Shown: positions 1 to 64,000, numbered from the stretch's first letter. The stretch: DNA of 64,000 nt from Dehalococcoidia bacterium (GCA_034429715.1 DAOUFR010000112.1:3242-67241), one strand, 5' to 3'. Notes: a model not told the origin generated them from the letters alone. Translations and numbers: made by a program.

Positions 1-25
1 GGGCACAGCAGGTCTTTCTTACAAC

Positions 26-1243
26 ATGGGCATAGCCGCACTGTGGAGTGTGATCGCCTATGCTGTGGGATTAATCGGTTTTTCCTTTATTGCGTTCGTT
101 ATCCGCAGGATAAAGTATTGGACGATACCCGAGGTGCTGAAAGCACGTTACGGCAATGCGACACGGGTCATCGGTGCAATATTCCTGCTTCTCGGCCTGA
201 TTGCGCTCTTTGGTGTACAAGTTGCTGCGCTCGGTACCGTATTTACGGCGACTGGTAATTTTTACGGCATTGACTATCAACTGGCCGTAATAATTGCCGG
301 GGCGGTAATGATAGCCTACTGTTTTGCAGGCGGTATGTTTGCCCTGGCATATACCGAGATTATCCAGGCTATACTACTGCTGGTCATACTAGGCATAGCC
401 CTGCCGATATTCCTGCTTAATGGTGTCCAGTTCAGCGATGTAGCGGCCAAAATCCCACCCAGTATGCTGGATTTTATGGGCGGTGTTCCACCGGCAACCA
501 TTCTTGCCTGGTTCTTGACTATGACTCCCATCTGTTTTATCGATGTCTCACTCTGGCAGCGCGCTTCCTCTTCGAAATCAGAGAACGTAGCGCGCAGGAG
601 CATATGGGTCTCGACAATATTGTATTTTGGTTACAGCGTGGCAATCGTTTTAATTGGAATCCTAGGTTTTTACTATTACCCCAATCTAGTAAAGGATTAT
701 GGCACCGCGGATGTGGTGATGCCCGTAATGATTATGAACCATTTACCTACTGTCATGATCGGCCTCTCAATTGCGGCGATACTTGCAGTAATAATGTCCA
801 CGGCTGCCAGTGTCCTAATGGTTGCCGGAATGACCGTATCGAGGGATATCGCCCGTTTCTTCAGGCCATCCATAAGTGAAAAAAGTGGGTTGGTTACAGC
901 CCGGGTTGCTGTGATATTGATCGGTGTATTCGGAATCACATTCGCACTGCTGATGCGCGGCATATTTGACATGATGCTACTCTCGTTCGCCCTATTCATC
1001 GCCATCGGTTTTGTACCCACCATGGCAGCGCTTTTCTGGAACAAGGCCACCAATGCGGGGGCAATAGCAAGCATGATAGGTGGAGGCCTGACCGTGGTGC
1101 CGTTGTACGCGTTCAATAAACCGTTCGGCATTGAGCCTATCTTTGCTTCGCTCGTGGTCTCGTTCCTGCTTATGGTAATAGTGAGTCTGGCCACATATAA
1201 AAAGGGAGTCACTCCCAAGAAGTTATCTGAACTGGAAAACTAG
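26..1243 (+). CDS. Sodium:solute symporter (SSS family) permease. The true start may lie upstream of the window start.
   Basis: 405-aa ORF that is multi-TM throughout. The overall architecture is typical of PutP/PanF-like Na+/solute symporters. The ORF begins 25 nt from the window edge, so the N-terminus is uncertain. Confidence 0.75.
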   Translation: MGIAALWSVIAYAVGLIGFSFIAFVIRRIKYWTIPEVLKARYGNATRVIGAIFLLLGLIALFGVQVAALGTVFTATGNFYGIDYQLAVIIAGAVMIAYCFAGGMFALAYTEIIQAILLLVILGIALPIFLLNGVQFSDVAAKIPPSMLDFMGGVPPATILAWFLTMTPICFIDVSLWQRASSSKSENVARRSIWVSTILYFGYSVAIVLIGILGFYYYPNLVKDYGTADVVMPVMIMNHLPTVMIGLSIAAILAVIMSTAASVLMVAGMTVSRDIARFFRPSISEKSGLVTARVAVILIGVFGITFALLMRGIFDMMLLSFALFIAIGFVPTMAALFWNKATNAGAIASMIGGGLTVVPLYAFNKPFGIEPIFASLVVSFLLMVIVSLATYKKGVTPKKLSELEN

Positions 1244-1299
1244 ATATACTGTCAACACACACCTTATAAAATTTATCTTCAGTGTATTGATAAAGAACA

Positions 1300-1347
1300 G
1301 AGCGCCCTTCTGCATAACAGAGATTTGATTTGTTCAGAGGGGTGCTC
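1300..1347 (+). other. Stable plus-strand RNA hairpin: a 13-bp stem with a 22-nt loop, downstream of the symporter gene.
   Basis: GAGCGCCCTTCTG (1300-1312) pairs perfectly with CAGAGGGGTGCTC (1335-1347). Two of the pairs are G·U wobbles, which would be C·A mismatches on the minus strand. The structure is therefore plus-strand specific. No U-tract follows it. Confidence 0.4.
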
Positions 1348-1465
1348 CATTATAACATTCTATATTCAGAATGTGAGAGTCATTTGAAGATTAATTACTA
1401 TGCCCAATTATCCTATAAATTAATAACGGACCTCATTTTAATATGAAGTCCGCTAATAATTTTCG

Positions 1466-1813
1466 TGGTGGAGGCGAGGGAGGGTCGAACTCCCCGTCCA
1501 GAAAAAAGTTGCCAGCACTTCTACAGGCTTAGTCTGCTCTTTATGCTCACCCGCTCAGCCTCTGCAGGCGGAGTTTAAGCGGGCCAGCTGATAAATCTTA
1601 GGCAATCCTCATCAGCATCGGGACTGTCGCACCCCGGCATTTCGTCGCCCAATCCAATCCCACCGGGACGAGGAAAGGTTGGACGAGCGGCCTGGTTAGG
1701 CTGCTACTGGAACTGCTTCGTTGGCAGTTGTGTTTTGCCACCGGATTAACGAGGTAGATGGCGCCTCGGCCTGCCGTACTGTGGGCTCTTCCCTGTCGAA
1801 GCCACGCGCCCCC
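1466..1813 (-). ncRNA. ssrA: tmRNA (SsrA), transfer-messenger RNA.
   Basis: The minus-strand 5' end reads GGGGGCGCGUGGCUUCGACAGGGAAG. The 3' end reads GGACGGGGAGUUCGACCCUCCCUCGCCUCCACCA, a tRNA-Ala-like T-arm and acceptor ending in CCA. An internal tag ORF, GCC AAC GAA GCA GTT CCA GTA GCA GCC TAA, encodes ANEAVPVAA* on the minus strand at 1725→1696. The length of about 348 nt is typical, and smpB lies immediately adjacent. Confidence 0.8.
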
Positions 1814-1826
1814 ACATATTCGGTTG

Positions 1827-2294
1827 TTAACGTGCTTTGCGGGCCCCCGATTTCATGGCCCGCTCCACTATACGCTCTGTCTCGCGCCTGGCGATAGTAT
1901 CGCGCTTGTCGAACTGCTTTTTGCCCCTGCCTACGCCTATCTCCAGCTTTGCGAGCCCGTTTTTAATATATATCCGCAGAGGCACCAGAGTCAAACCTTT
2001 CTGGTTGGCCGTCTGCTCCAATTCGGCTATCTGGCTGCGGTGCATCAGCAGCTTGCGCCGCCGGTCCGGCTCATGCGTATTGAACCCGCCCGCCTGGTAT
2101 GCGGATATATGCGAGTTATGCAGCCATAGCTCGCCCTTCTCGGGCCTGGCATAGGCGTCCTTGATGTTGACCCGGCCCATCCGTACGGACTTGATCTCGG
2201 AGCCTTTAAGCGCTATGCCGGCCTCGTAGCTTTCCAGGATGTGGTAATCATGGTAAGCCTTTTTGTTTACTGTAATCGTCTTCAGGTTATCCAT
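1827..2294 (-). CDS. smpB: SsrA-binding protein SmpB.
   Basis: 155 aa. Conserved SmpB core, including GSEIKSVR, NIKDAYA, LWLHN and KLLMHRSQI, with a basic C-terminal tail. It sits 13 nt upstream of ssrA on the same strand. Confidence 0.9.
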   Translation of the reverse strand: MDNLKTITVNKKAYHDYHILESYEAGIALKGSEIKSVRMGRVNIKDAYARPEKGELWLHNSHISAYQAGGFNTHEPDRRRKLLMHRSQIAELEQTANQKGLTLVPLRIYIKNGLAKLEIGVGRGKKQFDKRDTIARRETERIVERAMKSGARKAR

Positions 2295-2351
2295 ATATGA
2301 TACAATTCTACCGCTGCCAACGCCTTAACTACACGTGAGGAGGGGAAGTTA

Positions 2352-2861
2352 ATGACGGGTATCCGCGAGAAGATGTGGCTTATTATAGCAGCATTGCTGG
2401 CAGTTTTCCTCATCACCGGCATAGTATTTTTCTGCGTCCGCATCTCCAACCTCCAGCCAACCGAGATAATCCTGAGCGACTTTAAACAGGCCGATATCAG
2501 CGGCGACGTACATATAAGCGGAAGTGTGGCCCGACCCGGCATCTACACAACCCGGCCGGGCGATACGCTGACGGCGCTCGTTTCGTCGGCAGGCATCTCG
2601 GACAACGCCGACATCGGCGGCATATCCATCTATGTGCCGGCAGCGGGAGAGACAGCCCGTCCACAGAAGGTGGACATCAACCGCGCGGACACCTGGCTGC
2701 TGCAAGCCCTGCCCGGTATAGGTGAGGGAAAAGCTGCGCAGATCGTCGATTACCGGACCGCCAACGGCCCCTTCCGCAGCGTAGACGACCTGCTCAAAAT
2801 TAAAGGCTTCGGAAAATCTGCAGTCGATGACCTGCGCAGCTTCGTCTCAACAGGTGAGTAA
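2352..2861 (+). CDS. comEA: Competence protein ComEA: an N-terminal TM/SLBB region with a C-terminal helix-hairpin-helix DNA-binding domain.
   Basis: N-terminal TM segment. Motifs VDINRADTWLLQALPGIGEGKAAQIVDYRTANGPF and LLKIKGFG are typical tandem HhH motifs of ComEA. Confidence 0.8.
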   Translation: MTGIREKMWLIIAALLAVFLITGIVFFCVRISNLQPTEIILSDFKQADISGDVHISGSVARPGIYTTRPGDTLTALVSSAGISDNADIGGISIYVPAAGETARPQKVDINRADTWLLQALPGIGEGKAAQIVDYRTANGPFRSVDDLLKIKGFGKSAVDDLRSFVSTGE

Positions 2862-2867
2862 ACCGAT

Positions 2868-5309
2868 ATGCCCCTTCTATACGTCAGCATCGCCTGGATA
2901 GCCGGCATATTTGCAGGCTCGATCTTCACCGCCCCTGTCTGGTTGCTGGCACTCCCGTTGACCGTTTTACTGCTGATCATTCTGATGCCCGGGCACCGAA
3001 GGCCGCTGGCATTGCTGGCCGTATGCCTGCTGGCTTTTCCCGCCGGCGCCCTGCTCTATCAATCGTCTCAACATCCGCTCGACGGCACGCAGGTACAGTA
3101 CTACAACGATCAGGGCCCTGTATCGCTGGAAGGAGTCATCGACGACCAACCCGAGGTCAGAGGCAGTTCGCTGGAGTTCAAGCTCGCTGCAAACAGTATC
3201 AGCATAGCCGACAATTCCTCGTCAATCAAAGGAGGCGTGCTGGTCAGATTGCCTTTTTACCGCTCTCTCCGATACGGCGACATGCTTCGACTGAGCGGCA
3301 GGCTGGAAACTCCGCCACAATTCGAAGATTTCGATTACCGTGATTACCTGGCTAACAAGGGAATTTATTCGATCATAAATTACCCGGCGGTAACCATAAT
3401 CGGCACGGACAAAGGATTGCCCCCATTGGCCTGGATTTACGGCCTGCGCGACAGCCTGTCAGATGGTCTTTTGTTATGTCTACCCGAACCGCAGAGTTCA
3501 CTGGCGCGCGCGATACTGCTGGGATTGCGAGGGAGCCTGCCTTACGACCTTCTGCAGTCTTTCTACGCAACCGGCACCACTCACCTGATCGCTATCTCCG
3601 GCATGAATTTGACCATACTGCTCGGTATGGTGCTGGCCATGACCATCTGGATCTTCGGCAGAAAAAACAGGGCTTACTTCTGGATATCTCTGTCCTCCAT
3701 CTGGCTTTACACCGTACTTACGGGCATGCCGGCGAGCATGGTCAGAGCAGCGATCATGGGCAGCGTGTTTCTGTTAGCGGAGTTGCTGGGGAGGCAGCGC
3801 AACGGCCTGGCAGCCCTTGTGCTGGCAGCTGCACTGATGACCGTGGCAGAGCCACGCGTTCTGTGGGACATCAGCTTCCAGTTGAGCTTTCTGTCCATGC
3901 TGGGCCTAATTCTGATAGCCTCATATTTAATTGATTTCGCCAGCCCGCACCTGCCAGGCCGTCAAAGCAGGTATATTGTCTGGTTGAAAAAAATCATCGT
4001 CATCAGCTTCGCGACAACACTGGCAGCAGTAATAGCGACCTGGCCCGTGACGGCGCTCAGTTTTCACTCTTTTTCCATCGTCAGCGCGCCCGCCACCTTC
4101 TTTTCCATGCCTTCCTTCCCGGGCATTATTGTCACTTCACTGCTCACAGCCACAGCGAGCCTGATCTGGCCGCCGCTGGGAACGGTACTCGGTTGGATCG
4201 CATGGCTGTTCTTATCGTATTTCCTGCTCGTGGTCCAGATATTCAGCTCGATACCTGCAGCGTACATCCGCGAAATTGAACTGCAGCCCTGGATAGCCAT
4301 AGCCTACTATATTGCGCTGGGCCTCATACTGGCCGGCATTAAATACAGGCAGCACGTCAGGACTTTTATCAAATCATGGGCGGACAAAGCGCGGCAGGCG
4401 GCAGGCGCCCTGAAGTCGATCAACTTCAAACCGATCATCTACCCTGCGCTGGCTGTTCTGCTGGCAGGCAATATACTTGTATGGACCGCCGTTTCCCTGT
4501 TGCCGGACGGGCAGCTTCACGTAAGCATTCTCGACGTCGGCCAGGGCGAATGCATATTGGTCAGGACCCCGGACGGCCGGAATATTCTGATCGACGCCGG
4601 CCCTGACCCGGCGTCAGCCTGCGTTCAACTGGGTAAAAAGCTACCGTTTTGGGACAGGCAGATAGATATGCTTGTCCTGACGCAGCTTCAATCCGACCAC
4701 ATAGCCGGCGCAATTGAACTGCTGAAACGCTACAACGTCCGCTCTCTGGCGCTTCCTCCCACCACCAGTAAAGCCATACTGCCGGCTGAAATCGTTAAAA
4801 CCTCACATGATCAGAGAGTCGCTATACACACACTGGCCTGCGGCAAACAGTTGGACGCCGGCAGCAACCTCCGCCTGACGGTGCTCAATCCCCCGGACGA
4901 ACCTTTCAAAGGCACTGAAGACGACATCAACAATAATTCCATTGTAATCAGAATTACCTATGGAGAAGTGAGTTTCCTGCTGTGCTCCGATATCGGTATG
5001 GAGGCCGAGCAGTACCTGGCCGGCAAGAGAGCAGACCTGCAAAGCAACGTCCTCAAGGTTGCACACCACGGAAGCAAAGGATCGAGCTCGGATGAGTTCC
5101 TGACCATCGTTGATCCTGCATCCGCCGCCATATCCGCCGGCGCGGTCAACCGTTTCGGACATCCCAGCCGGGAGACGCTTGAACGGCTATCGTCTAAAGT
5201 GCCGGGGCACAATATCTTCGTTACAGCGGTCCACGGCAATATCGAGTACGTCACCGACGGGCGGAGGCTCTGGGCCGTAACCGATAAACCCGCGCCTTCT
5301 TCGCCCTGA
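2868..5309 (+). CDS. comEC: DNA internalisation competence protein ComEC/Rec2: an integral-membrane competence domain plus a C-terminal metallo-beta-lactamase domain.
   Basis: 813 aa and multi-TM. HLIAISGMNLTILLG is the ComEC signature. The C-terminal LDVGQGECILV...HHGS region is MBL-fold. It lies directly downstream of comEA. Confidence 0.85.
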   Translation: MPLLYVSIAWIAGIFAGSIFTAPVWLLALPLTVLLLIILMPGHRRPLALLAVCLLAFPAGALLYQSSQHPLDGTQVQYYNDQGPVSLEGVIDDQPEVRGSSLEFKLAANSISIADNSSSIKGGVLVRLPFYRSLRYGDMLRLSGRLETPPQFEDFDYRDYLANKGIYSIINYPAVTIIGTDKGLPPLAWIYGLRDSLSDGLLLCLPEPQSSLARAILLGLRGSLPYDLLQSFYATGTTHLIAISGMNLTILLGMVLAMTIWIFGRKNRAYFWISLSSIWLYTVLTGMPASMVRAAIMGSVFLLAELLGRQRNGLAALVLAAALMTVAEPRVLWDISFQLSFLSMLGLILIASYLIDFASPHLPGRQSRYIVWLKKIIVISFATTLAAVIATWPVTALSFHSFSIVSAPATFFSMPSFPGIIVTSLLTATASLIWPPLGTVLGWIAWLFLSYFLLVVQIFSSIPAAYIREIELQPWIAIAYYIALGLILAGIKYRQHVRTFIKSWADKARQAAGALKSINFKPIIYPALAVLLAGNILVWTAVSLLPDGQLHVSILDVGQGECILVRTPDGRNILIDAGPDPASACVQLGKKLPFWDRQIDMLVLTQLQSDHIAGAIELLKRYNVRSLALPPTTSKAILPAEIVKTSHDQRVAIHTLACGKQLDAGSNLRLTVLNPPDEPFKGTEDDINNNSIVIRITYGEVSFLLCSDIGMEAEQYLAGKRADLQSNVLKVAHHGSKGSSSDEFLTIVDPASAAISAGAVNRFGHPSRETLERLSSKVPGHNIFVTAVHGNIEYVTDGRRLWAVTDKPAPSSP

Positions 5310-5422
5310 TATACACCATGCGCGTGATTTCAAGTATAATTGCTAAAGACAATAATTAATATCATGTATATTTCACCGCATTATTCATATGAGGGGCGGG
5401 GTAATATCGAGAGGAGAAATAA

Positions 5423-6055
5423 ATGAACGAAAGATTGGCCATCTTTATCGATGGCAGTAACCTTTACCACTCGCTGAAAAACAACTTTAAACGCTTCGAT
5501 CTCAATTTCGGCGAGTTCACCAGGAAGCTGTGCGGCAGCAGGCAGCTGATACGCACCTACTACTATAACGTGCTGCAGGAGTCCAACAAGGGATCCGAGG
5601 GCTCCCGCGAGCAGCAGGAGTTTTTAGAGACGCTGCGCAAAACGCCCTACCTGGAGTTGAGGCTGGGCACCACCAAGCTTTCACAGGGTATACCGGTTGA
5701 GCGCGGCATAGACGTAATGCTGGCCACCGACCTGCTGTACTTCGCGGCCAACAATACTTATGATACGGCCGTGCTGGTCAGCGGAGACTCGGACTTCAAT
5801 TACACGGTGCAGACTGTGAAAAATATGGGCAAACACGTGGAAGTAGCCTATTTCGAGAACGCTGCATCAAGAGACCTGATTAATTCGGCTGACTTTCTGC
5901 ACCAGCTCGACAGCAAGTTTTTCACATCTCTCTGGACCTCGGGACAACGAAAACATATCCGGAGAAAACCCCGCTACAGGAGGCAGGCTGCTGTGGCAAT
6001 CGCTAATTCCCCTTCGACGGAAGACCAGGGAACCGCTCAACAAGAGCTTCTCTGA
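5423..6055 (+). CDS. NYN/LabA-like domain protein (PIN-like putative RNase).
   Basis: The N-terminal LAIFIDGSNLYHS and later VLVSGDSDF motifs are characteristic of NYN/LabA (DUF88). The C-terminus is a low-complexity basic tail. Confidence 0.7.
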   Translation: MNERLAIFIDGSNLYHSLKNNFKRFDLNFGEFTRKLCGSRQLIRTYYYNVLQESNKGSEGSREQQEFLETLRKTPYLELRLGTTKLSQGIPVERGIDVMLATDLLYFAANNTYDTAVLVSGDSDFNYTVQTVKNMGKHVEVAYFENAASRDLINSADFLHQLDSKFFTSLWTSGQRKHIRRKPRYRRQAAVAIANSPSTEDQGTAQQELL

Positions 6056-6284
6056 TTGCCGGACATTCGGAATACACCTGCTGGAGAGTGACCTCCTCCC
6101 CGCTTGCCCTCAGCACACGCACGTCAGGATATCGTTCTACCAGCAAATAGGCGGGCTGCCTGTAAGCGTAAAATGAAACGGTTCCACCGATATCCGCCCA
6201 GGTTAGAGTGGACCTGACTATCGGTGTCAGCTTCACCCCCGAAACCTCGTGCGCCTCTCCGCAGCTGATTAGCTCTTTATGCAT
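6003..6284 (-). CDS. Hypothetical 93-aa ORF. It may be the out-of-frame C-terminal continuation of the DUF2953 gene, or it may be spurious.
   Basis: It overlaps the NYN gene end by 53 nt, convergently, and the DUF2953 ORF by 16 nt in another frame. There is no recognisable domain. Confidence 0.2.
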   Translation of the reverse strand: MHKELISCGEAHEVSGVKLTPIVRSTLTWADIGGTVSFYAYRQPAYLLVERYPDVRVLRASGEEVTLQQVYSECPAIREALVERFPGLPSKGN

Positions 6285-6862
6285 GGACCTCCAGCCATTA
6301 TCTTCCTCGCCCGTCGAAATTCGGGAGAGAGGGCAAATCCCAGGCAGGGTACAAGCATGTGAACAGGACGGACCTGCAGATCGCCGCAGATATCCCCCTC
6401 CAGAAAAAGTTCTTCCTCAAAAGCGGGCTGAATTAAGACTGCGCCGTCAAACCTTTGATTTAAATACAAAACAGCAGGTATGAAAATTCCCGCCAGCATG
6501 CCGGTATAATAATCGTCCCCCAGGCTCACCCTTAGATCCGATTGAATGGACTGCACCCTCACCCGATGGTATATTTGCTTGATCAGCAGTTTGATCCTTG
6601 CTCCCAGGCCTTTGACCTGTGCAACATCAAGCATTTGGGACATCGTGTCATGTCCGGTCTTTTCAAGTTCAACCTTGGCTGGCTTTTTTTCGCGCGCGTG
6701 TGCGCTGGACATCTCCCATGACAGCAGCCCGAAAAAGCATTCAATTCTTGCCTTGAAGGTGGCGCCGCCGTGGAAGCTGGCCGACAGCCGGATGCCCAGC
6801 GGAAGCACCAGCAGTAGAATTATAAGGGCAAGTATTGCAAGAACGATGATAAGCGGGGCCAA
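6269..6862 (-). CDS. DUF2953-family membrane protein, similar to the sporulation protein YtfI.
   Basis: 197 aa with an N-terminal hydrophobic segment (MAPLIIVLAILALIILLLVLPLGIRL). It lies immediately downstream of a GerW/YtfJ homolog, as in the Bacillus ytfJ-ytfI pair. Confidence 0.5.
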   Translation of the reverse strand: MAPLIIVLAILALIILLLVLPLGIRLSASFHGGATFKARIECFFGLLSWEMSSAHAREKKPAKVELEKTGHDTMSQMLDVAQVKGLGARIKLLIKQIYHRVRVQSIQSDLRVSLGDDYYTGMLAGIFIPAVLYLNQRFDGAVLIQPAFEEELFLEGDICGDLQVRPVHMLVPCLGFALSPEFRRARKIMAGGPCIKS

Positions 6863-6865
6863 CGA

Positions 6866-7240
6866 TTACTCCTTCTTGCGTTCACCCCACCTGTCAGCGA
6901 TCTTTTCAACCACGCCGGGAACCTTTTCACCCAGTTTCTCCAGAGCTGCGGCCACGCTGCTCTTGATAGGTTCTATGCGCACCCCGTCCTTGTCAATGAT
7001 AATTATGGCAATCGGCCGCATTCCACCTGCGCCACCTGTTCCGCCCTTGAGGCCGTCACCGCTCTGCTTGGCATCAGCCTTTCCCGCGCCTCCCGCCGCG
7101 CCGAAACCGAACCCCATGCTGAGCAAAGGTATAAGCGTTGTTTCACCTACGGTGATGGGTTCACCGATGACCGTCTTGCTGCTGAGGACCTTCTCGATCT
7201 GACTGATGGTGGTCCTCACCATGTTTTCAACATCTTCCAT
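6866..7240 (-). CDS. GerW/YtfJ-family spore-type protein.
   Basis: 124 aa. Has IGEPITVGETTLIPL, a central Gly-rich GFGFGAAGGAG...GGTGGAGG block, and a following IIIDKDGVRIEP segment, which together match the GerW (YtfJ) family. Confidence 0.65.
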   Translation of the reverse strand: MEDVENMVRTTISQIEKVLSSKTVIGEPITVGETTLIPLLSMGFGFGAAGGAGKADAKQSGDGLKGGTGGAGGMRPIAIIIIDKDGVRIEPIKSSVAAALEKLGEKVPGVVEKIADRWGERKKE

Positions 7241-7337
7241 TAAGGCGCCCCCTTATTTAAGGACTATTCTCAATATAACGCTGCTTACTTAGTATTTTAC
7301 ATCAATCACAGACGGCAAGGCGAAGCAATTTATAACG

Positions 7338-8033
7338 TCACTTCGTCGCGTGATATATCTCGAGATTGCCGATATCGATCCACTTCTCTTTAAATGGATA
7401 GGCGATTACATTGTCGATGCCGACCAGGTGGGTGATAAAAACCCCCAGGTTATCCCGAACAGCTTTTTCGCAGAACGCGCTTATAACGGGAAATATCCTG
7501 GGCGGCAATATCCAGCAGGCCGTGGCCACAAGGCTGGTTTTAGGCGCGGCCGGCTTCTCCTCAAGCTCGATGATGCGGTCGCCTTCGATCTTCACCACTC
7601 CATACTGAGTAGCCCTGGAAGGGTGGCCTACATCATACACGGCCACCAGAACATGCCGGCCATCGTATGCGGCCAGGAAGCGGGAAAGGTCGAACTCGAA
7701 ATAATTGTCGGCGCCGAAAAGCAGCAGGTCCTCGGTTATATTCTTCTGTTTTATCCAGTAGTTCAGCGAGCCGATGGCTCCCAGCTTCTCGTCCTCCGAC
7801 CTGACGTTCTCAACACATATATCGATATCGCGTCCTTGCTCCCTGCCCCATTCCCGAAAATCATGCTCAAATTTCGTATTCACGTTAACCAGTATCTCGA
7901 TTTCCCGGGGTATCTTGTCCACAATGTGGTTGATCATGGGTTTGCCCTTGTAGGGTAAAAGCGCTTTGGCCCGGTTCATCGTTAACGGATATAGCCTGGT
8001 ACCGAAACCGCTGGCAAGGATCAAACATTTCAT
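7338..8033 (-). CDS. Sugar-phosphate nucleotidyltransferase (NTP_transferase family).
   Basis: The N-terminal LILASGFGTRLYPLT...KALLP motif is the canonical G-x-G-T-R-L nucleotidyltransferase signature. 231 aa. Confidence 0.8.
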   Translation of the reverse strand: MKCLILASGFGTRLYPLTMNRAKALLPYKGKPMINHIVDKIPREIEILVNVNTKFEHDFREWGREQGRDIDICVENVRSEDEKLGAIGSLNYWIKQKNITEDLLLFGADNYFEFDLSRFLAAYDGRHVLVAVYDVGHPSRATQYGVVKIEGDRIIELEEKPAAPKTSLVATACWILPPRIFPVISAFCEKAVRDNLGVFITHLVGIDNVIAYPFKEKWIDIGNLEIYHATK

Positions 8034-8142
8034 CTCAGAACAATCCTTTTCGCTAGATAGGCCTGAACCGAATTTGCATTTTACTCCACCGTCACCCTGT
8101 AATCAATTATAATTGTGTCAGGTATTGGCAAGGACTTGAGCA

Positions 8143-8922
8143 TTGAATCCCATCAGCGCCGTAATAAAACGACACCACCGCCTCACCCTCATAGGCAAAT
8201 CTGAGGTCAACCTGCAGGGCAACTCCATCAGTTACAGCCTAAAGCAAAGCCCCAGGACCAGGGGCATCAGGCTCGAGATCCGCAGCGAAACGGGCCTTAC
8301 AGTAGTTGTCCCCAAGAAGTACACGCGGCAACAGGTGGAGGACATACTCCGGCAAAAGTCTCGCTGGATACTAAAACACCTGCCGGCCAACAAGCCGGTC
8401 CAAATGCCGCTTTTTACCCACGAGCTCGGCCAGGGCGACAGGCTGCATTTCATGGGCAGGCCGATCGAAATCAGCATCAGCACTGTGAAATCGGCAACAT
8501 CCTCGGCCGTACTGGATGGCCATAAACTACTGATCTCCACAGGAGCAAGGGACGGCGCTATACCCCGAATCCTTGAGAAGTGGTACAGACAGCAGGCTGC
8601 GATGGTCTTCAGGCAAAAGGCCGATAGCTTCCAGCAAACTATGGGCCTGCACTACAACAGCATTTTCATACGCGGGCAGAGAACACGCTGGGGCAGCTGT
8701 TCACCTGCAGGCAACCTGACATTGAACTGGAAACTGCTGATGGCGCCTGAAGAAATCATCGACTACGTGGTTATACACGAACTGACCCACCTCAGACATA
8801 TGAACCATTCGAAAAAATTCTGGGACATGGTGGAGCAGTACTGCCCGGACTGGAGGAGATATCGGAAATGGCTTGTCACACACGAAGACGAGCTCAAGGC
8901 ACGCGCTTCTTTTAAGCTATAA
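8143..8922 (+). CDS. M48-like metallohydrolase of the YgjP/DUF45 family.
   Basis: C-terminal WGSCSP...IDYVVIHELTHLRHMNHSKKFW contains the HExxH zinc motif and the flanking conserved residues of the YgjP/DUF45 family. Confidence 0.75.
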   Translation: MNPISAVIKRHHRLTLIGKSEVNLQGNSISYSLKQSPRTRGIRLEIRSETGLTVVVPKKYTRQQVEDILRQKSRWILKHLPANKPVQMPLFTHELGQGDRLHFMGRPIEISISTVKSATSSAVLDGHKLLISTGARDGAIPRILEKWYRQQAAMVFRQKADSFQQTMGLHYNSIFIRGQRTRWGSCSPAGNLTLNWKLLMAPEEIIDYVVIHELTHLRHMNHSKKFWDMVEQYCPDWRRYRKWLVTHEDELKARASFKL

Positions 8923-8943
8923 TCTTGTATATCGTCACTGGAG

Positions 8944-9285
8944 GTGGCCATGAAAGTACATCATTACCGGGAAGTCGAAGCTGTTGAGGCCGCTGCCGGC
9001 GTGCGCATGCACATTGTGGCCGGACCAAAGGAGGGCGCCCCCAATTTCATCATGCGTGTCTTTGAGATAGAGCCGGGCAGCAATACCCCCTTTCATCAAC
9101 ACGATTGGGAGCATGAGATTTTTATACTTGAAGGCCCTGCCGCGGTCAAACATAAGGATGGAGAGACTTCGCTCAAGCCGGGTCATGCCATTTTTATACC
9201 GGCCAATGAAATGCACGGCATTCTAAATAAGGGAGACCGCACGGTCAAACTGATCTGCGTCATACCCAACGTGGATAAAAAATAA
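8944..9285 (+). CDS. Cupin-domain protein.
   Basis: 113 aa. PFHQHDWEHEIFILEG and IPANEMHG form the two-His-motif cupin fold. Confidence 0.7.
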   Translation: MAMKVHHYREVEAVEAAAGVRMHIVAGPKEGAPNFIMRVFEIEPGSNTPFHQHDWEHEIFILEGPAAVKHKDGETSLKPGHAIFIPANEMHGILNKGDRTVKLICVIPNVDKK

Positions 9286-9310
9286 TGGCCTTTCCAGATG
9301 TCCCTATCGG

Positions 9311-9340
9311 TTGACACAGGCTTCGAACAGGGTTTAACAT
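9311..9340 (+). promoter_or_regulatory. Candidate sigma70-type promoter for the por operon: TTGACA, an 18-nt spacer, then TAACAT.
   Basis: Consensus -35 TTGACA at 9311-9316 and a weak -10 TAACAT at 9335-9340. It lies about 40 nt upstream of porG. Confidence 0.3.
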
Positions 9341-9377
9341 ATATCTTCGTTGTGTATTTGTCGACCTTTGAGAGAAA

Positions 9378-9974
9378 TTGCTGATGGCTGCTAAGTCTTC
9401 CCTCGACAATAAACCGCTGGAAATCAGGTGGCACGGACGCGGCGGCCAGGGTGCGATCACAGCCGCCAAGATAATTGCTGAGGCAGCGTATGCCAAAGGA
9501 TTCAAAGGAATAACTGCAGCGCCCTCCTTCGGGGCCGAGAGACGCGGCGCACCGGTCAGCGCTTCAACCCGGATATCCACCGAGCCTGTTCTGGTAGTAT
9601 CGCAGGTCGAATATCCACACATTGTAGTTGTACTCGATCATACACTGCTCAAATATCCCGATGTGACCCAGGGCCTGGGCAAAAACGGCTGGCTGATAGT
9701 AAATTCCCCGCTTTCGCCCAGGGAACTTGGTATAAAGGGGGAGTTCAATATAGCGACTGCCGATGCCACCAAAGTGTGCCAGGACCTCGAACTGATTGTG
9801 GCAGGGCTGGTCATAGTTAATACAGCCATACTGGGAGCGCTGGTAAAGGCAACTAAAATAGTGGATATACCGACCCTGGAAAAAGTTGTGCGCGAGCGTT
9901 TTTCGCGCAATACTGTGGATATCAACCTGGCCGCAATAAACAGGACTTACGAGATAACAAGGGTGGGCAAATAA
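9378..9974 (+). CDS. porG: 2-oxoacid (pyruvate-type):ferredoxin oxidoreductase, gamma subunit.
   Basis: EIRWHGRGGQGAITAAKIIAEAA is the POR gamma signature. The gene is followed by delta, alpha and beta subunits. Confidence 0.85.
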   Translation: MLMAAKSSLDNKPLEIRWHGRGGQGAITAAKIIAEAAYAKGFKGITAAPSFGAERRGAPVSASTRISTEPVLVVSQVEYPHIVVVLDHTLLKYPDVTQGLGKNGWLIVNSPLSPRELGIKGEFNIATADATKVCQDLELIVAGLVIVNTAILGALVKATKIVDIPTLEKVVRERFSRNTVDINLAAINRTYEITRVGK

Positions 9975-9985
9975 GGTTTAATATC

Positions 9986-10282
9986 ATGGGTACCAGAGAT
10001 TGCAACCACATCTGCGATGAGTCGTCGCCCGGCATCGGCGAGGCTGGCAGGACCGGTGAATGGCGCACGCACCTTCCGGTCATAGACGACAAGAGATGTA
10101 CTGCTTCAAAATTAAACAAGCCGACCTGCTTTCTCTGCTGGCTCTATTGCCCCGAGGCCGTCATGACCCGGTCGATACCGCCTTCGATAGACCTCGAATA
10201 CTGTAAGGGATGCGGTATCTGCGCGCAGGTCTGCCCGGTGCAGGCCATAACAATGATTCCAGAAGAGAAAAAACTGGGCTGA
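9986..10282 (+). CDS. porD: 2-oxoacid:ferredoxin oxidoreductase, delta subunit (2[4Fe-4S] ferredoxin).
   Basis: 98 aa with two Cys clusters, CTASKLNKPTCFLCWLYCP and CKGCGICAQVCP. Confidence 0.8.
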   Translation: MGTRDCNHICDESSPGIGEAGRTGEWRTHLPVIDDKRCTASKLNKPTCFLCWLYCPEAVMTRSIPPSIDLEYCKGCGICAQVCPVQAITMIPEEKKLG

Positions 10283-10286
10283 CATT

Positions 10287-11507
10287 ATGGCAGTACAGAG
10301 AAAATCAAATATACATATCCTTGACGGAAACCAGGCGGCGGCTATAGCGGCCAAGCTGAGCCGTGTGCAGGTCGTGGCCGCTTACCCCATCACTCCACAG
10401 ACACCGCTCACCGAGAAGCTCTCGCACTTCGTGGAGGACGGCCAGCTCAAGGCCGAGTACGTGGCAGTGGAAAGCGAGCACAGCGCCATGGCGGTTTGCA
10501 CCTCCGCCTCTATCGTAGGCGCCCGGGCTTTCACAGCCACCAGCTCACACGGGCTGGCATATATGCACGAGATGCTGCACTGGGCTGCCGGAGCGCGTCT
10601 GCCCATTGTCATGGCATGCGTGAACCGCGCCATCGGTGCGCCCTGGAATGTTCTCAACGACCAGCAGGACTCGATCTCGCAGCGCGATACCGGCTGGATC
10701 CAGATATATTGCCGCAATAACCAGGACATCCTGGACACGGTTATACAGGCTTATCGCATAGCAGAGAGCGTTTACGTGCCCGTCATGGTCTGCTACGACG
10801 GCTATATCCTGTCCCATACCGAGATGCCGGTCGACATACCCGAGCAGGTGGATGTCGACCGATACCTGCCGCCCTATAAGCCTCATACAACGCTCGATCC
10901 GGAAAATCCCAAGAACTACAACCTGGTTACCCTGGCCAATCCCCGTGTGGGCGTGGACGGCAAGCTCTACCACGGATATATGGAGCTCAGGTACCTTCTG
11001 CAGGAAGCTCTGCAGAACTCCAGGGAGACGATTTTACAGGCGGGAAAGGAATTCAACGGTATATTCGGGCGCGATTACGCCAATATGTTCTGGGAAGACC
11101 GCAACGAGGATGCGGAGATCACCATCGTCGCCATGGGAAGCCTGGCCTCTGAAGCGATTGTAGCGGCGGACATACTGAGAGAGGAAGGTATCAAAGTGGG
11201 CGTGCTGGGACTGCGTGTTTTCCGCCCCTTCCCCAAGCAGGACGTAGTACAGGCCCTGCGCAAGTCCCGCTTGATCGTGGTTTTCGATAAAAACATCAGC
11301 TACGGCTCGGAGGGCGCAACCTGTTCCGAGATCAAATCGGCGCTATACGGCACATATATCAACGCAGCCATCAGGAACTTCATCGTCGGGCTGGGCGGAC
11401 GCGATGTAAAAGCCCGTGAGCTTGCTGAAGCGACAAAGAAAGCAATATCATCACTAAAAGAGACGGTCACCAACCCTGATTACCCCGAATGGATCTGCCA
11501 TATTTAA
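10287..11507 (+). CDS. porA: 2-oxoacid:ferredoxin oxidoreductase, alpha subunit.
   Basis: 406 aa. The N-terminal GNQAAAIAAKLSRVQVVAAYPITPQT motif and overall domain layout are those of PorA/VorA. Confidence 0.9.
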   Translation: MAVQRKSNIHILDGNQAAAIAAKLSRVQVVAAYPITPQTPLTEKLSHFVEDGQLKAEYVAVESEHSAMAVCTSASIVGARAFTATSSHGLAYMHEMLHWAAGARLPIVMACVNRAIGAPWNVLNDQQDSISQRDTGWIQIYCRNNQDILDTVIQAYRIAESVYVPVMVCYDGYILSHTEMPVDIPEQVDVDRYLPPYKPHTTLDPENPKNYNLVTLANPRVGVDGKLYHGYMELRYLLQEALQNSRETILQAGKEFNGIFGRDYANMFWEDRNEDAEITIVAMGSLASEAIVAADILREEGIKVGVLGLRVFRPFPKQDVVQALRKSRLIVVFDKNISYGSEGATCSEIKSALYGTYINAAIRNFIVGLGGRDVKARELAEATKKAISSLKETVTNPDYPEWICHI

Positions 11508-11519
11508 GGAAGAATCAAA

Positions 11520-12425
11520 TTGAAAGCGAACGCCGTTAATCTGATCGAGAAAGAATGGATCTTGCCGGGCAACCGCACCTGCCCCGGGTGCGCCCTTTCA
11601 CTGGCATACAGACACACTCTGAAGGCGCTCGAGGGACAATGTATCGTCACGGTACCTGCCAGCTGCGCAACTGTGCTTCACGGTATGTATCCCATAACCG
11701 CTGTGAACGTACCGTGCGTCAATACGCCCTTCGCTTCCACCGGCGCTTCAGCTACCGGACTGGTGGCCGGGCTCAAGGCGCTGGGTAAGAAAGGAATAAC
11801 CGTACTGGCATTCGCCGGAGACGGAGGCACACATGATATCGGCATACAGTCGCTGAGCGGCGCGGCTGAGCGCCAATATGATTTCATGTATATTTGCTAT
11901 GACAACGAAGGCTATATGAACACGGGCAACCAGCGTTCGGGTTCCACGCCGCTGGGCGCCGTATCCGGGACCACGCCGATCCTGGGCAAACAGCAATATC
12001 AGAAAGACATGACGGCCATCATGGAGGCGCACGGCCTCCCCTACGTGGCAACATGTTCAGCCTCTTACCCGCTGGACCTTTATGAGAAAGTGAAAAAAGC
12101 TAAAACCATCGAAGGGACCAGGTTCATTCATATTCACACGCCCTGCCCGCCCGGATGGCTCTTCCCCTTCAGCGACACCATTAAATTCGGCGAGATGGCG
12201 GTGGAGACCGGCCTGGTCGTGCTCTACGAGATCGAGGACAACATCTTCAGGCTGACCTCAGCCAGTGAATCTCTGGCCCGCAAAGGAGGCAACCTGCAGC
12301 CGGTACGAGAGTACTTCAAATCTCAGGGCAGGTTCAAGACCATAACTGAGGAACAGATCGACGAGCTCCAGCAGTGGGTCAATGCCCGCTGGAAACAGTG
12401 CCTTAACAGGGCCACCAACCTTTAA
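11520..12425 (+). CDS. porB: 2-oxoacid:ferredoxin oxidoreductase, beta subunit (TPP-binding).
   Basis: TTG start. Has CPGC near the N-terminus and the GDGG TPP-binding motif (AFAGDGGTHDIG). Confidence 0.9.
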   Translation: MKANAVNLIEKEWILPGNRTCPGCALSLAYRHTLKALEGQCIVTVPASCATVLHGMYPITAVNVPCVNTPFASTGASATGLVAGLKALGKKGITVLAFAGDGGTHDIGIQSLSGAAERQYDFMYICYDNEGYMNTGNQRSGSTPLGAVSGTTPILGKQQYQKDMTAIMEAHGLPYVATCSASYPLDLYEKVKKAKTIEGTRFIHIHTPCPPGWLFPFSDTIKFGEMAVETGLVVLYEIEDNIFRLTSASESLARKGGNLQPVREYFKSQGRFKTITEEQIDELQQWVNARWKQCLNRATNL

Positions 12426-12531
12426 CCTCAACCGGCGCCGATTATTCAGCATAATCGCCCGGCTACCAATCCATTTAAATCACTGCTTGACAATCACCAC
12501 GCCATCTTGATAGACTGCATACAAATATCCC

Positions 12532-12551
12532 GCACACAAATTGTTTTGTGC
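12532..12551. promoter_or_regulatory. Imperfect 20-nt palindrome, GCACACAAATTGTTTTGTGC, immediately upstream of the first Fe-S paralog gene.
   Basis: Inverted repeat GCACA(C)AAA / TTTTGTGC, 24 nt before the start codon at 12575. It could be an operator or an RNA hairpin. Confidence 0.3.
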
Positions 12552-12574
12552 AAAAGTATATTAAGAGGTGAGAG

Positions 12575-13627
12575 ATGGCTGACCCGGCTTATGAGAAACT
12601 GGCAGGCGCCCTCAATGCTCGTTCCATGGTTTTCCCTGCTGTCAAATGCGATGAGTTCTATGACCTTGTGGAGTTCCTCTTTACTCCGGAAGAAGCTGCT
12701 ATCGTAGTGGCCATGCCGCTTGAGTTGAGCAGAGTTGAAGAGATAGCTGCCAACCTGCCCGCCAAAGACCTGAAGAAGCTGGAGGGGCAGCTTGAGGTCA
12801 TGGCTGACAAGGGCTTGATACATATCCGCGAGAGGGACGGCGTAAAGCTGTACGAGGCCCTTCCCTTTGTGCCCGGCATCACCGAATTCCAACTCATGAA
12901 AGGAATAGTCGATGAGAGGCACAAGAAGATCGCTACATTGTTGAAAAACTATTCGAAAGCAATGATCAGGACCATGCTGTCGGCCGATGCTCCTCCCCTC
13001 GAATCCTCGGCGCCCGGACGCAAGATACCGGTGGACCGCTCTATCGATGATAAGAGCACAATCGTGCCACTGCATGAGTTGAGAGAGCTGCTGCTGAAGA
13101 CGGAGTACATCTCTGTGGGAACATGCATCTGCAGACACCAGGGCGCGCTATTGGGCAGGCCGTCCGCCAAACCCGTCAACAACTGCATGGTACTGGGCGA
13201 GTCCGCAAAATTTGCCGCGGAAAGGGGATTTACAACACGTCTCACCAGGGAAGAGGCCATAAAGCGTATCGAAGAAGCGGAGGAAGCGGGGCTTATTCAT
13301 TCATTCGCCAACAGCCCGGACAGGTTCACTAATCTACTGTGCAACTGCTATAAGGATCTGTGCTTAATCATACGCATGACCAGCAAGTCCCCAGCACCCA
13401 GCACAGCCGTGAATGCGAGGTACCTGGTCAGGATAGATGAAGGCAATTGCACCGGTTGCGAGGCCTGCATACCCAGGTGCCAGATGGACGCTCTCAAGAT
13501 GGTTGACGGCAGATTATTACGGGATGAGATACGCTGCATCGGCTGCGGCCTGTGTATGTGGGTCTGCCCCACCGATGCGCTCGTGCTTGAACCCAGGCCG
13601 GCCAGCAAAATCCCCCTGCGTGGTTGA
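12575..13627 (+). CDS. Cysteine-rich Fe-S protein, paralog 1. It has an N-terminal domain, a CxCRHQ motif, a degenerate CNC..C motif, and a C-terminal 2x[4Fe-4S] ferredoxin.
   Basis: C-terminal CTGCEACIPRC...CIGCGLCMWVCP is a bacterial-ferredoxin dicluster motif. The central TCICRHQG is shared with the paralogs. Where paralogs 2 and 3 have CNCC.CHC, this copy has CNCYKDLC. Confidence 0.7.
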   Translation: MADPAYEKLAGALNARSMVFPAVKCDEFYDLVEFLFTPEEAAIVVAMPLELSRVEEIAANLPAKDLKKLEGQLEVMADKGLIHIRERDGVKLYEALPFVPGITEFQLMKGIVDERHKKIATLLKNYSKAMIRTMLSADAPPLESSAPGRKIPVDRSIDDKSTIVPLHELRELLLKTEYISVGTCICRHQGALLGRPSAKPVNNCMVLGESAKFAAERGFTTRLTREEAIKRIEEAEEAGLIHSFANSPDRFTNLLCNCYKDLCLIIRMTSKSPAPSTAVNARYLVRIDEGNCTGCEACIPRCQMDALKMVDGRLLRDEIRCIGCGLCMWVCPTDALVLEPRPASKIPLRG

Positions 13628-13654
13628 CCATATTAATAATTACGGAGGTTTGTT

Positions 13655-14710
13655 ATGGCTGACGCTATTTACGACAAACTTGCTGCCGCCTTAAATGCGC
13701 GCGGGACGACCGTTCCCTCGGTTATCTGTAAGGAATACTACGACCTGGTCGAGTTCCTCTTTACGCCGGAGGAGGCCGCAATCGCCTGCGCCATGCCCAT
13801 AGCGTATGCGACCGCTGAAGAGATCGCCGCCAATCTCGGGACCGGGGACGTGAAGAAAGTAGCTTCCCGGCTCGAGGTCATGGGCGATAAAGGTCTCATT
13901 CATATCAAGGAAAGCGGCGGTAAAAAGCTTTACGAGGGATTGCCCTTCGTACCCGGCCTGTTTGAATTTCAACTTATGAAAGGGATTGTTGACGATCGCA
14001 GCAAGAAATGGGCCGTCCTGCTAAACGATTATTCTAAAGCAGTAAAGCGTGAATTCATGTCCGGCAAGCCCATAAAAATCGAAAGGTCTGCTCCCGGCAA
14101 AACAGTTGCGGTAGGAAAAGAAGTCAGGCAGCTTGCCTGCGTAATACCTTACAAAGAGATGAGACAGCTGATCATGGATACCGAGCATATAGCTGCCGGC
14201 ACCTGCGTTTGCAGACATCAGGGCAACCTGCTGGGCAAAACGAGCTCCGAACCCATGGGCAACTGCATGGTCTTCGGCGAATCGGCGCTATTCTCAGTCG
14301 AACGCGGCTTCACCCGGAAGCTGTCCAAAGAGGAAGCGCTGAAGCTGCTGGATCAAGCCGAGGAAGCCGGCCTGGTGCACAATTACGTCAACAATCCGGG
14401 CCAGTTCACCAATCTGTTGTGCAACTGCTGCGGATGCCACTGCTTTATCCTCAGGGGCGCCAAGAACGCACCTGCCCCCAGCCAGATGGTGAATCCACGA
14501 TATCTGGTGTATATTAACGAGAAAGATTGCACGGCCTGCGAGGCCTGCATCGATCGATGCTGGATGAAAGCTCTGTCGATAAAGGATGGCAAGCTGGTGC
14601 GCGACGAAATGCGCTGCATAGGCTGCGGTATCTGTATGTGGGCATGTCCGACAGACGCGCTATATCTTGAACCGAGGGAAGCGGGCAAGGTGCCGCTCAA
14701 GAAATGCTAA
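13655..14710 (+). CDS. Cysteine-rich Fe-S protein, paralog 2, with an intact CNCCGCHC motif and a 2x[4Fe-4S] ferredoxin.
   Basis: Alignable along its full length with paralog 1. Has CTACEACIDRC...CIGCGICMWACP. Confidence 0.7.
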   Translation: MADAIYDKLAAALNARGTTVPSVICKEYYDLVEFLFTPEEAAIACAMPIAYATAEEIAANLGTGDVKKVASRLEVMGDKGLIHIKESGGKKLYEGLPFVPGLFEFQLMKGIVDDRSKKWAVLLNDYSKAVKREFMSGKPIKIERSAPGKTVAVGKEVRQLACVIPYKEMRQLIMDTEHIAAGTCVCRHQGNLLGKTSSEPMGNCMVFGESALFSVERGFTRKLSKEEALKLLDQAEEAGLVHNYVNNPGQFTNLLCNCCGCHCFILRGAKNAPAPSQMVNPRYLVYINEKDCTACEACIDRCWMKALSIKDGKLVRDEMRCIGCGICMWACPTDALYLEPREAGKVPLKKC

Positions 14711-14740
14711 ATAAAAACCAACGAGTTTATGGAGGTTACA

Positions 14741-15796
14741 ATGGTTGAGGCCGTATATGAAAAATTGATACCCGCACTCAATTCACGCAGCACCTTCCTG
14801 GTACCCTGTATCAAATGTGATGAGTTCTTTGCGCTTGCGGCTTACATGTACAGCCCTATCGAGGCCGAGATCGCCTGCGCCATGCCCCACGATTTCGCTA
14901 CAGCCCGAAAGATTTCAGCCAGTATCCCGGGCAGCCACCCTGAGAAGATTGCCGAACACCTTGAGACCATGGCGAATAAGGCGCTGATACATTCAAGAAA
15001 AGAAAACGGCGAAACGCTCTACGAGCTCCTTCCGCTGTTCCCCGGCGCCATGGAGCTTCAATTCTGGCGCGATGACAAAGAGTATCTGAGCAAGCTGGAC
15101 ATCCTGCTCAGCCAATACCTGGTAGCGATGTGGGGCCTGCGGAAAGCCGGCGCCCCGATCGTAACCGAAACGCCATCCTCCCCCAGAAAAGTAGCCGTAG
15201 AACAGGAGATCATGAGCCGCTCCACGATTATCCCCTATGCAGAGATGAAAGAACTGATCAAGCAAAGCGAGTATATCGGCGTGGCGCTCTGCCACTGCCG
15301 GCAGCTGGGCGAACAATGGGGCAAGCCGTGCTCCAGGCCAATGGACAACTGCATGATCTTGGGCTCTTCAGCTAAATTCACTATCGAAAAGGGATTGACC
15401 AAAAGACTGAATGTCGAGCAGGCGCTTCAGGTGCTGGAAGAAGCGGAAAAGGCCTGCCTGGTACATCAATACGCCGATACGCCCGACCACTTTTCCAATA
15501 TTCTATGCAATTGTTGTTCATGCCATTGCATAGCTCTTAAGGGCTATAAAAAGTCCCCGGTTCCCAGCCAGGCTGTCATCGCACGTTACCTGATCAGGAT
15601 CGACGATGAAGCCTGCACCACTTGCGAGGCCTGTCTGGAACGCTGCCAGATGGACGCATTGAAAATGGAGGGGGGCAAGCTCACGAGGGACGAAACACGC
15701 TGCATAGGCTGCGGTCTTTGCATGTATATATGTCCTGTTGAAGCACTGTCCCTGGAGAAGAGGCCTGCCGGTAAAATACCTCTGAGAACCCGTTGA
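14741..15796 (+). CDS. Cysteine-rich Fe-S protein, paralog 3, the most divergent copy, with CNCCSCHC and a 2x[4Fe-4S] ferredoxin.
   Basis: Start chosen at the second ATG, 14741, because GGAGG sits 5 nt upstream and this aligns with the MAD..Y.KL N-termini of paralogs 1 and 2. The listed ORF begins at 14729. Confidence 0.65.
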   Translation: MVEAVYEKLIPALNSRSTFLVPCIKCDEFFALAAYMYSPIEAEIACAMPHDFATARKISASIPGSHPEKIAEHLETMANKALIHSRKENGETLYELLPLFPGAMELQFWRDDKEYLSKLDILLSQYLVAMWGLRKAGAPIVTETPSSPRKVAVEQEIMSRSTIIPYAEMKELIKQSEYIGVALCHCRQLGEQWGKPCSRPMDNCMILGSSAKFTIEKGLTKRLNVEQALQVLEEAEKACLVHQYADTPDHFSNILCNCCSCHCIALKGYKKSPVPSQAVIARYLIRIDDEACTTCEACLERCQMDALKMEGGKLTRDETRCIGCGLCMYICPVEALSLEKRPAGKIPLRTR

Positions 15797-15805
15797 GGCG
15801 GGGAT

Positions 15806-16435
15806 TTAATCGTTCTCTTTATCCCTTTTGGCGGCCCGGTCACGCGCCCAACGATGTATCTCATCCAGCGCCGGCGGCGCCACCATGAATACCTCGATAT
15901 CCTGGGGGAACTGGACTAAATGCCCCTCTCGAATAAAAAGCAGGGCGACATCGCCGGGCTTTAAAGTCTCATCGATGGTTTTGCCGATAAACTGGTAGCG
16001 TTTCCTCGAGGCATCAGAGTACGCTTCGTAGACCTGTTTGGCCACTTTTTCACTGATCAGTCCGACCATCAGGCAGCGCTCCCAGTCCATGACCTCCCCG
16101 AGCAGCTCACTGGTCTCAATACACTTTAAGGATGCAGACTCCGCGCAGCGTTTATTCACCATTTCATGGCTTTTGGGATGCAGTTCCTTCAGTATCTCCA
16201 AACCGCCTTCCCCTTCCTTATCAACCGTCTCATGATAGATTAAAGTCACACGACCCAATTTACCTTCGAGCTTGACTATTAATTCATTAACCTGCTGCCA
16301 GTATTTTTCATAGAGCTCGACATATTCCACAGGCGAGTTTTTACCGGCATATACCAGGGGTACCTGCATTATCTTTCTGCTGCCTTTGAAGCTGTCGACT
16401 TCAGGTTTCTCCACTTTGCCCAGTTCCTGTGACAT
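15806..16435 (-). CDS. Hypothetical protein.
   Basis: 209-aa ORF convergent with the paralog cluster. No recognisable domain. Confidence 0.45.
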   Translation of the reverse strand: MSQELGKVEKPEVDSFKGSRKIMQVPLVYAGKNSPVEYVELYEKYWQQVNELIVKLEGKLGRVTLIYHETVDKEGEGGLEILKELHPKSHEMVNKRCAESASLKCIETSELLGEVMDWERCLMVGLISEKVAKQVYEAYSDASRKRYQFIGKTIDETLKPGDVALLFIREGHLVQFPQDIEVFMVAPPALDEIHRWARDRAAKRDKEND

Positions 16436-16604
16436 GATTACTCTCCTCTCTCTACCGGCTGCTGTATCATCTCCATATGTCTAACTGCCTGATCACCGAT
16501 ACAACCTTACCTCTATCAATAGTACTAAAATTATACTACAATGTAAGACGCCTTTTGAGGGACCTGGCTTTCATGATTCTATAATCGGGCACTGGAGGAA
16601 CCAT

Positions 16605-17813
16605 ATGGATTTCGACCTTGGTGGAAAGACGGATCAGCTGCGCAGGGAGATACGCCAATTTGCCCTTGCCGAGGTTGTGGGAAAACCTTACCACACCGCC
16701 ATGCTGGAAGAGGAGAGCGCGGACGAGGACTGGGAATTTTCGCTCTCGATATCCAGAAAGCTCGCACAAAAGAAATGGCTCTGTATGAACTGGCCTGAGC
16801 AATACGGGGGTATGGGCGCATCATACTGGGAACAATTTGTATACTCCGAGGAGGCCGGCTATTATGAGATTCCCGGCACCAGCATGGGCATATCCGGCAC
16901 GGGCATCAACGGCCCCAGCCTGATGTTATTCGGCAGCGAGGAGCAGAAACAGAAATACCTTCCCCTGATTGCCTCAGGTGATCCCGACGGGATATGGTGC
17001 ACCGCTTACAGCGAACCCGATTCGGGCTCCGACTACAATAAGATCAAGACTATCGCCGTCAGATCGGGAGACGACTATATTATAAACGGACAGAAAGTGT
17101 GGACGAGCTGCGCCCACCGCGCGCGCTGGTGCTGGCTGGCATGCAAGACCGACCCAACGTCGAACAAGATCCACAAAAGCATGAGCATCATCATCGTGGA
17201 TATGAAAAGCCCCGGCATTACTACCAGACCTCTCATCAATCTTTCGGGTATTCACAGTTTCAACGAGGTCTATTTCGATAACGTACGGGTGCCTGCGTCG
17301 AACCTGGTCGGCGAGGAGAATAAAGGATTCTACATGCTGATCCCCGCGCTGGCAATCGAGCGGCTCTCCCTGGCGCCTCATGTGCTGGGCACAGGACGAC
17401 GCATACTTGAATTGCTCGTCCACTATGCCAGGGAAAATAACCATAAAGGGAAACCCATGTCTGACGACCTGGTAGTGCGCCATAAGCTGGCTGAGCGCGC
17501 TGTGGAGCTCGAGACGCTGCGCCTCTTCGGGCTTGAAATAATGTGGAAAATGAGCACAGGTAAGATGCCGGGCTATGAGGCAGCCAGAAACAAGCTGTAC
17601 TGCAATATCGTCACGGACAACATGGCCAGAACCGGGCTGGAGATCGTGGGAGCCAATTCACAGATAAGCCCCGATTCCAGGTGGGCAAAACTGAGAGGCC
17701 GCTGCCAGAATCTTTACCTCGTTAATATGGGGTGGTTCAGCGCCGCCGGTACGATGGAAATACAGAAGAACGTTATCGGCCAGTTTAAGCTCGGCCTGCC
17801 GCGGGCCTATTAA
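16605..17813 (+). CDS. Acyl-CoA dehydrogenase family protein.
   Basis: 402 aa. The WCTAYSEPDSGSD..., GQKVWTS and C-terminal helical domain are typical of acyl-CoA dehydrogenases. Confidence 0.85.
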   Translation: MDFDLGGKTDQLRREIRQFALAEVVGKPYHTAMLEEESADEDWEFSLSISRKLAQKKWLCMNWPEQYGGMGASYWEQFVYSEEAGYYEIPGTSMGISGTGINGPSLMLFGSEEQKQKYLPLIASGDPDGIWCTAYSEPDSGSDYNKIKTIAVRSGDDYIINGQKVWTSCAHRARWCWLACKTDPTSNKIHKSMSIIIVDMKSPGITTRPLINLSGIHSFNEVYFDNVRVPASNLVGEENKGFYMLIPALAIERLSLAPHVLGTGRRILELLVHYARENNHKGKPMSDDLVVRHKLAERAVELETLRLFGLEIMWKMSTGKMPGYEAARNKLYCNIVTDNMARTGLEIVGANSQISPDSRWAKLRGRCQNLYLVNMGWFSAAGTMEIQKNVIGQFKLGLPRAY

Positions 17814-17835
17814 GATAGGTGTAAACCTTTCAAAC

Positions 17836-17872
17836 AAAGGGGCTGTTTCAATTCTGAACCGGCCCCTTTTTC
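17836..17872. terminator. Bidirectional rho-independent terminator between the convergent acyl-CoA dehydrogenase and TPM genes.
   Basis: AAAGGGGC...(loop)...GCCCCTTTTT is a GC stem followed by a T-run on the plus strand. A run of A residues on the other side would serve the minus strand. Confidence 0.5.
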
Positions 17873-17879
17873 ATATCGA

Positions 17880-18800
17880 CTACCACCCGCCGCTGGCGCC
17901 TCCTCCTCCGGACATCCCACCACCACCGCCGCCAAATCCCCCGCCGAAACCGCCTCCCGACCCACCGCCGAAGCCTCCCCAGAAACCACCTCCGGTTTTA
18001 TGCCAGTCTGTGGATTTTCCAGCATCCTTCAGCTTCTGGTAATTGCGCGAAAGCACCCAGTCCGTGCCCAGGCCGAGCCCTGCAAAAATCAGCGGCGCAG
18101 CTATCAATGCCGCAATACCTCCGATCGAAAGCCCCATTATAACGCCTGCTATGGCGCCCCAGATGCCCCCCATCCATACATTCTTGCTGCGCGCCATGAA
18201 ACCCGAAAGGTAAATCGTGATTATCGACAGTATAAAGAAGACGAAGATGAAATCGCCGAGCATCGATTTCACCGGATTTTCCTCAAGCGGAGCAGGCGGA
18301 GTGCCGTCCCTGATATACTTCTCAATTGAGGCAACACCAGCCTTGATTCCACCATCGTAATCATTACTCTTGAACAGCGGCAGCACGTCGTCATCGCGTA
18401 TCCTGCCGGCGCGCCCGTCGGTGATCACCGGTTCGAGTCCATATCCGACCTCGATACGCATCTTGCGATCATCCAGAGCCACCAGAAAAAGCACCCCGTT
18501 GTCTTTATCTTTTTGCCCGATCTTCCATCTCTCGAACAGCCTGCTGGCATAGTCCTCTATACTGTCCCCTTCAAGGCTTTTAACAGTCGCGACGAAGACC
18601 TGCGCCGTGGTATCCTTCTCAAGCTGAGCCAGTTTAGCTTCAAGCTCGGATTTGGACTGGGGCGACAGCAATCCGGCATTATCGTTGACATAGCCGGTAA
18701 GCTCCGGAAAATTCTGCGCCGCCGCCGGCACGTTGAAGGCAGGCAGTATTATGACAGCCAGACAGGCCGTCACTAACAGCAGGATCAGCCTGTGGCGCAC
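17880..18800 (-). CDS. TPM-domain protein (YgcG-like) with a signal peptide, a C-terminal TM segment and a Gly-rich tail.
   Basis: Has the TPM core LTGYVNDNAGLLS...VFVATV...GVLFLVAL.DR.MRIEVGYGLE. The C-terminus is GGFWGGFGGGSGGGFGGGFGGGGGG. Confidence 0.8.
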   Translation of the reverse strand: MRHRLILLLVTACLAVIILPAFNVPAAAQNFPELTGYVNDNAGLLSPQSKSELEAKLAQLEKDTTAQVFVATVKSLEGDSIEDYASRLFERWKIGQKDKDNGVLFLVALDDRKMRIEVGYGLEPVITDGRAGRIRDDDVLPLFKSNDYDGGIKAGVASIEKYIRDGTPPAPLEENPVKSMLGDFIFVFFILSIITIYLSGFMARSKNVWMGGIWGAIAGVIMGLSIGGIAALIAAPLIFAGLGLGTDWVLSRNYQKLKDAGKSTDWHKTGGGFWGGFGGGSGGGFGGGFGGGGGGMSGGGGASGGW

Positions 18801-19375
18801 TAAAACTCCACTTTAGGCGCTGTTTCTGCGCCGCTGACAGACTGGAAGTATTGCTTCTCACTGAATCCAAACATACCTGCCAGCATATTCGTGGGGAAAG
18901 TCTTGATCTGCGTGTTATAGTCCCTCACCAGGTCATTGAACCGCCTCCTTTCCACGCTGATGCGGTTCTCCGTCCCCGCCAACTCGTCCATCAACTGGGT
19001 AACGTTCTGACTGGACTTGAGGTCCGGGTAATTCTCCATCACGGCGAGCAGGCGGCCAAGTGCGGTTTCAACCTCTCCGGCCGCAGCAGCCTTTTCATTC
19101 ACCGTCTGGGCAGCCCCGTATTTTGTCCGCGCATCGGCTATGGCCAGGAAAACCGTCTGTTCCTGTGTCATCATACCTTTGACCGAGTTCACCAGGTTCG
19201 GTATCAGGTCATAACGCCGTTGATATTGCGTCTCAACCTGCGACCACTGGGCGTCTATGCCCTGTGATTTGGTTACCAGGCTGTTATACATACCGACCAG
19301 GGAGACTGCAATGATTATGGCGCCAAGTACTATTACACCTACGGCTGCCAGAACACATCCCCAGGTTGACTTCAT
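18800..19375 (-). CDS. LemA-family protein.
   Basis: N-terminal TM segment. YNSLV...QW.QVE.QYQRRYDLIPNLV is the LemA signature. It overlaps the TPM gene start by 1 nt, which is the usual LemA-TPM pairing. Confidence 0.85.
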   Translation of the reverse strand: MKSTWGCVLAAVGVIVLGAIIIAVSLVGMYNSLVTKSQGIDAQWSQVETQYQRRYDLIPNLVNSVKGMMTQEQTVFLAIADARTKYGAAQTVNEKAAAAGEVETALGRLLAVMENYPDLKSSQNVTQLMDELAGTENRISVERRRFNDLVRDYNTQIKTFPTNMLAGMFGFSEKQYFQSVSGAETAPKVEF

Positions 19376-19532
19376 ATAGATAACCTCCTTAATCAGTCTG
19401 AACAGAATGATTTTTGTTATGGCAATTCTACATCAGGACTATTCTATCAACAAATTACACCTGCAACGCTTGTTTTGGCCGGCTGGCGAAGCGTATAATC
19501 ATGCACAATCAATAAGAGGGGGTTGGAATATC

Positions 19533-19982
19533 ATGGCCATCAATAAGGAACTTGCAGCGCCATGCGGTCTCTACTGCGGAGTTTGCGGAATCTACATAGC
19601 CACCAGGGACAATAATGAAAAATTTAAAGAGAAGCTGGCCCCTGTTTACGGTGTTAAGCCCGAAGACCTGGTATGCGATGGATGCCTCTCTCAGCGCGTC
19701 TGGTCTTATTGCCAGGACTGCCCGATTAAAACGTGTTGCCTGAATAAAAAAATAGAGGGATGCCACCAGTGTAACGAATTCCCCTGCCGCTACATAGATA
19801 ATTTCCCGATCCCTGTCGGCAAGAAGGTTATACTACGATCCATTCCCGGATGGCGGGAGCTCGGTACGGAAAAGTGGATACAGGAGGAGCAGAAACGCTA
19901 TAATTGTCCCCATTGCGGCGCTGCGACCTTCCGTGGAGCCAAGCGTTGTCGTAGCTGCAAGGAACCTATCGATCTCGACTAA
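19533..19982 (+). CDS. DUF3795-like Cys-rich protein.
   Basis: Cys pattern CGLYCGVCGIY...CDGC...CQDCPIKTCC...CHQCNEFPC...CPHCGA. Start chosen at the internal ATG 19533, which is preceded by AGAGGGGG. Confidence 0.55.
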   Translation: MAINKELAAPCGLYCGVCGIYIATRDNNEKFKEKLAPVYGVKPEDLVCDGCLSQRVWSYCQDCPIKTCCLNKKIEGCHQCNEFPCRYIDNFPIPVGKKVILRSIPGWRELGTEKWIQEEQKRYNCPHCGAATFRGAKRCRSCKEPIDLD

Positions 19983-19992
19983 AATTCGCGTC

Positions 19993-21132
19993 ATGCTCAG
20001 AATAATTGTAGCCCTCATCGTTATTATTCTGGCTGCGGGCTGTTCCACCCCCCAGCAGCAGCCGGCACCACAAGCCCAGCCCGAACAGGTTAAGATCGGG
20101 GCCTTACTGGGCTTAAGCGGCGATATAGCAACATCTTACGGTCAAGCGCAAAAAAAGGGGGTTGAGCTGGCCGTTAGCGAGGTCAACGGTAGCAATTACC
20201 TGGGCGAGGGCAAACAACTCAAGCTTGTCATAGCAGACGCCGGACCCGGCGCAGACACCGCTTTCTCCGCCATGACCCGATTGATTGAAACCGACAATGT
20301 CTCAGCCGTCATAGGCCCCACACTGTCTACACAGGCCTACAAAGCCGACCCTGTAGCTCAGATTCACAAGGTGCCGGTGATAGCAGTGAGCAACACGGCC
20401 CCGGGTATAACGGAAATGGGCGATTTTATCTTCCGCTGCAGCTTGCCCGAGACGACCGTTATCGGAGGCACCATTAAAGCTGCGGCCAGCCAGCTGCGCG
20501 TGGTGAAAGTCGCCTATCTCTGGGGCAAGGATGACGACTACACCATTGCCGGCTATAAAGCTTTTACCGATGCCGTAGCAAAAAACGGCCTGAAGGTACT
20601 GGCGGATGAAACATTCAACCGCGGCGATACAGACTTTAAACCGCAGCTGGAAAGGATCACAGCAAAGGGACCCGACGCAATACTCGTTTCCGCTCTGGCC
20701 AAAGAAGCTGCAGCCATCATAATTCAGGCACGGTCCCTCGGCTACACCGGTATCATTATCGGCGGAAATGGCTTCAATTCAACTGACGTTATTAAACAGG
20801 CCGGCAGCTACGCAGAGGGAGTTATGGCCGGCACGGCATGGAATATCGCCAGCATCAATACCAGGAACCTGGAATTCATATCCGCCTATCAGAAAGCTTA
20901 TGGAATCAAACCGGACCAGTTTGCCGCTCAGGCTTATACCGGCACCTGGCTGCTGGCCAACGCCATCCGGACCGCCGGCAACTCTGATCCCCAGACCATT
21001 AGAGATGCGCTGGCAGGTATATCCAATTTTACTACGCCTATGGGATCGTTCAGCTTCACACAGGACAGGGAACCTGTTCATCCCGCCGTTGTGCAGATCG
21101 TGAAAAACGGAAGATTCACCATTTTTAAATGA
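19993..21132 (+). CDS. ABC transporter substrate-binding lipoprotein, type 1 periplasmic binding fold, LivK-like for branched-chain amino acids.
   Basis: Lipobox LAAGC after the signal peptide. KIGALLGLSGDIATSYGQ...GVELAV.EVN is typical of Leu/Ile/Val-binding protein family SBPs. Confidence 0.75.
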   Translation: MLRIIVALIVIILAAGCSTPQQQPAPQAQPEQVKIGALLGLSGDIATSYGQAQKKGVELAVSEVNGSNYLGEGKQLKLVIADAGPGADTAFSAMTRLIETDNVSAVIGPTLSTQAYKADPVAQIHKVPVIAVSNTAPGITEMGDFIFRCSLPETTVIGGTIKAAASQLRVVKVAYLWGKDDDYTIAGYKAFTDAVAKNGLKVLADETFNRGDTDFKPQLERITAKGPDAILVSALAKEAAAIIIQARSLGYTGIIIGGNGFNSTDVIKQAGSYAEGVMAGTAWNIASINTRNLEFISAYQKAYGIKPDQFAAQAYTGTWLLANAIRTAGNSDPQTIRDALAGISNFTTPMGSFSFTQDREPVHPAVVQIVKNGRFTIFK

Positions 21133-21199
21133 TGCTCTCCGGCAGGGATTCCCGGCGATAACATCAACCACGAGGCCTGTGCTATAATCGCTCTGTAAA

Positions 21200-21832
21200 A
21201 TGTTTAAATTAAACCTGATGCCCAGGGGCGACAAGTTCTTCGACCTCTTTGAGGTCAGCACAAAGAACATGGTCAAAGCAGCCGAAAATCTCAAGGAGCT
21301 TATATACAGCTGGGACAGCATTGACCAGAAACTGGAGGAGATGGATAGGATCGAGCATCAGGGTGATACCATAACCCACGAAATCATGTTCCAGCTTAAC
21401 CGTTCCTTTATAACACCTTTCGACAGGGAGGATATCGGTATGCTGGCGCACTCTCTGGACGATGTCACCGACCTCATCCAGGCGACTGCCGACACCATGG
21501 TTCTATATAAAGTCAGGGAACCCGGCAAACGGGCGCGTGAGCTCGCAGATATCCTGGTCCAGATAACTACCGAGGTGGAAAATGTGATGCCCAGCCTCAG
21601 GCGCCATAACGCCAACCTTGAGAAAATCCTGAACAGCTGCGTGGAGATAAACAGGCTGGAAAACGTGGCGGACAAGATCTACCGCACGGCGCTCAAGGAG
21701 TTGTTTGAGGATTCAAATGATATCACGGATATCATTAAGTGGCGCGAAATATACGAGCATATGGAGAGCGCCACCGATATGTGTGAGGATGTCGCCAACG
21801 TGCTTGAGGGCGTAGCCCTGAAACACGCTTGA
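21200..21832 (+). CDS. DUF47-family protein (PhoU-like, associated with phosphate transport regulation).
   Basis: 210 aa and all-helical. The N-terminal FFDLFE and the IEHQGDTITHEI, ITPFDREDI and HMESATDMCEDVANVLEG motifs match DUF47/TIGR00153. Confidence 0.7.
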   Translation: MFKLNLMPRGDKFFDLFEVSTKNMVKAAENLKELIYSWDSIDQKLEEMDRIEHQGDTITHEIMFQLNRSFITPFDREDIGMLAHSLDDVTDLIQATADTMVLYKVREPGKRARELADILVQITTEVENVMPSLRRHNANLEKILNSCVEINRLENVADKIYRTALKELFEDSNDITDIIKWREIYEHMESATDMCEDVANVLEGVALKHA

Positions 21833-21896
21833 ATACTTAGCCATACTGTCCGGGTCGGCGCCGGTTACACACAGCTTTATAAAAGGACGATGAAAT

Positions 21897-22469
21897 ATGA
21901 CTATCAAAGAGCTCGTTTATAAAAACCGCAGCTACCGCCGCTTTTTTCAAGACACAGCGGTCTCCCTTGACACTCTGAAGGAGCTTGTTGACCTTGGCAG
22001 GATGTCAGCCTCCGCTATGAACCTGCAGCCTCTCAAGTATATTTTATCCAACGATGCGGCCGGGAATGCCGCCATTTTCGCAAACATCGGATGGGCAGCC
22101 TACCTCAAGGACTGGGGTGGGCCCCCCGAGGGGGAAAAGCCTTCGGCGTATATTATCATGCTGGGAGATACGGAGATCAGCAAAAATGTGGTATGGGACC
22201 ACGGGATCGCCGCACAGAGTATCCTGCTTGGCGCCACGGAAAGAGGGTTGGGTGGCTGCATGATTGCCACGATACGCAAGGCCGACCTGGCAAAAGCTCT
22301 AAATATCAGCCCACGTTATGAGATACTGCTGGTTATCGCCATCGGGAAACCAAAGGAGCAGGTCGTGGTCGACCCGCTGGATCAGAACGGAGAGTCGAAA
22401 TACTGGCGAGACAGCCAGGCTGTACATCATGTGCCCAAGCGCTTGTTGAAGGACATCATCATCGGATAA
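21897..22469 (+). CDS. Nitroreductase-family protein.
   Basis: 190 aa. RRF..., the SA.N.QP motif and a C-terminal GGC..I block fit the nitroreductase fold. Confidence 0.75.
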   Translation: MTIKELVYKNRSYRRFFQDTAVSLDTLKELVDLGRMSASAMNLQPLKYILSNDAAGNAAIFANIGWAAYLKDWGGPPEGEKPSAYIIMLGDTEISKNVVWDHGIAAQSILLGATERGLGGCMIATIRKADLAKALNISPRYEILLVIAIGKPKEQVVVDPLDQNGESKYWRDSQAVHHVPKRLLKDIIIG

Positions 22470-22490
22470 GCAGGCTGCCGATATAACGGC

Positions 22491-22934
22491 TTACTCGGAA
22501 GTCCTCTTTACCAGCAGCAGGCGGTTACCTTCTCCCTCGCTGTAACTGTAGTCAACCCGGTCCATCATCTTTTTCATCATATATATGCCCAGGCCACCCG
22601 CTTTACGGTCCTCAAGCGCGCTGCCCACCTCCGGCAACGGGACGGACGCAGGATCAAATTTCTTACCTCGATCCCTGATGGTAATAATGATATCGGGGCC
22701 GTTTAGAGCACATGAAATCTGGAAAAAACCACCCCTGCCGCCGTAAGCATGCTTGACCACGTTGGTGCTTGCTTCATCAACCGCTGTCTCGAAGGCAAAT
22801 ACATATTTGTCCAACTTTCGCTGCTGTAACCAGTTAACCACAAAATCTACAATCACCGGTATGTCTTTGAGTACTGCGCTCTCCAGGATAAGCGTATCTC
22901 CATTCATGCCTGCTGCCCGTTGTTGATCGTCCAT
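22491..22934 (-). CDS. Anti-sigma regulatory factor (HATPase_c Ser/Thr kinase, RsbW/SpoIIAB-like).
   Basis: 147 aa. Has the E.AVDEASTNVVKHAY N-box and GGLGIYMMKKMMD G-box. Confidence 0.7.
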   Translation of the reverse strand: MDDQQRAAGMNGDTLILESAVLKDIPVIVDFVVNWLQQRKLDKYVFAFETAVDEASTNVVKHAYGGRGGFFQISCALNGPDIIITIRDRGKKFDPASVPLPEVGSALEDRKAGGLGIYMMKKMMDRVDYSYSEGEGNRLLLVKRTSE

Positions 22935-22959
22935 GATTATTTGCCTGTAACCCGATTAT

Positions 22960-23877
22960 TTATGCTACTGCCGCTGTTGCGGGTGAGATAACAATTTGGC
23001 TGCCGCTGATCTTGCTTTCCAGACTGGATTTGATGGAGTCGATCACCTTCTGAACCTCGGACATCTTTCTTTCGCCGTCGAACTCCAAAAAGATCTCGAC
23101 GTAAACATTGGCTCCTGAACGTCTTGAACGTATCCCGTGAATAGCTTCGTATTCATCGAAATAGCGTGCCAGTTCCCTGAGTATAATGATCTGGAGCGAC
23201 TCTTCCAGGGCACGATCCAGCAGATCGTAGACAGACATGGTGCTGATGTTGTATATGGATTGGACGATGAAAAGCCCGATGATGACGGAGCCGATAGGGT
23301 CCACATAGCTGGCCCACGGCTGATCGCTGAATATAGCGCTCAGTGCCAGCGAGATTATTACTAATACGGAAGCAATTGTCTTAAAACGGTACATGCGCCA
23401 TAGCGACTCCAGAACGGGCGAGTATTCCTCCTTCGCCAGGTGATAATCGTGCCGCCATAGCCAGGCGCTGGTCAGCAGGGCGATAGCTGAAAATACAATA
23501 GCAAGGTCCAGTCCACCCGCATGCAGCTCCTCCGGATGCTGAAACCTCTCCACGGTATGCCCGATAACGATTATGAGTGATATGACCAGAACCACAGCCA
23601 CAATCAAGCCCGAAAAACTTTCCAGCTTGCCGTACCCATAGTTGTAACCCTCGGTTCGGCCCCGGTTGACTTTCCGGATGCTCAGATAAGACAGAAATAC
23701 CGCGGTAACCAGCCCGATATTCTTGAGGATTTCCGATTCAAGAGTCAGTGAATTGGCTATTACTGCGGCAATTACACCGGTGATAAGCCCGAATATCCCC
23801 AGCAGCAGGCCCAAAAGGATGGATTTTTCCTTGGCCTTACTATGGTCAGCCGGCTTTGTTACTTTATCATTCGACAT
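22960..23877 (-). CDS. Cation diffusion facilitator (CDF) family transporter.
   Basis: Six TM segments followed by a C-terminal cytoplasmic domain, with the conserved His/Asp metal site in the TM region. 305 aa. Confidence 0.8.
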   Translation of the reverse strand: MSNDKVTKPADHSKAKEKSILLGLLLGIFGLITGVIAAVIANSLTLESEILKNIGLVTAVFLSYLSIRKVNRGRTEGYNYGYGKLESFSGLIVAVVLVISLIIVIGHTVERFQHPEELHAGGLDLAIVFSAIALLTSAWLWRHDYHLAKEEYSPVLESLWRMYRFKTIASVLVIISLALSAIFSDQPWASYVDPIGSVIIGLFIVQSIYNISTMSVYDLLDRALEESLQIIILRELARYFDEYEAIHGIRSRRSGANVYVEIFLEFDGERKMSEVQKVIDSIKSSLESKISGSQIVISPATAAVA

Positions 23878-24032
23878 TAATTACCTTTTAAATCCTGCTC
23901 TGTATCATCAATGTAAGCCTGATTATTTTGGCATGATTTGATTTATTATTCAAAGAATAACACCACCATATTCCCAAAACAATGAAGGGGCGTTATAATG
24001 GAGCTAATATATTGGGATATGTATAATTAGCT

Positions 24033-24752
24033 ATGTTGTTTGAGCTGGAACGGCGGCACATCTCACCGGCAATATCGATACTTATACTTACGTTGATGTT
24101 GATAGGTGCCTCCTGCACGGTGGATGAATTACCGCAACCGGTAGACAATCCAGCTAATCCTCCGGTCGTCGACAACAGCGCTACCTGTGTTATACTTGAC
24201 ATCTCGTCTTTCGTTGCTCAACCTAAAACTATAATACTGGGCGAGCAGACAGTCCTTTCCTGGAAAACGGTCGCCGCTACTTCTCTTTCCATCGATCCAG
24301 GCATTGGAAGTATCAGCGTGGACAGCGACAGTATCATCGTGACACCGAAAGCAACCACGCTGTATACATTGAGAGCGTCCGACGGATGTTATGAGGTATC
24401 TCAAAAATTTCTTGTAATCGTCAAGACAATAGACGGAGAGATCGTATGGCCCGCCGGCAGCTCTGAAAATGTTACGGCCGAACCGATATACGAAGGCTGG
24501 AGCCACTATCCAAATAAATATGTTGAATGGACAATACTCGATCGGAATAAATATGCCGAGAGCGATATATATAATTGCTGGCACCAGGGACGTATCATCA
24601 ACAAACACAGCGAATGGATTATGACGGAGGTTACCGTCAGCGGCAAAGTGGTAGCGAGTACCATATCACCCTCAGAACAGGTGATTTATGTCACCAGTAT
24701 AGATTGCCTGCAATTGCCGGAACTTAAGTGGAAGTGGAAGGTCTCCAAGTAG
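24033..24752 (+). CDS. Hypothetical lipoprotein with an Ig-like beta-sandwich segment.
   Basis: Signal peptide with lipobox LIGASC. PKTIILGEQTVLSWKTV...TLYTLRAS resembles an Ig-like domain. Confidence 0.45.
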   Translation: MLFELERRHISPAISILILTLMLIGASCTVDELPQPVDNPANPPVVDNSATCVILDISSFVAQPKTIILGEQTVLSWKTVAATSLSIDPGIGSISVDSDSIIVTPKATTLYTLRASDGCYEVSQKFLVIVKTIDGEIVWPAGSSENVTAEPIYEGWSHYPNKYVEWTILDRNKYAESDIYNCWHQGRIINKHSEWIMTEVTVSGKVVASTISPSEQVIYVTSIDCLQLPELKWKWKVSK

Positions 24753-24797
24753 TTTTCTACCAGACCATATCGATATATAGGATGTTGGATAAGGCTT

Positions 24798-26171
24798 ATG
24801 ATTAGCATGTGGAACAGAATAGCCGTTATCGTACTTTTAATCTGTATCTCAACGCTCTCCCTGTCCTGCTTTATCTTTGAACGTGCCACCGATCATTATA
24901 AGGCGGGAAATGAATTATACAGCCAGAAGCAGTGGGATAAGGCAATCGAAGAGTATACCAAGGCTATCAGCATGGATTCCAATCAGCCCTTCTTTTACAT
25001 CAACAGGGCGCTGACCTACAACCAGATAGGCGAATATGATCTGGCTATCGCGGATTGCACCAGGGCAATAAACAAGAAGAGCAACATCGCATTAGCCTAT
25101 ACCACGCGCGCCTCCGCCTATAATGAAAAAGGCCAATATCAACTGGCATTGGCTGATTCACTGAAGGCTATTGAGCTGAGCCCCAAGACTGCCCTGGGCT
25201 ACATCAATAAGGGCTGGGCGCTCTACGGCCTGGGCAAGTTCAAGGAATCGATACTGGCCTGTACCGATGGTATCGCCGCCGAGCCGACCAGGGCCATGGC
25301 CTATATATTCAGGGCCATGAACCACAATGAGATGGGCAACTACGAAAATGCGATGGCTGACTGCAACAAAGCTATTGAGCTCGATCCCACGCTGCCGCTG
25401 GCATATGTCAACCGCGCCTGGGTGTACAACCAGACCGCTGTTTATGAAAAGGCTATTGAGGACTGCAACACGGCGATCAGTCTGGATCCCAGGATTGCCA
25501 CGGCTTACGTGAACCGTTCCTGGGCACAGACAGCCAGAGGTAATTTCGATCTCGCAATAGCTGACTGCGATACCGCCATCAAGCTTAATCCCAACCTGCC
25601 GGGAGCATATGTTCAACGCGCCTGGGCCTACTTCGAGAAATATCCATATGATCTTTCTAAAGACTGGTGGCAGATGGGCATGGATGACTGCAACAAGGCC
25701 ATTGAATTGAATCCCAAATCCGCCCTGGCTTATAACATGAGAGCACGCGGATATATTTTAAAGGAAGAGTACCGCCTTGCTATTGCCGATGCTACCAAAG
25801 CGATGGACCTGAGCTCAGAATTTGCACTGCCTGACATCACGCGCGCCTGGGCCTTTAATAATCTCCGCCTTTGGGACCTGGCCATAGAGGACTGTGACGT
25901 AGCCATATCCAAAAACCCCAAGCTGGCGGCGGCCTGGGCAAACCGTGCCTGGGCTTACAACGGCAAGGGCATGTTCGATAAAGCGCTGTCGGATATAAAC
26001 GAGGCCATCCGGCTTCAATATGACTTTGCCTGGGCTTATTTTACCCGGGCCATAATACATAAGAACCTGCATGATTACGAGCAGGCGAAATCCGACATCG
26101 AACTCTGCCTTCAATACACAACTGATCCCAAGCTTATCGAGGCCGCCAGAGCGCTCTACGCCACACTTTGA
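24798..26171 (+). CDS. TPR-repeat lipoprotein with about 11 or 12 tetratricopeptide repeats.
   Basis: Signal peptide with lipobox LSLSC. There are many repeats of the form AxxxxxxAIxLxPxxAxAYxNRxxAY. Confidence 0.8.
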   Translation: MISMWNRIAVIVLLICISTLSLSCFIFERATDHYKAGNELYSQKQWDKAIEEYTKAISMDSNQPFFYINRALTYNQIGEYDLAIADCTRAINKKSNIALAYTTRASAYNEKGQYQLALADSLKAIELSPKTALGYINKGWALYGLGKFKESILACTDGIAAEPTRAMAYIFRAMNHNEMGNYENAMADCNKAIELDPTLPLAYVNRAWVYNQTAVYEKAIEDCNTAISLDPRIATAYVNRSWAQTARGNFDLAIADCDTAIKLNPNLPGAYVQRAWAYFEKYPYDLSKDWWQMGMDDCNKAIELNPKSALAYNMRARGYILKEEYRLAIADATKAMDLSSEFALPDITRAWAFNNLRLWDLAIEDCDVAISKNPKLAAAWANRAWAYNGKGMFDKALSDINEAIRLQYDFAWAYFTRAIIHKNLHDYEQAKSDIELCLQYTTDPKLIEAARALYATL

Positions 26172-28042
26172 CTTATAACATATTTAGGTCTTATGATAAC
26201 AACATGAACTCACCGGCAGCACGGTTGGTCAACCTCATTTTATGTCTGGCTTTGCTTTTTTCTATCGGCTGTACTGCCTCTCCCGCCACGCCTGACGTGA
26301 TACCGGCTGCTTCACAGTCGATCCCGGCGGCACATACGAGAAAACTGCAAACATCTCCCTTCGAAGGCGGCAGCGCCGTCATTTTCGTTCTCAATCAGAT
26401 CGATGATGACAAATACATTGAGGCTGTGCAGGAGATTATCCGGGTCTTCGCGGAAAACGATGCATCCCTTGATGTCGCCGTGAAACCCCCTGAAAAGAAT
26501 TTCGGCCTGAACGAAAGCACCCGGGAACTGACCTATTTTTCTGATGCCGGTATCCTCGATACCAGCGTAGATGGCCATTACGTTAGCTGGCTGAAGCCTC
26601 AGACCTCGCTGACCGGTGACGAATACAAAACATTCACAGCTAACCTTGTATTGACTCGCGATCAGATTAAATACATATTCGGTTCGGCGGTTTTTTCCTG
26701 CTTACTGCCGACAGCGGCTATTAATGAGGCCAACTACAGGGCTCTACAGGACAGCGGCTTCAAGGTTATCGCTTACAGCGATTCAGATGCCCTCAAACCT
26801 TCAATCAAACCGGTGAACTGGTCGGGACAGGTGGATACCGGAGGGCTTTACCGTCTGCCCGTTGTTGGCAAAGTCGACCTTTCCCAGAAGTTCGATAACT
26901 CCACCGTGCTGTACGGTGCGGTTAAACAGAGCATCAACTCTCTCGGCGTGGCCGTCATCGAATTACCCGTCGCTTCGGTGCTGGACTTAAATAACAAACC
27001 TGATCCTGCAAAATTACTGCAGTTGTCAGCGCTCGTTAAGTCCTGCCAGGGTCTTGGAGAGGTTACCACGCTGGAGAACTGGTACGAGTATATCATTAGC
27101 TGTCCGCTGGATTCCCAGGGCTTAAAGCGGCCTCTTCCCCCTTACCACGGTGGACCCATTATCATTTTCAGGCTGGACGATGTTGCCAGAGGTTACCGGG
27201 AAGATGTGGTGCACGAAATAATCAAGGTCTTTGAGCGAAACGGCGTGCCGCTGGACTGCGGAGTCGTCTCCAGCGTGGACGGTACCGAATCATATGAGAT
27301 CCCCTGGCTGAAACAATACGTCGATGACAACGTGGTTGGCATCAGTGTTCATGGCTATGACTGGACCTATTATCAACTGGATATCAAGCAGAATTACCTG
27401 AAGCATCTTGATGAAAATCCGTGCATTAATGTGTATGCCGCCAAGGCAGAGGCCGAAAAAGCCAAGGTTACCTATGAGGAACTGAAATACAAACTGATAC
27501 AGGCACGATGCAAATTCTTGAAATATTTCGGCATCAATCCCGTATCTTTCACCGTCCCGACAGATTATTACGACGAACTCGGATATAAAGCGATACAGGA
27601 CGCCGGATACAAAGTGTTCTCGGTACACAAATCGGTTGAACCATGCCCATCCCTGAAGCCTGTTGACTACAACTGTCAAATAGATCTGGAAAAAGGCATG
27701 TACCGCATCCCCACAGCATCCGACATGTGCATCTGGTACAACTGCCAGTGGACCAATGTGATCGATCTGGATAAGCCTATGAAACAAAAGGATTACTGCA
27801 TCTATGTAGACGCCTATGGCGAATCGATGGAGTATAACGACTACGGGATCTCAATCTGCACAACTATGAATACGCTGGGAGTGGCCGCCATAGGGTTACA
27901 TCCCGATTGTTTTGTGGATAAATACGGCAAGCCGGACATGGCCAAGCTTGAAAAAGTGGATACGCTGATCAAATGGTTCAAGTCATTTGCGACGATAATG
28001 ACCTTCGAGCAGTGGTACCGTTACCAAACGGGCGATAAATAG
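26168..28042 (+). CDS. Lipoprotein containing two tandem polysaccharide-deacetylase-like (NodB-like) domains.
   Basis: Lipobox SIGC. There are two internal repeats of about 300 aa. Repeat 1 reads GGSAVIFVLNQIDDDKYIEAVQEIIRVFAEN, and repeat 2 reads GGPIIIFRLDDVARGYREDVVHEIIKVFERNGVPL. The RLDDV motif is typical of the deacetylase family. Confidence 0.5.
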   Translation: MTYNIFRSYDNNMNSPAARLVNLILCLALLFSIGCTASPATPDVIPAASQSIPAAHTRKLQTSPFEGGSAVIFVLNQIDDDKYIEAVQEIIRVFAENDASLDVAVKPPEKNFGLNESTRELTYFSDAGILDTSVDGHYVSWLKPQTSLTGDEYKTFTANLVLTRDQIKYIFGSAVFSCLLPTAAINEANYRALQDSGFKVIAYSDSDALKPSIKPVNWSGQVDTGGLYRLPVVGKVDLSQKFDNSTVLYGAVKQSINSLGVAVIELPVASVLDLNNKPDPAKLLQLSALVKSCQGLGEVTTLENWYEYIISCPLDSQGLKRPLPPYHGGPIIIFRLDDVARGYREDVVHEIIKVFERNGVPLDCGVVSSVDGTESYEIPWLKQYVDDNVVGISVHGYDWTYYQLDIKQNYLKHLDENPCINVYAAKAEAEKAKVTYEELKYKLIQARCKFLKYFGINPVSFTVPTDYYDELGYKAIQDAGYKVFSVHKSVEPCPSLKPVDYNCQIDLEKGMYRIPTASDMCIWYNCQWTNVIDLDKPMKQKDYCIYVDAYGESMEYNDYGISICTTMNTLGVAAIGLHPDCFVDKYGKPDMAKLEKVDTLIKWFKSFATIMTFEQWYRYQTGDK

Positions 28043-28054
28043 CCCGAATCAGTA

Positions 28055-29035
28055 TTACAGCCGTTGCTTCTTCCGATTTTTATACCAGGCTATGCATTTC
28101 TGCATACCTGATTCCAGGCCTGTCAGCGGTTTATATGCAAGCAGCGTCTCAGCTTTAGTTGTGTCTGCTATGCGGTTAAATACCTCGATTTCCAAGGACC
28201 TGCGGCGGTCGTAATCAACATACTTTGTCTTTACCTTATCTCTCAGATCGAGGGAGGCCAGAACCATATCAGCCAGCACATTAATCGACACATCTTTTCC
28301 TGTGCCGAAGTTCAACACCTGGTTGATGCCTTCATCCATGATACCGGCCAGCAGCGTCATATGAATGGTATCTCCGATATATGTAAAATCACGCGTCTGG
28401 TTCCCATCGCCGTAGATAATGATCTCCTGTCCCGCCAAAGCCCTGCTAATAAAACGGGACAATACAAAACGGTCGTCCTGACGCGGCCCGTATGCATTAA
28501 AATAACGTAAAGCTGTGTACTTGAGACCGAATTTCTGATAGTACGCTATGCAGAAATGTTCGCCTATCAACTTGGTTAAGGCATAGGTGGATTTGGGATT
28601 GAACGGCCCCTCTTCCACCATGGGTTTAACGGAATCGCCGTAGACCTCCGAAGAAGAAGCAAAGACAAAGCGTTTGATCTTGTTCCTGGCCGCCAGAGAA
28701 ATCACATTGGAAGTGCCTACTACTTCAACATTGAGAAGATTGACCGGCTCATCCTGCGTTTCCTCCACTCCCACAACAGCTGCAAGGTGGAAAACCATAT
28801 CCTGGCCCTTAAATAACGGAGCAATAGCCCGGGTATCTGTGACATCCAGCCGGTGTACTGACAGGTTCTTGCCCTCCTTGCGGAGCTCTATCTTGTTGCC
28901 GCACAACATGGTATCGATCACAGTTACACTGGCGCCAAGGTCGATTAGTTTTTCCACAAGGTGCGATCCGATAAATCCTGCTCCCCCTGTCACAAGGACC
29001 CTCAGTCCGCTGTATTTCTTAAGGATATCACTCAT
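28055..29035 (-). CDS. NAD-dependent nucleotide-sugar epimerase/dehydratase (extended SDR family).
   Basis: N-terminal VLVTGGAGFIGSHLV Rossmann motif and a YxxxK active site (YALTK). Confidence 0.85.
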   Translation of the reverse strand: MSDILKKYSGLRVLVTGGAGFIGSHLVEKLIDLGASVTVIDTMLCGNKIELRKEGKNLSVHRLDVTDTRAIAPLFKGQDMVFHLAAVVGVEETQDEPVNLLNVEVVGTSNVISLAARNKIKRFVFASSSEVYGDSVKPMVEEGPFNPKSTYALTKLIGEHFCIAYYQKFGLKYTALRYFNAYGPRQDDRFVLSRFISRALAGQEIIIYGDGNQTRDFTYIGDTIHMTLLAGIMDEGINQVLNFGTGKDVSINVLADMVLASLDLRDKVKTKYVDYDRRRSLEIEVFNRIADTTKAETLLAYKPLTGLESGMQKCIAWYKNRKKQRL

Positions 29036-29096
29036 TATTTTTATCTTGAATAATTATTTATCAGCGACAATAGCTGAACCGGATGACCGGGGTTAT

Positions 29097-30629
29097 TTAG
29101 CTATCGGCCTTCGACGCTTTGGACGGCTTGGCCTGTAGTTCAATCAGCACCTCAGCGGGTGCTGATTGCTGGCTGCGCGGAGCATCACCGATCCTGGTGA
29201 CCCTCTCACGTTTGAGATAAGTACCCCCGGCCACGATTATATCTAACAGAGCCTTGATCATAGTGAAATCCAGGAACTGTTTGTATCCGATGATGAAGAA
29301 AGGTGAATACAGTGCCAACTTGAGATCATCTTCTGCCACCAGTATAGCAATTATGGATAGCAGCAACTGCAACACGGCAAAGAGCGCAAAGGCCATTACC
29401 AGTGTCATCCATTCGCCGTCTATTATCATTATGACCGACGTTACCATAACGACCAGGCTGGCCAGCGGCACCAGTGTCATGGATAACAGCATATAGGGAA
29501 ACGTCAGCTTGTTCATAATTCCAAACCTGGGATTAAAAAAGGCGTCTCGATGTTTCCAGAAATTTTGAAAATCGCCGCGGAACCAGCTCAGACGCTGTCG
29601 GTAAACATCCTTGATAGTCTCCGGCGCCTCTGTGTAACAGACAGCTTCGTTGCTGCCATGAAGGATCTGATGCGCTTTAAGCATCTTGATGGTTATATCG
29701 AAATCCTCAAGCAGATAGTCGGGATCATAGTATCCCGCTTCCTCAAGGGCCGACTTACGAAAAGCGCTGAAAGCACCGGACGCTACGGTCAGGGAGCCGA
29801 AATTCTCAAAAGCCCTCCTCACGATCTGTATCTGGACGATATACTCCAACGCTTGCAGCTTTGTAAGTAGATTATTGCGGTTAAAAACCTTTAAATTTCC
29901 GGCCACGCCCGCCACCTGAGGATCCTCAAAGCCCCTGACCATCTCGTTTATGGCGCCGCGTGCAATCATACTGTCGGCATCCACGGTCATCACTATTTCA
30001 CCCGAGCATATGGCAATGCCCGTATTCAGCGCAGCGAATTTTCCGCCGTTAAGACGCCGGACCACTTTAACACCGCGATGGCTGAACTCGGTGGCCACAG
30101 AATAAGTATTGTCTTTGGAACCATCATCAACCACGATGATCTCTTTATTGGGATAATCGGCCTCGATCAGTGTTTCCAGTGTCCTTGCCAGTACTTTTTC
30201 CTCATTGAATGCAGGTACAATGATACTGACTCTCGGCTTATAGGAGCTTGGCTGGAATACCTCTTTTTTCTGTTTTATTTTGTGGAAAATCGCCAGAGGC
30301 ACGGTGAGGAAATTGATCAGCATGGTAAATACTAAAGAAACCATGAGCACATATATCAGGGCCGAAGGGACCACATCCCAGAGCGTTACCACGAAGATAA
30401 TGAAGATAATGACAAATATCACAAGCAACGACGTGAGATTCTGCCACTGGCTTGGCTTGGACTCACGGGTCTGTTTTCCTTTAAGCGCCCTGGACAGAAA
30501 ATGAAATATAATGATGACGGCTAATGCGCCCAGCGCAATCCAAACCGACTCGACGGGCATAAAGTAGAATATACCCATCAGCAATGTCAGAAAAAGGATA
30601 GCGACGACAAAAACAGCTATATTTCTCAT
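29097..30629 (-). CDS. Membrane-embedded family-2 glycosyltransferase, a processive synthase type (PgaC/cellulose-synthase-like).
   Basis: TM segments flank a GT2 catalytic domain: IVPAFNEE...VVDDGSKDNT, then TVDADS, with a QRLSWFRG (QxxRW-like) motif. Confidence 0.85.
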   Translation of the reverse strand: MRNIAVFVVAILFLTLLMGIFYFMPVESVWIALGALAVIIIFHFLSRALKGKQTRESKPSQWQNLTSLLVIFVIIFIIFVVTLWDVVPSALIYVLMVSLVFTMLINFLTVPLAIFHKIKQKKEVFQPSSYKPRVSIIVPAFNEEKVLARTLETLIEADYPNKEIIVVDDGSKDNTYSVATEFSHRGVKVVRRLNGGKFAALNTGIAICSGEIVMTVDADSMIARGAINEMVRGFEDPQVAGVAGNLKVFNRNNLLTKLQALEYIVQIQIVRRAFENFGSLTVASGAFSAFRKSALEEAGYYDPDYLLEDFDITIKMLKAHQILHGSNEAVCYTEAPETIKDVYRQRLSWFRGDFQNFWKHRDAFFNPRFGIMNKLTFPYMLLSMTLVPLASLVVMVTSVIMIIDGEWMTLVMAFALFAVLQLLLSIIAILVAEDDLKLALYSPFFIIGYKQFLDFTMIKALLDIIVAGGTYLKRERVTRIGDAPRSQQSAPAEVLIELQAKPSKASKADS

Positions 30630-30689
30630 TTCACTCAGCGATTATCGGCCCTGATGCACAGAGTATACCGACTGAATTATTCAAGACAA

Positions 30690-32876
30690 TCACGTCAGTT
30701 TTCTCAGGTCCTGCTGCTCAATAATATCAATTTTTTGCTGCATGGCAAATTGTTTTGCCTGTGTTGATATATCCGACAGCGCCAGGAATACTTTGTTGCG
30801 AATACCTGCATCGAAAGCTGCGGCGTCGAACTTGGACAATTCATCCAGTCCACATACCTGACCGGCCTCGTTGCCGATGCCGATCGCAATAGTGGGTACC
30901 ACTATCTTATCGTCACGCCTGGCGAATATGTCGAATATATGCTCGATGCCTGATTTACCGAGGATCAGGGCCCGCTCATATACTTCGTAGCCCTTATTGC
31001 GGAGGAATCTGACAATGATTCCCCTCGCGTTGGCCGCTGCCGAACCGGAATGGTTTACTCCCGCCTCCACCCTGCTCTGCATTCCTATATTGGAGCGGTC
31101 AAGATGCGTGATATCCGCAACCACCGTTGCCAGGGTCTTTGCTTCAAACGCCCTGATCATCTGACGGCCGGCGAAATTCAATGCTTCCTGGCCGAGCTTG
31201 GGGATCGCTATTACCACTTTGTAGTTAATGCCGATATCATAGGCCCTTGTATCGAATCTGAAGAGAGATTCAAGCCCGACCTCCGGTTCCCCCGATGGGG
31301 CCACCAGGATACCTATACCGAGATTGACCTTGGTGATAATATCGTCCCTGATAGCAAGTACATCCACGGTATGCACTGCGCCGGAACGGCCCGTCAGCTG
31401 AGCCAGCTCATGAACCTGATATCCCCGTTGCTTCAGGAAATCGACAAGCTGTGTTTTCGGTTTCAGCTGGAATTCCAGCCATCCCTTCTTATCGGGGCTG
31501 AACTGGTACGAAGAAGCCTCGACTTCTTTCAGATCCTCAGAGCTCCAAACTTTACGCGTTTTCATATTGCGCCATTTGACGACCGGGACCGTAAATACCT
31601 CGCTACAATCCTGGCACCTGTAGTGTATGCCGACATTGCGATAATCGGTGCCGATCAATCTCAAATCCTTTCGACACTTGGGGCAGACGTACCTGCTGTC
31701 CTGCTTGAAATCCTTATCAAGTCCCACGTATCCGCAGGAAAAATGCTCTACGAGTTGCCCTTTGATGATATTGGAGGAGTCACAGCGCGGGCACCTTTCA
31801 ATGGGAACCAGCTGAAACAATCCGTCGGGATCGACATAAAACTTTTCATACGGTTGTTTGATCAGTATTCCCTCATTGGATAGAGACTCAAGTATGTTTA
31901 TCGTGTCTCCCTCTGAGGTATCGATCAGGCTGCTAACGGACGGGTATGCGTATCCCATTTTGTAGCTGAAATCGACAACCGGATTGATATCGGGAATTTT
32001 ACCGCTTACCAGCGCATCAACCAGTTTGATAACCCTCGCATCCTCGAGAATTGCCGCGCCGGCATCCTCTTGAGATGGCTGTGCCTTGGCCACGTAGGCA
32101 GACTGCTGTGCGGGAGGATTAACTATGACGGGGGAGCTCGGCTTTTTGATATCGCGCCCAAGCGGAGGTACTACTACAGGCGGTTGCTGCTGCATCTGAG
32201 GCGCTGCCGGCCTGGGAACTACTACCACCGGTGGCTCGGGCGCCGGGCTTACCGGCGTCGAAGGCACAGGCGGGGCCGGCGGTACATATGGTTGCTGTAC
32301 AGGCGGCACCTGGGTTGGCGGAGAAGCTTCGTACTGCTGAGGTTCGGGCCGGGATCTGATAATAATCCTTTCCTGTCCCGGGGAAGCAGGCTCCGGGGCA
32401 CGCGCTGGAGCAGCCGCTTCTCTCTGCACGGGTATTGACCTGGAAGGTGGTTTAATAGCTTCTTTCGGGGCAGCGGCCGCCGGCTTTGCGGCTGCATCTT
32501 CCGTAACTCCTTCCGTGCCGGGCCGTCTCAGCAGCGCTTTGGTACGTGCCAGCAACTCCCGCGGGCTGATGGGTTTGCGCAGATAAAGATCAAAACCCAG
32601 CTCCTCTACACGAGACCATGCATCCGAGTCCGGGATAGTCCCGAGAAGAACGATCAAGGCGCCATGCTGCTGCCTTATCTTGAGGCACGCTTCATAGCCG
32701 CTGACATCCGACAGCTCATCGTCAATTATTACGACATCGTAGTTGGTTTTATCCATCATTACCAGACCGTCAAGACACCCCGATGTCCCGTTTGCATCAA
32801 GGCCGCTCTGCTGCAGGATCTCGACGTTTTTCTCTTTTAAGACGGGATCGCTTGAAAGAAAGAGAATTTGACTCAT
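30690..32876 (-). CDS. Atypical response regulator: REC domain, Pro-rich linker, Cys4 zinc-ribbon region, and two tandem restriction-endonuclease-fold-like modules.
   Basis: REC has the acidic pocket DVVIIDDELSD and the K (LRKP). The linker is about 120 aa and Pro-rich. The Cys ribbon is CPRCDSS...CPKCRKD...CQDC. The two roughly 110-aa repeats carry G(R/K)SG..H..D(V/I).A.RDD...IGIG, reminiscent of Hjc/Mrr SxGxxD(I/V)(V/I)A. Confidence 0.6.
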   Translation of the reverse strand: MSQILFLSSDPVLKEKNVEILQQSGLDANGTSGCLDGLVMMDKTNYDVVIIDDELSDVSGYEACLKIRQQHGALIVLLGTIPDSDAWSRVEELGFDLYLRKPISPRELLARTKALLRRPGTEGVTEDAAAKPAAAAPKEAIKPPSRSIPVQREAAAPARAPEPASPGQERIIIRSRPEPQQYEASPPTQVPPVQQPYVPPAPPVPSTPVSPAPEPPVVVVPRPAAPQMQQQPPVVVPPLGRDIKKPSSPVIVNPPAQQSAYVAKAQPSQEDAGAAILEDARVIKLVDALVSGKIPDINPVVDFSYKMGYAYPSVSSLIDTSEGDTINILESLSNEGILIKQPYEKFYVDPDGLFQLVPIERCPRCDSSNIIKGQLVEHFSCGYVGLDKDFKQDSRYVCPKCRKDLRLIGTDYRNVGIHYRCQDCSEVFTVPVVKWRNMKTRKVWSSEDLKEVEASSYQFSPDKKGWLEFQLKPKTQLVDFLKQRGYQVHELAQLTGRSGAVHTVDVLAIRDDIITKVNLGIGILVAPSGEPEVGLESLFRFDTRAYDIGINYKVVIAIPKLGQEALNFAGRQMIRAFEAKTLATVVADITHLDRSNIGMQSRVEAGVNHSGSAAANARGIIVRFLRNKGYEVYERALILGKSGIEHIFDIFARRDDKIVVPTIAIGIGNEAGQVCGLDELSKFDAAAFDAGIRNKVFLALSDISTQAKQFAMQQKIDIIEQQDLRKLT

Positions 32877-32921
32877 ATCCAGTCCCTCACGCTTATAATG
32901 TTCGTATTTTTTTCCTTTGCT

Positions 32922-33671
32922 TTATATATACTCGACCGCATTCCGGGCGATTTTATATCCGTTTTCTTCCTGGATAATTATTTGCGGGCTATCGGGATTT
33001 TCTTCCAATTTTTCACGCAGGTGGCGTATATATTGCTGCAGATTTGATGTGCAATCCACATATTCTATACCCCAGACCTTGGTGAGTATGTCGTCCCCCG
33101 ATATCGTCTTGCCTTCATGCGAGACAAGATATTTAAGAAGGTTTAATTCGGTGGTCGAGAGTTTAACCTGTTCCCCGTTCTTCTGAACCGTGCCTGCTGA
33201 TACGTTCATCCTGATTCTCTTTGCTGCAGGCACACTCCTGGCTTCGGTCGCCGGTGCAGCTTTAACTTCCACGCTCTTTTTAGGGGCCTCTCTTTTGCCA
33301 CGGTGCCTGAATACAGCCTTCACGCGAGCGAGAAGCTCGTTATGATTAAAAGGCTTCACAATATAATCATCCGCACCCATCTCCAGACCCCTCACTTTAT
33401 CCGTCTCGTCACCCCTTATCGTGAGTATAACGATGGGTATATCGCTGTAGCTGCGTATCTCCTTCAGAACCTTCATACCGTCCATGTCAGGTAACCCGAG
33501 GTCCAGAATGATCATAGCGGGTGATTCAGACTTCATCAATGCGAGTCCCTCTGCACCCTTTACGGCCGGTATTATCTTGACTTCGGGCATGTGCATCTCG
33601 AATATCAGATTGGTTACTTCCCTGATATCGGCGTTATCCTCTATGAGCAGGATTTTCAATTGTCCCGGCAT
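32922..33671 (-). CDS. OmpR/PhoB-family response regulator: REC plus winged-helix, joined by a long Ala/Lys-rich linker.
   Basis: REC has ILLIEDN...IILDLGLPDMDG...YIVKPF. The C-terminal LT..E..LL..L......G...S...I...VWG is trans_reg_C. Confidence 0.85.
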   Translation of the reverse strand: MPGQLKILLIEDNADIREVTNLIFEMHMPEVKIIPAVKGAEGLALMKSESPAMIILDLGLPDMDGMKVLKEIRSYSDIPIVILTIRGDETDKVRGLEMGADDYIVKPFNHNELLARVKAVFRHRGKREAPKKSVEVKAAPATEARSVPAAKRIRMNVSAGTVQKNGEQVKLSTTELNLLKYLVSHEGKTISGDDILTKVWGIEYVDCTSNLQQYIRHLREKLEENPDSPQIIIQEENGYKIARNAVEYI

Positions 33672-33688
33672 ACGACTATTACTCCACC

Positions 33689-34927
33689 TTATTTTTCATG
33701 TATCGGCAACGAGAAAGAGAAGGTGCTACCTTTGCCGACATCGCTCTGCACCCAGATTGCACCCCCATGTAACTCCACAATTTGCTTGCTGATGGCCAGC
33801 CCCAATCCCAATCCGGGTATTCCCGACCTATCAGAAGACGGATGATAATAAGGGATGAACAGCTTCCGTTTCTCTTCATTGGGAATGCCCGGTCCCGTGT
33901 CCTGCACGTTGATCACCAACCTGTTCCCATCCTTGGCTGCCCTGAGAAAGATCTGTCCGCCTTCCGGTGTAAATTTAATTGCATTGGATAAAAGATTCAA
34001 CAACACCTGTTCAATACGCTGATCGTCAGCATTGATCTTAATGTAAGGTTCCACTTCCAAACTGAGCGTCTGCTTTTTCTGCCTGGCCAGTGACAATACC
34101 TGGTCAGCGACCTCAGCAGCCAGCATCGAGAAGTCGAAGTCCTTCTTTGCAATACCGTATGATTCATCCTTATTTTTAGACAGGTTGATCAATTCGTTCA
34201 GGCGGTTTTGCAGGCTCGATGCGCTACGCGAAATATTCTCGGCCAGTTTAAGCAAAACCGTCTCGTGCCGCCTGTCCAATTCCTCAATCAACAGGCCTGT
34301 GGAAGCTATGATGGCGGTAAGAGGCGTCTTCAACTCGTGGCTCAAAGCGCTTAAAAACAGATGTGTATGTGTAATCTCATCTTGTTGTTTGGCAGCCTCG
34401 TTATCAACAGGCCCGCTCGAAACTTTACGACAAACCTCCGATATGCTGGCACTGACGGCTGCCATTAATTTGAGTTCATTGACCGTAAAGATATCTGCCT
34501 TGGCAGATAATCCGCCGATAATCCCCAGCAGTTGTCCCCCCGAGATTATCGGGGAGGCGATAAACGACAGGAGCCCGCTTTGTACGGCTGATTCCCAGCG
34601 GTAGTTGGCATCGTTCGCCATATCGTTGCAAAATAGCGGTTTGCGTGTCTGAGCCACTACTCCGATGATGTCATTGCCCACGGTCATTGCCTCCAGTTCC
34701 TTGACAAGTTGATCCGGTAAACCGTGGTGCAATACCAGCGTCAGAGTTTTATTACCCGGGCTGTACTTTTGTACCCAGCAGACATCAAGATCAATTACAT
34801 TCCCGAGCTCCCAGAGCACACCGTCCAGTACCTCCCTTTCCGACAACGAACTGGATACGATATCGGAGATATCAGATAGAACGTATAGATACTTGTTCTT
34901 TTGTTGTCCCTGTTGCTGCATACGCAA
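33689..34927 (-). CDS. Cytoplasmic sensor histidine kinase with GAF, HisKA and HATPase_c domains.
   Basis: There are no TM segments. The GAF region is followed by the H-box [15 protein letters not shown] and then N, G1 and G2 boxes ([26 protein letters not shown]). Confidence 0.85.
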
Positions 34928-35112
34928 TCAGCTTCCATTATAACTAAAATCATCAATATGTCAATCGCAGCAGCCCGAAAAAGCTCCTGCGACTTACGAT
35001 GCGACAATCATAACACGACCACACTGATCACATTTTGACACGGTTTCATCTCACAGTTAAACTATGCATAATCTGATTGATTGGTAAATTAATAAATATC
35101 TGTGAGGGAAAA

Positions 35113-36447
35113 ATGGCAAGGGCAGAATTAACCGTTAACGATCTGAGAAATCTGGAAAGCAGGATCCGGGATAAATCAGCTGACATCGGGGTTGTAGGTT
35201 TGGGATACGTGGGATTGCCCCTGGCGCTGGCCTTTGCCGAAGCAGGATTCAATGTAACCGGCGTTGACGCCGATAAGGGACGGGTTAATAAGATTACACG
35301 GGGCATATCTTACCTGCTGGATATAGAATCTGCACGCCTTAAAAAGGCTGTTGCCAAAGGAAGATTAAAGGCAACCACCAGCCAATCGGCGCTGCGCAGA
35401 GTAGATACTATCATTATCTGTGTTCCCACCCCGCTTACTAAAACCAAGGAGCCTGATCTGACCTATATCGTCAGCGCCACCAACGATATCGCACGTTTTC
35501 TGAGGCTGGGGCATCTGGTTATTCTGGAGAGCACTACCTACCCGGGCACCACGCGGGAGATTGTGCTGCCGATATTGGAATCCACCGGGCTTAAAGTGGG
35601 CGTAGATTATTTCCTGACCTTTTCACCCGAACGTATCGATCCGGGCAGCCGGAAATTTACAATCAAAAACACGCCCAAGATAGTCGGTGGTATGGAACCC
35701 ACATCCACGAAGCTCGCCGCGTTGCTCTACCGGCATGTTTCAGACAGGGTGCTCGAAGTATCCACGCCGGAAGTAGCCGAGATGGACAAGGTCTTCGAGA
35801 ATGTATTCCGCAGTGTGAATATCGCTCTGGTAAACGAGCTCGCCAAACTCTGCGAAAAGATGAAGATTAATGTGTGGGAGGTCATCAAGTCCGCTTCCAC
35901 AAAACCCTTTGGATATATGCCGTTCTATCCGGGTCCCGGTGTGGGCGGGCATTGCATTCCTCTTGATCCGTACTATCTCGCCAGCAAAGCCAGGGAGTAT
36001 TTTTTCCATACAAGGTTCATCGAGCTGGCTGCCGAAATCAATGAAACGATGCCTGAGTACATTGTCGAGCAAACCGTGGCTGCGCTCAACACAAGAAGTA
36101 AAAGCCTGAAAGGGTCAAAAATTCTTATACTGGGTGTGGCCTACAAGAAAGACATCGAGGACGTCAGAGAGTCACCAGCATTAAGGGTTATCGAACTGTT
36201 GATCGAGAAGAAAGCTGCGGTGCACTACCATGATCCTTACATCCCCGATTTCAGGGAGGGCAACCATAAGCTCCGCTCGATCAAACTCACAAAAAAAGTA
36301 TTCGGCAATTATGATTGCGTACTAATCGTGACCGATCATAGTTGCTATGACCTGAAATCGATAGCAAAGGAAGCAAAGCTGATATTCGATACGCGCGGAT
36401 GCACGGTTGGCATCAACGCCGCAAACATCATCCGCCTTGGCGAATAG
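35113..36447 (+). CDS. Nucleotide-sugar dehydrogenase (UDP-glucose/UDP-ManNAc 6-dehydrogenase family).
   Basis: IGVVGLGYVGLPLALAFAEAGF is the NAD motif, and GGHCIPLDPYYL holds the catalytic Cys. Start set at 35113, which is preceded by GAGGGA. Confidence 0.85.
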   Translation: MARAELTVNDLRNLESRIRDKSADIGVVGLGYVGLPLALAFAEAGFNVTGVDADKGRVNKITRGISYLLDIESARLKKAVAKGRLKATTSQSALRRVDTIIICVPTPLTKTKEPDLTYIVSATNDIARFLRLGHLVILESTTYPGTTREIVLPILESTGLKVGVDYFLTFSPERIDPGSRKFTIKNTPKIVGGMEPTSTKLAALLYRHVSDRVLEVSTPEVAEMDKVFENVFRSVNIALVNELAKLCEKMKINVWEVIKSASTKPFGYMPFYPGPGVGGHCIPLDPYYLASKAREYFFHTRFIELAAEINETMPEYIVEQTVAALNTRSKSLKGSKILILGVAYKKDIEDVRESPALRVIELLIEKKAAVHYHDPYIPDFREGNHKLRSIKLTKKVFGNYDCVLIVTDHSCYDLKSIAKEAKLIFDTRGCTVGINAANIIRLGE

Positions 36448-36474
36448 GTCTTTATCAGGTTAACGGCGGCCGCA

Positions 36475-37302
36475 TCAAGCTCGTTGCGTGACTTTCTTTA
36501 TCTGGCTGTCCATTACCGATTGCACCAATCCAGGAAAGAGCCTCTTCATGAAATACGTGTACTTGGTGCCGGAACCCGGCAGGATAAGGAACTGCCCTCT
36601 GCCCATGCCGGCCACTACCTCCCTGGCAACATCAATCGGTTTGATGAGGGAAGCGGATGAAGAAACAGCCGCGGTCTCCTCGGGTCTAATCTTCTTGGAT
36701 CTTTCGAGCATCGGTGTATCGACATCGGGGGGACATAGCACGGAAACGGAGATATTGAACCTCTTCAATTCACTTCTCAGAGCCTCAGATAGGCCTATCA
36801 CAGCAAACTTGGATGCGCTGTAGGCGCTTAAGCCATAGACCCCTATATAACCCGCAACAGAGGACACATTAACTATATATCCGCCGTGCTTCTTCATATA
36901 GGGAAGTAGTATTGCTATGGTATTCCATGTACCGTGCAGATTAATATGAACGATTTCATCGAATCTGGCATAGGGAATATCTTCAAACCGCTGGGGAAAT
37001 GAAACGCCTGCGCTGTTTATCAGGATATCCGGGGCGCCGAAATCGGACACAGCCTTATTGAGGATATTTTCGACCTGTGTGTGCTGAGATACATCGAGCC
37101 TGACCGCCAGAAAACGTTGTCTCTGTGTTACCCTGTTCCGCTCTATTTGCGCAAGGGCACTATCGAGTTGCTGCTGGCCACGTGCAAAGATCGCCACATC
37201 GGCACCCCGGGTGGCCAGCAGCTCCGCACAGGCCAGGCCTATGCCGCTTGACCCTCCCGTAATAAAGGCAACTTTCCCGGAAAAGTCTTTAAACTTCATC
37301 AT
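36475..37302 (-). CDS. Short-chain dehydrogenase/reductase (SDR).
   Basis: TGGSSGIG glycine motif and the YSASK catalytic tetrad element. Confidence 0.85.
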   Translation of the reverse strand: MMKFKDFSGKVAFITGGSSGIGLACAELLATRGADVAIFARGQQQLDSALAQIERNRVTQRQRFLAVRLDVSQHTQVENILNKAVSDFGAPDILINSAGVSFPQRFEDIPYARFDEIVHINLHGTWNTIAILLPYMKKHGGYIVNVSSVAGYIGVYGLSAYSASKFAVIGLSEALRSELKRFNISVSVLCPPDVDTPMLERSKKIRPEETAAVSSSASLIKPIDVAREVVAGMGRGQFLILPGSGTKYTYFMKRLFPGLVQSVMDSQIKKVTQRA

Positions 37303-37405
37303 CTGTCAACCACCTTTGTGCTTACGCTGTTTCCAGCACATAGTTTTATTCAAGCCTGAATCAGGGCTATATTAGCTGCTGCATAAACTGATGTAAAGCG
37401 CAGTT

Positions 37406-38902
37406 CTAACCCAGGTCTACCAGGTTCTTCATACCCGAGCGCAAGCGGGAGAGCTGAATAAAATGCGTGGGATTAATGAAGAGCTCCGTGAGGTCGGCTA
37501 TGTCATCAATTGTCGCACCTTTCTTCAGCAGGTACAGCAGGTACTGGAACGAGTCCTTTCCCCCATAGCCCACATGCTGGGCGCCCAGGAATTTACGTGT
37601 CTTGGCATCATAGATAATCTTCTGGAACCCGGACAGGTCCGGCCACTGGTGGGCATATTCCATAGTTCCTTCAGCCAGGGGCAATGGCAGCCAGTTCTTG
37701 TATCCCTGTATGGGCATCCTGGCTACAAAGACCTGCCCTACTTTCTCTTTGGCCTCTTTCTCGGTCATGCCAACCCAGGTGGTCTCATAGAAGGTATGCA
37801 AAGTGTCAGCGAACAGATCAGTCTCAAACTCTGCGGGAGCGCCGAGGATATTCTTGGCTGCCATCATACCGCCCTGCCTGGCCTTCCACATCTCCATGAC
37901 TCCGCCCGTGATATCGCCGCTGGCGTATATCCCGGGCACGTTGGTTGCCATGTGTTTGTCAATTACTATCTCTTTCTTAGGGCCGGTTTTCACACCGACC
38001 GGAGTGACAATATCTGAACGCGGCGTGCACCCTGTTCCCAGATAGACAAGATCTGCCTTAATTACCTTCTCCACGCCGTCTTTTCCCCTGACCGTCACAG
38101 ATTTGACCGAGCCGCTGCCGTTTATAGAGACCAGCGTGGTCTCGTCAAGCACCGGCAGGCCCCTGATCTTCATCATGCGGAGAGTATAATCCCTCACATC
38201 ATCATCGATGGGGAACTGGCTGAGCGCCGGCATCATTTCGACCACGGTGGTGTTGCAGCCTACCGCATTGAAAAAGGCTGCCCAGGGCAGACCGCTCTTG
38301 GAGGCGCCCACTACCACGACATCTTTGGGCTCGTAATCGAGCTCCAGAAAGTCTGCATAAGTATATACCCCCTTAAGGTTGGTTCCGGGCACAGGCGGCA
38401 CCGAGGGGCCGGCGCCCGCCGCTACGATGATGTTCTTTGTTTTGAACTCGCCCTTACCCTGGACGGCGACGGTGTGCGCATCAAGCACGGAAGCCCTCTG
38501 ATTGAGCAAGAACTGAAGCTTGAGTTGCTCCTTGCTCTGATGGAACATGAAATCGAAGACATACTCTCGCCCGATAATGAAATCTCTTAAAACGGGCAGA
38601 ATTTCGACTTTACCGTTTTTCCTGGGGAACTTGGGCCAGTATTCTTTCTTATCCCAGATCCTCGCCTTATCCAGCTCAACTGCTATCTCATATAGATAAT
38701 GGTGCAGCACACAGGCGTTCTTGCAGCACTTTCCACCCAGGTGATTGTCCGCCTCGATGGTGAGTTGGTTACCGCCCATAGCGCGGAAATAGGATGAGCC
38801 GAACCTTCCTGAAGCTCCGCCACCGATGAAGATAGCGTCCCATTCCCTGGTAGTCGAATCATAATTGTCATAGGGCCTTCTGTTATCGTAAAAAGTTGTC
38901 AT
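37406..38902 (-). CDS. FAD-dependent pyridine-nucleotide-disulfide oxidoreductase (class I, lipoamide-dehydrogenase-like fold).
   Basis: GGGASG FAD motif. The redox-active region GGKCCKNAC reads CxxxxC with an extra Cys. There is a second Rossmann, VVVGASKSG, and a C-terminal dimerisation domain. Confidence 0.75.
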   Translation of the reverse strand: MTTFYDNRRPYDNYDSTTREWDAIFIGGGASGRFGSSYFRAMGGNQLTIEADNHLGGKCCKNACVLHHYLYEIAVELDKARIWDKKEYWPKFPRKNGKVEILPVLRDFIIGREYVFDFMFHQSKEQLKLQFLLNQRASVLDAHTVAVQGKGEFKTKNIIVAAGAGPSVPPVPGTNLKGVYTYADFLELDYEPKDVVVVGASKSGLPWAAFFNAVGCNTTVVEMMPALSQFPIDDDVRDYTLRMMKIRGLPVLDETTLVSINGSGSVKSVTVRGKDGVEKVIKADLVYLGTGCTPRSDIVTPVGVKTGPKKEIVIDKHMATNVPGIYASGDITGGVMEMWKARQGGMMAAKNILGAPAEFETDLFADTLHTFYETTWVGMTEKEAKEKVGQVFVARMPIQGYKNWLPLPLAEGTMEYAHQWPDLSGFQKIIYDAKTRKFLGAQHVGYGGKDSFQYLLYLLKKGATIDDIADLTELFINPTHFIQLSRLRSGMKNLVDLG

Positions 38903-38934
38903 CTTTTCTCTCCTGCGTAATAGTCAACCGGAGT

Positions 38935-39150
38935 TCAGTCCTTCAACACATGTGTGACTGTACGAACACAGTCAAGCCTGTTGCAGGTTGTCTCCAGCTT
39001 GTCGATGTTTTTAAAAGCCAATCCGAAGTTGTCGGCATTCAGCTTGACCTTGCAGACAAAGCATTTGAGCTTGCCGGCAACGAGGTTGTCCCAGATTCCC
39101 AGGTATTGAAGGTGATCCTTGATTTCGCCCTGATAAGACTGCAGACGCAT
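38935..39150 (-). CDS. Hypothetical 71-aa protein.
   Basis: Short ORF between the LarA-like gene and the oxidoreductase on the same strand. It has CFVC...C..C cysteines. Coding status is uncertain. Confidence 0.3.
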   Translation of the reverse strand: MRLQSYQGEIKDHLQYLGIWDNLVAGKLKCFVCKVKLNADNFGLAFKNIDKLETTCNRLDCVRTVTHVLKD

Positions 39151-39171
39151 CTTACGCCTCCTGATTTTATA

Positions 39172-40644
39172 TTATTTAACGTAGAACCTGGGCCTGATCC
39201 TGGTCCAGAAGGACGGACAGGCCATGACCCTTGGATTTTTTCCTACTACTTTCTCTGCTATTTTCATGGCTTCACCGAAATCTCGAGCGGGAGTGCAGCC
39301 TACATCACGCACCGCGCCGGGGCCACCGGTGCCGCTGACTTGTACCTGAGCCAGCGGATTGTCCATGCCCGGCACACCCGCCATAATGATCTTATTGGCC
39401 TGGTTAAGGGCATACTCGCTCTCATACATCAGCCAGAAGCCGTGCACGGGCGCGTAGGCATGCCCATGCCTGTATTTAAAAATGAGGTCTTCGCGGTACA
39501 TGAACTCCTCTTCATAAACGGATAGCTCCCGCATTGAGAAGCAGTTACGGTAAAGGTCGAGTATCTCCGAATAAGACGGGTGCGACCTCTCGTCTATAGT
39601 GCCGTCGCAATGAGCCAGCGCGATGACAACACCGCCTTCTCTCAGCAATGGTTTATTGACCCACATCCGTACGGGGGCGCACGCCGCAGCCAGCGCTATG
39701 AGAGGATTGCTGGTCTCACCGTAAAGCGAGTAACGCGGTACACCGTAGATAAGCACATCGGCCTGCGGCACCTCCATATGATAGATGCTTTCGGCAAATT
39801 TCCAGGTAGGTTCGTTGATCTCAGGCGAATAACCTGCAAAAACCCCGGCCGGAGCGCCACCTGCGGTGGGGACGACATCCACATAAAATACACGCTTTCC
39901 GGTGAATTTTTCGATCTGAGCCATGACCGCTTCCTTGTGAGCGCGATACATCATGGTATGCTGGTTGCCGTGGCAGGAATCAGGATGGCCTACCACCGGA
40001 AAACCGTGCGTTGATGTCATACTGCGCGTGCTGGGAAAACCGATTATCACGCCGGTACCCGTCATACCACCCCAGTTCGAAACTACCACAGTGCCTGTAT
40101 AAATAAAAAGGTCGGAATCCTGCAACGCCCTGTTGTACTCCACATAATCACCCATAGCAGATGTGCCCATATATACGAGGTTCTCTGTGTCATGGCAATC
40201 ATGGTTGATAATTCTTGAGGCGCTTCCGGGCGGCGCAAACCTGTCATAGATGGCCGGCCCCAGGTAAGCCCTCAACTGAATGTCGGTCCATTTGCAGTGA
40301 TTGCCGCTACCGCATAGAAAATATATATTTTCTTCTTTCACACCGGCCTTAAGAAGCTCTTCTATCAGAATGGGGATAATCATCTGCCGCGGTTTCCCCG
40401 GCCGGGATGGGTCATCAAAACCGATGGTAACCTTGCCGTTACGCGCCTTTTGGGCCAGCTCGGACAGGGGCGGCGCGCCTACCGGCTTCGCAATAGCATC
40501 ACGTATGGCTTTTTCGGGGTCCTGTAAGGCTGGAGGATTGGGGATCTCTCCCACCACTGTTTCTCCCGGCACCTCAATGTCTATCTTCTTATCCCAATAG
40601 TCTGCCTGGATTGTTTTATTGCTCACCGTTATCCTCCTTAACAA
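39172..40644 (-). CDS. LarA-like protein (DUF2088 N-terminal domain; nickel-pincer-dependent racemase/epimerase family).
   Basis: 490 aa. Has the N-terminal GKVTIGFDDPSRP and the internal Gly/His-rich blocks typical of lactate racemase LarA homologs. No larB, larC or larE genes are in the window. Confidence 0.55.
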   Translation of the reverse strand: MLRRITVSNKTIQADYWDKKIDIEVPGETVVGEIPNPPALQDPEKAIRDAIAKPVGAPPLSELAQKARNGKVTIGFDDPSRPGKPRQMIIPILIEELLKAGVKEENIYFLCGSGNHCKWTDIQLRAYLGPAIYDRFAPPGSASRIINHDCHDTENLVYMGTSAMGDYVEYNRALQDSDLFIYTGTVVVSNWGGMTGTGVIIGFPSTRSMTSTHGFPVVGHPDSCHGNQHTMMYRAHKEAVMAQIEKFTGKRVFYVDVVPTAGGAPAGVFAGYSPEINEPTWKFAESIYHMEVPQADVLIYGVPRYSLYGETSNPLIALAAACAPVRMWVNKPLLREGGVVIALAHCDGTIDERSHPSYSEILDLYRNCFSMRELSVYEEEFMYREDLIFKYRHGHAYAPVHGFWLMYESEYALNQANKIIMAGVPGMDNPLAQVQVSGTGGPGAVRDVGCTPARDFGEAMKIAEKVVGKNPRVMACPSFWTRIRPRFYVK

Positions 40645-40746
40645 TTAAAATCGATCTTGATTTATCTATTGATCAGATTCAAAGACGGCTTCATAATATC
40701 ACAGCTATAATTTCAGTCCAAACCACTGTTCTTCTATCACCGGCAT

Positions 40747-40775
40747 TAGACAAATTATACAAATATTGTATAATT
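40747..40775 (+). promoter_or_regulatory. Sigma70-type promoter with an embedded perfect palindrome, and a candidate operator, upstream of the ssuA-like ABC operon.
   Basis: TAGACA, a 16-nt spacer, then TATAAT. The palindrome AATTATACAA-ATA-TTGTATAATT (40753-40775) overlaps the -10. A near-identical copy lies upstream of dsrA. Confidence 0.5.
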
Positions 40776-40824
40776 TAATCAACCCCTTGGCGACTGATAT
40801 AATTTGCTGAATCAGGTGGTGTAG

Positions 40825-41823
40825 ATGAAACTTATATTAAAGCTGCTGATGAGTTTTGTGCTGGCGTCGTTGTTATTTCTCCCCGTCAGTGGTCTGTGGG
40901 GCTGTGCGCCTGCGAAGCCGCCCTCCATACGTATCGGCTATCTGCTGGGCGATCTGCACCAGTTGCCGTTCTTTGTGGCCGAGGACAAAGGATTCTTCAC
41001 TGAGGAAGGACTGGATATCGAGGTGGTGGGTCCCTTTGAGGCAGGGCCTGCAGAGATGGATGCTCTGGCAGCCGGCCAGATCGATATGGGCTACGTCGGA
41101 ATGGCGCCTGCCGTGATGGCGGCTGCCCGCAAGATTCCACTTGCCATAGTATCGGGTGTCAATCTGGAGGGTTCCGGCCTGGTGACCCGTACAGATATAA
41201 GCAGCGTTTCCGAACTGAAGTCAAAAAAAATAGCAACGCCTGCGCCGGGATCGATACAATATGTAATGTTCGGGATGCTTCTGGCCGATAATGATTTAGG
41301 TTACAACGACATCGAGCTTTTCCCCGGTACCGTTAAACCCCCGGATATGCCACAGTCCCTGCAGACCGGACGCATCGACGGATACTTTGTATGGGAGCCT
41401 TTCGTAGCTAAGTCTGTTGTAGGCGGCTACGGTAAAGTCCTTGTGGAATCAAAGGATATCTGGCCCGGTCATCCCTGCTGTGTGATAGTGGCAGGGGGTG
41501 ATTTCATCCGTTCTCAGGATAGCGTTGTAGCTGCGGTAATACGTGCGCATCGCAGGGCTATTGATTATATAGCGGCCAACCCGGACGAAGCCAAAGCTAT
41601 TGCCAGCAAATGGACCAAACTGGATTCCGCCGTTATCGATAACGCTTTCCAACGGGTAAAATACACCTATTCTCTTAATAAGGACGATGTCAAGAAATTT
41701 GTTGGGGACATCATTAATCTTGGTGAGACAGGAGCGATCAAGCCGATAATAACAACTGCTGATGTCCCGGATTTAGATAAGTTTGTCGAGATGGTAGTAG
41801 ATACCAAATATATTCAGAGGTGA
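40825..41823 (+). CDS. ABC transporter substrate-binding protein of the NitT/TauT family (aliphatic sulfonate/taurine/nitrate type).
   Basis: Signal peptide with lipobox-like LWGCAP. The overall SsuA/TauA-like fold is shared with the NMT1 family. Confidence 0.75.
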   Translation: MKLILKLLMSFVLASLLFLPVSGLWGCAPAKPPSIRIGYLLGDLHQLPFFVAEDKGFFTEEGLDIEVVGPFEAGPAEMDALAAGQIDMGYVGMAPAVMAAARKIPLAIVSGVNLEGSGLVTRTDISSVSELKSKKIATPAPGSIQYVMFGMLLADNDLGYNDIELFPGTVKPPDMPQSLQTGRIDGYFVWEPFVAKSVVGGYGKVLVESKDIWPGHPCCVIVAGGDFIRSQDSVVAAVIRAHRRAIDYIAANPDEAKAIASKWTKLDSAVIDNAFQRVKYTYSLNKDDVKKFVGDIINLGETGAIKPIITTADVPDLDKFVEMVVDTKYIQR

Positions 41824-41866
41824 GGCCACGCGTCCTTTACGACTAATTTCGATCCTCCTGTTCCTG

Positions 41867-42592
41867 GTGATCTGGGAAGCGGCAGCCCTCCTGGCCAATA
41901 TACCGCAGCTTTTTCCGACTCCTGTTGCCGTAATTATCGCCCTCGGACAGCTGTTTGTCGCACCCGGTCCTCCCGGATTGTCATGGGCCGGCGAATTAAT
42001 GGGGAATACACTAATCAGCCTCTGGAGGGTCATGGTCGGTTTTGCGCTGGCGGGAGTGACGGGAATATTGCTGGGCATCATCATCGGCTGGTGGCGAAAT
42101 GCCCGAGACCTGCTGGAGCCGATCATAGAGCTGCTGCGCCCTATCCCGCCACTGGCCTGGATACCGCTGGCCATGCTGTGGTTTGGACTGGGTTTCAAGC
42201 CTGCGGTCTTCCTGATCTGGCTGGGCGCCTTTTTCCCGATTTTGCTCAATACGGTGCTCGGCATGGAGAGCACGCCCAACAAGCTGGTGGAGGTAGCTAA
42301 AACGCTTGGCGCCGGACCCTGGCAGATACTGTTTAAGGTCGGTTTGCCGTCGGCGGCCCCCTCCATCATGGCAGGCCTGCGCATCGGTATCGGGATAGGG
42401 TGGATGTGCCTGGTCGCGGCTGAACTGACAGGTTCCAACTCCGGACTGGGTTACATGATAATGTACTACTACTCGACCATGGAAGCATCAAAGACAGTTG
42501 CAGGCATGCTGATGATCGGTATCGTGGGCTTTCTGATGTTCATCGGACTCAAAAATCTCGAGGATAAAATCCTGTTCTGGAAGGCGACATGA
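41867..42592 (+). CDS. ABC transporter permease (SsuC/TauC-like).
   Basis: Binding-protein-dependent transport inner-membrane component, with the EAA-like motif region (AKTLGAGPWQILFKVGLP). The first canonical start is GTG 41867. The frame is open upstream to 41801, so the true N-terminus is uncertain. Confidence 0.75.
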   Translation: MIWEAAALLANIPQLFPTPVAVIIALGQLFVAPGPPGLSWAGELMGNTLISLWRVMVGFALAGVTGILLGIIIGWWRNARDLLEPIIELLRPIPPLAWIPLAMLWFGLGFKPAVFLIWLGAFFPILLNTVLGMESTPNKLVEVAKTLGAGPWQILFKVGLPSAAPSIMAGLRIGIGIGWMCLVAAELTGSNSGLGYMIMYYYSTMEASKTVAGMLMIGIVGFLMFIGLKNLEDKILFWKAT

Positions 42593-43353
42593 GCGGGAAA
42601 AAACTCATCATCGAACGCGTCACGAAAACCTTTATCGAGAAAAAAGGGGGCACATCCACTATGGCCCTGCGCGAATTCAGCCTGGAAATTGAACAAGGCG
42701 AGTTTGTCTGCCTGGTTGGCCCCTCCGGATGCGGTAAGACCACGCTGCTCAAGCTCGTTGCCGGTCTCGAACAGGCCAGTTCAGGCTCTATTTATCTCGA
42801 TGGGAACCCGGTAACCGGGCCGGGCCGTGAGAGGGGACTGGTCTTTCAGGATTTCGCATTGTTCCCCTGGAGGGATGTCCGAGACAATGTGGCCTTCGGT
42901 CCGGAGGTTCTCAAAGTACCGCTCTCTGAGCGACTGCGAATCGCTGAACACTGCATCGATCTCGTTGGATTGTCCGGCAGCAGTCACAAGTACCCTTCTG
43001 AGCTTTCCGGAGGCATGAAGCAACGTGTGGCCATCGCACGCGCCCTGGCCAACAGTCCGGAAGTGCTGCTGATGGATGAGCCATTCGGTTCGCTTGACGC
43101 ACAAACACGCAACCAGATGCAGAACGAGTTACTACGTATCTGGCAGGATAATAAAAAGGCCGTAGTCTTCGTCACACACAGTGTAGAAGAGGCGGTTTAC
43201 CTCTCAAACCGGATTGTGGTGATGACAGGCAGCCCGGGAACAGTTAAGCAGATCTACACTGTGGAGCTTTCCTATCCACGCTCGCGCGCCGACCATGGTT
43301 TTATCTCCCTTCGCGAGAAAATAACAGGCTGCATGGCCGAAGAGTGCAGGTAA
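42589..43353 (+). CDS. ABC transporter ATP-binding protein (SsuB/TauB-like).
   Basis: Walker A GPSGCGKTT, signature LSGGMKQR, Walker B LLMDEPF. Its start overlaps the permease stop by 4 nt. Confidence 0.85.
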   Translation: MSGKKLIIERVTKTFIEKKGGTSTMALREFSLEIEQGEFVCLVGPSGCGKTTLLKLVAGLEQASSGSIYLDGNPVTGPGRERGLVFQDFALFPWRDVRDNVAFGPEVLKVPLSERLRIAEHCIDLVGLSGSSHKYPSELSGGMKQRVAIARALANSPEVLLMDEPFGSLDAQTRNQMQNELLRIWQDNKKAVVFVTHSVEEAVYLSNRIVVMTGSPGTVKQIYTVELSYPRSRADHGFISLREKITGCMAEECR

Positions 43354-43487
43354 AAGCAAAATAGTCTATTATTACTTAGGTCAATGATATCGGGCAGGAG
43401 GTGTAAATATAGTTGCATTCACTTCGGTTGACTGTCCTATTGCTGGATCGCCAGTTCATCTCAAATTTAATGCTCGGAGGTTAGAAC

Positions 43488-44750
43488 TTGGATAGCACTA
43501 AGAGTAAAGCAGTACCGGTAATTCCGCCCAGAAGCCGCGGCTATATCGCATACTTAGCCGTGCTCATGACCATCGTCGCCCTCATGGACTGGTATATATC
43601 CACGATCAAAATGACCGCTCTTCCTTATATACTTAAGGAATACAATTTAACCGCCGCCCAATTTTCATGGACCGAGTCACTTTTCCTGATCCCAACTTTC
43701 CTTGTATTCTTGCTTAACGGGCTGAACGATATTATCGGCAGGAAGTGGTCGGTTTTCATTCTGATGCTGCTCATGGGAACTTCGTGCATTTGCATAGTGT
43801 ATTTCACACCGTCATTCTTAATGTTTATGACATTTTACGCTGTTGCCATGCTCACGACCGTCTCCAATATGTGGGCCATTCCCATCGGCGAGGAGGCGAA
43901 GGCTGCCAACCGCGGCAAGATGGTCGCCCTTGTATATACAATCGGTATGATCCCCCTGAGCGCACTATTACCGTCCCTTCTCGTTGATAAGCTGGGATTG
44001 GACTGGAGATGGATGTACGGCGTGATGTTCGTCATGATGATGATCGGCATTGTACTGTGGTTTTTTATGAAGGAAACAGCCAGGTACGAACAGATTAAGG
44101 CCGAACGCAAAGCCGGCACCCGTAAGGAGCATATCTTCGGTGTGGGAGTTATCACAAAAGGCGATATAAAATACATTGCTATCGGCGCACTGATGTGGAT
44201 ATGCTGGCTGCTCGACCAGTTTCTCTTTTTCTGGGCAGGACATTATTTCATGGATATCAAAGGTTTAACCCTGCAGCAGTGGACTTACGGGGTACTGCTG
44301 TTGGCCATGTTAGGCACGATAGCCGGCGGCCTTATTGCTGGCTGGTTACTGGATAAGATCGGCAGGAAGGTAACATGGTTCATCGGGTGCCTGGGCATGG
44401 CAATTTCCATGGCACCTATAGGTTTCCTTCCGGATTCACTGGTACGCATTGCGGTTATCTCTGGCGGCTTCTTCATGGGTTTTTCCTACGCATGGATTGT
44501 AGTATTTATCCCTGAGATATTCCCCACGGATAGAAGGGGCTCCTGCCTGGGATGGACCACAACCATCACCCGCATCTCTTACGTGCTCGGTCCCGTAGTG
44601 GCAGCCGTTTTATTAACACTATCTCCCAATATGGAATGGTTCTGGGTGGTAACAGGGGCAATTATGATCATTCCGGCCGTGAGTATTCTTATAATTAAAC
44701 CCTATGAGACGAAAAACAAAGAGCTGGAAGAGATAGAGTTCAGGCTTTAG
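43488..44750 (+). CDS. MFS transporter.
   Basis: 420 aa with 12 predicted TM segments and a GRK-type loop motif (DIIGRKW). Confidence 0.7.
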   Translation: MDSTKSKAVPVIPPRSRGYIAYLAVLMTIVALMDWYISTIKMTALPYILKEYNLTAAQFSWTESLFLIPTFLVFLLNGLNDIIGRKWSVFILMLLMGTSCICIVYFTPSFLMFMTFYAVAMLTTVSNMWAIPIGEEAKAANRGKMVALVYTIGMIPLSALLPSLLVDKLGLDWRWMYGVMFVMMMIGIVLWFFMKETARYEQIKAERKAGTRKEHIFGVGVITKGDIKYIAIGALMWICWLLDQFLFFWAGHYFMDIKGLTLQQWTYGVLLLAMLGTIAGGLIAGWLLDKIGRKVTWFIGCLGMAISMAPIGFLPDSLVRIAVISGGFFMGFSYAWIVVFIPEIFPTDRRGSCLGWTTTITRISYVLGPVVAAVLLTLSPNMEWFWVVTGAIMIIPAVSILIIKPYETKNKELEEIEFRL

Positions 44751-44836
44751 CCCGGTTAATTGGATCGGTTGGCGCCAGGCAGCAGCGGGGATTTTGTTAC
44801 CTTATATAATCTCTACTACCATGGAGGGACCATAAT

Positions 44837-45787
44837 ATGAAAGGCAAAGGTAAAATAGTGTGTAACGTTGCTGTGATCGGTGCTGGAGTAATGGGTCCCG
44901 GCATCGCCCAGGTTTTCGCCCAGGCAGGTTGCCCGGTTAAAATTATTGATATCGACAAGGTAGCCTTACAGCAGGCACGAGAACGCATCGAATCAAGTGT
45001 AAGCGCGTTTAAACAAGCCGGGATTTATGGAGCGCGTAAAGCGGCCGCAACATTATCCAATATCAGTGTCACAGCAAACCTTGCGGACGGACTTAAAAAG
45101 GCCGGTTTCATCGTTGAGGCGATCGGGGAAAACATGGAGTTGAAAAGGGCTCTGTACAAGCAGGTTGAGAAGCTTGCCCCACCCTCAGCCGTTATCGCCA
45201 GCAATACCTCGACGTTCTCTATCGATGATTTGGCCAAGGGATCAAAACGGCCGGGAAGGTACATGTTAACGCACTTCGTTAATCCTCCAAATGTCATACC
45301 CCTGGTTGAAGTGGCCCGTGGAGTGCAGACTTCCGATAAAACCTACGATTTCACACTGGCTCTGCTCAAGCAGGCGGGCAAACGTCCCCTGATACTGAAG
45401 AAAATGATACCCGGACACCTAATCAACAACTTCAATTTTGCCATATTGAGCACTGCCCTGGGCTTTATGGGACAGGGCATCGCCTCTATAGAGGATATTG
45501 ACCGTGCGCTCACGGAGGCGCTCGGCCCACGTTATTCGATAATGGGTCCTTTCAAGACCATGGATTTGCTCGGCCTCAATATCATCTGGCAATCGGTGAC
45601 TTCTTTTGATCCCAACGCCCACAATGATCCGCGCATCAAAGAGTTGAAAAAATTGTACCAGGCAGGCAAGCTGGGGATGAGAACCGGGGCAGGTTTCTAT
45701 GACTACGGCGGAAAAACATACTTCGATACACTCAACCACTATAATCGCAGGATCCTAAAAGCTTATAAAACGGCACAGGAAAAATAA
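44837..45787 (+). CDS. 3-hydroxyacyl-CoA dehydrogenase family protein (NAD-binding).
   Basis: N-terminal VAVIGAGVMGPGIAQV Rossmann fold, then the 3HCDH N- and C-domains. Confidence 0.85.
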   Translation: MKGKGKIVCNVAVIGAGVMGPGIAQVFAQAGCPVKIIDIDKVALQQARERIESSVSAFKQAGIYGARKAAATLSNISVTANLADGLKKAGFIVEAIGENMELKRALYKQVEKLAPPSAVIASNTSTFSIDDLAKGSKRPGRYMLTHFVNPPNVIPLVEVARGVQTSDKTYDFTLALLKQAGKRPLILKKMIPGHLINNFNFAILSTALGFMGQGIASIEDIDRALTEALGPRYSIMGPFKTMDLLGLNIIWQSVTSFDPNAHNDPRIKELKKLYQAGKLGMRTGAGFYDYGGKTYFDTLNHYNRRILKAYKTAQEK

Positions 45788-45847
45788 TCCCGCAGCACAG
45801 GTTATTCTATAAATAGATTGATATTTAATTGACCGGTTTCAGGCATC

Positions 45848-46351
45848 ATGGAACTCTGTAGTCTGCTCGAAAAGAAAAAACCGATCATTCTTAAGAATTG
45901 GGTCGCGGCAATCCTTGGCACCTATCCCGACGATGTTGGCGCATTCTTCAAAGATGAGATGGACATGTTCGCCAACCCTGTTGGTCACACCATCATGACC
46001 AATGCTGAAAATATACTGGAAGGACTTATCAGCGGTGAGGATGCGCACACGCAATCTGTCTATATAGAGAGGATCATCCGCATTCGCGCTGTGCAGAATT
46101 TCACCACTGTCCAGGCAGTATCCTTCATCAACAGCTTAAAAACAGCAATAATCGATCAGCTTGAATCGGAGATAAGCAGGCGCAATCTCCGGGATGAATG
46201 GGATGAGTTACAGGTAACCGTGGACAGTCTTGCCCCCCTGGCTTTGGGGATATACGCAAAAACTCAGGAGAGAATTGAGCATATCCGCAGGAAAGAGATC
46301 GAGAACAACGAGAAGTTCCTGATGAGACTGATGGGAAGTCGAAATCCATGA
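45848..46351 (+). CDS. Conserved hypothetical protein immediately upstream of dsrM. Its position corresponds to dsrT in other dsrMKJOP loci.
   Basis: 167-aa soluble helical protein. Its stop overlaps the dsrM start by 4 nt. Confidence 0.45.
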   Translation: MELCSLLEKKKPIILKNWVAAILGTYPDDVGAFFKDEMDMFANPVGHTIMTNAENILEGLISGEDAHTQSVYIERIIRIRAVQNFTTVQAVSFINSLKTAIIDQLESEISRRNLRDEWDELQVTVDSLAPLALGIYAKTQERIEHIRRKEIENNEKFLMRLMGSRNP

Positions 46352-47379
46352 ATCGCACAGCTATAATACTCTACCCCCTGGCCGTGGTAACATTGCTTGT
46401 CCTGCTGTCGCTCTTGACTTTGTTTGGTAACGGCACTGAATATGTTTTCGCAATCATCATACCTTATCTGGCACTGATATCTTTTTTCACAGGTATCATT
46501 TACAGGGTTGTACGCTGGGCGCAGTCGCCCGTCCCCTTCAATATACCCACAGTTTCCGGTCAGGAAAAGTCACTCCCCTGGATCAGAGCCGATAGAATTG
46601 AAAGCCCTTCCAATAACTGGGCTGCGGCCTGGCGTATGTTGCTGGAGATGCTGCTCTTCCGATCTCTATTCCGCAATAATAATATGCAGCAGGCAGGCAG
46701 GCACCGGCTGATCTACGGCGGCAGCCGCTGGCTCTGGCTGGGTGGACTGGCCTTCCACTGGTCACTGTTCATAATCCTCATACGTCACCTGCGTTATTTT
46801 ACGGAACCTGTCTTCCCACCATCAATATGGATCGCCACGATCGACGGATTTCTGCAGTTGGCTCTACCTGCTCTTTTCATCACCGATTTCATCATACTCA
46901 CCGCAGTATCGTATTTATTAGTGAGGAGACTGGTCTCTGCACGGGTCAGGTATATATCTCTCGCTCCGGATTACCTGGCCCTTTTTCTTATCCTCGCAGT
47001 GGTGATCTCGGGCATTCTTATGCGCTCCGTATTTAAGGTAGACCTTGTCGCAGTCAAGGAGTTGGCGATCAGCGTGATCACTTTCAGACCGGCGGTCCCC
47101 GCCGGCATCGGCCTTCCTTTCTATATCCACCTGCTGCTCGTTTGCACATTAATAGCCTATTTCCCTTTCAGCAAAATGATACACGCTGCCGGCATACTCC
47201 TCAGCCCCACACGCAGCTTAAAGAACGACAGCCGAAGGGTGAGGCATGTTAATCCCTGGAACCGCCCGGTCAGGGTGCATACTTATACCGAATACGAAGA
47301 CGAGTTCAGACAGCCCATGATCAAGGCAGGTATTCCCGTTGACATAAATACTGCTGCGGGGAGCAATGATGGCAGATAA
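46348..47379 (+). CDS. dsrM: DsrM, the NarI-like membrane dihaem cytochrome b of the DsrMKJOP complex.
   Basis: 343 aa and multi-TM. Has the His-containing TM motif GGLAFHWSLFIILIRHLRYF. It is followed directly by dsrK. Confidence 0.8.
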   Translation: MNRTAIILYPLAVVTLLVLLSLLTLFGNGTEYVFAIIIPYLALISFFTGIIYRVVRWAQSPVPFNIPTVSGQEKSLPWIRADRIESPSNNWAAAWRMLLEMLLFRSLFRNNNMQQAGRHRLIYGGSRWLWLGGLAFHWSLFIILIRHLRYFTEPVFPPSIWIATIDGFLQLALPALFITDFIILTAVSYLLVRRLVSARVRYISLAPDYLALFLILAVVISGILMRSVFKVDLVAVKELAISVITFRPAVPAGIGLPFYIHLLLVCTLIAYFPFSKMIHAAGILLSPTRSLKNDSRRVRHVNPWNRPVRVHTYTEYEDEFRQPMIKAGIPVDINTAAGSNDGR

Positions 47380-49000
47380 GTTAAACAGGCCCGAAGAGAC
47401 GGCCAGCATCGATTACCATCCTCCCCACCGGAACTGGATGGACCCGTCCGTTGAATTCACAAAGGGTTCCTACTGCTATGCAGCACCTCTCAAGAACCAG
47501 GAGCAATTAGAACTGCCCAATCCACGCCAGTGGAATCCGCTGGATCCTGACTGGAAACTGCCCCCGGACTATAAACGGATTATTCTAAACGGTATGAAAG
47601 AGCGTCTGGACAAATACCGTTCCTGGAAATTATTTCTTGATATTTGCGTGCGCTGTGGAGCCTGCTCCGATAAGTGCCACTATTTCATCGGGTCGGGTGA
47701 TCCCAAAAACATGCCGGTCATGAGGGCTGAATTGTTGCGCTCGGTATACCGCCGGTATTTCACCATCGGGGGCAGGCTCCTGGGTAAGCTGGCCGGCGCC
47801 AGGGACCTGAACGAGCAGATCATTAAGGAGTGGTATTACTACTTCTATCAGTGTTCGGAGTGCCGGCGCTGCTCCGTCTTCTGTCCTTACGGCATCGATA
47901 CGTGCGAGATCACCATGATGGGACGCGAGCTTCTGAACCTGGTAGGCTGCACCACCGAATGGGTGGTCGGACCGGCGTCCAATTCATTCCGTACGGGCAA
48001 TCATGTGGGTATACCCCCGCATGCCATGAAACAAAGCCTTGAATCGGCGCAGGATGATATTAAGACCATCACCGGCATTGAAGTGGATGTACCCATTAAT
48101 AAAAAAGGCGCCGAGATCCTTTTTGTCACCCCGTCAGCCGATTTCTTCGCCAGCCCGGCCTGGTACACGCTGATGGGCTACCTCATGCTGTTCCACGAGA
48201 TCGGGCTGGATTATACGTTCAGCACCTATGCCTCAGAGGGAGGAAATTTCGGACTTTTCCACTCGTCCGAGCTGGCCAAAAGCCTTAACGCAAAAATATA
48301 CGCTGAAGCCGAGCGGCTGAAGGTAAAATGGGTGTTGGGAGGAGAATGCGGCCATATGTGGAGAGTTATACATCAATACATGGATACCTTCAACGGCCCG
48401 CCGTCGTTTCTCGAGGAGCCGGTCTCGCCCGTAACCGGTACTAAATTCGATAACGCCGGATCGACTAAAATGGTCCATATCTGCGAGTTCACCGCAGACC
48501 TGATACACTATGGCAAGCTGAAGCTGGACCCCGGGCGCAATGACAAGTGGAAAGTGACCTACCACGATTCCTGTAACCCGGCTCGGGCCATGGGCCTATT
48601 CGAGGAGCCCCGCTATATCATCAACCACACCTGCAACCATTTTTACGAGATGCCGGAGAATACCATCAGGGAGCGCACTTTCTGCTGCGGCAGCGGAGCC
48701 GGCCTTGGACCCGATGAGAACCTGGAGGTGCGGTTACGCGGCGGTTACCCGCGTGCCAACGCAGTACAGTATGTGCAAGAAAAACACGGCGTCAATCTAT
48801 TGGCCTGCATCTGCGCCATAGACAAAGCTTCGTTCCCGCCTCTACTGGAATACTGGGTGCCCGGCGTGGAAACGGCCGGTGTGCATGAACTGCTTGGCAA
48901 CGCACTCATCATGCAAGGCGAAAAACAGAGGGAAACAGATTTGAGGGGTGAGACTCTAACAGCAAACACATCTTCAGAAGGCGGCCGGGACAGTGTATGA
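47366..49000 (+). CDS. dsrK: DsrK, the HdrD-like catalytic Fe-S subunit with CCG domains.
   Basis: Ferredoxin-type CVRCGACSDKC and CSECRRCSVFCPYG, plus C-terminal Cys-rich CCG motifs (CCGSGAG). It overlaps dsrM by 14 nt. Confidence 0.85.
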   Translation: MMADKLNRPEETASIDYHPPHRNWMDPSVEFTKGSYCYAAPLKNQEQLELPNPRQWNPLDPDWKLPPDYKRIILNGMKERLDKYRSWKLFLDICVRCGACSDKCHYFIGSGDPKNMPVMRAELLRSVYRRYFTIGGRLLGKLAGARDLNEQIIKEWYYYFYQCSECRRCSVFCPYGIDTCEITMMGRELLNLVGCTTEWVVGPASNSFRTGNHVGIPPHAMKQSLESAQDDIKTITGIEVDVPINKKGAEILFVTPSADFFASPAWYTLMGYLMLFHEIGLDYTFSTYASEGGNFGLFHSSELAKSLNAKIYAEAERLKVKWVLGGECGHMWRVIHQYMDTFNGPPSFLEEPVSPVTGTKFDNAGSTKMVHICEFTADLIHYGKLKLDPGRNDKWKVTYHDSCNPARAMGLFEEPRYIINHTCNHFYEMPENTIRERTFCCGSGAGLGPDENLEVRLRGGYPRANAVQYVQEKHGVNLLACICAIDKASFPPLLEYWVPGVETAGVHELLGNALIMQGEKQRETDLRGETLTANTSSEGGRDSV

Positions 49001-49394
49001 TAAAGGAAAGATAATCGGCGGCCTGGCCATTTTCCTTTGTCTGACCAGCTTCCCCGCCTGGTATATGGCTGCCAGCGGAAAGGCTGATTACAGCCCGGAC
49101 CCGGTGCTGCCTGTCAGCGAGAACCAGTGTGTGGAATCTGCACAATATATGAAAGAGTATCACATGCAGCTTATGCAGCAGTGGCGGGACCAGTCGGTAA
49201 GGCAGGGCGATAACACTTATATTTCCAGTGACAACCGCACATTCGACATCAACCTGACGGGCACCTGCTTCAAATGCCACACCAACAAGGCCGATTTCTG
49301 CGACCGCTGTCATAATTATACAGGCACAGCTCCCAACTGCTGGGATTGCCATAACATACCTCCGGCCAGTGCGCCGCCGCAGGTGACGAAATGA
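48993..49394 (+). CDS. dsrJ: DsrJ, a periplasmic trihaem cytochrome c.
   Basis: 133 aa with a signal anchor and three CxxCH motifs (CFKCH, CDRCH, CWDCH). It overlaps dsrK by 8 nt and dsrO by 4 nt. Confidence 0.8.
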   Translation: MYDKGKIIGGLAIFLCLTSFPAWYMAASGKADYSPDPVLPVSENQCVESAQYMKEYHMQLMQQWRDQSVRQGDNTYISSDNRTFDINLTGTCFKCHTNKADFCDRCHNYTGTAPNCWDCHNIPPASAPPQVTK

Positions 49395-50155
49395 ATATCG
49401 ACCGCCGCTCTTTTCTCAAACTGGCAGCTCTCGGCCTGCTTGCCATAGCTGCCAAACCTGCCATCGACTTCATCTCAAAGCCGTCTGCGGCCAGGGCTCT
49501 CGACGGACCGTTTTCCGGCAAACGTCTGGCTATGGCTGTAGACCTCAAGGCCTGCACTGCCGGAGACGGCTGCGTTGACTGCATTGCCGCGTGCCACCGG
49601 GTACACAACGTCCCCGACATAGGCAATATCAAAGAGGAGGTCAAATGGCTGTGGGAGGTCGACTACAAGCAGGCTTTCCCTGATCAGGAGAACGGATTTG
49701 TCAGTGAACCGTTGCTGGACAGCAGGGTGCTGGTACTGTGTAACCACTGCGACAACCCGCCCTGCGTCAAAGTGTGCCCAACGCAGGCGACCTGGAAGAG
49801 GGAAGACGGCATAGTTATGATGGACTACCACCGCTGCATCGGTTGCCGCTATTGCATGGCGGCATGCCCCTATGGCTCCCGCAGCTTCAACTGGCGCGAT
49901 CCGCGCCCTTATATCGATATCATCGAGCAGAGCTACCCCACCCGTACCAGAGGCGTGGTCGAGAAGTGCAACTTCTGCGAGGAGCGACTATCAGATGGAT
50001 TGCAGCCTGCCTGCGTGGAAGCTTGCAGCAGCGGGGCATTGAAATTCGGAGACCTGAATCAGGGCACAGATTTGTACAACCTGATTTCATCGCAATTCAA
50101 CCTGCGGCGCAAGGCCGAGCTGGGTACGCGGCCGCAGGTCTATTATTTGCTGTAG
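49391..50155 (+). CDS. dsrO: DsrO, a periplasmic Tat-exported 4x[4Fe-4S] ferredoxin-like subunit.
   Basis: Twin-arginine signal RRSFLKLAALGLLAIAA. There are multiple Cys clusters (CNHCDNPPCVKVCP, CIGCRYCMAACP). Confidence 0.85.
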   Translation: MNIDRRSFLKLAALGLLAIAAKPAIDFISKPSAARALDGPFSGKRLAMAVDLKACTAGDGCVDCIAACHRVHNVPDIGNIKEEVKWLWEVDYKQAFPDQENGFVSEPLLDSRVLVLCNHCDNPPCVKVCPTQATWKREDGIVMMDYHRCIGCRYCMAACPYGSRSFNWRDPRPYIDIIEQSYPTRTRGVVEKCNFCEERLSDGLQPACVEACSSGALKFGDLNQGTDLYNLISSQFNLRRKAELGTRPQVYYLL

Positions 50156-50163
50156 GTTTCACA

Positions 50164-51318
50164 TTGATTGAGAACATTTTCAGAGGCGGAAAGACATACT
50201 GGCTGCTGGTGAGCGGCCTGCTCGTGCTTATGGCGGCAGGGCTGGCAGCCTATCTCGAGCAGTGGAATATCGGTCTGGCGGTGACCGGTTTGAGCAGGGA
50301 TGTTTCCTGGGGCCTGTACCTTGCCAACTTTACCTTCTTCGTTGGTATAGCCGCCTCCGCCGTCATGATTGTCATCCCTTACTATCTGCATAACACACGG
50401 GAATTCCGCCGCATACTTATACTGGGAGAGTTCATGGCCGTAGCGGCCTGCCTGGTGGCCATTACTTTCATACTGGTGGACCTGGGCCAGCCGGCCAGGG
50501 TACTTAATATCATTCTTTATCCCTCACCCGGTTCCATTATTTTCTGGGATGTTGTGGTGCTCTCGGTCTACCTGCTGCTCAACATCATCCTCGGCTGGGT
50601 GGCGCTGGATGCCGAGTACAAAGAGGTCGCTCCGCCGGCCTGGTTAAAGCCAGTTGCAATCATATCCGTAGTCTGGGCTATCAGCATTCACACCGTCACC
50701 GCATTCATATACGCCGGGTTGGCAGCACGCGCTTTCTGGCTGACCGCCCTGCTGGCGCCCCGCTTCCTGGCCTCGGCTTTCGCCTCCGGACCCGCCCTCC
50801 TGATATTATTGGCCCTGGCCATGAAGAAGTGGGGCGGCTTCGACCCGGGTGACCAGTCCCTGGACAAGGTGGCCAAGATCGTCACGTACGCCATTATCAT
50901 CACCGTCTTCTTCCTGCTGCTGGAGATCTTCACGGTTTTCTACAGCCAAGAGCCGGACGCTGTGTCACACTTCCAGTACCTGCTATTTGGATTGGACAAT
51001 CATTACGGACTCGTACCATGGCTATGGACATCGGTCATTCTGGCCTGCGCCGCCATTATCCTGATGGTCATACCCTCTATGCGAAAAAATCAGCTCACAC
51101 TTGCGTTGGCCTGTGCAGCTGTTTTCATCTCCATCTGGATCGATAAAGGCCTGGGCCTGATCGTGCCGGGTTTTATTCCGTCACCTCTGGGAGACATTAC
51201 CGAATACACCCCCACCTTGCTCGAAACACTAATAACTATTGGGGTATGGTCGATGGGCGGTTTAATACTGACTCTGCTGCTCAAGGTGGTGCTGGGTGTC
51301 AGACAGAGACAGCGCTGA
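50164..51318 (+). CDS. dsrP: DsrP, a NrfD/PsrC-like integral membrane quinone-interacting subunit.
   Basis: Polytopic membrane protein. The listed ORF 49774..51318 overlaps dsrO in another frame. The real start is most likely the TTG at 50164, just after the dsrO stop, and no ATG or GTG is available there. Confidence 0.7.
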   Translation: MIENIFRGGKTYWLLVSGLLVLMAAGLAAYLEQWNIGLAVTGLSRDVSWGLYLANFTFFVGIAASAVMIVIPYYLHNTREFRRILILGEFMAVAACLVAITFILVDLGQPARVLNIILYPSPGSIIFWDVVVLSVYLLLNIILGWVALDAEYKEVAPPAWLKPVAIISVVWAISIHTVTAFIYAGLAARAFWLTALLAPRFLASAFASGPALLILLALAMKKWGGFDPGDQSLDKVAKIVTYAIIITVFFLLLEIFTVFYSQEPDAVSHFQYLLFGLDNHYGLVPWLWTSVILACAAIILMVIPSMRKNQLTLALACAAVFISIWIDKGLGLIVPGFIPSPLGDITEYTPTLLETLITIGVWSMGGLILTLLLKVVLGVRQRQR

Positions 51319-51370
51319 ACGACATCTCTTTGACAAATAATTACTCGCCGTAGATAATTGAGCCGCAGAT

Positions 51371-51916
51371 ATGTATCATCCTTTAAATTCCATACCCGGT
51401 AGCAAGAGGTTACCGGCATTCCTGTGGCTGCTGGCTGCGACCATAGGCATTACCATCGTGTTCCGCTTTATCGGCCCCTTCAAACCGACCATTGTGGATT
51501 TCGAGCTGGCCGGAAGTGTGGAGAAAACATCGGCGATAATCGGCGCGTGGGATACACTGGCCAGGCTGCAGGCCTGTTTCAACCTGGGCTTCGATTACCT
51601 TTATATGCCCGTATATTCAACTACTATAGCCCTGGCCTGTGTGATGGGCGCCGGCGTCGTTTCACGGAGCGGCTGGAGAAATCTCGGACTGCTGTTGGCC
51701 TGGGGCTTATGGCTGGCCGCTATACTCGACGCCGTGGAGAATTACGCCCTGATCACTATGATGTACGGCAGCCCGGCGGCCCCGTATCCTCAGATAGCTG
51801 CGTATTGCGCAGCCTGTAAATTCGGCCTGATCATTCTGGGCCTGCTATACGCCCTTATCTCGCTTATCGTTTATCTGGTTAAACTCTCCCGAATAAAGCT
51901 TGTGCCGCTGAAATAA
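51371..51916 (+). CDS. Hypothetical membrane protein with about five TM segments.
   Basis: 181-aa hydrophobic ORF between dsrP and ccsA. No recognisable family. Confidence 0.45.
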   Translation: MYHPLNSIPGSKRLPAFLWLLAATIGITIVFRFIGPFKPTIVDFELAGSVEKTSAIIGAWDTLARLQACFNLGFDYLYMPVYSTTIALACVMGAGVVSRSGWRNLGLLLAWGLWLAAILDAVENYALITMMYGSPAAPYPQIAAYCAACKFGLIILGLLYALISLIVYLVKLSRIKLVPLK

Positions 51917-51942
51917 ACGTTGCATTCATAAACTACCGGATT

Positions 51943-52770
51943 TCACATTGCAGCGTAACTGTGCAGTCCCCCGAAGAACAAATTGCCGAAAAATGTCAGG
52001 AGCACTGCCAGGAAGCCGGCTACCAGGAACCAGGCGCTGCGTGAGTCCCTCCAGCCAAATATCCACCTCGTGAGCAAATAAAGTGCGTAAATCAACCAGG
52101 TCACCAGCGCGGCGGTCTCCTTAGGGTCCCAGGACCAGTAGCTGCCCCAGGCGATTTTTGCCCATATGGAGCCGAGGACTATCACCACTGTCAGGAAGCA
52201 AAAACCGATCAGTGAGGAGCGATAGCCCAGCCTGTCGAGAATAAGCGGTGAGGGCATGAAGGAAGCCGCATATCTCTGTCCTGTCAGAAAGAGCGCAGCG
52301 CAGGCAAATCCCAGCGCAAATAGACCGTAAGCAATAATAGCGCAGGATACGTGAAGCGGCAGCAGCCAGGTCTGGTTCAATATCGGGGAGAGCGGCTGAT
52401 GCTGGACAGGCAACGTGAACGCATAGATCAGCATAGCGAGAGTTATCAGCGCGCCTGCGGCGCTTACTATATCGTTTCTCTGCCTCCACCTGAAAATCAG
52501 CACAACCGTCAGCACACCCCAGCCGAAAGACATCGAGAACTCGAACATATCTGTAGCGGGGATATGTCCGGCCTGGATAGCATGCATAACCAGGGAAACA
52601 GTGAGCGCCAGCCAGGCGACCAACATAACAGGCAGGGAATAACGGGAAACTGCCAGGTCCAGCGGGCTTTTATTAACATAAATGGAGATGAATCCCCAGA
52701 TATACAGAATTAACGCCAGTTGCAGGGCAACCAGCGTGGTCACGAACATGAGGATTTCGATCTGGCCCAT
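51943..52770 (-). CDS. ccsA: Cytochrome c biogenesis protein CcsA/ResC (System II haem handling).
   Basis: The WGSYWSWDPKET WWD-domain motif and conserved His-containing TM segments are present. Confidence 0.8.
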   Translation of the reverse strand: MGQIEILMFVTTLVALQLALILYIWGFISIYVNKSPLDLAVSRYSLPVMLVAWLALTVSLVMHAIQAGHIPATDMFEFSMSFGWGVLTVVLIFRWRQRNDIVSAAGALITLAMLIYAFTLPVQHQPLSPILNQTWLLPLHVSCAIIAYGLFALGFACAALFLTGQRYAASFMPSPLILDRLGYRSSLIGFCFLTVVIVLGSIWAKIAWGSYWSWDPKETAALVTWLIYALYLLTRWIFGWRDSRSAWFLVAGFLAVLLTFFGNLFFGGLHSYAAM

Positions 52771-52815
52771 AATGACTAAAGTATAAACAAATTGCTTAAC
52801 TGTCGTTTACTGCTG

Positions 52816-52844
52816 TTGACAGCAATTAAGTGATATTGTATAAA
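52816..52844 (+). promoter_or_regulatory. Candidate sigma70 promoter: TTGACA, a 17-nt spacer, then TATAAA, upstream of the YeiH-like transporter gene.
   Basis: Consensus -35, 17-nt spacer and a near-consensus -10, about 135 nt upstream of 52979. The spacer shares ATATTGTATAA with the dsrA and ssuA-like promoter motif. Confidence 0.4.
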
Positions 52845-52978
52845 GGAGCTTAAGACCGGGCAATATCAGGTGAGGGGGGTGATATATTTAACAATTGTTC
52901 CGTTTTTTTCAGTCCCAGGATTCGTTTCATCTTTTTTAATCAGTACTACTATTAATCGATAATAAAGGAGGTGAGAGG

Positions 52979-54280
52979 TTGCAGAAGATTGATTGGTCAT
53001 CGATATGGACCAAAGAGGACTGGTGGGCGTGTTGGCTGGGATTCGTCATCCTGATTCTGGCTATGATCGGCATTCTGCCCGCCGGCCCCAAGTTCGGCAC
53101 ATGGGCAACGATCGATAAAGCTTTCCCTTCAGGCATCGCAACTATCTGGGACACACTGATCCTGTTAGTCATACTGGCCGTCCTGTGTTTGATCGGTCTG
53201 ATCTTTATGAAAAAGGATATCAAGCGTTTTGTCCCCGCCTTCATCGTTATCTTTGCGCTTGCCTGGCTGGCGGTTTTCATCGGTAAGCAGTCCGTCATCA
53301 ATGCCTGGGGTTTGGAATATGTTATCTGGGCTTTGATCTTCGGTCTGCTTATCAGCAATACAGTAGGCATGCCAGGCTGGCTCAAACCGGCCGTACTAAC
53401 CGAATATTATATAAAGATCGGCCTGGTCTGCATGGGCGCAACCATACTTTTCTCCGTTATCCTTAAAGCGGGCGGCGTAGGCATGCTGCAGGCCCTGCTG
53501 GTAGTGGCCGCAGTATGGTTTTTCACTTACTGGCTGGGCAGAAGGTTCGGGATGGCCGAACGCTTCTCCAGCACCATGGCTACAGGTGTCTCGATCTGCG
53601 GTGTATCAGCTTCCATAGCCGCTGGTGGAGCGGTTAAGGGCGATCCCAAAGAAACCAGCTACATCATAGCCTGGCTGCTGGTTGGCGCAGTGATCATGAT
53701 AGTGGTAATGCCCCCCATTGCCAAGGCCGTCAGCATGCCGACCAACATGGCCGGAGCATGGCTGGGCGGCACCATCGATAATACCGGCGCAGTGGTAGCT
53801 GCAGGCGAGGTGATGAAAAGCAAAGCTTCACTCGATGTGGCCGCTCTGGTCAAGATGGCGCAGAATATTTTGATCGGGTTTGCGGCTTTCTTCCTGGCGG
53901 TATGGGCAACGCTGAGGCTGGATAAAAAATCCGTCAGCGAACGGCCGTCTTTCATGGAAATCTGGTACCGCTTCCCTAAATTCATCGTCGGATTCATTAT
54001 CGCCTCTCTAATAGCCTCCTTCTACATCGAGCCTGTCATGGGTACCAAAGCAACAGCAACGATCACCGGCCTGCTGACAACCTACCGCACCTGGTTCTTT
54101 GCACTGTGCTTTGTCTGCATAGGTCTGGAGACTAACTTCAAAGAGCTTCTTTCAGTCGGCGGCGGCAAACCGGCGGCTGTGTACTGGATCGGGCAGACAT
54201 TTAACGTGGTGTGGACCCTGCTCATCGTCTGGATCCTGTGGTCCGGCACCTTTTTCGTTCCCCCCATACTTCCCGATTAA
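52979..54280 (+). CDS. YeiH/UPF0324-family membrane transporter (putative sulfate-exporter family).
   Basis: 433 aa with about 10 TM segments. The GVSICGVSASIAAGGAV motif is characteristic of the YeiH family. Confidence 0.55.
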   Translation: MQKIDWSSIWTKEDWWACWLGFVILILAMIGILPAGPKFGTWATIDKAFPSGIATIWDTLILLVILAVLCLIGLIFMKKDIKRFVPAFIVIFALAWLAVFIGKQSVINAWGLEYVIWALIFGLLISNTVGMPGWLKPAVLTEYYIKIGLVCMGATILFSVILKAGGVGMLQALLVVAAVWFFTYWLGRRFGMAERFSSTMATGVSICGVSASIAAGGAVKGDPKETSYIIAWLLVGAVIMIVVMPPIAKAVSMPTNMAGAWLGGTIDNTGAVVAAGEVMKSKASLDVAALVKMAQNILIGFAAFFLAVWATLRLDKKSVSERPSFMEIWYRFPKFIVGFIIASLIASFYIEPVMGTKATATITGLLTTYRTWFFALCFVCIGLETNFKELLSVGGGKPAAVYWIGQTFNVVWTLLIVWILWSGTFFVPPILPD

Positions 54281-54345
54281 TTCGACCCAATATTGCGGGA
54301 GGAACCGGCAGCGGTTCCTCCCGCAATAAACGTGTTTCAATAGGC

Positions 54346-55443
54346 TTATATCCCCTGCAACTTATAGCACCCCCGGCACTGTGCCGGCGCCTGCGGCATC
54401 GTCCCCGGGACTTCAGTCAGGGACTGTTTCTCCTGTCCCTGTAAATTTCTACGTGCTCCGCGTATCCCGGGCAGAGTCAGCAACGCCATTGATTTGGCTG
54501 CATTTAATCTCGAGTGCTCGATTCGCCGTTCGAACGCCAGCCTGAACTCCTTTGCCTGTGCATTCTCAAGCACTTTACCGAAGCCATCCTGCACATTTCC
54601 ATAGATAAAGCGGTCAACCGGGCCTTCATCACGCCATGATATTATCCTAGGAATCATGCCTTCAACCGGCATACAGAGGTAAACACAGGGAGAGACTTCG
54701 CCCCGCACACTCACAACAACATTGTGCAGCGGATCGTCGCTGCAAACAGGTGAATTGTCACGGGGCTCCAACGGATAAATATGTACCTGGATACCTCTCT
54801 TTTTCCCCCTCATCTCTGCTTCCTTGACTATGTCATATAGACGTGGATCGAACGTCTGGCCGAACGTTTTCAGCGCCTCCGCCTCAGCGTCAGGTATGTA
54901 ATCAAGATTAGGTACGATCACCCTGTCCGCTTTAAGCTCCGCCGCCAGATCAACCAGCTCAGGCAACTCCGCGATGTTCGGTTTCATCATCTGCATGACG
55001 AGATGAATATCCGGGTGAGACCTGGCCGCGCTTAATCCGGCGATATTCTTGCAGATTTGCGCCAGGCTCGATCCTGCTCTTAGAGAATCGTGTGTAGTAG
55101 ACCTGGCTCCCGCCACCGACACCGCTATGAAAGCAAACCCGATCTCGCATATCCGCCGGACGGCGGCGTCATCCAGCAGCACGCCGTTGGTGGTCAGGCT
55201 GACCCTGCCTCCCCTCTCCTTGATTGCCCTTGCCATGCTCCAGATTTCGGGATGGAGCAGCGGCTCCCCCCATCCCTGCAGGTGCACCAGTTCCGCTTTA
55301 CCCAGGTACGGCAAAATCTGCGTAAAAGCATCGCGACTTATATCCCGTGAGATCCATCTGTCTTTAAGCAGCGTGTGCGGGCAAAAGCAGCACCTTAGCT
55401 GGCACCTGGTCGATACCTCTACCTGTATAATGCGAGGCTGCAT
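54346..55443 (-). CDS. Radical SAM protein with a C-terminal SPASM-like Cys-rich extension.
   Basis: N-terminal CQLRCCFC contains CxxxCxxC. It has a GWGEPLL SAM-binding motif and C-terminal extra Cys (CVYLC, CRGC). It lacks the Gly-rich N-terminal motif of canonical GRE activases. Confidence 0.75.
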   Translation of the reverse strand: MQPRIIQVEVSTRCQLRCCFCPHTLLKDRWISRDISRDAFTQILPYLGKAELVHLQGWGEPLLHPEIWSMARAIKERGGRVSLTTNGVLLDDAAVRRICEIGFAFIAVSVAGARSTTHDSLRAGSSLAQICKNIAGLSAARSHPDIHLVMQMMKPNIAELPELVDLAAELKADRVIVPNLDYIPDAEAEALKTFGQTFDPRLYDIVKEAEMRGKKRGIQVHIYPLEPRDNSPVCSDDPLHNVVVSVRGEVSPCVYLCMPVEGMIPRIISWRDEGPVDRFIYGNVQDGFGKVLENAQAKEFRLAFERRIEHSRLNAAKSMALLTLPGIRGARRNLQGQEKQSLTEVPGTMPQAPAQCRGCYKLQGI

Positions 55444-55539
55444 CGGAATTAACCTCTGATCAGTGTATCCAAACGCATTCTAACACAGCATCGTAATCAG
55501 CTGCCTGTTCTTTGACCTGCTCGAAAAACGTATGTTATA

Positions 55540-56187
55540 TTGCGGCCTATGGGCGTGCTGAGAGATATTCTCCCCACAGTGCTGGACACTAAAATAAAAA
55601 ATATCCTGACCGAGGAAAGAGAGGTGGCTAAAGCAGTGGCTACCGATGTAACCGGCACAATGGCTTTAGGGGTCTGGGATTTCGTGCTTCCTCCGCTCTT
55701 TGCAATCAATCTGCTCAAACATCACCGGTCGAAAGAGGCCTTTACACTTAATTTCATGTTTACCAAGAAACTGGCGCTGGAAGCAGCCGGCAATATGTTG
55801 CAATCCGGCCTGACAATAGATAATTGCCTGGCAGAGGTGGAGAAAAAGACATCTTCGATCCTGAGCGCCGACCGGAAAGGCGTGTATTCGGAGAAGGTGC
55901 GTCTGAAACAGATGCAGGAGGTCCGCCTGCTGATCGACCATTATCAAAAGCTGATTATGTCTGAGGGTAAAACCTACCGCGATATGGTTAAGTCAGCATA
56001 TGTGGACCGGGAATCATTCGATACGTTTTTGCACAGGCTCAGTTCAGCCGAAAAAGACGTCAACCGGGCTGCTTTGCAGATAGTGAGCAAAAGCACTGAA
56101 GCAAGGGACTTTGTTGCCAGGATGGAGAAGTCGGTGAACCAGATACGCAACAGGGACCTGGACAATTATTTTCCCCTACCTGAATAA
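55540..56187 (+). CDS. Hypothetical protein.
   Basis: 215-aa ORF between the radical SAM and GRE genes. No recognisable domain. Confidence 0.4.
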   Translation: MRPMGVLRDILPTVLDTKIKNILTEEREVAKAVATDVTGTMALGVWDFVLPPLFAINLLKHHRSKEAFTLNFMFTKKLALEAAGNMLQSGLTIDNCLAEVEKKTSSILSADRKGVYSEKVRLKQMQEVRLLIDHYQKLIMSEGKTYRDMVKSAYVDRESFDTFLHRLSSAEKDVNRAALQIVSKSTEARDFVARMEKSVNQIRNRDLDNYFPLPE

Positions 56188-56191
56188 AGGC

Positions 56192-58792
56192 CTAACACAG
56201 ACAGGAATTGATATCGTGCGCGGTGCGCTGTATCAATTCGTCCTTCATCGATTCTGTCAGGTCGTTGAAATACGCCGAATATCCGGATACGCGCACTACC
56301 AGGCCCCGGTACTGGTCAGGATGATCCTTAGCATCGATGAGTATTGCGGGATCAACCACGTTGAACTGCACCTGCATTCCTCCGCTGGCGAAGAAACCGA
56401 AAATCAACGCTTCTACCAGACGGTTGCGCGAAGGATCCTTGATCAGCGCCAGATCCAGTTTTTCGTTGAGCGCATAGCCATTGGCCACCAGGCTGTTATC
56501 TATGCAGGCTGTTGATGACATCGATGCCGTCGGTCCATTCCTGTCACGGCCGTTGCAGGGCGATATCCCGTTGGCCAGCGGCTGCCCGGCCCGACGGCCG
56601 CCGGGCAATGCGCCTGTACGCGCACCGAAACCCTGATGTGTAGTCATGGACCAGAATCCCGGGTAATATTTCCCTCCGCGCGGGTTGTTGTATCGCGTCA
56701 CCAGATCAGTGAAAATGCCGGAGACCAAACGGGCGTAGTAGTTAGACCTTTCCTCGTTTTCGCCGTATTTTTGTACCTTGTTTGAGATAATCGCATTCAG
56801 CTCCGGATGGCCTGCAAAATCGTCATCCACAGCCCTGACCAATTCTTCCAGAGACAGCCTCCCCTCATTAAATACGAGCTGCTCTATAGCAGTCAGAGCA
56901 TCCGCCGTATCGGCCAGTCCCACACCCTGGCAGCCGGTGGAGTTATACCTGGCACCGCCCGCATTGATCTCCATGCCTTTGTCTATACAGCCTTCCACAA
57001 CGGTGGATAGAAATAGAGTGGGACGATGTGCCGCGTGTGTCTGCTCGATAGCATTGTTGCCCTCCGTTGCGCGCCTTATCATGTTATGAAGCTGTATTTT
57101 AAAAGCGCCGACAACGGCTTCCATGTCACCCATCGCTTTGATATCACCGGTCTGCGGGCCAAACTGCAGGCCATTACACTTACCTTTATGTAAAGCCAGA
57201 TGCAGGGCTATAGGAACATTGGTAAAAATCGCCCCGGCTGCCGGGAAGCTCTTCCCTGGCACGCCCCATTCCACACAGCCAACGATGGAATAATCCTCAG
57301 CGTCCTCTTTATCGATGCCCGACTTCTCCAGCGCCGCAGGTATCTGGTCATCATTGAAAAAAGCCGGAAGGCCGCCGCCTTTTTTAAGCACTTCGCAGCA
57401 AAGGTCGGTGAATTCGACGGGAGTATCCTGATTGATCCTGACATGGAAGTTCGGTTGCCTGAGCCTGACCTGGTCATAGGCCTGCAGAAACAGGAATGAC
57501 AGCTCATTAACGCCGTCGCTGCCGTCGGCCGTACGCCCTCCCAGAGTTATGCCGGAGGCCGAAGACAGGCCGCTGAAATATTCTGTTGCGCGGTCGAAGA
57601 AAAGCGGCAGCAGCTCGCCCGCTTTAGCTATGAAACACCCCAGCAGTTCACCCGCCTGAGTACGGTTGAGCCTGCCCGCTTCGATATCGCGCTTATAGTA
57701 GGGGAAAAGGTACTGGTCCATGCGTCCGAAAGAGATGCCGTGCTGGAAGTTCTCGTAATGCAGCATGACATGGGTGATAAAAACGCTTTGCAGCGCCTCG
57801 TAAAAAGTCTCGGCCGGCTCTGCGGGCACCCTGTTAAATATCTCCGCTAATCTCAGCAATTCCTGTCTTCGAACTTCGCTCTCTGTCCCAGCAGCCTCGC
57901 GCTCGAGGAATTTGCTCCAGCGCTTACCGTAATCGGCGGCAGCCTCGGCACAGACCAGGGCTGCTTCATAAAAACGCTTTATTTGCTCTAACCGCCCACG
58001 CACGGCCGCATCGCTGCAGGCCTCTATGTCCGATTTCACCCCTTCCAACCGCTCGCGTATCTGCCGGGCTATGCCGTTGAATCCCAGCCTGAGCACGGTG
58101 GGATAATCCGGTGTAACATGCGAGACTCCCGAGAACTGCGTCAGGATAAAATATCTCCCCTCCAGCATCGTATTAAACAGGCCGGGATCGCTGCTCAAGA
58201 GAGGCGTCAGCGCCAGCACTGAACGGTTAAACCAGAACGGGAAAATGACCGTCTCAAGTTCCTCAATTTGAGCCGGCTCGATGTCCATGGGGTTTTGCCT
58301 GCGCCCGGATATGCCTCTTATCTCCGGTAACATGAGCAATCCGCCCAGGTCGGGATGGATGGGAGCGCCCACACGCCAGGCCGATGGATTTCCCGCGATC
58401 AACTCGCGGTCATATACCTTCAGTTCCATATTTTCCAATATGTATCTAAAAGCTTCGGCATAGCGTATGACAGTATCGCCCTGCGAAACATTGCGCCTCT
58501 TGAGCAGCAGGGAATTGATAAAGTTGTTAGCAGCCACCTGCCATCTCTTCTGGGGGATAGATCCGGCTGATTTCTCCAGGCTCCTGCGGTAAAAGCGATA
58601 TTGAATTGAGGATAGCAGATCATCCAGGATATCCCGCCGAGTATGTCTGCGAAAATAATCGGTCAGCAGGGAGGCCTTCTGCGTGCAAACATGATAGGGC
58701 GAGTTGAGGATATCGTCACGCAACTTCTTCAACCGCGGGAGCGCTTCCAGCGAGTCTTTGGACACAACTACCGCGGATCCCGGTTCATCCAT
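56192..58792 (-). CDS. Glycyl radical enzyme (PFL-like fold) of the 1,2-eliminase/lyase class. Substrate unknown. It is a candidate organosulfonate C-S lyase (sulfite-releasing), on the basis of its neighbours.
   Basis: 866 aa. The C-terminal glycyl-radical motif RVSGYSAYF is present. The active-site loop GCVEWG gives thiyl Cys plus Glu, the pattern of the CutC/glycerol-dehydratase/HypD/IslA eliminases. Confidence 0.85.
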   Translation of the reverse strand: MDEPGSAVVVSKDSLEALPRLKKLRDDILNSPYHVCTQKASLLTDYFRRHTRRDILDDLLSSIQYRFYRRSLEKSAGSIPQKRWQVAANNFINSLLLKRRNVSQGDTVIRYAEAFRYILENMELKVYDRELIAGNPSAWRVGAPIHPDLGGLLMLPEIRGISGRRQNPMDIEPAQIEELETVIFPFWFNRSVLALTPLLSSDPGLFNTMLEGRYFILTQFSGVSHVTPDYPTVLRLGFNGIARQIRERLEGVKSDIEACSDAAVRGRLEQIKRFYEAALVCAEAAADYGKRWSKFLEREAAGTESEVRRQELLRLAEIFNRVPAEPAETFYEALQSVFITHVMLHYENFQHGISFGRMDQYLFPYYKRDIEAGRLNRTQAGELLGCFIAKAGELLPLFFDRATEYFSGLSSASGITLGGRTADGSDGVNELSFLFLQAYDQVRLRQPNFHVRINQDTPVEFTDLCCEVLKKGGGLPAFFNDDQIPAALEKSGIDKEDAEDYSIVGCVEWGVPGKSFPAAGAIFTNVPIALHLALHKGKCNGLQFGPQTGDIKAMGDMEAVVGAFKIQLHNMIRRATEGNNAIEQTHAAHRPTLFLSTVVEGCIDKGMEINAGGARYNSTGCQGVGLADTADALTAIEQLVFNEGRLSLEELVRAVDDDFAGHPELNAIISNKVQKYGENEERSNYYARLVSGIFTDLVTRYNNPRGGKYYPGFWSMTTHQGFGARTGALPGGRRAGQPLANGISPCNGRDRNGPTASMSSTACIDNSLVANGYALNEKLDLALIKDPSRNRLVEALIFGFFASGGMQVQFNVVDPAILIDAKDHPDQYRGLVVRVSGYSAYFNDLTESMKDELIQRTAHDINSCLC

Positions 58793-58878
58793 AGAATGAT
58801 TTCCCCCTGTCTTAATCCACTGATAAAATTATATTTGGCCGACCGGATTTATTGAAATACGCAGCTTTATTATACCAG

Positions 58879-58907
58879 TTTACAAATTATACAAATAATG
58901 TATAATT
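58879..58907 (+). promoter_or_regulatory. Sigma70-type promoter with an embedded palindrome (one mismatch) upstream of dsrA, in the divergent GRE/dsrA intergenic region.
   Basis: TTTACA, a 16-nt spacer, then TATAAT. The spacer AATTATACAAATAATG is 15 of 16 identical to the spacer at 40753-40768. The flanking TTTAA is also conserved. Confidence 0.5.
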
Positions 58908-59010
58908 TAACTGTCGATAAATGCGGTGGGGAGCGGGCATGATTATGCCTGCAAATGGTATTATTTTAGTATCAGACTCGGGCGGATTAAACAACCAGGA
59001 GGTGCAGTAA

Positions 59011-60180
59011 ATGGCGGACAGAGACACACCTTTAATCAACAACCTCGAGGGCGGGCCCTGGCCCAGCTACATAAAAGAGATCAAGCGTGCCGGCAAGAAG
59101 AATGCTGCTGCCAATGATCTGCTGGGCGTGCAGGAGCTTTCCTTTAAGGACAAGATCACCCACTGGAAACACGGCGGCATAGTAGGCGTGACGGGCTACG
59201 GCTCGGGGGTCATCGGCAGGTACATAGATGCCCCTGAGAAATTCCCCGCAGTCGAGATGTTCCACACTATGCGCATCAACCAGCCGGCCGGTTGGTTTTA
59301 TACAACCGATGCCCTGCGCAAAATCTGCGATATCTGGGAGAAGCACGGCAGCGGCCTGACCAATTTTCACGGATCTACGGGAGACGTCATCCTCCTGGGC
59401 ACCACGACACAGCACCTGCAGCCCTGCTTCGACGAGTTGATCGATGCCGGTTTCGACCTGGGCGGCTCGGGTTCGGCGCTGCGCACCATCAGCTGCTGTG
59501 TCGGCCCCGCCCGCTGTGAGTACTCATGCATCGATACGCTGGATATCTGCAGCAACCTGACGCAGGAATTTCAGGATGAGATACACCGCCCGCGCTGGCC
59601 TTATAAATTCAAGATCAAGATATCGGGATGCCCCAACGACGGCGTTGCTGCCATAGCCCGCGCAGACTTCACCATCATCGGAACTTGGCGCGATTCGCTG
59701 CGCATCGATCAGGACGAGGTCCGCAGGTATGTTAAGAACGGCCTGGATATCAGGGGCATCGTCACTGACAAATGCCCGACCAAAGCATTGGCCTGGGATG
59801 AGAAGGGGCAAAAACTTAATCTGAGGGCAGATGATTGCGTACGCTGCATGCACTGCATCAACAAGATGCCCAGGGCGCTCAGACCCGGTCTGGAACGGGG
59901 GGCAACCATATTGATCGGCGGAAAGGCCCCCATTATCAAGGGCGCTTACCTCTCCTGGGTGCTGGTCCCCTTCATGAAGATGGAGCCGCCCTACGATGAG
60001 GCCAAGGAGCTGCTGCGCAAGATCTGGGAATGGTGGGATGAGAACGGACGCTCACGCGAGCGTGTCGCCGAACTGATCGAGAGAATGGGCCTCAAGACCT
60101 TCCTGCGCGCCGTTGACCTCAAACCGCTTCCGCAGATGGTCTATAAGCCCAGGGCCAATCCGTACGTATTCTTCGATTAA
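59011..60180 (+). CDS. dsrA: Dissimilatory sulfite reductase alpha subunit.
   Basis: N-terminal [11 protein letters not shown], then the sirohaem/Fe-S Cys region [17 protein letters not shown], then the ferredoxin insert CPTKA...CVRCMHC. GGAGGTG RBS. It is followed by dsrB. Confidence 0.9.
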
Positions 60181-60200
60181 ATATATTGAAGGAGAGAGAA

Positions 60201-61265
60201 ATGGGAAAAAGCGACATCGGGCCTCCAAGCTATAAAAAGATGCTTCCGGCAGTTATCGAGAAGAATTACGGAAAGTGGAAGTATCATGAAATACTCAAGC
60301 CGGGCGTGCTCAGGCACGTATCCGAGAGCGGCGACGAAGTCTGGACCGTACGCGCAGGATCGCCACGCCTGGTCAGCATTGATTTCATCCGCGATATCTG
60401 CGATATAGCCGATAAATACTGCGACGGCAAGCTGCGTTTCACCAGCCGCTCCAATGTTGAGTTCATGACGCCTAAAAAAGAAAACGTTGAACCTATTATC
60501 GCGGCAGTACAAAAAATGGGCTTACCGGTGGGCGGCACGGGTAAGGCCATATCCAATATAGTGCACACGCAGGGCTGGGCGCATTGCCACAGCGCTGCCA
60601 CCGACTCCTCCGGCCTGGTTAAAGCCATCATGGATGAGTTATATCCTTATTTCACCAGCATGAAGCTGCCGGCCAAGTTGAGGGTTGCGTTGGCCTGCTG
60701 CATCAACATGTGCGGCGCCGTGCACTGCTCCGACATAGCCATCGTGGGCATACATACCAAACCGCCCAAGGTGGACAACAGCAAGGTGGCCGCCGTCTGC
60801 GAGATACCGACTACCATGGCCTCCTGTCCCACCGGCGCCATACGCAAGAGCCCCGATCCCAACATTAAGGGGCTGGTAGTCAACGAAGAGAAATGCATGT
60901 ACTGCGGCAACTGTTTCACGGTCTGCCCGGCTATGCCGCTGGCCGATGCCGAGGGAGATGGCGTGGCCATCTATGTTGGCGGCAAAGTCTCCAATGCCCG
61001 CCATGCGCCCATGTTCTCACGTCTGGCCATCCCCTACCTGCCCAATAATCCGCCGCGCTGGCCCGAGGCGGTGAGCGCCATCAAGAATATCGTAGAAATC
61101 TATGCCAAACATGCTCTCCCCGACGAAAGAATGGGAGAGTGGATCGACCGCGTCGGCTGGGAGAGCTTCTTCAAACTTACCGGTATACCCTTTACCGAGT
61201 ACCATATAGATGATTTCACACACGGTGTAGATACCTACCGCACCACCACGCAGTTCCGCTGGTAG
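60201..61265 (+). CDS. dsrB: Dissimilatory sulfite reductase beta subunit.
   Basis: Ferredoxin domain [12 protein letters not shown] and sirohaem-binding Cys. ATG 60201 is preferred over the TTG at 60186 because of the GGAGAGAG RBS spacing. Confidence 0.9.
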
Positions 61266-61278
61266 AAGGAGTAGCAAG

Positions 61279-61479
61279 ATGACAGAAGGAGTTAGCGAGG
61301 AACTAAAAGAGAAAGTTTTAAAATACCTGGGCACGGTCAGCAAGGCCAAGAACCGCGACGTGGCGCGCGCAGTGGAAGTCGAGAAAGCCCTGGTGGATAA
61401 GACTATTTCTGAATTGGCCAAGGAAAACAAGATCGAGTATATCTACCTGGGAACCTCATATATACAGCTCAAGCAGTAG
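61279..61479 (+). CDS. dsrD: DsrD, a small winged-helix protein of dsr operons.
   Basis: 66 aa, basic and helical, with YLG...KAKNRDVARA and IEYIYLGTSYIQL. It sits directly after dsrB. Confidence 0.8.
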   Translation: MTEGVSEELKEKVLKYLGTVSKAKNRDVARAVEVEKALVDKTISELAKENKIEYIYLGTSYIQLKQ

Positions 61480-61492
61480 AGAGGAACATTGC

Positions 61493-62926
61493 ATGCAGAC
61501 AGCGCGCCTGATGATAGCCGCCCCGCAGGGACGCTCCGGCAAGACTGCCGTGGCCATAGGCCTGTGCGCCTCCCTGAGGGAGCGTGGTTTGAAGATAAAG
61601 CCTTTCAAGAAAGGTCCCGATTATATAGACCCCTCCTGGCTCTCGGCGGCTGCCGGCATCCCCTGTAGCAATCTCGACCTCTTCATGTTCGATCCCTCCG
61701 CATTGCTGAGAAGCTTCCGTGAGGGCTGTGAAAGGGCCGACCTGGCGCTGATTGAGGCATCGATGGGTCTCTATGACAGCCCCCTGGATGACGGTGAAGG
61801 CAGTTCAGCCTGGCTGGCGCGCGAACTTCAGGTACCCGTAGTAATGATCGTCAATTGCTCCCGCATGACGCGCAGCGCGGCAGCTATGGTCAGCGGCTAC
61901 CTCAATTTTGAGCCGGCTACGCCCATCGCCGGTGTGATATTAAACTACGTGGGCAATCCCAGGCACGAGCGCACCATCGTCAAAGCCATTGATCAGTACT
62001 GCGGCATACCCGTGCTGGGCGCGCTTCCCAGGGATGACCGCCTGGCGATACGTGAGCGGCATCTCGGCATCGTCCCCTTACAGGAACAGGCCGAGGCCGC
62101 CACTATGATCGACCGTATAGGAAGCTCCGTCAGCCAATACGTAGATATCGATCGCATACTGGGCATCGCACGAGGATCTGAGAGATCGATGCGCCCCGCT
62201 CGCGGTGACAACGGCAACCACATCATTGCGAGTAACGCAGCTACAAGTCAATCTCGCAGGATTGAAGTTAAAATTGGCGTCCTGGCGGACAGGGCTTTCA
62301 GTTTTTACTATCCCGAGAACCTCGAAGCGCTGCAACGAAACGGGGCTCAACTGGTTTACATCGATTCATTCGGGGACAGGCACCTGCCGGCAGTTGATGC
62401 CGTCTATATCGGCGGGGGCTTCCCCGAGCTTTATGCCTCGCAGCTTGAGTCTAATAGTAGTCTGCGTCGGGATATTAAAGCCGGCGTGGAATCCGGATTG
62501 CCGGTCTACGCGGAGTGTGCAGGACTGATGTACCTCTGCCGTTCACTGCTCAAGACAGGCAAGGCCTACGACATGTGCGGCGTGATACCCGCGGACGTCG
62601 CCGTCGAGAAAAAGCCGCAGGGACATGGCTATGTCTCGGTCGAAGTCACAGGACAAAATCCCTTTTTCCCGGCGGGCACGCAGCTCAGGGGCCACGAGTT
62701 CCACTATTCCAGGCTGGTCAACATGGGCGACCTGCACTGCGCCTACCGTATAATCCGGGGCAACGGGATCGACGGTATAAATGACGGCTTTATTTATAAG
62801 AACGTGCTGGCCTCTTACACCCACCTGCATGCCCTCGGAGCGCCCTGCTGGGCGCAAAATTTCGTAAAGCTGGCGGCCGCACGGAAAAACGCAGACAAAA
62901 GTATCACAGTTAAAACCGGAGGATAA
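61493..62926 (+). CDS. dsrN: DsrN, a cobyrinic acid a,c-diamide synthase (CbiA)-like sirohaem amidase.
   Basis: N-terminal P-loop GRSGKT (CobQ/CobB/MinD-type ATPase) and a C-terminal glutamine amidotransferase domain (CAGLMYLC). Confidence 0.8.
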   Translation: MQTARLMIAAPQGRSGKTAVAIGLCASLRERGLKIKPFKKGPDYIDPSWLSAAAGIPCSNLDLFMFDPSALLRSFREGCERADLALIEASMGLYDSPLDDGEGSSAWLARELQVPVVMIVNCSRMTRSAAAMVSGYLNFEPATPIAGVILNYVGNPRHERTIVKAIDQYCGIPVLGALPRDDRLAIRERHLGIVPLQEQAEAATMIDRIGSSVSQYVDIDRILGIARGSERSMRPARGDNGNHIIASNAATSQSRRIEVKIGVLADRAFSFYYPENLEALQRNGAQLVYIDSFGDRHLPAVDAVYIGGGFPELYASQLESNSSLRRDIKAGVESGLPVYAECAGLMYLCRSLLKTGKAYDMCGVIPADVAVEKKPQGHGYVSVEVTGQNPFFPAGTQLRGHEFHYSRLVNMGDLHCAYRIIRGNGIDGINDGFIYKNVLASYTHLHALGAPCWAQNFVKLAAARKNADKSITVKTGG

Positions 62927-62931
62927 ATGAA

Positions 62932-63081
62932 ATGGCAGTATGCCCGGTATGTAAAATGGAAGTAGAGGAGAAAAAAGCCCGCGGCACGAGTGAGCATAAG
63001 GGTAAGACCCATTACTTCTGCTGCAAAGCCTGTAAGAAGAAGTTTGACGAAGATCCCGATAAATATTCCAAGGACAAATAA
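62932..63081 (+). CDS. Small YHS/TRASH-type metal-binding protein of 49 aa. It falls below the ORF-track size cutoff.
   Basis: MAVCPVCKMEVEEKKARGTSEHKGKTHYFCCKACKKKFDEDPDKYSKDK. The CPVC...HYFCC pattern is that of a YHS/TRASH domain. GGAGGA sits 8 nt upstream. It lies between dsrN and dsrC. Confidence 0.5.
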   Translation: MAVCPVCKMEVEEKKARGTSEHKGKTHYFCCKACKKKFDEDPDKYSKDK

Positions 63082-63099
63082 ACAACAGGAGAACTGAGC

Positions 63100-63417
63100 A
63101 TGCCTAAAGTAACACTTGGCGGAAAGGAACTCGAGATAGATGAAGACGGCTTCATACAGGAGCCCGAAAAATGGGACAAGGCCGTAGCCGAAGATATTGC
63201 AAAAACAGAGGAAGCTTATCCCATGAGCGAGGACCACTGGAAGCTGGTGAATTACCTGCGCAATTACTTCCTCGAGTTCGAAATAGCTCCGCCCATCAGG
63301 ATGGTCACCAAGCAGACCGGCTTTGACCTCAAGACCATATACAAACTTTTCCCGGGCGGACCGGCCAAGGGCGCCTGTAAAGTGGCAGGGCTGCCCAAAC
63401 CCACCGGCTGTGTATAG
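63100..63417 (+). CDS. dsrC: DsrC, the sulfur-carrier protein with a C-terminal redox-active Cys pair.
   Basis: 105 aa. The C-terminus CKVAGLPKPTGCV carries the two invariant cysteines spaced by 10 residues. A helix-turn-helix region precedes it. Confidence 0.9.
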   Translation: MPKVTLGGKELEIDEDGFIQEPEKWDKAVAEDIAKTEEAYPMSEDHWKLVNYLRNYFLEFEIAPPIRMVTKQTGFDLKTIYKLFPGGPAKGACKVAGLPKPTGCV

Positions 63418-63428
63418 AGCCGTACTAC

Positions 63429-64000
63429 AATGTGGTTATTGCTGCTGACCTACATCTGCCTTTTAATCTTCATCGCCGGATTAACCTGGAGAATATATAA
63501 ATACGCTTCGCTCCCGGTACACCTGCGTTGGGAGCTGTACCCGGTAGCCCATGAAATCGGCAGGCCATATGGAGGGTCGTACCTCGAGGAAGAGGATTGG
63601 TGGCGCCGGCCACGTAAAATTAACCTGTTGGGCGAATCAACTGTATTTCTTCGGGAGATTGTTTTCTTTCGAGAGTATTTTTACAGCAACCGGAGATTCT
63701 GGAGCTTCGTATATCCCTTCCACCTCGGATTGTTTCTGCTGGTGGCCTGGGTAGTAATGCTCCTGGCAGGATCAATACTCACACTGAACGGATTGAGTAT
63801 TTCCTCAACATCACCTTATTTCGGGGTTGCGCTTGTTTACTACCTAACTCTCATATCCGGTGTCGCCGCCTTTATACTGGGCATCTTCGGTACTATCGGG
63901 CTACTGATTAAGCGGTCTTACGACGAAGACCTTAGAAAATACTCGGCGCCCATCGATTACTTCAATCTTACAGGTATATTGCTCGTTTTCCTGACCGGCC
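63429..64000 (+). CDS. NarI/DsrM-like membrane cytochrome b, truncated at the 3' end by the window edge. It is a possible second DsrM-type paralog.
   Basis: Open frame from ATG 63429 to the window end, so it is not in the ORF track. The TM helices with RRFWSFVYPFHLGLFLL parallel the dsrM motif RWLWLGGLAFHWSLFII. Confidence 0.5.

Follow-up and report, generated by a model that had tools for sequence, protein, structure and literature searches.

Glycyl radical enzymes (GREs) that act as eliminases or isomerases share a Cys-x-Glu (CXE) motif (PMC13450708). Among the eliminases, the C–S lyases IslA, IseG and HpsG (PDB 7KQ3, 5YMR and 6LON) have in common an Arg/Gln/Arg anchor for the sulfonate group, formed in IslA by Arg189, Gln193 and Arg678 (PMC13450708), and their setting is one in which a sulfite respirer's Dsr system is a neighbor. 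In the B12-independent glycerol dehydratase (GDH), His164 donates a proton to the leaving hydroxyl (reviewed in PMC13450708), and AfPFL2 from Archaeoglobus fulgidus (PDB 2F3O) is a GRE of unknown function (PMC13450708). The C–S lyases bear on a question raised for dsr-bearing Dehalococcoidia, whose source of sulfite has been described as unresolved (Wasmund et al., 2016, PMC4959651); the related dsr-bearing cell DEH-C11 is without sat and apr, and the authors found no sulfite source (PMC4959651). The original prediction for the Dehalococcoidia locus described here proposed just such a setting, with a GRE beside dsrAB acting as a sulfite-releasing organosulfonate lyase that feeds Dsr.

Gene identity and integrity

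The GRE gene lies at 56192-58792 on the minus strand of the window, the 64-kb stretch of DNA that was analyzed as a whole. It has an ATG start and encodes 866 aa of the PFL2 family, in a clade that is uncharacterized. The superfamily's two hallmarks are present, a PFL-like barrel (PF02901, 547 bits) and a C-terminal glycine-radical domain with RVxG (PF01228, 91 bits), and the motifs IVGC506VE508 and RVSG837Y stand at the expected sites, giving Cys506, Glu508 and Gly837 as catalytic residues. GC506VE508, which assigns the protein to the CXE class, is invariant in 57 clade members. Translation and Pfam thus bear out the 866-aa GRE with GCVE loop and RVSGY motif of the original prediction, but the span it gave (56192-59010) is right only for the start of the ORF, since it also covers the 218 bp that separate the GRE from dsrA. 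The AF2 model (pLDDT 90.4) superimposes on GRE structures with TM scores of 0.83-0.87 (Foldseek). Intact ORFs were found in the approximately 30 Dehalococcoidia loci looked at, and dN/dS is 0.09-0.13 at dS values (0.6-1.8) that are saturated. As judged from sequence, the window GRE is a real, selectively maintained gene, and, because dN/dS is about 0.1, a functional one.

Comparison with known glycyl radical enzymes

The window GRE shares its fold and CXE motif with IslA, IseG and HpsG; it differs from them in having no adjoining activase and in the sulfonate-binding residues, the pocket positions at which the original prediction was to be checked. Where IslA has Arg189, Gln193 and Arg678, the window GRE has Ser221, His225 and Gly712, as mapped through a phmmer alignment to GDH, through the block alignment (Fig. 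S3) and stated structural equivalences of PMC8473560, and through a multiple alignment with references. The C–S lyases are also the lowest-scoring of the eliminases in phmmer (IslA 334 bits, IseG 315, HpsG 335, with AfPFL2 at 516) and take Foldseek ranks 38-44. The HpsG equivalog NF048011 gives 426 bits, which at a cut-off of 1000 places the protein outside that family by sequence, and the HpfG equivalog score is under half of its cut-off. On these comparisons the window GRE is not a C–S lyase of the IslA/IseG/HpsG type. None of the residues by which known sulfite-releasing lyases bind sulfonate is present, and the proposed role of sulfite supplier is accordingly hypothetical; the prediction of a lyase feeding Dsr holds up in its genomic context, set out below, and is not supported at the level of the enzyme.

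The model behind that prediction would now call for an organosulfonate C–S lyase that binds the sulfonate group in a novel way, without arginine. An ABC transporter would import a hydroxysulfonate, the GRE would take a hydrogen from its carbinol carbon and eliminate sulfite while His225 protonates the leaving group, and DsrAB, DsrC and DsrMKJOP would respire the sulfite. We consider this possible, although rather unlikely. CXE chemistry is compatible with it, but Ser-His-Gly takes the place of the triad that all three solved C–S lyases possess and that IslA requires, and these lyases are the most distant of the eliminases both by bit score and by Foldseek rank.

The GRE forms part of a well-separated group. 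In a neighbor-joining tree, bootstrap support was 200/200 for the whole clade, for its Dehalococcoidia subclade and for the group uniting Dehalococcoidia and Desulfobacterota; the tree was built without IslA, HpsG and HpfG, which were compared instead through the published block alignment, the review's residue list, phmmer and Foldseek ranks, and curated HMM scores. Identity to any reference is at most 37%, none of the curated equivalog models is passed, and the nearest solved relatives by sequence and fold are AfPFL2, GDH and the propanediol dehydratases. The pocket consists of Ser221, His225, His351, Gly352, Ser410-Ser-Ala-Ser-Gly414, Trp509, Gly520, Gly712, Trp714 and Met716; 57 clade members of 50-100% identity show no variation in it, and it is unlike that of every reference aligned. 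Sequence comparison therefore places the window GRE in a monophyletic, uncharacterized clade with a unique, invariant pocket. A firm position among glycerol or propanediol dehydratases or choline lyase, which the original prediction had named as the placement that would speak against it, was not recovered. Hosts of the clade are Dehalococcoidia, Desulfobacterota, cultured marine Myxococcota, Binatia and Schekmanbacteria, the cultured ones being Enhygromyxa salina and Plesiocystis pacifica. Literature searches returned nothing on this clade, on a GRE beside dsrAB, or on GREs in Enhygromyxa or Plesiocystis.

AfPFL2 is both the top sequence match among solved structures (36.7% identity) and the structure with the lowest rmsd to the GRE model (2.0 Å). 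The two have the CXE motif, the beta1 His, Gly712 and Met716 in common, but AfPFL2 carries Gln-Ala and Ala-Thr-Asn-Gln-Ala in beta2 and beta3 where the window GRE has His-Gly and Ser-Ser-Ala-Ser-Gly; in AfPFL2, position 520 is Asp, and Trp509 and Trp714 are missing. As its function is unknown, it offers no hint of a substrate.

GDH and the 1,2-propanediol dehydratases (1R8W, 5I2A/5I2G, 9RCO/9RCP) are the top Foldseek matches (TM 0.87), at 33-34% identity. Their catalytic pair is retained: His225 and Glu508 align with GDH His164 and Glu435, for which protonation of the leaving OH and deprotonation of the C1-OH, respectively, are proposed, and GDH His281 corresponds to His351. The position of His225 is occupied by His in all seven C–O-cleaving or dehydratase-like references aligned, by Asp in CutC and by Gln in the C–S lyases. 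The small polar pocket of the dehydratases is not retained; GDH Ser282, Tyr339, Asp447, Tyr640 and Ser642 are replaced by Gly352, Ala412, Gly520, Trp714 and Met716, which would make the pocket of the window GRE larger and more hydrophobic. An N-terminal insertion of about 45 residues further separates it from these enzymes, and its 660.4 bits do not pass the TIGR01774 cut-off of 678.2. In contrast to dha and pdu systems, the gene adjoins no activase, no alcohol or aldehyde dehydrogenase of the dha/pdu type and no microcompartment genes.

Other GRE families fit less closely. Choline trimethylamine-lyase (CutC) shares the CXE eliminase fold at 30.5% identity, but its Asp216 and Phe395 are His225 and Ala412 here, its Thr502/Tyr506 region is not conserved, and TIGR04394 gives 440 bits against a cut-off of 1050. 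The HypD model NF043068 reaches 468 bits (cut-off 1100), and the PflD model 450 bits, close to the HypD and HpfG scores. These matches bear on the idea that the enzyme performs some other GRE chemistry on a hydroxylated substrate, either cleaving a C–N bond or opening a ring as an HplG/YbiW/PflD-type isomerase, with a link to dsr that is purely positional. The CXE motif does serve isomerases as well as eliminases, Ser221, His225, His351 and Gly520 are common to YbiW and the clade, and the PflD score is similar to those of HypD and HpfG. We nevertheless regard such chemistry as improbable: YbiW and PflD are only 31-32% identical to the window GRE and differ in the rest of the pocket, the Asp216 of CutC is absent, and sugar-phosphate, PTS and amino-acid catabolic genes are not among the conserved partners.

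The pocket itself contains no cationic residue, is widened by Gly352, Ala412 and Gly520, and is lined by Trp509, Trp714 and Met716. Given His225 together with an uncharged, widened, Trp/Met-lined cavity, a neutral hydroxylated substrate larger than glycerol or propanediol, cleaved at a C–O bond, would be the most likely. Observed gene integrity, clade and pocket lead to a proposal on chemistry and substrate class: the window GRE may be an active glycyl radical 1,2-eliminase that cleaves a C–O bond in a neutral hydroxylated substrate. It is the reading we lean toward, tentatively and at slightly less than an even chance. If the clade does consist of C–O eliminases, its substrate is probably lipid-like. 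In the proposed mechanism, a separately encoded activase, outside the window, would install the radical on Gly837, from which it would move to Cys506. The Cys506 thiyl radical would take a hydrogen from the substrate's carbinol carbon, Glu508 would deprotonate the carbinol hydroxyl, and the neighboring heteroatom group would leave with the aid of His225, yielding a carbonyl compound that SDR-type reductases could handle, as in the putative ancestral operon.

Genomic context

Downstream of the divergent regulatory region, on the strand opposite the GRE, stand dsrA (59011-60180; TIGR02064, 554 bits) and dsrB (60186-61265; TIGR02066, 514 bits), both above cut-off, followed by a 66-aa ORF at the DsrD position with no Pfam match (61279-61479), a dsrN-like gene for a CobB-like a,c-diamide synthase (61493-62926) and dsrC (63100-63417), all on the plus strand. 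The divergence from dsrAB asserted in the original prediction is thereby confirmed, as is the nearby DsrMKJOP complex, for which all five plus-strand genes (46348-51318) pass equivalog cut-offs; a gene for an RsbRD_N-domain protein (45848-46351, plus strand) directly precedes them. The predicted NitT/TauT-type importer is also present, at 40825-43353 on the plus strand (binding protein 40825-41823, permease 41867-42592, ATPase 42589-43353). Its binding protein scores 156.6 bits with SsuA_fam (cut-off 163.5) and has TauA and SsuA as its best PDB relatives.

Between dsrMKJOP and the GRE lie ccsB, for c-type cytochrome biogenesis (51943-52770, minus strand), and three further genes: one for a PF03601 protein, the YeiH-family transporter of the original prediction (52979-54280, plus strand), a radical SAM/SPASM gene (54346-55443, minus strand) and one for an NF038143 'HYxxLL' protein that is convergent with the GRE (55540-56187, plus strand). 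These three (52979-56187) constitute a variable insertion between the GRE and ccsB and are missing from about half of the Dehalococcoidia loci. In other genomes ccsB follows 7-70 bp downstream of the GRE on the same strand, and where the GRE is absent it lies directly beside the dsrA promoter.

The GRE occupies the interval between ccsB and the dsrA promoter in approximately 30 Dehalococcoidia loci, in an island that also holds the SsuA/TauA-like importer and dsrMKJOP. Divergence of GRE and dsrA across a shared conserved operator was seen in all ten Dehalococcoidia species genomes and in 19 of 22 close metagenomic dsrA loci. The order importer, RsbRD_N gene, dsrMKJOP is conserved in loci L018 and L090; L091 has RsbRD_N-dsrMKJOP on a contig that ends within the ABC ATPase gene. 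The link between GRE and dsr in Dehalococcoidia is real. Besides the dsr genes, ccsB and the ABC importer, the GRE was the only recurrent enzyme gene seen in the island.

In the 218-bp regulatory region (58793-59010), a site resembling a promoter for dsrA, TTTACA-16-TATAAT, lies at 58879-58906, and additional conserved boxes similar to TATAAT are found on the GRE side. When the intergenic regions of 12 loci were aligned, conservation was highest in a block of about 32 nt. A perfect palindrome, ATTATACA-N5-TGTATAAT, overlaps the spacer and -10 element of the dsrA promoter (58886-58906). It has exactly two perfect matches in the window, where 0.32 would be expected even with three mismatches allowed; the second copy (40754-40774) precedes the ABC importer, so that the importer does sit behind the same motif, as originally predicted. 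A dimeric regulator probably binds the palindrome. Rfam showed no riboswitch in the regulatory region and a tmRNA as its sole match.

The palindrome is conserved at GRE-bearing loci and likewise in the close relatives L108, L104 and L099, from which exactly the 2.7-kb GRE gene is missing while dsr is kept; flanks of loci with and without the GRE are 81-87% identical in nucleotides in two closely aligned pairs (L097/L108 and L110/L099). Since these three relatives retain the palindrome, the GRE is an accessory cassette and the palindrome part of the dsrA/ccsB promoter, and a GRE-specific operator was rejected. Of the shared palindromic promoter originally invoked, the conserved GRE/dsrA operator stands, but the motif is a property of dsrA/ccsB. 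Synteny and the presence/absence polymorphism are direct observations; from the position of the cassette, in the ccsB leader and divergent from dsrA, we infer that the GRE would be expressed together with the sulfite-respiration island. In Dehalococcoidia the gene has lost its operon partners.

A CxxxCxxC scan found no canonical GRE activase in the 64-kb window, where the SPASM gene was the sole radical-SAM ORF with that motif, in agreement with the original prediction, which reported no canonical activase adjoining the GRE and a single nearby radical SAM gene of SPASM type (Radical_SAM and SPASM domains are both present). tblastn with two clade activases gave no match within 6-10 kb of any Dehalococcoidia locus, and the L004 activase as query gave none on GRE contigs among its best 120 homologs. 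The SPASM gene, whose best NCBIfam score is 115 bits (cut-off 380), was rejected as a non-canonical activase of the family because only about half of the Dehalococcoidia loci have the insertion that carries it; the other lineages, in which a canonical activase is found, never do. The lack of an adjoining activase, together with the clean loss of the GRE in three relatives, is what would be expected of a horizontally acquired gene that cannot be activated and persists as a silent or decaying hitchhiker with no function. That outcome seems very improbable, given the dN/dS values (at saturated dS), the invariance of all catalytic and pocket residues, and the intact ORFs at about 30 loci. In addition, the GRE of the Desulfobacterota locus L087 likewise adjoins no activase, and activases can therefore be encoded elsewhere.

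Relatives outside the Dehalococcoidia

Most clade members outside the Dehalococcoidia carry a canonical activase beside the GRE; it was identified in 25 loci, and from tblastn matches we infer that a downstream ORF in seven more Myxococcota loci is also an activase. Recurrent partners are an OleD/HpnA-like extended SDR (17 loci), a classical SDR (12) and TetR (8, a count that leaves out a five-locus upstream cluster without annotation). Cultured Myxococcota loci encode Lipase_3 and WS/DGAT proteins, and Desulfobacterota loci an acyl-CoA ligase, an acyl-CoA dehydrogenase, BKACE and MBOAT. L090 and L091 carry an enoyl-CoA hydratase and a TetR_C_4 regulator; orthology between their TetR upstream of dsrA and the GRE-adjoining TetR of other phyla is unsupported (28% identity over 37% of the length). 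At the loci compared, same-pocket relatives outside the Dehalococcoidia never occur with dsr. A TauE-family permease lies downstream of the GRE in six sister-clade Desulfobacterota operons, and a 461-463-aa membrane protein is also found downstream in sister Desulfobacterota operons; TauE serves sulfonates in a known GRE cluster (PMC11489063).

Competing functions and implications

In favor of a sulfite-releasing lyase are the embedding of the GRE in the dsr island at about 30 loci, co-positioned with the dsrA operator; the importer behind the same palindrome, contiguous with dsrMKJOP in two loci; the TauE-family permease and membrane protein of the sister operons; and the missing sulfite source of DEH-C11. 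Against it, aerobic marine Myxococcota, Binatia and Schekmanbacteria have enzymes with the same pocket and no dsr, sulfite-handling or sulfonate-transport genes nearby, and in three close relatives dsr and the operator persist without the GRE. We therefore describe the GRE as a member of a new clade in which a C–O eliminase is cautiously favored, just short of evenly likely, over a sulfite lyase.

The C–O reading has its own difficulties. A generic dehydratase role fails to explain why two sublineages that differ in their operators both keep the gene stably within the dsr island; the SsuA/TauA-like importer shares island and operator with the GRE; and TauE-family permeases follow the GRE in the sister operons. 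Hydrogen bonds from the Ser-rich loop 410-414, two His and two Trp could by themselves suffice to hold an anion, and, as the only enzymes known to have the Arg-Gln-Arg triad are a single group of related C–S lyases, absence of the triad is compatible with a convergent sulfonate site. A more speculative proposal, which we hold to be doubtful, is that the clade represents a second, independently evolved class of sulfite-releasing GRE C–S lyases, with arginine-free binding through Ser410-Ser-Ala-Ser-Gly414, His225/His351 and Trp509/Trp714, and is the missing sulfite source for Dehalococcoidia that have Dsr without sulfate activation. Such lyases could act on a hydroxysulfonate that is larger or derived from lipids, and the lipid-flavored neighbors and the TauE permeases would then fit together.

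Dehalococcoidia are among the most abundant bacteria in marine and freshwater sediments, and part of the class carries dsrAB. The GRE is positioned for co-expression with the dsr island, and cultured hosts and the natural polymorphism for its presence make both readings testable. Sulfite release by the enzyme would account for how this lineage can respire sulfite and would represent a new structural solution for radical C–S cleavage; if it is a C–O eliminase, it would still define a widespread, wholly uncharacterized GRE clade with a unique pocket.

The GRE gene and its surroundings

The glycyl radical enzyme (GRE) gene is an intact ORF of 866 codons (56192-58792, -), and its product carries the motifs IVGC506VE508 and RVSG837Y together with the Pfam domains PFL-like and Gly_radical. 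As originally predicted, it diverges from the dsr genes, across a 218-bp intergenic region. Both dsrA and dsrB score above their NCBIfam equivalog cut-offs, and the dsr side further includes an ORF of 66 aa where DsrD would be expected, a CobB-like dsrN, and dsrC. An NF038143 'HYxxLL' gene is convergent with the GRE gene (5 bp stop to stop); farther away from GRE come genes for a radical SAM/SPASM protein and a YeiH/PF03601 protein, then ccsB, an ORF of 181 aa that matched nothing, and dsrPOJKM. The YeiH-family and DsrMKJOP genes expected nearby are both in place. The predicted NitT/TauT-type ABC system is confirmed at 40825-43353; with 156.6 bits the binding protein falls short of the SsuA_fam cut-off (163.5), and TauA and SsuA are the closest solved relatives of this protein. 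The lack of a canonical GRE activase beside the gene also holds, and extends to the whole 64 kb; sat, apr, xsc, and suyAB were not found in the remainder of the window.

Downstream of dsrC lies another pair of DsrM-like (Nitrate_red_gam) and DsrK-like genes (63430-63999 in the window; 979-3515 and 2-1478 in the related loci L002 and L090), which comes on top of the complete dsrMKJOP at the opposite side of the island. Elsewhere in the window, a 2-oxoacid:ferredoxin oxidoreductase-like pair (POR_N/PFOR_II, TPP_enzyme_C) precedes three tandem paralogues of ~350 aa in which a C-terminal 4Fe-4S dicluster is the sole recognized domain (10287-15796), and a tmRNA gene lies at 1466-1813 (-; Rfam 154.8 bits; ARAGORN tag peptide ANEAVPVAA).

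Family placement and active site

The GRE passes none of the curated equivalog models tested: it scores 468 bits on HypD, 455 on HpfG, 450 on PflD, 440 on CutC, and 426 on HpsG, where the five cut-offs span 1000-1109 bits, and 660 on TIGR01774 (PFL2/glycerol dehydratase subfamily; cut-off 678). Among solved structures, sequence scores rank Archaeoglobus fulgidus PFL2 (AfPFL2) first (516 bits), a GRE of unknown function (PMC13450708), followed by glycerol dehydratase (GDH, 468), choline lyase CutC (440), and the propanediol dehydratases PD (438) and 9RCO (425); of the eliminases, the C-S lyases HpsG (335), IslA (334), and IseG (315) stand farthest away. A confident AlphaFold2 model from 57 homologs (pLDDT 90.4, pTM 0.92) gives a Foldseek order in agreement, with propanediol/glycerol dehydratases and AfPFL2 at the top and HpsG, IslA, and IseG at ranks 38-44. 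Relative to other PFL2-type GREs, a clade-specific helical insertion of ~45 residues (within residues 50-100) follows the N-terminal helix.

The active-site pocket was mapped in three ways: by residue-by-residue alignments with GDH, CutC, PD, 9RCO, and AfPFL2; by the block alignment that Dawson et al. published as Fig. S3, with that paper's structural equivalences; and by a multiple alignment adding Escherichia coli PflD and YbiW. According to the review of Imrich et al. (PMC13450708), an Arg-Gln-Arg triad (Arg189, Gln193, and Arg678 in IslA) holds the sulfonate in place in each of the three C-S lyases. At these sites the GRE has Ser221, His225, and Gly712, and the sulfonate-binding residues of the IslA/HpsG type are therefore missing. 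The β1 site follows the leaving group, being His in dehydratase-like enzymes, Asp in CutC, and Gln in C-S lyases; His occupies it in all seven dehydratase-like references aligned (GDH, PD, 9RCO, PflD, YbiW, AfPFL2, and HypD, as His160), as it does in the GRE, and the GDH residue, His164, is described as protonating the departing hydroxyl (PMC13450708). The remaining pocket departs from that of GDH, with Ser282, Tyr339, Asp447, Tyr640, and Ser642 replaced by Gly352, Ala412, Gly520, Trp714, and Met716. Trp509 directly follows the catalytic Glu, and the β3 loop (410-414) reads Ser-Ser-Ala-Ser-Gly; residues 407-410, just before this invariant stretch, are the sole internal low-confidence segment of the model. 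Judged from these alignments, the pocket is larger and without cationic residues, unlike that of any characterized GRE.

The main rival to a C-O eliminase is a sulfite lyase with an arginine-free site, and the missing triad, the leaving-group His, and the distance from known C-S lyases all count against it. The triad argument is not absolute, because the three known C-S lyases form one related group and hydrogen bonds alone can bind anions.

Distribution and neighborhoods of the GRE clade

Database searches recovered ~27 proteins at least 71% identical to the GRE, all from uncultured organisms, and a far larger set at 43-60%. With each species represented by a single genome, a scan gave 79 loci, in which relatives at least 71% identical come exclusively from Dehalococcoidia MAGs. 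Those at 43-60% belong to Desulfobacteraceae and further Thermodesulfobacteriota, Myxococcota (among them the cultured Enhygromyxa salina, Plesiocystis pacifica, and a Nannocystaceae strain), Schekmanbacteria, Binatia, and some gammaproteobacterial MAGs. Neighbor-joining supports the GRE clade, its Dehalococcoidia subclade, and a group of Dehalococcoidia plus Desulfobacterota (bootstrap 200/200 each), with 30-37% identity between the GRE and every reference; the topology suggests that Dehalococcoidia may have gained the gene from a Desulfobacterota-like source. Across a 57-sequence alignment the named pocket residues are all invariant or nearly so, and the whole clade therefore likely shares one substrate or substrate class.

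Neighbor clustering over 44 loci outside Dehalococcoidia found a canonical activase beside the GRE in 25 (that of locus L004 scores 276 bits on TIGR02494); the downstream ORF in seven further Myxococcota loci is presumed to be the activase. An extended SDR nearest OleD/HpnA/3-beta-HSD, with a fatty-acyl-reductase-type NAD_binding_4 match, occurs in 17 of the 44, a classical SDR in 12, and TetR in 8, together with an unannotated five-locus upstream cluster; dsr genes adjoin the GRE in none. After the GRE-activase pair comes a class-3 lipase (Lipase_3) in E. salina (L032 13502-14365) and, in P. pacifica, a WS/DGAT wax-ester synthase that seems to share the operon with the pair (L057 12636-15184). 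Both are cultured, obligately aerobic marine myxobacteria, yet carry an oxygen-sensitive GRE and activase with lipid-metabolism partners. Neighbors in Desulfobacteraceae and in the Desulfobacterota locus L087 also have a lipid flavor: a sigma-54 XylR_N/V4R regulator and a long-chain acyl-CoA ligase in the former, and ADC, acyl-CoA dehydrogenase, BKACE, MBOAT, and a GDSL lipase in the latter. The L087 ortholog (9001-12433) likewise has no adjoining activase, TauE directly follows it, and its cluster also holds an amino-acid permease and two SDRs.

The same pockets thus recur in non-dsr organisms beside reductase, lipid, and TetR partners and without a transporter, which weighs against sulfite release. 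The sister clade offers a point in its favor: a TauE-family permease lies downstream of the GRE in six distinct Desulfobacterota operons, four of which also encode a multi-pass membrane protein of ~460 aa. For the E. gilvus HpfG cluster, TauE has been interpreted as probably exporting sulfonate (PMC11489063), although the family, PF01925, is broad.

The dsr island and its promoter

Within Dehalococcoidia species genomes, the GRE gene diverges from dsrA at ~180-220 bp in 10 of 10 loci, either directly followed by ccsB on the same strand (7-70 bp apart) or, as in the window, separated from it by HYxxLL, rSAM/SPASM, and YeiH. This three-gene insertion (52979-56187) occurs in part of the lineage only (L006, L013, L036, L096, L098, L106, L107, L111-L113, L136). 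Its YeiH proteins are 94-97% identical across loci, against 66-92% for rSAM and 80-89% for GRE, a conservation that is unusually strong for a putative transporter. Two deeper-branching loci (L090 and L091, 66-67% identity) keep the same island, with ABC importer, RsbRD_N, and dsrMKJOP on one strand and, on the other, ECH-(DUF1214/1254)-GRE-ccsB divergent from TetR-dsrABDN-C. Their operator-like repeats, in the TetR/ECH-GRE-ccsB intergenic region, are GAACAnTGTTC-type palindromes and differ from the window motif. A TetR_N/TetR_C_4 regulator gene heads their dsrAB operons (L090 5925-6840, L091 5969-6811). The importer leads directly into dsrMKJOP in L090 and in the related locus L018.

The window motif, ATTATACA-N5-TGTATAAT, occurs in the window exactly twice. 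One copy (58886-58906) overlaps the spacer and -10 element of what looks like a strong dsrA promoter (TTTACA-16-TATAAT, 11 of 12 positions matched); the other (40754-40774) is flanked by a LarA-like gene and the ABC importer, and L018 likewise has a second copy ahead of its ABC operon. No part of the GRE/dsrA intergenic alignment is better conserved than the palindrome, which every lineage locus at least 71% identical carries with one mismatch or none. The LarA-like gene, divergent from the importer and with genes for a pyridine-nucleotide disulfide oxidoreductase and an SDR behind it (39172-40644 and 36475-38902, both -), is a homolog of nickel-pincer 2-hydroxyacid racemase/isomerase (LarAH14/15/16, 172 bits; best PDB match 9q2u); if it is a 2-hydroxyacid or hydroxysulfonate racemase, its place in this regulon would accord with the use of sulfolactate or DHPS.

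Metagenomes were searched with DsrA and the region upstream of dsrA inspected. Where DsrA is at least 84% identical and enough upstream DNA is available, the GRE gene lies 196-267 bp from dsrA in 19 of 22 loci; at loci with DsrA at most 80% identical it was found in 0 of ~50. In the three GRE-less loci (L108, L104, L099) ccsB abuts the dsrA promoter with the palindrome intact. L097, with GRE, and L108 are collinear at 82-87% nucleotide identity except that exactly the 2.7-kb GRE is gone, and L110 differs from L099 in the same way (flanking DNA of both pairs 81-87% identical), so that the gene is naturally polymorphic for presence and absence. The palindrome thus belongs to the dsrA/ccsB divergent promoter: the original prediction of a promoter shared by GRE and dsrAB stands as to a conserved element between them, but that element persists without the GRE. 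The clean absence likewise marks the GRE as an accessory cassette within the leader of ccsB, which is probably expressed together with the island but dispensable for it.

A silent gene is highly improbable: comparison of the window GRE with nine orthologs gives dN/dS of 0.09-0.13 at dS of 0.6-1.8, indicating strong purifying selection, and the position beside dsrA has outlasted saturation of synonymous sites.

Implications for the function of the GRE

The island context is the part of the original prediction, a sulfite-releasing lyase feeding Dsr, that holds up: the GRE belongs to the dsr island in two sublineages, an SsuA/TauA-like importer lies in the same regulon, and the sulfite source of dsr-bearing Dehalococcoidia is unresolved (PMC4959651). 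The missing triad and the remoteness of the C-S lyases speak against it, as do the close relatives without GRE, and we regard such a lyase as rather unlikely. Weighing the triad, with its caveat, the β1 His, the sequence distances, the neighborhoods, and the GRE-less relatives, we tentatively favor an uncharacterized 1,2-eliminase, whose most likely reaction is C-O cleavage in a larger, neutral substrate with hydroxyl groups; some other GRE chemistry seems improbable. A literature search found neither this GRE clade nor any GRE beside dsrAB described.
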